Shown here: in pieces, positions 1-23,448 of the stretch | Numbering within the stretch: position 1 is the first letter of the stretch | Layout of the letters: each line of letters starts with the position of its first letter | NCBI GenBank assembly: GCA_040905425.1 | Contig: JBBDRO010000077.1 | Coordinates: 1 to 23,448 of the forward strand | Source of the DNA: Gemmatimonadota bacterium | Lineage (GTDB): Bacteria; Gemmatimonadota; Gemmatimonadetes; Longimicrobiales; RSA9 | Direction: 5' to 3' | DNA: 23,448 nt | The notes under the pieces: generated by a model | What the model saw: only the letters and a program-made list of their open reading frames with translations | What the model was told of the DNA's origin: nothing | The model's database searches: none | Made by a program: the position numbers and the translations under genes

Positions 1-866
1 TCGTTCACGCGCAGCAACTCGTGCTCGAGCGCGCCGGACAGCTCCGTCCCCGGCGCCGGAGGCAGCCGGTCCGCGGCCGCGGCCGCGACCACCGCCCGGC
101 ACAGGGTGGCCACCGTCACGGCGTCCTCCAGACCGGGGCACGCATCCATCACGCGGATCTCCACCGTGGGATAGACCGGGTGCACGCGCATGGACCAGTA
201 GAGCGTGTGCTTGTCCCGCACCACACCGCCCTCCACCAGCATGTCGGTGAGCCGCCAGAACTCGGCGGCGTTCGCAAAGCGCGGCGGCACGCCGGCGTTG
301 GGCCAGCGGCGGGACAGCAACGTGCGGAAGGAGTCGAAGCCGGTGTCCTCACCCTCGAAGTAGGGTGAGCTGGCGGAGAGCGCCAGCAGATGGGGCAGCC
401 AGGGTCGCACGGCGTTCTGCACCACCACCCGGTCCACCTCCTCGGGCAGCGCCACGTGCACGTGCATGCCGAAGGTGTGCACATCCCGCGCAATGCGCCC
501 GAAGGCGCGCTCCAGCTCCTGGTAGCGGACGTCCTGGGTGCGCCGGTGGCCCTCCCAACGGCTGAACGGATGCAGGCCGGCCGGCACGATGCGCAGCCCC
601 TCCGCCGCGGCGCCCGTGGCCACCTGGAAGCGCAGCCGCGCCAGATCGGTGCGCAACTCCCCAGCACTCTTGCATGGACGGGTGCCCACCTCCAGCATGG
701 TTTCCTGGAACTCCGCGGTGAACTCACCGCTCCAGTCCACCCGCCGCACCTCGGCCGCGCGACTGGCCAGCGCCCCGCTCGCCGGATCCACGAGCTGGTA
801 CTCCTCCTCCACACCGTACGTGTAGTCGGCGGCGGTTCCGGCAACGGGCAAAATGGCGGTCCTCAC
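1..866 (-). CDS. ybdK: YbdK/GCS2-family carboxylate-amine (glutamate--cysteine) ligase; 3' end runs off the left edge
   Basis: Manually translated minus frame from GTG 866 (alternative TTG 851): MRTAILPVAGTAADYTYGVEEEYQLVDP...EFQETMLEVGT...PAGLHPFS...FGMHVHVA...LLALSASSPYFEG.DTGF.S.R...YWSMRVHPVYPTVEIRVMD. These are typical GCS2 motifs. No stop inside the window, which is probably why the ORF track lacks it. Confidence 0.88.
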   Translation of the reverse strand, partial: MRTAILPVAGTAADYTYGVEEEYQLVDPASGALASRAAEVRRVDWSGEFTAEFQETMLEVGTRPCKSAGELRTDLARLRFQVATGAAAEGLRIVPAGLHPFSRWEGHRRTQDVRYQELERAFGRIARDVHTFGMHVHVALPEEVDRVVVQNAVRPWLPHLLALSASSPYFEGEDTGFDSFRTLLSRRWPNAGVPPRFANAAEFWRLTDMLVEGGVVRDKHTLYWSMRVHPVYPTVEIRVMDACPGLEDAVTVATLCRAVVAAAAADRLPPAPGTELSGALEHELLRVN

Positions 867-983
867 GGGCAGAAGTGGCAGAATCGGACGGGAATCATAG
901 GCCCGAGTGTGGCCGCCGACAAATGCACGAACCGTGCGCGCCGGGGGCGCTCGCGTCGCGGGCGGGCTCCGGCTACAGGGCAC

Positions 984-1012
984 TTCCCTCCGGGCCCGCG
1001 CGGCGCTATCTT
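984..1012 (+). promoter_or_regulatory. Putative sigma70-type promoter of the ATP-grasp/GNAT/kamA operon
   Basis: TTCCCT (984-989) - 17 nt - TATCTT (1007-1012); the -35 is a weak match. Predicted TSS ~1019. Confidence 0.4.
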
Positions 1013-1114
1013 TCCTGCCGAGGAAGCATGGAGTCCGGCGCCGCCCCCCTGGGGGCCGACCGGCGCGGCTGCCACCGCCTACCTCCCCGGGGCTACCGGG
1101 ACATCGCCACCAAC

Positions 1115-1143
1115 CGCGTCATCCTCCGGGAGGCGCGTTTTTT
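1115..1143 (+). terminator. Intrinsic terminator in the 5' leader of the operon (attenuator candidate)
   Basis: CGCGUC-A-UCC[UCCG]GGA-GGCGCG: 9-bp stem with one bulge and a cUNCGg tetraloop, followed directly by T6 (1138-1143). It ends 10 nt before ATG 1154. Confidence 0.6.
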
Positions 1144-1153
1144 CATAGGTGTC

Positions 1154-2257
1154 ATGGACGCACTGCGCATCGGCTTCGCCTTCAATCAGAAGCCACAGCT
1201 TTCCGCGGAAGCGGACGAGGACCCTCCCAGTAGCGCGGGGCCGAGCCACAGCGCTCTGCCCCACGCCGACGCGCCCGGCGCCGACCCGCCGCTCGACGAC
1301 GTTTACGCCGAGTGGGATGACCCCGCCACCATCGCCGCGGTGGAAGCCGCGCTCCAGACCCGCGGGCAGGTGATCCGCCTGGAAGCGCGTGACACCTTTC
1401 CGGCCGCGCTCGCGGCCGCCCGACCCGACATTGTCTTCAACATCGCCGAAGGGCTGCGCGGAGTGAATCGCGAGGCACACGTGCCGGCGATCTGTGAATT
1501 CTACGGCATCCCCCACACGGCCAGCGACGCGCTCACCCTGGGGCTGGCGCTCGACAAGCGGCGGGCCAAGGAGATCTTCCTGGCGCGCGGCATCCCCACG
1601 GCGTCCTGGGCCGTGCTCGAGCACGGCGCCGAGGCCTTCGACGCGCTGGCCGGCGATGACGGCCCGTGGATCGTCAAGCCGCTGCTGGAGGGCTCCAGCA
1701 AGGGCATTCCCGAGTCCGCCTTCTGCACCGGGGTGGCCGCCGTGGCGCGGCGCGTGGACGCCGTGGCCGAGGCGTATGCCCAGGCGGCGCTGGTGGAGGC
1801 CTTCCTGCCGGGCCGCGAGTTCACCGCGGCGGTGCTGGGCAACGGCGAAGGTGCCCGCGTGCTGCCGCTGGTGGAGATCCGCTTCGACGCGCTACCGGCC
1901 GGCGCCCTGCCCCTCTACGGCTACGAGGCCAAGTGGGTGTGGGACACCACCGAGGTGCCCTTGCCGATCTTTGCCTGCCCGGCGGAGCTGGAGCCGGCGC
2001 TGGCGGACGCACTCACGCACACCGCCCTACAGGCGTACCACGCGCTCGGCTGCCGCGACTGGGCGCGCGTGGACCTGCGCCTGGACGCCCTGGGCACGCC
2101 CAACGTGATCGAGGTGAACCCGCTGCCGGGCATCCTCCCCGACCCGCGCCAGAACTCCTGCTTCCCCAAGGCCGCGCGCGCCGCGGGCATGAGCTATGAC
2201 GCGCTCATCGTGAGCGTGCTGGACGCCGCCCTGGCGCGCTACGGGATGGCCTCGTGA
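1154..2257 (+). CDS. D-Ala-D-Ala-ligase-like ATP-grasp ligase #1 (non-canonical, KamA-associated)
   Basis: Motifs FNIAEG, IVKPLLEGSSKGI, EAFLPGREFT, YEAKW, ARVDLR, EVNPLPG. Start set at ATG 1154 (MDALRIGFAFNQK, the first beta-strand of the fold); an in-frame ATG also exists at 1028. Confidence 0.85.
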   Translation: MDALRIGFAFNQKPQLSAEADEDPPSSAGPSHSALPHADAPGADPPLDDVYAEWDDPATIAAVEAALQTRGQVIRLEARDTFPAALAAARPDIVFNIAEGLRGVNREAHVPAICEFYGIPHTASDALTLGLALDKRRAKEIFLARGIPTASWAVLEHGAEAFDALAGDDGPWIVKPLLEGSSKGIPESAFCTGVAAVARRVDAVAEAYAQAALVEAFLPGREFTAAVLGNGEGARVLPLVEIRFDALPAGALPLYGYEAKWVWDTTEVPLPIFACPAELEPALADALTHTALQAYHALGCRDWARVDLRLDALGTPNVIEVNPLPGILPDPRQNSCFPKAARAAGMSYDALIVSVLDAALARYGMAS

Positions 2258-3282
2258 GCCTGCGCGTGGCGCTGCTGCACGACCCCGCCGCCGAGCGGCC
2301 CGGCGCACCGCCCGATGCGTGCGGCGTGGCCGAGGCGCTCGCCGCGGTGGCGAAGGCGCTCCAGGAGGCGGGCCACACGCCGTGCCTGGTGCCCGCGTGC
2401 GGCACGCTCGACCACTGGCTGGCCGCACTGGGCGCGCTGGCACCCGACGTGGTCTTCAACCTGTGCGAGGGCACGGGCGGGGACGAGCTCGACGAAGTGC
2501 GCGTGGCCGCCGCCGTGGCCGACCTGGGCCTGCCGCACACCGGCAGCCCGGCAGCCACGCTGGCGCTGGCGCGCCACAAGGGGAGCACCAACGCGCTCCT
2601 GGCCGCGGCGGGCGTGCCGGTGGCGGACTGGACGCTGGTGGAGGACGCCGCGCTCCCGGCCTGGGACGCCTGGCCCGCGATCGTGAAGCCGGCCGCCGAA
2701 GACGCCTCGGTGGGCATAGGGGCCGGCTCGGTGGTGGAGGACCGCGCCGGACTGCAGCGTGCGCTCGCGGCCGCGCCGCGCCCCGCCCTGGTGCAACGCT
2801 ACCTGCCCGGCCGCGAGTTCAACGTGGCCTTCGTGGGCACCACGGTGCTCCCGGTGGCCGAGATATGCTTCGACGCCTGGCGCACGGACGCCTTCCCGCG
2901 CGTGACCTACGCGGCCAAGTGGGCGGCGGGCTCCGCCGACGACCTGGGCACCCGCCCCGTCTGTCCCGCGCCGCTGGACGCCGCCGCGACGGCGCGCCTC
3001 CAGGCGCTGGCCCGGGAGGCGTGGGCGGTGGTGGGTGGCACGGGTTACGGCCGCGTGGACCTGCGCATGGACGCCGCCGGCACGCCGCACGTGCTCGAGG
3101 TGAATCCCAACGCCGACCTGGCGCCCGACGCGGGGCTGGCCCGCATGGCCGCCGCGGCGGGCTGGAGCTACACGGAGCTGGTCGAGCGGATCCTGGCGGC
3201 AGCGTTGGCGCCGGATCCGGGCCGCGGCGCGGCTCATAGCACCATGGGCGCCCCGGCCGGCCTGGCCATGGTGGCGTCATGA
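2254..3282 (+). CDS. D-Ala-D-Ala-ligase-like ATP-grasp ligase #2 (non-canonical)
   Basis: Motifs FNLCEG, IVKPAAEDASVGI, YLPGREFNV, TYAAKW, YGRVDLR, EVNPNADL. GTGA start/stop overlap with the previous gene. Confidence 0.85.
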   Translation: MSLRVALLHDPAAERPGAPPDACGVAEALAAVAKALQEAGHTPCLVPACGTLDHWLAALGALAPDVVFNLCEGTGGDELDEVRVAAAVADLGLPHTGSPAATLALARHKGSTNALLAAAGVPVADWTLVEDAALPAWDAWPAIVKPAAEDASVGIGAGSVVEDRAGLQRALAAAPRPALVQRYLPGREFNVAFVGTTVLPVAEICFDAWRTDAFPRVTYAAKWAAGSADDLGTRPVCPAPLDAAATARLQALAREAWAVVGGTGYGRVDLRMDAAGTPHVLEVNPNADLAPDAGLARMAAAAGWSYTELVERILAAALAPDPGRGAAHSTMGAPAGLAMVAS

Positions 3283-3827
3283 CCAACGCCGTACCCGCCA
3301 TGGCCGTCCGCCTGGGCGCCCTGCGCCCCACGCATCGCGCCGCCATCGCCGCGCTGCTCACCGATACGGGCTTCTTCCGTACCGAAGAAGTGGCGGTAGC
3401 GTTGGAAGTCCTGGATGTGTATCTGCAGCACCCCGATCTGGATTACGCCGCCGTGGGCGCCTTCACCCCCGGCGGGGATCCGGTCGGTTACGCGGTATGG
3501 GGCCCCACGCCCTGCACCGCGGGCACGTTCGATCTCTACTGGATCGCCGTGTCCCGCGCCGTGCAGGGCGCCGGGGTCGGTTCCCTACTACTCACGGAGG
3601 TGGAACGAAGGTTGGCTCGCACGGATGCCCGACTCGTGGTCGTGGAAACCTCTTCCCAACCGCTCTATGAACCCACGCGCGCGTTCTACGTGCGGCGCGG
3701 TTACGAGGAGGTGGCACGAGTACCGCACTTTTACGCCGATGGCGATGATCGGGTGATCTTCGCCAAGCGCATCCGACCTTACAGCCTGGCCGCCGCGCCG
3801 GGCGCTGAAGCGAGCCTATTATCATGA
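3279..3827 (+). CDS. GNAT-family N-acetyltransferase
   Basis: Acetyl-CoA motif A LYWIAVSRAVQGAGVGSLLL and motif B TRAFYVRRGY. ATGA overlaps at both ends. Confidence 0.88.
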   Translation: MTNAVPAMAVRLGALRPTHRAAIAALLTDTGFFRTEEVAVALEVLDVYLQHPDLDYAAVGAFTPGGDPVGYAVWGPTPCTAGTFDLYWIAVSRAVQGAGVGSLLLTEVERRLARTDARLVVVETSSQPLYEPTRAFYVRRGYEEVARVPHFYADGDDRVIFAKRIRPYSLAAAPGAEASLLS

Positions 3828-5059
3828 GCGCAAACTGGCAGGAGGCCCTGCGGGGCAGCCTCACCACCGTGGACGAACTGGTCGAGCGCTTCGGCGCAGA
3901 CAACGTGGACCGCGTGGCCGTCGAGCAGGCCATCGAACGCTTCAACCTGCGCATCACGCCGGCGGCGCTGGCGCAGATCAAGGAAGTGGGGGACCCCTTC
4001 TGGAACCAGTACGTCCCCATGCCGGCGGAGCTGGAGGTCCACGACGGCATCGTGGACTCGCTGGACGAGGACGCCGACTCGCCGGTGCCTAACCTGACGC
4101 ACCGCTACCCGGACCGGGTGCTGTTCCTGGTCTCCCCCGTGTGCGCCACGTACTGCCGCTTCTGCACGCGGCGGCGCAAGGTGGGGGACCCGGAGAAGAT
4201 CCCGCTGAACCAGTTCGATTCGGCGTTCGCCTATCTGCGCGAGCACACCGAGGTGCGGGACGTCATCCTCTCGGGCGGCGACCCGTTCATGCTCTCCGAC
4301 CGGCGCATCGAGTTCTTTCTCTCCACGCTGCGGCAGATCCCGCACATCGAGATCATCCGCATCCACACGCGCATGCCCAGCCACCTGCCCGAGCGCATCA
4401 CGCCCGAGCTGTGTGACATCGTGCGCCGCCACCACCCCGTGTACATCAACGTGCACTTCAACCACCCGGACGAGCTGACGCCCGCGGCCGAACGCGCGCT
4501 GGCGCTGCTGGCCGACAGCGGCGCGCCGCTCGGCTCCCAGACCGTGCTGCTGAAGGACGTCAATGATGATCCGCTGATCATGAAGAGTCTCATGCAGAAG
4601 CTGCTGAAGGCGCGCGTGAAGCCCTACTACATCTACCAGGCGGACGTGGTGGCGGGCGGCGAGCACTTCCGCACGCAGATGGAGAAGGGGCTGGAAATCA
4701 TCCGGGCGCTGCGCGGCTGGACGAGCGGACTCGGGGTGCCGCACTACGTCATCGACGCCCCGGGCGGAGGCGGCAAGATCCCCATCCTCCCCGAGTACGT
4801 GGAGAAGGTGAGCGCCACCGAGGTGGTGCTCCGCAACTATGCGGGTGAGGTCTTCCGCTACCCACTGCCGGCCGCTCCGGCGGGTCAGCCGTCCATTGCC
4901 GCTTGCGGGGACGGCGCCGCCATCATCCCCATCACGCGCCGCAAGCGGAGCAAGCCGGCCGCGGAGGGTGCCAAGGCCACTCCGGCGCCGAGGCGCGCAC
5001 GGCCGGCCAGGCAAGCCGCCCGTGAGAGCGGGCCGGGGATCACGCTGCTGGACGTCTGA
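3824..5059 (+). CDS. kamA: KamA-family radical SAM/PLP enzyme, lysine 2,3-aminomutase-like
   Basis: THRYPDRVL; CATYCRFCTRRR (CxxxCxxC); ILSGGDP; HFNHPDE; PYYIYQAD; LRGWTSG; DAPGGGGK (PLP lysine). Confidence 0.92.
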   Translation: MSANWQEALRGSLTTVDELVERFGADNVDRVAVEQAIERFNLRITPAALAQIKEVGDPFWNQYVPMPAELEVHDGIVDSLDEDADSPVPNLTHRYPDRVLFLVSPVCATYCRFCTRRRKVGDPEKIPLNQFDSAFAYLREHTEVRDVILSGGDPFMLSDRRIEFFLSTLRQIPHIEIIRIHTRMPSHLPERITPELCDIVRRHHPVYINVHFNHPDELTPAAERALALLADSGAPLGSQTVLLKDVNDDPLIMKSLMQKLLKARVKPYYIYQADVVAGGEHFRTQMEKGLEIIRALRGWTSGLGVPHYVIDAPGGGGKIPILPEYVEKVSATEVVLRNYAGEVFRYPLPAAPAGQPSIAACGDGAAIIPITRRKRSKPAAEGAKATPAPRRARPARQAARESGPGITLLDV

Positions 5060-5080
5060 ACCCGTCCGTTCCTGAGCGAC

Positions 5081-5113
5081 GAGGCCCGGCGTGCACCGCG
5101 CGCGCCGGGCCTT
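5081..5113 (+). terminator. Strong stem-loop after kamA (probable operon end; weak U tract)
   Basis: AGGCCCGGCGTGC (5082-5094) pairs with GCGCGCCGGGCCT (5100-5112): 13 bp with one G-U and a 5-nt loop. Confidence 0.5.
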
Positions 5114-5147
5114 CCACCACGCCGCACATTCTGTACATTCAGGGGTG

Positions 5148-7349
5148 ATGCAGACATCCCTGATCGACCGCGTCGTGGTGCTCTGGCTCGGCACCGTCCT
5201 GGTGGCCGGTTGCGGACCTTCCGGTCCGCCCACGTACAGCCGGGACGTGGCGGGCCTGCTGCATGAGAACTGCAGCAGTTGCCACCGCCCGGAGGGCGTG
5301 GCGCCGTTTCCGCTACTGACGTACGAAGACGCGGCCGCGCACGCCGACCTGATCGCCGCCACCGTGGCCTCGGGCCGCATGCCGCCCTGGCTACCGTCGG
5401 TCGAAACGCCGCCGCTCGAGGGAGAGCGGCGACTCTCCGGTGAGGAGATCGAGATGCTCGGCGCGTGGGCGGCGGCGGGCGCCCCGCGGGGTGACGCGGC
5501 GAGCGAGCCGGCGCCGCCCGTCTGGCCGGACGGCTGGCTGCTCGGCGAGCCGGACATGGTGCTCGAGATGCGTGACACCTTCCACGTCCCGTCCGGCGGT
5601 CACGATCACTTCCGCAACTTCGTGCTGCCCGTCCCGCTGGAGGAAGGCCGTTGGGTGCGCGGTGTGGAACTGCGGCCGAACAATTACGGTCCCCTGCACC
5701 ATGGCGTGATTCGCGTGGATCCCACCCCGGCATCGCGCATGGCCGCCGCCGCCGACTCCGTGCCCGGCTTTGCCGAGATGTTCTCCCTGTCGGAGTCCCA
5801 GGCGGCGGGCGAGTTTTTTCTGGGGTGGACGCCAGGGTTGATGCCGAGCCTCTTCCCCGAGGGCATGGCCTGGCGCCTGGAGCCGTCCACGGACATCGTG
5901 GTTCAGCTCCACCTCATGCCCACGGGCCAGCCCGAGGACGTGTCCCTCCAGATCGGTCTCCACTTTGCCGACGAGCCGCCCACCGTGCGGCCCGTGCTGC
6001 TCCGGCTCGGGGGCACTACGCTCGACATCCCGCCCGGGGATTCCGCCTACCTGGTGGAGGACCGCATCACCATTCCCGCGGACGTACAGGCGCTGGCGGC
6101 CTACCCGCACGCGCATTTCCTGGCCCACACCATGGAGGTGTGGGGGGAGACGCCCGACGGCGAGCGCATCACGCTCATGGACATCCCCGACTGGGACTTC
6201 AACTGGCAGGACTCCTACCGTTACAAGGACCCGGTTGCGCTGCCCGAGGGCACCGTGGTGCACCTCCGCTATGTCTATGACAATTCCGCCGCCAACCCGC
6301 AGAATCCGCACGATCCGCCCCAGCGCGTGGTCTACGGTCCGGAATCCAGGGACGAGATGGCGGAGTTCTACCTGCAGCTCGTGCCTGAGAACCCCGCCCG
6401 GCTGGACGTATTGAGGGCCACCTTCGCCAGCAAGTACGCCCGGGAGATGATGCGCGGCTGGCGCCACCTCATCGAGCTGGATCCGGATGATGCCTGGGCG
6501 CATCTCGGACTGGGCATCGTGGCCCACGAGCAGGGTGATCTGGACACGGCGGAGGAGCACTTCCGGAGGGCCATACAGGCGCAGCCCGACTACCCGCGCG
6601 CACACCACCGTATGGCGCTGGTTCATGAGGCGCGGGGCAATACGGCAGCCGCCATGGCCGCCTACCGGAGGGCCATCGCGGGGCCCGTGGAGAACCTGCC
6701 GGCCCTGAACGACTTCGGCATTCTGCTGGCGGTCTCCGGTGATCCGGCCGCGGCGGCGCCCATCCTGGAGCGGGTCATTGCCGTCAACCCCGCGCATGTA
6801 GAAGCGCGCAACAATCTGGGTGGCGTCCTGCTCGAACTGGGCCGGGTCGAGGAGGCGCTGACCCACCTGGAGCGCGCGGTGGCGTTGAACCCGCGCCTGG
6901 CCGGAGCGCGCTTTCACCAGGCGTACGCGTTGATCAGACTGGGCCGCGCGGAGGAGGGGGTGCAGGCGCTGAACCAGGGCCTGGCCGTGGACGGCGGCAA
7001 CGTGCAGGCCGCACTCACCGTGGCCTGGATGCTGGCCACCCATCCCGACCCGGCGGTGCGCCGCCCGCCGCTGGCCGCCGAACTGGCCGAGCAGATCCGT
7101 GGCCTCACCGGGCCGCACCCGATCGCGTCGGACGTCATGGCGGCGGCCCTGGCCGCCAACGCCCGCTACACGGAGGCGGTGCAGCTGGCGCAGGAAGCCA
7201 TAGGCGAGGCCCGGCGCAGGGGGCAGTCGGCCCTCCTTCCCGGGCTCGAAGCGCGTGCCGACCTGTACCGGGCCAGGCAGCCGTTCATCGATGATGCAGC
7301 GGGGGCGCCGACGCTGCCCGCCACGCGGATCCTCGGCTCCACGCCGTAG
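5148..7349 (+). CDS. Lipoprotein: c-type heme (CxxCH) + copper type II (PHM/DBH-like) monooxygenase domain + TPR repeats
   Basis: Lipobox LVAGC; CSSCH plus GRMPPW; LHH, QLH, PHAH, DEM; WDFNWQ.SY; C-terminal TPRs (e.g. AWAHLGLG, EARNNLGGVL). Start ATG 5148 (or GTG 5145) preferred over 5091. Confidence 0.8.
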   Translation: MQTSLIDRVVVLWLGTVLVAGCGPSGPPTYSRDVAGLLHENCSSCHRPEGVAPFPLLTYEDAAAHADLIAATVASGRMPPWLPSVETPPLEGERRLSGEEIEMLGAWAAAGAPRGDAASEPAPPVWPDGWLLGEPDMVLEMRDTFHVPSGGHDHFRNFVLPVPLEEGRWVRGVELRPNNYGPLHHGVIRVDPTPASRMAAAADSVPGFAEMFSLSESQAAGEFFLGWTPGLMPSLFPEGMAWRLEPSTDIVVQLHLMPTGQPEDVSLQIGLHFADEPPTVRPVLLRLGGTTLDIPPGDSAYLVEDRITIPADVQALAAYPHAHFLAHTMEVWGETPDGERITLMDIPDWDFNWQDSYRYKDPVALPEGTVVHLRYVYDNSAANPQNPHDPPQRVVYGPESRDEMAEFYLQLVPENPARLDVLRATFASKYAREMMRGWRHLIELDPDDAWAHLGLGIVAHEQGDLDTAEEHFRRAIQAQPDYPRAHHRMALVHEARGNTAAAMAAYRRAIAGPVENLPALNDFGILLAVSGDPAAAAPILERVIAVNPAHVEARNNLGGVLLELGRVEEALTHLERAVALNPRLAGARFHQAYALIRLGRAEEGVQALNQGLAVDGGNVQAALTVAWMLATHPDPAVRRPPLAAELAEQIRGLTGPHPIASDVMAAALAANARYTEAVQLAQEAIGEARRRGQSALLPGLEARADLYRARQPFIDDAAGAPTLPATRILGSTP

Positions 7350-7363
7350 CCGGCTCCCACCTC

Positions 7364-8752
7364 TCAGGGGTTGCCGGTCTCCGCTCCCGCGTGCAGGCGG
7401 ATGGTAGCCGGCAGCGGCACGCCCTCCAGAGCCACCCCCGCCGGGGCCAGCATCACGCGGACTGCCGGGCGCGCCTCCACTTCGAAGCGCGCCACGACGC
7501 CCACACGATCGGCCCGCGCCGCCGCGAGCCGCTCGGCCGCCGCCGCGAAGCGGTCGGCCGCGGCCACATCGTCCCAGACGGAGAGCCACAGCAGCGCCGT
7601 GGACCCACCTGCATCCTCCAGGAGCAGCACCCGGTCCCCATCCCAGCCCACCGCTCCGCCCTCCGTACCGCTCTCCTCCAGGACGAGCATGGTCTCGAAC
7701 TGGCCCAGGGTCCCCTCATAACGCACGCGCCAGGAACCCCCTGGCATGGTCACCCCCAGTTCCGTGGGCGTGTCCCGTACCGCGGTGAACGCCTCGGCGG
7801 GATGCAGCACCTGCTCGGTGGACACAGGCAGATCGCCGCCGAGCGGCGCCGGCCACGCACCCTCAACCGCCGCGGCTTGCCAGAGGTGCCGCACGAAGGA
7901 CGCGCCCTGCAGATAGGGAAAGAGAAGGGTGCGCTGGATGAACGGCGGCGCGCCGGCAAAGACCGGGAAGGCGGCATTCTGTGCCGCCAGGGCGCCGGCC
8001 AGTTCGGTGGCCGGGTCGGGCAGGCGAGCCGCATCCAGCGCGCGGCCCGTCAGGCGCTCCGCCGAGAGCGCCAGCATGACCATCGTGGCGTGGCCTTCGA
8101 GCGCCGCCTGGGCGGCCGTTTGCCGATCATTGCCGCGGTCACGGTGAATGAGTGAGTCGAGCGGGGCGTGCTGGTCCTGCAGCGCGTGCACCAACTCGTG
8201 GGCCAGGATGCCGTCCAGTTGCTCCGCGGCCATCCCCTGGACCAGGAAGAGCGTGTCCACCTGCGGGTCATAGTAGCCGGCCACTTGCTCGGTGTAGAGG
8301 TCGAGCAGCAGCCGCCGCAGGTCCAGCGTGTCAGGGAGGACGCCGAGAAGGGCGTACAGGTCCCGGAGCGAACCCGCACGCTCCGGAGGCATCTCCTCCT
8401 CCAGGCGGTCGGCCACGAAACGCCGGAGATCCGCGCGGCTGCGACGCGCCAGCCGGAGCGGCCCGCGCGCCGGTAGTCCCGCCAGCACCTCCAGGCGCGG
8501 CACGAGCGAGTCGGCCAGCGCCACCGCGGGATCCGCGGGATCGGCCGCCTCCACGCGCCCCGCGCCCGAGGGGGGCGCGCCGCCGGGGTACCCGGATTCC
8601 TCAGCGTCCCCTCCGCAGCCGGCATGCGCCAGCGGCAGCACGAGCAGGACCAGGAGCGCCGCCGTCCGAATGGATAGTGTCCGGACCACCGCCGTCCCGC
8701 GGGAGCGTCCCGATCGCGGGTAACCTACCGCACCGCGCGCGCGGCGCCTCAT
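7364..8752 (-). CDS. Putative zinc-metallopeptidase-like lipoprotein (HExxH; DUF6782/Hvo_1808-like)
   Basis: Lipobox AHAGC; GYYDP; LAHELVHALQDQH; ALEGHAT; FPYLQGASFV; PVSTEQVLHP. ATGA overlap with folK; the start could be somewhat downstream. Confidence 0.7.
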   Translation of the reverse strand: MRRRARGAVGYPRSGRSRGTAVVRTLSIRTAALLVLLVLPLAHAGCGGDAEESGYPGGAPPSGAGRVEAADPADPAVALADSLVPRLEVLAGLPARGPLRLARRSRADLRRFVADRLEEEMPPERAGSLRDLYALLGVLPDTLDLRRLLLDLYTEQVAGYYDPQVDTLFLVQGMAAEQLDGILAHELVHALQDQHAPLDSLIHRDRGNDRQTAAQAALEGHATMVMLALSAERLTGRALDAARLPDPATELAGALAAQNAAFPVFAGAPPFIQRTLLFPYLQGASFVRHLWQAAAVEGAWPAPLGGDLPVSTEQVLHPAEAFTAVRDTPTELGVTMPGGSWRVRYEGTLGQFETMLVLEESGTEGGAVGWDGDRVLLLEDAGGSTALLWLSVWDDVAAADRFAAAAERLAAARADRVGVVARFEVEARPAVRVMLAPAGVALEGVPLPATIRLHAGAETGNP

Positions 8753-9255
8753 CCGGTGTCCAGCTGAAAGAGGGCGGTGCCTGGAAAGATCGGCTGCAGC
8801 GCCTCGAAACGTCCCGCGCTCAACACGTCCGCCAGCCGCTCGCCGGTAACGGGATGCATGAGGTCCGGCTGCAGCTCGACCAGGGGCCGCAGCACGAACG
8901 CGCGCTCCAGCATGCGCGGGTGCGGGACCGTCAGCCCATCCTGGATGATCCGGTCGTCGTAGAGCAGCAGGTCAATATCCATGAGGCGGGGGCCGTTGCG
9001 GAAGGTGGGCTCGCGCCCCACACAGCGTTCCACCCGCTTCAACGCCGCCAGCAAGGGCTGCGGGGGCACATCCGTGCTCAGACGAGCGGCCATGTTCCAG
9101 AAGACCGGCTGATCGGCAAAGCCCACGGGTTCACTCTCGTACACCCAGGAGAGCGCCGCCACGTCACCGAGGCGCCCGGTCATACCCAGGGCCAGCCGCA
9201 GGTTGGCGCGCCGATCTCCCAGATTGGTACCCAACCCCAGCCAGGCCGTCGGCAC
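8749..9255 (-). CDS. folK: 2-amino-4-hydroxy-6-hydroxymethyldihydropteridine diphosphokinase
   Basis: AWLGLGTNLGDR; YESEPVG; QP.FWN; GPRLMDIDLLLY; LTVPHPRMLERAFVLRPL. GTG start at 9255; the longer track ORF overlaps the cupin. Confidence 0.92.
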   Translation of the reverse strand: MPTAWLGLGTNLGDRRANLRLALGMTGRLGDVAALSWVYESEPVGFADQPVFWNMAARLSTDVPPQPLLAALKRVERCVGREPTFRNGPRLMDIDLLLYDDRIIQDGLTVPHPRMLERAFVLRPLVELQPDLMHPVTGERLADVLSAGRFEALQPIFPGTALFQLDTG

Positions 9256-9259
9256 CCCC

Positions 9260-9604
9260 TCAGACCCGGCCGTAGCGGTCCTGGAGGCGTACCACGTCAT
9301 CCAGTTCGGGCGTGGAGGCCTCGAGCACGTCCACGTCCGTAACCGCCTCGAGCCGGTGCACGGTTCCCGCCGGAAGGTGCAGACTCTGGCCCTCGCGGAG
9401 CTCCACTTCCTCGAGCGCCGCCACGGAGGCCCCGGTCCAGATGCGGAGACGCCCGCGGAGCAGATGCAGCGTCTCGTCCTTGCGCTCGTGGTACTGAACG
9501 GACAGCGCGTGACCGGCGCGCACGTGCAGGATCTTGCCCACGTAGCGGTCCGTGTGCGCCCAGATGAGCTCGTGCCCCCAGGGCTTGTCAATGCGCCGGC
9601 TCAC
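9260..9604 (-). CDS. Cupin-domain protein (mannose-6-phosphate isomerase-like C-terminal type)
   Basis: KPWGHE; LSVQYHERKDET; GTVHRLEA; EASTPELDDVVRLQDRYGR. GTG start at 9604 or 9607. Confidence 0.82.
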   Translation of the reverse strand: MSRRIDKPWGHELIWAHTDRYVGKILHVRAGHALSVQYHERKDETLHLLRGRLRIWTGASVAALEEVELREGQSLHLPAGTVHRLEAVTDVDVLEASTPELDDVVRLQDRYGRV

Positions 9605-9615
9605 CACCGCCGCAC

Positions 9616-10122
9616 TCAGGTGCAGCAGGGCGGCGGGTCGAAGACCCGGATGCCCACGTCCAGGCGCGTGCGCAGATCCTGGGCCAGTTCGGCAGCCCAC
9701 TCCCGGAAGGTGTCCGTGACCAGGGTCTGGTCCCAGCTGTCGCTGCCGAGCATCTGCACGCGGTTCTCCACCGTGACCCGCACCGCCAGCACCGGTCCCA
9801 ACGTGGACGCGGTGGTGCGTTCCCGGGCGCGGATCAGCAACCGCACCTGCGCATTGGAGACGCCCAGCTCCTGTTCATCCGGGAACGGCGCCCGGGCGCG
9901 CCATTGCGTCTCCCAGAACAGCGGCGGCGCCTCGCTGCGCTGCTGGATCTGAAACTGGTACTTCTGCATGGTGATCCGTACCTGCTCCACCACGTCACTC
10001 TGGGAGCCCACACCCACGTCCCGTTCGAACGCGGCCGACCTGCTACCCGTGGCGGCCGAGCACCCCCCCACGATCAGCAGCGCGGCCAGCAACGGCAGGC
10101 GCTCCATGGTGAACGGCCTCAT
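9616..10122 (-). CDS. Hypothetical lipoprotein
   Basis: AGGAGG RBS before ATG 10122; hydrophobic signal with lipobox IVGGC; fills the gap between the terminator and the cupin gene. Confidence 0.7.
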   Translation of the reverse strand: MRPFTMERLPLLAALLIVGGCSAATGSRSAAFERDVGVGSQSDVVEQVRITMQKYQFQIQQRSEAPPLFWETQWRARAPFPDEQELGVSNAQVRLLIRARERTTASTLGPVLAVRVTVENRVQMLGSDSWDQTLVTDTFREWAAELAQDLRTRLDVGIRVFDPPPCCT

Positions 10123-10153
10123 GAACTATCCTCCTGCGGAAGGAATTGAAGCG

Positions 10154-10192
10154 AAAAGGAACGGGGACGGCCACCCGAAGGTGGCCGCCCCC
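10154..10192 (-). terminator. Intrinsic terminator of the susC-susD operon
   Basis: Minus strand GGGGGCGGCCACC-UUCG-GGUGGCCGUCCCC (13 bp, cUUCGg loop) followed by GUUCCUUUU. Confidence 0.8.
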
Positions 10193-10247
10193 TGTTACCC
10201 CTGTCCGTCGTCACCGGTCCCCGCCCGGGCGGACCGGCCTCTCCGCA

Positions 10248-11828
10248 TCAGCGGATCGGCGGGGGTGCGGCATCCGTGCCGCCCACACCACCGAAGGTGT
10301 AGACATCGATCTGCAGCGAGCCCAGCTCACGACCGGGCACCGGCAGGTGCAGGAAGACGCCCTCCTGGAGCCGGCCGAAGCCGCGCGAGTCCAGGTAGCC
10401 GCGGTTCGACTCGTGCGCCGCCAGCTCGTTCATCCGCTCCCACATGAGCGCGTCGTACAGGTCGCCACACTGCTGGGCGCCGGTCGTGGGCTTCTGCGGC
10501 ACGCACGAACTGGTGTCATTCCCGATGCCAGCCGCCGTGGCGGGCGGCAACCCGCCAATGCCCACGCGACTGATGTTGATCAGGTCGGCCGCGCCTGCCA
10601 GGTCACCCAGGAAGTAGAGCGCCTCGGCACGGAACAGGTTGGCTTCCACCATGGGGAGGTGATCATGGTCGATGAAGCCGTAGCTGTTGTACTCCGACTC
10701 GAACTGGTAGAAGGTGCGGTGGTAAAGGCCGCGCTCCGGCGAGAAGACGTTGCTGGCGTCGTATTCCCAGTACACGCCGCGATCGAGATGCTCGTTACCC
10801 TGCGGGTAGCGCAGATCCGGCGTCACCATGTCCCAGCGATCGCGCTCCGACCACGGCAGGGACAGCCAGTTGTTGTAGCCGCCCGAAACGTCCGCCGGCC
10901 CCACCATGCGGGCGTCCCCGTACGAAACGAACGTGCCCTCGCCGATCAGGTACCGGACGTTCTGCAGGTACCAGAGGCTCGAGTTGGTGTAGATCCAGTA
11001 CGTATCCTCGATACCGTTGTCCAGCCGGCGGATGACCTCGTTCCAGTCCAGGTTCTCCCGCTCCTCCGGGGTGCGGGCACCGTAGACCATGGTCTTGGCC
11101 GCGTAGTGGTTGGCGAAGCGGGCAATGTCCGCCGCCGTGAGCTCCGTGCCGTCCCGCATCGGTCCGAACCAGGGCGAGGGGATGGTCACGTCCGGATGCG
11201 CCTCGGCGTAGGCAATGGTCTCATCGAACATGTCGATCGCGTGGGCCAATACCTCGGGATAGGGCGCCATCTCCCGCTCGTCGACCGGCGTGTTCAGGTC
11301 GGCAGGCGTCTGGATGAAGGCCTGGTCAAAGAGCTGGCCCAGGTACATGTGCCCCGTCGCCATGTTGAAGAGGGACCAGAGCACCGCGCGCTCCGAGAAA
11401 TCCTCCTCGTCCTCGCCCACGATCAGCTCCAGGCCACCGTCGATGGCGGCAATGGCGTCCACGCCGTTGGAGATGGCCTCGTAGGCGTACTCCCAGGGGA
11501 AGCGCGCCACACCCGAGATCGTCGACACCGGGTCATTGTTGAAGGTCGGGCGCGGCTCGGAGGTGATCTCCAGCTGACCTGCGTTGGCGAAGGTGCCGCT
11601 GAACTCGTCCGCCACGTTGGGCATGACCCACAGATGCGAAGTGGATCGGTGGATGAGGGTGTAGAGCGAGGCGTAGGTGCTCCCCACCAGCGCGTACACC
11701 GCCTCCGGATCGGCCTGCGCGCGATCCCGATCGGGTGCGTTCGTATTGACCACGTCCAGGTCCTGGCACGCCGCCGTCATGGCCGCGAGCAGGAGCACTG
11801 CCGTGCTCGTCCATCGGAACGATCTCAT
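10248..11828 (-). CDS. SusD/RagB-family nutrient-binding outer-membrane lipoprotein
   Basis: Lipobox MTAAC-QDLDVVNTNAP; EANLFRAEA...AADLINISR; LMWERMNEL; LPVPGREL. Lies directly downstream of the SusC-type gene; AGGAG RBS. Confidence 0.85.
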   Translation of the reverse strand: MRSFRWTSTAVLLLAAMTAACQDLDVVNTNAPDRDRAQADPEAVYALVGSTYASLYTLIHRSTSHLWVMPNVADEFSGTFANAGQLEITSEPRPTFNNDPVSTISGVARFPWEYAYEAISNGVDAIAAIDGGLELIVGEDEEDFSERAVLWSLFNMATGHMYLGQLFDQAFIQTPADLNTPVDEREMAPYPEVLAHAIDMFDETIAYAEAHPDVTIPSPWFGPMRDGTELTAADIARFANHYAAKTMVYGARTPEERENLDWNEVIRRLDNGIEDTYWIYTNSSLWYLQNVRYLIGEGTFVSYGDARMVGPADVSGGYNNWLSLPWSERDRWDMVTPDLRYPQGNEHLDRGVYWEYDASNVFSPERGLYHRTFYQFESEYNSYGFIDHDHLPMVEANLFRAEALYFLGDLAGAADLINISRVGIGGLPPATAAGIGNDTSSCVPQKPTTGAQQCGDLYDALMWERMNELAAHESNRGYLDSRGFGRLQEGVFLHLPVPGRELGSLQIDVYTFGGVGGTDAAPPPIR

Positions 11829-11888
11829 GTCATTCTCCTATCAGCGCGGCCGGGGCCGCGGAAAGTTCGGTAACGAAAGAAGCGGGGT

Positions 11889-11930
11889 GGCGCCGGCCCG
11901 GCCCCTGTGCCAGGGACCAGACCGCACGCC
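11889..11930 (-). other. Intercistronic RNA stem-loop between susC and susD
   Basis: Minus strand CGGUCUGGUCCCUG-GCA-CAGGGGCCGGGCCG: 14 bp with 3 G-U pairs, extendable by GGCGU/GCGCC. Confidence 0.5.
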
Positions 11931-11939
11931 TCCAGCCGA

Positions 11940-14900
11940 TCAGAACGTGATCTCCACGGTCCCCGTGAAGGTGCGCGTGTTCGGCCACGAGAAATCGTCG
12001 AACCGGTTCGTGACGTTGCCCACCTCGGGATCGAATCCGCTGTACCCCGTCAGCGTGAGCAGATTACGACCCACGATGCCCAGCCCGATGCTGCTCGCGA
12101 AGCGGCCGATGCCGATGGCATCGAGCTGCCCGCTGTTCAGACGGTAGAGCGCCGACAGAGAACGCAGCTTCACGAATGTGCCGTCCTCCGCGAAGTGGTT
12201 CGTGGCGTCGGCCCGGTTGTAGATGTTCTGGTAATACGGATCCGGCTTCTTCAGCTCGGTCGGCTTGCCGGACTGATCCAGGTCCACGTCACGCTCGTGC
12301 TGGTAGAGGCGCTGCTTGGTGTAGTTGTACACCTTGCCGCCAACCTGCGAGTGCACCTGGGCGTGCAGGTTCAGCCCGCCCCACGTGACGTTGTTCAGCC
12401 AGCCCAGCTGGAAGTCAGGCAGGAAGCTGCCGAGCTTCTGCTTCAGCGGAGCACCCGCGTCATCCAGCTCCACGATGGGGAGGCCCCAGTCGTACTCGTG
12501 GTCACCGATCGCGACCTTGGTGCCCCACAGGTCCTTTTCCACACCGTCGGTGTAGTCATTGCCTGCACCGACAGGGACCAGGTAGCCGTCATCGTTGATC
12601 TGGAAGTTGCCCGCCACATCGCTGCCGTGACGCGCCACGATCATCGACTCGTTCAGCGACGTGAGGTGGCGGAAACCCCAGAAGTCGGAGGTGCTGCTGC
12701 CCTCGCAGAAGTTGAGCTGCCCGGCCTCGCCGGTAGCGTAGCAGGCCCGGTTCCACTCGTCGATCCTGCTCCAGAGCTTGTCACCCACCACGGTGGTGGT
12801 CCAGCTCAGGCCGGGACGGTTCACGAGCGACGCCTGGACGGTGGCCTCGAGGGTCTCACCGCTGAACACGCCGGTGTTGAAGTAGCGCGTGCTGTAGCCC
12901 GTGTACGCCGGCGTGGGCAGACCAATGATCTGGCCCGTGGTCTCCTGCATGGCGTAGGTCAACTCCACGGAGTACTTGTCCAGGATGACCATGTCCGTAC
13001 CGAACTCAATCTCCGTGGTGTGCTCCGGGGCCAGGCGCCGGTTGCCCAGCGTGTTCTTGGCCACCGAGCAGGACTCGTCATTGCAACTCACCGACCAGGT
13101 CTCGTACTGCGCGGAAAAGCCGGGTCGTCCGCCCGCCGTGCCGATGGCGGCGCGGGGCTTGAACTCACTCAGCGCCTCGAAGGGCCACCAGGCCTCCTCG
13201 GACATGCGCCAGGCACCGGCCGCGCGGTAGTACGTCTGCCAGCGCTCCTCGGGGCCGAACAGCGAGCTGCCGTCGCGGCGTACCAGGAAGTCACCGATGT
13301 ACTTACCGGCGTAGTCCGCGCCCGTGTTCAGCGAGAAGCCGTTGGCGCGGATCTCGATGAGTGAGGAGCTGACGCTCTGGTTCATGGCCACGCTCAGGTC
13401 CTCGATCCCGGGAATGCCGAGATTGGAGCCGGAGGCGCTGAAGCGATCCCGCTTCTCCCGCTCGAAGAGGCCACGCGCCGTGTTGCGCAGCGTGAGGTCC
13501 CCGAGCTGCCAGATGCCGTTCACGCTGAGATAGCCGTTGTAGTTGTCCGTGAGCTGTGCGTCACGGGCCAGGCTCCCGGAGGACGGGTTGGGATCGTCAT
13601 TGTCGATCGACTGCGGGATACCCTTGGCCGTGTACCGGTAGTCGAAGATCTCGGAGCGGTCGTAGCTGGCGTTGCCCGACATGCTCAGCCACGAGAAGGG
13701 GTTGTAGCGCGCGTCACCACTGATCAGCGTACGCGTGCGCCGGTCCTCGGACTCGCGCGTCTGCGCGTTCCAGAACGGGTGCTCCGAGTTGTACGTGGAG
13801 TCCGGCTGCTGCGGGAAGAGCCCCGTCGCCGGATCGCGCACGTTCAGATTGATGTCCACCGGCCACATGTACATGTTCCAGAAGGACGTCCCCGACAGGT
13901 CATTCTGGACGGAGCGCGAGTAGTTGGTGCTGACGGCAAAGCTGAAGTCATCCGCCAGGCGGTGATCCAGGTTCAGCCGGCCGGAGTTGCGCACGAAGCC
14001 CGACGGCGCCGCCAGCGAGCCTTCCTCGTCCAGCCGGTTGACGGACGCCAGGAAGTTGCTGCTCGCGGCGTTGTGGCTGAGGTTCAACGCGCCGTTCATG
14101 TACGCGCCCGGCTGATAGAGCCCGGACAGATTGTCATAGATCTGCTTGTACGGATTGTCGTAGAACAGATCGAAGTCCGGCACGCGCTCCTCGCGCGGCA
14201 CCACGTTGCCGTCGTAGTCGGTGAAGTCACCGTTCTCGTTGACCACCCAGCGGTGATGCTTGTTGTATTCGAACTTCGGCGAGGTGCTACGACCGATCTC
14301 CGCCCGGCCCGAAATGCGCGTCTGGTCAAGGGCCAGCCCCTGGCCGCGCGAGGTGGTGATGTTGATCACGCCGGCCGCGGCGCGCGAGCCGTAGAGCGAT
14401 GCGGCTGCCGCGCCCTTCACGATCTCCACGTCCTGGATGTCGAGCGACTCCAGGTCCACCGTGGAACCACCGTATTCCATGGTGCTGGACATGATCACGC
14501 CGTCCACGATGATCATCGGGGCCTGCTCGTTCTCGATGCTCGTGGGCGTGCGCAGCATGATGCTGGCCTCGTTGCCCGGCTGACCCGTGCCCTGGATCAT
14601 GTTCACACCGGCCACCTTACCCTGCAGCGAGTTCAGGGCGCTGGTGGCGGGCACGGCCTTCAGATCCTGCTCACTGATGCGGCCGACGGAGAAGGGAATC
14701 TTCACGCCCTCGATGGGGTCGGAGACGCCCGTCACCACGACGTTGTCGATGGAGAGGACCGACTGGCCGAGCTCGAAGTTGACCTCCACCGTTCCGCCGG
14801 CGGGGACGACCACGTCACGCTGCGTCTCGGACGTGTACCCGATGAGCTGGGTCTGCACCCGATACGTGCCCGCGGGCACGTTCTGGATGAGGAATCGACC

Positions 14901-15092
14901 GTTCTCTCCGGTCGGGAATCCCAGCTGGGTGCCGGGCAGGAAGACCTGGACGCCCTGCAGGGGCTGTCCGGTTTCACTGTCCGTTACCGCGCCGGTAATG
15001 GTTCCTGTTTCCTGGGCTGTCAGCGGTGCGGGTGCTGACAACGCAAGACCGAGCGCTGCTGCGAGCAGCGCGAGTACGCCTCGTGATCTCAC
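11940..15092 (-). CDS. SusC/RagA-family TonB-dependent outer-membrane transporter
   Basis: Signal peptide; carboxypeptidase-regulatory-like N-domain (GTITGAVTDSETGQPLQGVQV); plug motifs LQGKVAGV, PMIIVDGV, EIVKGAAAASLYGSRAAAGVINITT; RRDGSSLFG; GYSGFDPE; C-terminal Phe. Start GTG 15092 behind AAGGAGG. Confidence 0.92.
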   Translation of the reverse strand: MRSRGVLALLAAALGLALSAPAPLTAQETGTITGAVTDSETGQPLQGVQVFLPGTQLGFPTGENGRFLIQNVPAGTYRVQTQLIGYTSETQRDVVVPAGGTVEVNFELGQSVLSIDNVVVTGVSDPIEGVKIPFSVGRISEQDLKAVPATSALNSLQGKVAGVNMIQGTGQPGNEASIMLRTPTSIENEQAPMIIVDGVIMSSTMEYGGSTVDLESLDIQDVEIVKGAAAASLYGSRAAAGVINITTSRGQGLALDQTRISGRAEIGRSTSPKFEYNKHHRWVVNENGDFTDYDGNVVPREERVPDFDLFYDNPYKQIYDNLSGLYQPGAYMNGALNLSHNAASSNFLASVNRLDEEGSLAAPSGFVRNSGRLNLDHRLADDFSFAVSTNYSRSVQNDLSGTSFWNMYMWPVDINLNVRDPATGLFPQQPDSTYNSEHPFWNAQTRESEDRRTRTLISGDARYNPFSWLSMSGNASYDRSEIFDYRYTAKGIPQSIDNDDPNPSSGSLARDAQLTDNYNGYLSVNGIWQLGDLTLRNTARGLFEREKRDRFSASGSNLGIPGIEDLSVAMNQSVSSSLIEIRANGFSLNTGADYAGKYIGDFLVRRDGSSLFGPEERWQTYYRAAGAWRMSEEAWWPFEALSEFKPRAAIGTAGGRPGFSAQYETWSVSCNDESCSVAKNTLGNRRLAPEHTTEIEFGTDMVILDKYSVELTYAMQETTGQIIGLPTPAYTGYSTRYFNTGVFSGETLEATVQASLVNRPGLSWTTTVVGDKLWSRIDEWNRACYATGEAGQLNFCEGSSTSDFWGFRHLTSLNESMIVARHGSDVAGNFQINDDGYLVPVGAGNDYTDGVEKDLWGTKVAIGDHEYDWGLPIVELDDAGAPLKQKLGSFLPDFQLGWLNNVTWGGLNLHAQVHSQVGGKVYNYTKQRLYQHERDVDLDQSGKPTELKKPDPYYQNIYNRADATNHFAEDGTFVKLRSLSALYRLNSGQLDAIGIGRFASSIGLGIVGRNLLTLTGYSGFDPEVGNVTNRFDDFSWPNTRTFTGTVEITF

Positions 15093-15262
15093 CGTTCCTC
15101 CTTGGCAGGTGGGCAGTATGGCAAACATCTAGCGGTGAATGGATCGGCCGTCATTCGACGACCGGTAGGGAAACTGCATACGTCCGGGGCCGCGCGGATG
15201 GCGCGCTCCCCCGCAGGGTGCGGCTGTGACGGCACCGCAGCCGAATTCGATGGGGTAATCTG

Positions 15263-15307
15263 GTGTTGGATACAGTGTTGAATAGCGAATTGGACACCAC
15301 CTGTCAA
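15263..15307 (-). promoter_or_regulatory. susC promoter (TTGACA-N17-TATTCA) with overlapping direct-repeat operator
   Basis: Minus strand TTGACA (15307-15302), 17 nt, TATTCA (15284-15279). Plus-strand repeats GTGTTGGATA (15263-15272) and GTGTTGAATA (15275-15284), within an AT-rich patch. Confidence 0.55.
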
Positions 15308-15498
15308 ATTTCACAGGATCAAACGGCAGGTCGAAATTCCGATCTGCTGCCATTCGGCAGGCGCCTCCGGGGCGCTGTCGATCAACTTCTTATCCGGGTT
15401 GTTCTACTACCATAACGAACGGGCCCACCAAACTGTGACACCTGCATGCCGAACGCACGGCGCCTTGCCCGGGTTCCCGCCGGCGTGCCCGAGCCCGC

Positions 15499-16746
15499 TC
15501 AGGCCGTGAAGCGGACGCGGGCAAAATGCCGCCGTCCGCGGCGCAGCACCCGCTCGTCCCCGGCCGCCGCCGGCAGCGTGGCGGTGCGCTCCTCCACCCG
15601 CTCCTCGTCCACACGCACCGCCCCCTGTTCCATGAGCCGCATGGCCTGGCTGTTGGAGTCGGCCAGCCCCGCCGCCACCAGCAGCGGCGCCACGCGCACG
15701 CCCACCCCCGGCTCGTAGCGGAGCGCCGCGTCCCCGAGTGAGACATCCACCAGCGGCATCTCCGTGGGCGCCTCGCGGTCCCGGAAGAGGCGGTCGAAGT
15801 GCGCTTCGGCCCCTTCCCCGGCCCCCTCGCCGTGGTACAGCTCCACCAGGCGACGTCCCAACGCCCGCTTCGCGGCGTACGGATCCTTGCCGGCCAGCGC
15901 CAGCGCCGCCGCTGCCGCGGCCGGCTCGAGGTCGGCCCCCAGACGGATCCACTCCTCCAGCAGGTCGTCGGGGATGGACATGGTCCTGCCGAACATCTCT
16001 TCCGGCGCCGCCGTGATGCCCACGTAGTTGTCATAGGACTTGGACATCTTGCGCACCCCGTCGGTGCCCCGGAGGAGCGGCATGATGAGGCACACCTGGG
16101 GCTCCTGATCGTAGCGCTCCTGGATGGTGCGTCCCACCAGCAGGTTGAACTTCTGGTCCGTGCCGCCCAGCTCCACGTCCGCATGGAGCGCCACGCTGTC
16201 ATAGGCCTGCATGAGCGGATAGAGGAACTCCACCACAGAGATGGCCCGCCCCTCGGCGTGCCGCTTGGCAAAGTCATCCCGCTCGAGCATGCGGGCCACC
16301 GTGTAGCGCGCCGTGAGCTCCAGCAGCGCCGCCAGGTCCAGCGGCGCCAGCCAGCGCGAGTTGAACTCCACGCGCACGCGCGTGAGATCCAGCAGGCGGC
16401 CCACCTGCTCCGTGTAGGTGGCGGCGTTGGCGTCGATCTCCTCCGGGGAGAGCCGCGGTCGGGTCTCGCTCCGGCCGGAGGGGTCCCCCACGCGCGTGGT
16501 ATAGTCCCCCACTACGAAGACCACCTGATGGCCCAGCTCCTGGAAGACGCGCAGCTTGCGAATGGAGACGGCGTGCCCGATGTGCAGGTCGGGGCGCGTT
16601 GGATCGAAGCCCTGCTTGATCACCAGCGGCGTATCCGCCTGCCGGCTGCGCTCCAGCTTGCGCACCAGATCCTCTTCGGGGATCACCTCCACCGCGCCGC
16701 GGCGGATGGCGTCCATCTGTTCCTGAACCGGCGGGAAGTTCGGCAT
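15499..16746 (-). CDS. tyrS: Tyrosine--tRNA ligase
   Basis: KQGFDPTRPDLHIGH; YPLMQAYDS; ELGGTDQKFN; KMSKS; C-terminal S4-like domain. Start ATG 16746 (MPNFPPVQEQ). Confidence 0.96.
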   Translation of the reverse strand: MPNFPPVQEQMDAIRRGAVEVIPEEDLVRKLERSRQADTPLVIKQGFDPTRPDLHIGHAVSIRKLRVFQELGHQVVFVVGDYTTRVGDPSGRSETRPRLSPEEIDANAATYTEQVGRLLDLTRVRVEFNSRWLAPLDLAALLELTARYTVARMLERDDFAKRHAEGRAISVVEFLYPLMQAYDSVALHADVELGGTDQKFNLLVGRTIQERYDQEPQVCLIMPLLRGTDGVRKMSKSYDNYVGITAAPEEMFGRTMSIPDDLLEEWIRLGADLEPAAAAAALALAGKDPYAAKRALGRRLVELYHGEGAGEGAEAHFDRLFRDREAPTEMPLVDVSLGDAALRYEPGVGVRVAPLLVAAGLADSNSQAMRLMEQGAVRVDEERVEERTATLPAAAGDERVLRRGRRHFARVRFTA

Positions 16747-16868
16747 GGCGGCCAACGTAGTGGGGGAGAGGTCGTGCCGGAAGGGTGGGCGCCGGAGCGC
16801 GCGCGCGTCTACGTCCCCCACCCACCGCGCGAGCGCGCCAGCGCCACGGACCCGGCGCCGGAGCGCAC

Positions 16869-17795
16869 CTACGTGTCCGCGCCCGCGGCCCGCGCCAGCG
16901 CCGCCGCGCCCCGGGCGGCGTCCCGCTGCGCCGCGTTGAGCGTCCGGCGCACCGCCCCCGCCCCACCGCGCGCCAACGCCGCGTCGAAGGCCGCCGTGAG
17001 GGACGGCGCGCCCGTGAAGAGGCCGCCCACGGCGGCCACCGGCGGCGGCTCCGGCCACGGTCCCAGCCCGCGCACCAGCGCCGCCACCAGCTCGGCCAGG
17101 TCGTCCGCCGCCGTGCGCACCAGGGTGGCGGCCACGCCGTCTCCGGCCGCCGCGGCGGCGAGCACCGCGGGCGCCAGCCCCGCCACGGTGGCCTTGCCGG
17201 CACCCGCCACCCAGGCGGGCAGCGCCTCGGGCGCCGCCCCCGCGGCTGTATCCCGCACCGCCGCGCTCAACCGGGTGGGGCGGCCACGCCCGTCATGGGC
17301 GCGCAGCACGGCCCGCACGGCTGCCCGGCCCAGCCACCAGCCGCTGCCCTCGTCCCCCACCACCGCCCCCCAGCCACCCGCGCGGGCCGTGCGCCCGTCC
17401 GCGGCCCGGCCCCAGGCGCTGGAGCCCGTGCCGGCCACCACCAGGATGCCCGCGTCGCGCGCGCCGAAGGCGGCCTGAAAGGCGGCCTCCAGATCGGTGA
17501 CCAGCAGCACACGGTCGGCCACGCCCCCGCGCGCGAGCACCTGCGTGGCCGCCGCCCGCACCACGGGCGCGCCCGCGCCCGCCGCCGCGCAGCACAGGAC
17601 GTCCGCCGTGCTGGCGCCGCCCGCCTCCAGCAAGACGTCGCGCGCCAGCGCCACCATGCGCTCGCCCCCCGCCTCCACGGCCCCCGGGTCCAGCAGGCCC
17701 GGACCGCCCGCGGCGCGGGCCAGCACCCGGCCGTGGCCATCCTCCACCACGGCGCGGCTACGCGTACCGCCGCCGTCGATGCCCACCACGATCAT
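16869..17795 (-). CDS. BadF/BadG/BcrA/BcrD-family sugar kinase (N-acetylglucosamine/N-acetylmuramate kinase-like)
   Basis: GIDGGGTRS; VVAGTGS; RAGGWGAVVGDEGSGWWLG. Starts 4 nt after the symporter stop. Confidence 0.85.
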   Translation of the reverse strand: MIVVGIDGGGTRSRAVVEDGHGRVLARAAGGPGLLDPGAVEAGGERMVALARDVLLEAGGASTADVLCCAAAGAGAPVVRAAATQVLARGGVADRVLLVTDLEAAFQAAFGARDAGILVVAGTGSSAWGRAADGRTARAGGWGAVVGDEGSGWWLGRAAVRAVLRAHDGRGRPTRLSAAVRDTAAGAAPEALPAWVAGAGKATVAGLAPAVLAAAAAGDGVAATLVRTAADDLAELVAALVRGLGPWPEPPPVAAVGGLFTGAPSLTAAFDAALARGGAGAVRRTLNAAQRDAARGAAALARAAGADT

Positions 17796-17799
17796 GGCG

Positions 17800-19260
17800 T
17801 CAGGAGCCCGGCACGGGCCCGCCGCGCAGCCGCGCGCTCGCGCTCCCCACCAGCACGGTGAGCGCCGAGCCTACCAGCGAGAACCACAGCGGGTCGATGA
17901 GCTTCTCCATGAGGCCGAACTGCTGCGCCGCCCACAGCGCCGTCATGGCCACGATGGCCACCGCCATGCCGCGCACGGCGTCCGTGCCGTCCGCCCGGCG
18001 GCTGAGCAGCGCCAGGAAGAAGCCGCCCAGGAGGCCGCCATAGGTGAAGGAGGCAATCTGCAGCGCCACCACCACCACCGGCGTGCCCTGCTGCACGAAC
18101 TGGAAGAGCAGCGCCCCGCCCACCAGCACCACCGCCCAGAGCAGCGTGAAGCGTTTGCCCACCACCACCAGCCGCGCCGCGTCCGCCTCGCGCCGGAAGG
18201 GCGCATACAGATCGTAGGTGGTGGCCGATGCAAGCGAATTGAGCGACGAGCCCACCGTGGACATGGCCGCCGCCAGGATGCCCGCGATGACCAGCCCCGT
18301 TACGCCGACCGGCAGCGCCTCCACGATGAAGGTGGGAAACACCTCGTCGGGCGTGGCGAAGGTGCGGCCGGCGTAGTGCACAAAGAGCCCCGCGCCCACC
18401 GCCAGGAAGAGCGCGAACTGCAGGAACACGCCCACCCCAGAGAGCACCAGCGCCTTGCGAGCGCCGGAGAGGTTCGGCGCCGCCAGCAGGCGCTGCACGA
18501 TGAGGTGGTCCGCGCCGTGGGAGGCCATGGACAGGAACGCCCCCCCGAGCAGCCCCGTGAGCACCCACTGCGTGGAGGCAAAGCCCTCCCCGGCGTGGAT
18601 GATGGTCAGCTTGCCCGCCGCGTCCGCGCCGGCCAGCATGGCGCTCCAGCCGCCGTCCACCAGCCCGTTCAGCGTGACCAGCGCCGCCACGCCGGCAAAG
18701 ACGTACAGGAAGAGCTGCACCACGTCCACCCAGACCACCGCCCGTAGGCCGCCCCAGTACGTGTAGCCCAGCGTGAGCACGCCCGTGAGCAGGATGGACT
18801 CCGTGTAGGGCAGCCCCGTGATGAGTTTGATGGGGATGGCCGTGGCAAAGAGGCGCACGGCGTCGGCAAAGGCGCGCGTCACCATGAAGATCACGGACGC
18901 GAAGCGCCGCGTGCCGCCGCCGAAGCGGCGCTCCAGGAGCGCGTAGGCCGTCTCCAGCTCGCCGTCGAAGTAGCGCGGCAGCAGCCAGGCCGCTACCGCC
19001 ACGCGCCCCAGCATGTAGCCGCCCGCCAGCTGCAGCATCCAGAAGTCGCCGGTGAAGGCGGCGGCGGGCACGCTGATGACCGTGAGGGCGCTGGTCTCGG
19101 TGGCCACCACCGAAAAGCAGATGGCCCACCACGGCATGCTGCGGTCGGCCAGGAAGTAGTCGCGCGCGTCCTTCTGGCGCTGGCCGAGCCATACGCCGAA
19201 GGCGGTGACGCCCGCCAGGTAGGCCACCAGGACCGCGATGTCGAGAAAGGTGAAGGACAT
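17800..19260 (-). CDS. Sodium:solute symporter family protein (probable amino-sugar transporter)
   Basis: DYFLADRSMPWWA; SVVATETSALT; GGLRAVVWVDVVQ; QRLLAA; AAAMSTVGSSLNSLA; many hydrophobic helices. Start ATG 19260. Substrate inferred from neighbouring genes. Confidence 0.88.
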   Translation of the reverse strand: MSFTFLDIAVLVAYLAGVTAFGVWLGQRQKDARDYFLADRSMPWWAICFSVVATETSALTVISVPAAAFTGDFWMLQLAGGYMLGRVAVAAWLLPRYFDGELETAYALLERRFGGGTRRFASVIFMVTRAFADAVRLFATAIPIKLITGLPYTESILLTGVLTLGYTYWGGLRAVVWVDVVQLFLYVFAGVAALVTLNGLVDGGWSAMLAGADAAGKLTIIHAGEGFASTQWVLTGLLGGAFLSMASHGADHLIVQRLLAAPNLSGARKALVLSGVGVFLQFALFLAVGAGLFVHYAGRTFATPDEVFPTFIVEALPVGVTGLVIAGILAAAMSTVGSSLNSLASATTYDLYAPFRREADAARLVVVGKRFTLLWAVVLVGGALLFQFVQQGTPVVVVALQIASFTYGGLLGGFFLALLSRRADGTDAVRGMAVAIVAMTALWAAQQFGLMEKLIDPLWFSLVGSALTVLVGSASARLRGGPVPGS

Positions 19261-19400
19261 GGGGGCCAAGTATGCCCCGCCCCTACCGTCCGGCGAAAGG
19301 GCTGCTCCCGCAGCCGCGTATCTGGACTGCGCTATAGAGGAGGGTGATGAAGGGATCGTCTTACACCGAGCCTGACCACGAACGCAGGCAGTAATAGCTA

Positions 19401-19447
19401 TTGACAATGATCGTAGTCAGCCATAGGTATGACTACGCGTGCTGTCA
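19401..19447 (+). promoter_or_regulatory. hipBA promoter with two palindromic HipB operators (TGAC-N10-GTCA)
   Basis: TTGACA at 19401-19406, possible -10 TAGGTA at 19424. Operators at 19402-19419 and 19430-19447, 10 bp apart. Confidence 0.7.
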
Positions 19448-19462
19448 TTCACAGGAGGGTTG

Positions 19463-19816
19463 ATGTTGCTCCGGCGACCTCACGACCTGGCCGGCCTCTT
19501 TCGCGACGGCCGCGCCCGCTTGGGTTGGTCTCAGAATCAGCTGGCAGAAACCGTCGGCGTTTCCCGCCAGTGGATCTCGCTGGTGGAGAACGGTAAAACC
19601 AGCGTCGAGTTCGACCTCGTGCTAGCTGCTCTGCAGGCCCTCGGGTACTACCTTCACGTGGACACGTCCGACCTGCCCGCGCGCAACGTGGGCGTAGTCA
19701 TCGATTTCCCGAGCGGGTCCGTCCACGAATCGTCCGGGCGCACGCCGCTGACCCGCCATGGAGACCCCCTCGGCAGACAACGAGCCAGGCGCGCGCGGAG
19801 GGATCGTGATGAATGA
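19463..19816 (+). CDS. hipB: XRE/HTH antitoxin, HipB-like
   Basis: AGGAGG RBS; HTH RARLGWSQNQLAETVGVSRQWISLVENGK; overlaps the hipA start by 8 nt. Confidence 0.85.
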   Translation: MLLRRPHDLAGLFRDGRARLGWSQNQLAETVGVSRQWISLVENGKTSVEFDLVLAALQALGYYLHVDTSDLPARNVGVVIDFPSGSVHESSGRTPLTRHGDPLGRQRARRARRDRDE

Positions 19817-21095
19817 GCTGCGGGTCCTCGCGGATGGTGAGCTCCTCGGAGCGGTCGCACAGCGGCCCAACGGAGACCTCGTTCTCACCTACGATCGGTC
19901 CTGGCGGGAACGGGGCGATTCCTTCCCGCTCTCGCTCTCCATGCCTCTTTCCCAGCGCGAACATGGGGACCGAGCCGTACGCCCGTTTATGGAGAACCTC
20001 CTCCCTGACAGCGCTCCGATCCTGGAACGGTGGGCAAGGCAGTTTCACGTTTCGGCGCGGAATCCATTCTCTCTGCTGGCCCACATGGGTGAGGACTGCG
20101 CCGGCGCGGTGCAGTTCGTTCGCCCCGAGCGCTATGAAGAGGTGGTCCACGGGGGTCAGGGAGACGTCCAATGGCTGACGGAGGAAGACATTGCCGTGCG
20201 CCTTCGAGAGCTGGTCGGACAGCACGGGACCGGGCGGCTACCGGCGGATCGCGGCCAGTTCAGTCTGGCCGGCGCACAGCCGAAGATGCCTCTCGTCTCC
20301 GATGGTGAGCGGTGGGGGATTCCTGCCGGACGCATGCCGACCACGCACATCCTGAAGCCGCCCGCCCAGCGGGGTCTCGATGGCTTCGACGTCAACGAAC
20401 ACCTCTGCCTGAGACTGGCCAGGGAACTCGGCCTCGCGGTCGTGGAATCGCATGTGCAGAGCTTCGCGGGGGAGCACGCACTCGTGGTGGCCCGTTACGA
20501 TCGGCTGCGCATCGACGAAGGCCGGGTCATGCGATTGCACCAGGAGGACAGCTGCCAGGCGCTCGGGGTTTCGCCACTGCGAAAGTACGAGAGCGAGGGA
20601 GGACCCGGCCCCGCGGAGATCGTGAAGCTGCTCCTCCGCGAGTCCGATGCTGCAGAGATCGACGTGGCGGCTTTCCTGGACGCGCTCGCACTGAACTGGG
20701 TGATCGGCGGCACCGACGCGCATGCGAAGAACTATTCCCTGCTGTTGTCCGCCGGATCTGTCCGCCTCGCGCCGCTGTATGACCTGATCAGTGTCCTGCC
20801 GTATCCACATCGGTTCCCCTACCGGGAGGCGGCGCTCGCCATGCGAATCGACCGCGAGTACCGCGTGTGGAAGATCCGCAGGAGGCACTGGGAAGGCCTC
20901 GCCGCCCGGTGTGATCTCGATCCCGGTCCAGTGATCGAGCGCGTGGGCCAGCTCGTAGCAGCCGTGCCGGCCGCGCTCGAGCGCGCGGCAGCGGCAATCC
21001 GCGCCGAGGGCGTGCACCATGGCATCGTGGAACAGCTGGAGGTCGGTGTACGGGAGCACAGCCAGCGCTGCCAGGAGGTTCTGGGTATGGCATGA
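19809..21095 (+). CDS. hipA: HipA-family Ser/Thr kinase toxin
   Basis: HipA N-domain (PLSLSMP, FMENLLPD, GEDCAGAVQF); P-loop FSLAGAQPK; THILKP; RLHQEDSCQALG; GTDAHAKNYS; LAPLYD. Start ATG 19809. Confidence 0.93.
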   Translation: MNELRVLADGELLGAVAQRPNGDLVLTYDRSWRERGDSFPLSLSMPLSQREHGDRAVRPFMENLLPDSAPILERWARQFHVSARNPFSLLAHMGEDCAGAVQFVRPERYEEVVHGGQGDVQWLTEEDIAVRLRELVGQHGTGRLPADRGQFSLAGAQPKMPLVSDGERWGIPAGRMPTTHILKPPAQRGLDGFDVNEHLCLRLARELGLAVVESHVQSFAGEHALVVARYDRLRIDEGRVMRLHQEDSCQALGVSPLRKYESEGGPGPAEIVKLLLRESDAAEIDVAAFLDALALNWVIGGTDAHAKNYSLLLSAGSVRLAPLYDLISVLPYPHRFPYREAALAMRIDREYRVWKIRRRHWEGLAARCDLDPGPVIERVGQLVAAVPAALERAAAAIRAEGVHHGIVEQLEVGVREHSQRCQEVLGMA

Positions 21096-21191
21096 CAACG
21101 CGGCGCGCGTCGAGGTTGCGCAGGCGTGGGACCTACAACCGTCCGTAGCGGCACGGGGCCGGCGGGAGATCTCTCCGCGAAGGCGGCCAGC

Positions 21192-23060
21192 TCAGCCGCT
21201 CGCCCCGTTGCGCCGCACCACGAAGGCCTCCATGGCGTGGAACTCCGGCAGCCCCAGGCGGTCCACCGCGCGGGCGGTATCCGTGTTGCGCGCCTCCACG
21301 CGCTGCCAGAACTCGCGCGCGTCGTAAGCTCCGGGGAAGGGCGCGGTGTCCTTCTGCGACTGGTGCTTGAAGATGGCGTGGATCTTCCGCGTCAGGTCGG
21401 TGCGCGTGAGCGGCACCAGCACGTCCGCCTCGTGCACGGGCCACTCCTGCCAGGCGCCCCGGTAGAGCCAGACCTCGGGCGCGGGGCCGTCCCAGCTGTC
21501 CAGCGCCCGTTGGATGGCCTCCTTGCACTGGCGGTGCGTGCCGTGCGGGTCCGAAAGATCCCCCGCCACGTAGATGACCTCGGGTTCGAGCTCGTCGAAG
21601 AGCGCCCGGATGATGTCCACATCGGCCTCGGTCACGGGGTCCTTGCGCACCTTGCCCGTCTGGTAGAAGGGCAGGTTAAGGAAGCGGCAGGCGCTCCTGG
21701 GAATGCCCAGCGCCTCCACGCCGCTCACGGCCTCCGCCTCGCGGATCTCCCGCTTCAGCTCCTGCGCCGGCCGCGTGTCCACCTGCCCGGGGTACTTGGC
21801 CGCGAAGCCCTCCTCCACCTCACGCGTGAAGGCGTTGACACGCTCCACGTCCAGCCCGGCGTCCGCCCCCAGGTCGCGCGCCATGCGCCGCGCGAAGTCC
21901 AGGTAGCGGCGCACCTCGTGATCGAAGACGGCAATGTTGCCGGAGGTCATGTAGGCCACGGTCACGGCGTTGCCGTTCTCGTGCAGCTTGCGGAGCGTAC
22001 CCCCCATGGAGATGACGTCGTCGTCCGGGTGCGGACTGAAGACAATGACGTTCTGCTCGCCGGGCAGCTCGGCGTTGCCGCGCACCTTGGCCGTGATGCG
22101 GTGGAAGATGGTGTGGTTCAGATCATCCACCGTGGCATGGCGCGCCAGCAGCGAACTCAGATGGTTCTCCAGGTAGGCCGCGGCGTCCAGCTTCAGGATG
22201 GGGCAGCCGGTGCGCTCGGAGAGCCAGAGCACGGCGCGCTCGGTGAGGGCGGGCGTCCACTTCACCTCGCGCACCAGCCACGGCGTCTTCACGCGCGTCA
22301 GCTCGGCGGCGGCCGAGTCATCCAGGTAGAAGGTGACGTCCGTGTGCTCCTGCAGGAAGGTGGCGGCCACGTCGTGGGAGACGTCCCCCTCCACGGCGCG
22401 CCGCACGATCATGGCCTTGTGCTCCCCCGTGGCCATGAGCGCCACCTCGCGCGCCTCCAGGATGGTGCCCACGCCCATGGTGATGGCCTCGCGGGGGACG
22501 TTCTCCTCGCCGAAGAAGTCGGCGGCGGCGTCCTTGCGCGTGATGGTGTCCAGGTGCACCAGGCGGGTGCGGGACTTCCGCCCTGAACCCGGCTCGTTGA
22601 AGCCGATGTGCCCCGTCTTGCCGATGCCCAGGATCTGGAAGTCGATCCCCCCCGCCGCCGCGATGGCGGCCTCGTAGTCCCGGGTGTGGCGCTCCACGTC
22701 CTCACGGCGCACATCCCCCCGCGGGATGTGGATCTGCTCCTCCGGGACGTCGATGTGATCGAAGAGGTTCTCACGCATGAAGCGGTGGTAGCTGTGCAGG
22801 CTGTCCGGCGCCATGGGCCAGTACTCGTCCAGATTGAACGTCACCACGTTGCTGAAGGAGAGCTCCTCCTCCTGGTGCATGCGGATCAGTTCACGGTAGA
22901 TCCCCACCGGCGTGGAGCCGGTGGCCAGGCCCAGGACGGCCTGCTCCCCGGAGGCGCGGCGGGTGCGGATGAGGTTGGCAATGTGCTCCGCCACCAGGGT
23001 GGCAATGTCCGCGTAGTCCTCCACGATGACCACGGGAACCTTCTCGTGCGGATGCGGCAT
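21192..23060 (-). CDS. nagB: Glucosamine-6-phosphate deaminase fused to a C-terminal PIG-L/LmbE deacetylase-like domain
   Basis: VLGLATGSTP; TFNLDEY; LGIGKTGHIGFNEPGS; AITMGVGTI; then SPHPDDDVISMGG, DPHGTH, IFKHQSQ. Confidence 0.93.
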   Translation of the reverse strand: MPHPHEKVPVVIVEDYADIATLVAEHIANLIRTRRASGEQAVLGLATGSTPVGIYRELIRMHQEEELSFSNVVTFNLDEYWPMAPDSLHSYHRFMRENLFDHIDVPEEQIHIPRGDVRREDVERHTRDYEAAIAAAGGIDFQILGIGKTGHIGFNEPGSGRKSRTRLVHLDTITRKDAAADFFGEENVPREAITMGVGTILEAREVALMATGEHKAMIVRRAVEGDVSHDVAATFLQEHTDVTFYLDDSAAAELTRVKTPWLVREVKWTPALTERAVLWLSERTGCPILKLDAAAYLENHLSSLLARHATVDDLNHTIFHRITAKVRGNAELPGEQNVIVFSPHPDDDVISMGGTLRKLHENGNAVTVAYMTSGNIAVFDHEVRRYLDFARRMARDLGADAGLDVERVNAFTREVEEGFAAKYPGQVDTRPAQELKREIREAEAVSGVEALGIPRSACRFLNLPFYQTGKVRKDPVTEADVDIIRALFDELEPEVIYVAGDLSDPHGTHRQCKEAIQRALDSWDGPAPEVWLYRGAWQEWPVHEADVLVPLTRTDLTRKIHAIFKHQSQKDTAPFPGAYDAREFWQRVEARNTDTARAVDRLGLPEFHAMEAFVVRRNGASG

Positions 23061-23105
23061 GGACTCACTTTCCCGGACGTCTGTGAAACGGGCGCCAGGC
23101 GGGAG

Positions 23106-23448
23106 CTACCGCACCCGCGCGGCGTCCGGCCGGCGCAGCACCGGCAGGTCGGTGATGGCCCGCTGCAAAGCATCGGCCAGCTCGCGTCGCAGCGGGATGT
23201 GGCGCTGGTTGGCGCGCGTGGGGTTCACGCGGTTGGTGAGGATGACCAGGAAGAGGTCCCGCTCCGGATCCATCCACAGGCTCGTGCCGGTGAAGCCGGT
23301 GTGGCCGAAGCTCCGCTCGCTGAAGTAGTCCCCGGCCGAGGAGCGCCCCCCGGGCGTGTCCCAGCCGAGCGCGCGGCTGGAGGTGGTGTCCGCGCGCGTG
23401 GTGAAGTGGCGCACCGTCTCCGCCCCTATCAAGCGACGTCCCCCGTAC
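23106..23448 (-). CDS. Serine hydrolase (beta-lactamase/AmpC-like family), C-terminal part only
   Basis: RALGWD...FGHTGFTGTSLWMDPERDLFLVILTNRVNP. The frame stays open to the right edge (YGGRRLIG...). Confidence 0.82.
   Translation of the reverse strand, partial: YGGRRLIGAETVRHFTTRADTTSSRALGWDTPGGRSSAGDYFSERSFGHTGFTGTSLWMDPERDLFLVILTNRVNPTRANQRHIPLRRELADALQRAITDLPVLRRPDAARVR

Follow-up and report, generated by a model that had tools for sequence, protein, structure and literature searches.

A four-gene operon in Gemmatimonadota as a candidate NRPS-independent route to a beta-lysine amide

The window analysed here is a stretch of 23,448 nucleotides from a Gemmatimonadota bacterium (contig JBBDRO010000077.1). 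It carries four tightly packed genes that encode two ATP-grasp ligases (A1 and A2), an acetyltransferase of the GNAT type and an aminomutase of the KamA family. The genes and the elements around them are:

984..1012, + strand: possible sigma70-type promoter TTCCCT-17-TATCTT, weak, seen by eye and from similar spacing in relatives
1115..1143, + strand: leader hairpin with T6, lying about 10 nt upstream of A1; a possible site of attenuation or pausing
1154..2257, + strand: A1, 367 aa, Ddl-fold ATP-grasp amide ligase of the class AEWD / NIAEG-RE / YEAKW / NPLPG / SCFP
2254..3282, + strand: A2, 342 aa, second Ddl-fold ATP-grasp ligase, of the class NLCE / EDAS / YxAKW / NPNPD / AGL
3279..3827, + strand: GNAT acetyltransferase, 182 aa, small and single-domain, of the orthologue family of PDB 2R7H according to Pfam and profile searches
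3824..5059, + strand: KamA-family radical-SAM/PLP aminomutase, 411 aa, most likely a lysine 2,3-aminomutase
5082..5112, + strand: GC-rich 3' hairpin without a U-tract (z = -2.36 for 5055-5150)

The genes follow one another in the order A1-A2-GNAT-KamA and, as the preliminary description of this DNA had reported, overlap by 4 nt at each junction (GTGA 2254-2257, ATGA 3279-3282, ATGA 3824-3827). The coupling of A1 to A2 is not due to chance, since the same overlap recurs in 50 of the 73 loci in which both ORFs were called. Pfam places A1 and A2 in PF07478, the third protein in GNAT (PF00583/PF13508) and the fourth in LAM_C and Radical_SAM. GNAT may start at ATG 3300 rather than at 3279, because several homologues begin at that point. 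Longer in-frame starts of A1 (GTG 875, ATG 1028) were rejected, as its homologues begin near 1154. A divergent YbdK/GCS2 gene was also discarded as a part of the module; it is absent from the neighbourhoods scanned.

The operon had been described as bounded by a leader terminator and a 3' hairpin. Both hairpins are real, but the first is only a candidate terminator and the second lacks a U-tract. The stem-loop of the leader (1115-1137; T6 follows at 1138-1143) has a fold z of -1.88 on its own and escaped the terminator scan because its stem is bulged; the scan did not call the hairpin at 5082..5112 either, and the promoter scan made no call at 984..1012. The leader hairpin is kept in the leaders of seven Gemmatimonadota relatives, chosen by eye among nine aligned. 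Their consensus has an 8-bp stem with 94.6% of cells paired and two pairs with double-sided changes; for these seven leaders chosen by eye, this covariation was matched by 3 of 500 shuffles. An Rfam search of 600-5400 gave three chance matches, all below their gathering scores, and the leader fits no Rfam family.

A1 and A2 share 39% identity, and both classes are retained whatever the gene order. Two proteins that resemble A1-A2 fusions (P0005, P0006) were set aside as probable products of deletion or misassembly. The AlphaFold model of A1 (pLDDT 88.7) has DdlB as its top fold match (TM 0.71, 27% identity), and the solved folds nearest to the ligases are all Ddl. As in Ddl and the Van ligases, the equivalents of K97, K144, E187, R255, D257, E270 and N272 are kept; invariant among the aligned homologues are K135, K175, E222, R305, D307, E320 and N322 in A1 and K109, K145, R267, D269 and N284 in A2. 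In contrast to Ddl and Van ligases, both proteins fall below all curated cut-offs: with PRK01372, A1 scores 169.5 and A2 128, against a cut-off of 243. Their PF07478 matches score 107 bits (A1) and 82 bits (A2). Neither matches the Ddl N-terminal domain PF01820, whose sole match in the genome is on contig C8. There the canonical Ddl is encoded (C8:53659-54681; 341 bits, cut-off 243), and a separate canonical Ddl, which had been named as a check, is likewise present in 15 of 15 other module genomes.

The substrate pockets differ as well. At the sites aligned with LHG and GED of Ddl, the ligases carry NIAEG-NRE (A1) and NLCEG (A2), and the positions of His63, Glu68 and Tyr216 are altered in all aligned members of both: His63 to Glu, Glu68 to Arg in A1, and Tyr216 to Trp. 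In A2, Ser150, Gly276 and Ser281 are altered in addition, with the N-terminal pocket mapped by alignment. Given the scores below cut-off, the rebuilt pockets and the canonical ddl elsewhere, A1 and A2 are very probably not D-Ala-D-Ala ligases. The acceptors may differ between the two. In Ddl, a serine clamps the carboxylate of the acceptor. A1 keeps the aligned serine, so its acceptor is likely an amino acid; A2 has Gly there and Asp at the Gly276 position, which would suit an acceptor without a carboxylate.

An alternative cell-wall building block had also been considered; beta-lysine might sit at the stem terminus of peptidoglycan or in a cross-bridge, or the enzymes might be redundant D-Ala-D-Ala ligases. 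This would agree with the Ddl folds, with the title of 2R7H ('putative D-alanine N-acetyltransferase') and with a gene for a peptidoglycan-binding domain upstream of the operon at one locus (L191). That neighbour is not conserved in other regions, no mur gene was found among the neighbours scanned, and about half of the Gemmatimonadota genomes lack the module. Together with the altered pockets and the retained Ddl, these findings weaken the proposal, which we consider very improbable.

KamA exceeds the cut-off of its family model (TIGR00238, 269.9 versus 199.2), and its sole PDB match is 2a5h (E 3.6e-109). It carries the motif CATYCRFCTRRR, in line with the LAM-type assignment made before, with the CxxxCxxC cysteines C107, C111 and C114. 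Residues R116, D274, D311 and K318 correspond to R134, D293, D330 and K337 of 2a5h and are invariant in 18 of 18 proteins; K318 is the PLP lysine. Arg134, Asp293 and Asp330 of 2a5h we take to be the lysine-binding residues. The top equivalog is the lysine 2,3-aminomutase model TIGR03820, at 439.9 below its cut-off of 525.4, and this model outscores those for glutamate and arginine for every KamA scanned. Judged from these residues and models, the enzyme is most likely a lysine 2,3-aminomutase. The substrate could instead be another basic amino acid or an alpha-lysyl ligase product, which would lead to a different beta-amino amide: all nine full-type KamA proteins scanned stay below the TIGR03820 cut-off (440-485 versus 525), and KamA has no zinc-binding cysteines. 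The invariant residues and the model ranking argue against this, and the absence of the C-terminal zinc domain may explain the low scores; we therefore hold a substrate other than free lysine to be improbable.

GNAT matches 2r7h with E 4e-51, the next PDB match being at 5e-9. It has a QGxGxG acetyl-CoA motif and conserved acidic residues (E37, E43, D85, E123 and D156). Among 101 longer forms, 89 are fused to a ligase domain (A2) and 12 to a PF00850 deacetylase domain. The latter is closest to the acetylpolyamine amidohydrolases 9gkz, 6phr and 3q9b (E 7e-71 to 2e-57); according to PMC11532494, bacterial polyamine deacetylases fall only in cluster 4 of these enzymes. Unlike its closest solved relatives in that bacterial group (9GKZ, 6PHR, 3Q9B; PMC11532494), the partner enzyme carries an additional GNAT-like domain at its N terminus and, in some cases, the module GNAT at its C terminus. 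The GNAT-deacetylase gene lies divergently beside the operon at four loci (L015, L068, L040, L077), flanking positions were seen in Desulfuromonadales, and at L184 the deacetylase fused to GNAT is the first gene of the operon. Eight sampled genomes have it (4 of 301 Gemmatimonadota and 4 of 121), some of them kin and not independent, and all eight carry the module GNAT. The GNAT-deacetylase is an optional partner, since it is rare (4/301 Gemmatimonadota; 8/21 module genomes). The genome studied here encodes it outside the window, unlinked to the operon. Both the fusions and the linked enzyme suggest that a polyamine-like product is reversibly acetylated.

The complete set of four genes is present at 66 of 80 related loci (71 of the 80 are long enough to show it), in at least six phyla and four gene orders. 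The earlier expectation that similar arrangements exist elsewhere under the label 'D-alanine-D-alanine ligase', the name used in databases, was borne out, and the four-gene co-occurrence on which the proposal depended is found. In Desulfobacterota, 7 of 8 regions fetched contain the four genes in other orders, and the module is also present in Bacteroidota, Planctomycetota, Acidobacteriota and Fibrobacterota. Of the genomes sampled, about 46% in Gemmatimonadota and 27% in Desulfobacterota encode the module GNAT. Among 39 hand-picked Gemmatimonadota genomes, KamA adjoins GNAT in 8 of 12 that are GNAT-positive and is above cut-off in one of the 27 others. A1-A2-GNAT without a linked KamA was seen at loci L021, L027, L036 and L066 and in genus g36. 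In genomes G041 and G118 the KamA family is represented only by a divergent gene at a distance of 10-14 kb; three of the four genomes of the loci just named have a similar match, of 34-36%, and one has none. A plasmid search returned 113 records, all below 60% identity (best 38%, rhizobia). Cultured carriers include Desulfuromonas and Geoalkalibacter.

Two known beta-lysine pathways differ from this arrangement. The AblAB route makes N-epsilon-acetyl-beta-lysine. AblA/AblB and Bacillus KamA/YodP resemble the module in coupling a lysine 2,3-aminomutase to a GNAT (for KamA, PMC6522883). However, the module GNAT is, as noted before, shorter than AblB (182 aa versus a model of 266 positions) and has no match to TIGR03827; two ligases are its constant partners, and it forms fusions with a ligase. 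TIGR03827 had no match anywhere in the genome (96.7% complete), with positive controls in 6 of 14 genomes. The model PF09043 for lysine 5,6-aminomutase KamD, of lysine fermentation (kamA, kamDE, kdd), matched neither this genome nor any of the control genomes. EpmA/EpmB likewise feed the product of a beta-lysine-making aminomutase to a ligase, but the module ligases are ATP-grasp enzymes and not LysRS-like, and KamA scores 234 with the EpmB-type model TIGR03821 (cut-off 369). EpmA was not found in this genome, the best TIGR00462 match being a 516-aa lysyl-tRNA synthetase below cut-off.

The ligases could nevertheless tag a protein or some other macromolecule with beta-lysine or its acetylated form. 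A protein lysine is an amine without a carboxylate and would fit the A2 pocket; a phage contig (L168) carries an A1-like gene and KamA next to the major capsid gene, and the nearest named family of GNAT, weakly, is RimI (36.9 versus 86.4 bits). EF-P, one candidate and the target suggested earlier, has the loop TPGN in this genome, with no Lys or Arg at the modified site, and 7 of 15 module genomes also encode EpmA. The flanks of the operon showed no small, conserved gene for a substrate, and the ligase fold resembles Ddl rather than RimK. Tagging of EF-P is thus weakened, and we rate tagging in general as improbable.

The literature searched contained no description of this operon. The closest parallel in architecture is phevamine A of Pseudomonas syringae (hsvABC; PMC6187163). 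There, Val and Phe are attached to amidinospermidine by a pair of ATP-grasp enzymes, giving an amino acid-polyamine amide; in the module, a polyamine is an assumption. Both systems would work without an NRPS, with two ATP-grasp ligases in turn and a group-transfer enzyme that caps an amine, all in one operon; the cap enzyme here is GNAT, whereas phevamine uses Phe, Val and an amidinotransferase, with neither aminomutase nor GNAT. The module probably makes some small amide of beta-lysine. More specifically, we tentatively favour, at somewhat less than even chances, a polyamine-type amide that can be capped by acetylation and is assembled in a phevamine-like way. Against it stand the rarity of the deacetylase, the lack of a polyamine-synthesis gene as a regular neighbour, the loci without a linked KamA and the KamA score below the TIGR03820 cut-off.

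The product could also consist of amino acids only, as an N-acetylated beta-lysyl di- or tripeptide (e.g. beta-Lys-Lys or beta-Lys-beta-Lys) that serves as a compatible solute. The NAGGN pathway is an analogue. Lysine, ATP and acetyl-CoA would suffice for the four genes, no polyamine-synthesis gene is a regular neighbour in the neighbourhoods scanned, and at L078 the operon is coupled to a fold-III decarboxylase that is LysA-like but below cut-off. Such an amidohydrolase might also act on an end resembling acetyl-lysine. Yet A2 lacks the serine for the acceptor carboxylate, the linked deacetylase belongs with the polyamine enzymes, and no solute transporter is a regular neighbour; on balance such a peptide seems unlikely.

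For the polyamine-type amide, the operon would be a self-contained, NRPS-free route whose product, a small and cationic amide of beta-lysine, can take an acetyl cap. KamA would convert L-lysine to beta-lysine, as its residues suggest. Each of A1 and A2 would form one amide bond after converting a carboxylate into an acyl-phosphate, which is the chemistry of their family. A1 would most likely couple two amino acids, one of them beta-lysine, and A2 would most likely use a diamine, a polyamine or a lysine side chain. GNAT would N-acetylate an amine left free in the product or in the polyamine, and in some genomes, including this one, the GNAT-acetylpolyamine-amidohydrolase-like enzyme may strip the acetyl group. 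The likely role is that of a protective or regulatory solute of the cytoplasm. The NRPS-independent beta-lysine amide or peptide proposed at the outset is supported by the co-occurrence, the separate Ddl, the lysine-binding residues of KamA and the A2-GNAT fusions; the proposed order, acetylation before ligation, is not favoured over the reverse. A widespread class of NRPS-free beta-lysyl-polyamine amides, switched by acetyltransferase and deacetylase, with lineage-specific leader RNAs and partly phage-borne, is conceivable but doubtful.

The database label 'D-alanine-D-alanine ligase' is probably wrong for thousands of module ligases. The module is accessible to experiments: its four genes are small, the structure of a GNAT orthologue is solved (2R7H) and some carriers are in culture. 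If the proposed route is true, beta-lysine would have one more use in addition to fermentation, the acetyl-beta-lysine osmolyte, EF-P and antibiotics, and a metabolite common among abundant bacteria of soil and sediment would come to light.

The four open reading frames of the preliminary description and the 4-nt overlaps that join them (2254–2257, 3279–3282 and 3824–3827) were confirmed exactly, and by Pfam family the products of the operon are two PF07478 ATP-grasp proteins (A1 and A2, 39% identical to each other), a small GNAT and a KamA-family enzyme. A search with A1 found the closest relatives in Longimicrobiales and other Gemmatimonadota; the host genome has 4.12 Mb, 70.5% GC and a completeness of 96.7%. 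Both flanking hairpins are present: a leader hairpin (1115–1137) is followed by T6, and a 3′ hairpin (5082–5112) lacks a U-tract. Neither was called by the terminator scan, and Rfam gave no match. Other genes noted in the window are:

3–860, minus strand: YbdK/GCS2 carboxylate-amine ligase (TIGR02050 above cut-off), divergent from the operon and cut by the contig end
5148–7349, plus strand: 733-aa protein with an N-terminal CxxCH motif, C-terminal TPR repeats and no Pfam match in the middle
10248–15128, minus strand: TonB-dependent receptor and SusD-like partner, the latter by eye and with no Pfam match
16869–23447, minus strand: cluster of sodium:solute symporter, BadF-type kinase, NagB-PIG-L fusion and beta-lactamase-family gene
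19439–21095, plus strand: toxin-antitoxin pair (HipB-like HTH and HipA kinase) where the GC content is lower

The gene for the 733-aa protein begins 88 nt after KamA, and a YbdK/GCS2 gene was not seen next to the module in the neighbourhoods surveyed. The TonB/SusD-like pair and the symporter cluster suggest amino-sugar recycling; the HipB/HipA pair is inserted among the sugar-amine genes.

Similar arrangements had been expected in other bacteria, and they are indeed common. Among the best 80 of 363 confirmed genome loci found with A1, all four genes occur together in 66, 64 in the order of the window and two as A1-GNAT-KamA-A2; the remaining 14 comprise nine cut by a contig end, four without a linked KamA and one with A1 alone. 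These loci range over Gemmatimonadota, Desulfuromonadales, Bacteroidota, Planctomycetota, Acidobacteriota and Fibrobacterota. A GNAT orthologue (E ≤ 4.4e-16) is present in 138 of 301 sampled Gemmatimonadota (156 matches minus 18 weak ones). Of 121 genomes from the phylum of locus L034, 33 have a GNAT orthologue; seven of eight regions fetched from these 33 hold the full module, six as KamA-ligase-ligase-GNAT and one as GNAT-fusion-A1-A2-KamA. Every complete module aligned retains one ligase of each class; one genome, from Wallbacteria, has a split module. In 39 hand-picked Gemmatimonadota, KamA adjoins GNAT in 8 of the 12 GNAT-positive genomes, and of the remaining 27 just one has a KamA above the cut-off. 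In their assemblies, frameshifts that may reflect either sequencing error or gene decay break KamA in L010 and L011 and A2 in L059.

One Gemmatimonadales lineage (G041:C3 and G118:C2, loci L195 and L196; L021, L027, L036, L066) has A1, A2 and GNAT but no linked KamA. G041 and G118 have a divergent KamA-family gene at a distance of 10–14 kb, which in G118 neighbours a class III aminotransferase; of the other four genomes, three have a similar weak match and one has none. Either KamA may have been displaced in this lineage or beta-lysine may be dispensable. A 42-kb phage-like IMG/VR contig (L168) has, at 3181–5302, an A1-like ligase gene that overlaps a KamA gene. A T4-like major capsid gene (gp23) lies some 2.3 kb from them and a SAM-lyase-family gene is close by; A2 and GNAT are absent from the 12 kb examined.

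The sole PDB relative of KamA is the Clostridium lysine 2,3-aminomutase, whose R134, D293, D330 and K337 have invariant equivalents in 18/18 KamA sequences. The lysine model gives the top score, yet below that model's cut-off, and the zinc cysteines are missing. That the aminomutase acts on another substrate is improbable. The host genome has this one KamA, no AblB was found in it, and its best EpmA match is lysyl-tRNA synthetase. For KamD, PF09043 matched nothing in the host genome, nor did it match in any control genome. The only EF-P of the host (G000:C38; L178:1489–2052) has a TPGN loop, which offers no Lys or Arg for modification. EpmA and the module coexist in 7 of 15 genomes; therefore, the module is not a replacement for EpmA. 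By the tests made, the operon belongs neither to AblAB nor to EpmAB, and a tag on a macromolecule is an unlikely product.

Judged by sequence, neither A1 nor A2 is a Ddl: with scores of 169.5 and 128 they stay below the Ddl cut-off of 243, and the tests made place both outside that group. A separate canonical ddl, which the preliminary description had proposed to look for, is present on contig C8 (score 341; sole PF01820 match in the genome), and a PF01820 gene accompanies the module in 15/15 other module genomes tested. A role in the cell wall is thus very doubtful. The structure predicted for A1 (pLDDT 88.7) adopts the Ddl fold, and both ligase classes conserve the residues for ATP and acyl-phosphate. 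Ddl numbering was transferred by alignment, and we take the pocket positions to have the roles known from Ddl. Both ligases have Glu at the His63 and Trp at the Tyr216 position. In A1, Arg replaces Glu68, Gly276 and Ser281 are retained and an EWD motif is invariant; in A2, EDAS stands in place of EGSS, Asp replaces Gly276 and Gly replaces Ser281. The extra acidic pocket residues would be compatible with cationic substrates, and the missing Ser281 of A2 with a carboxylate-free acceptor. A peptide of amino acids only is a possible product, albeit a rather doubtful one.

One orthologue in the GNAT family has a solved structure, 2R7H, whose title is 'putative D-alanine N-acetyltransferase'. Among 101 longer GNAT forms, 89 carry a ligase domain, A2-type in both fusions inspected, and 12 a PF00850 deacetylase. 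The nearest relatives of this deacetylase are acetylpolyamine amidohydrolases, described as the sole bacterial group showing polyamine deacetylase activity (PMC11532494). The partner adjoins the operon in divergent orientation in L015, L068, L040 and L077, with a truncated copy in L034, and forms, as a fusion, the first gene of the operon in L184. The host genome has a copy adjoined by a response regulator gene:

G000:C70:6249–7991 (L169): GNAT-like and acetylpolyamine-amidohydrolase-like fusion, 581 aa, 59% identical, unlinked to the operon

The partner is rare (4/301 Gemmatimonadota, 4/121 genomes of the L034 phylum), all eight positive genomes are also GNAT-positive, one of them by fusion, and it is linked in the loci named; therefore, the deacetylase is an optional but real partner of the module.

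Leaders differ between groups. Ahead of the ribosome-binding site, seven leaders (picked by eye from nine aligned) share a hairpin and T-run, with two double-sided pair changes; the majority of 20 Gemmatimonadales leaders show a shorter version. In Desulfuromonadales and Fibrobacter loci the leader is of another type, with a long stem over the ribosome-binding site. In nine loci (L015, L022, L025, L034, L040, L043, L059, L068, L077; ~150 nt upstream of A1) this stem is conserved and an inner hairpin covaries; by eye, the same strand could instead pair with an upstream AAAAAG tract, and an ORF of 5–13 codons stands at the 5′ end of several of these leaders. This leader is a candidate translational switch. 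Since no common aptamer was seen, attenuation is offered as a hypothesis. The gene end upstream of A1 looks, by eye, like thyX in many Gemmatimonadales loci (e.g. L017, L028, L030) and like folA in L023, L024 and L051, which is probably shared genome context.

Of the readings weighed, a polyamine-type amide is the most likely pathway product, a view we hold tentatively. Not necessarily in this order, KamA would turn lysine into beta-lysine, A1 would form an amide bond between amino acids, A2 would form one to a diamine or polyamine, and GNAT would N-acetylate, with deacetylation optional. Against this reading, polyamine-synthesis genes and transporters are not regular neighbours in the neighbourhoods scanned; the lineage without a linked KamA and the split module of Wallbacteria also speak against it. 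In one Planctomycetota locus a fold-III PLP decarboxylase (L078:10633–12087; LysA-like, 162 < 298 bits) overlaps the operon end; it is missing at the same place in L080. The operon would work in a similar fashion to the phevamine pathway, in which a pair of ATP-grasp enzymes couples Val and Phe to amidinospermidine (PMC6187163). No description of the operon was found in the open literature searched; a 2009 survey of ATP-grasp neighbourhoods may list the gene set. The module is a real pathway of wide distribution, probably a further variety of ATP-grasp amide biosynthesis.
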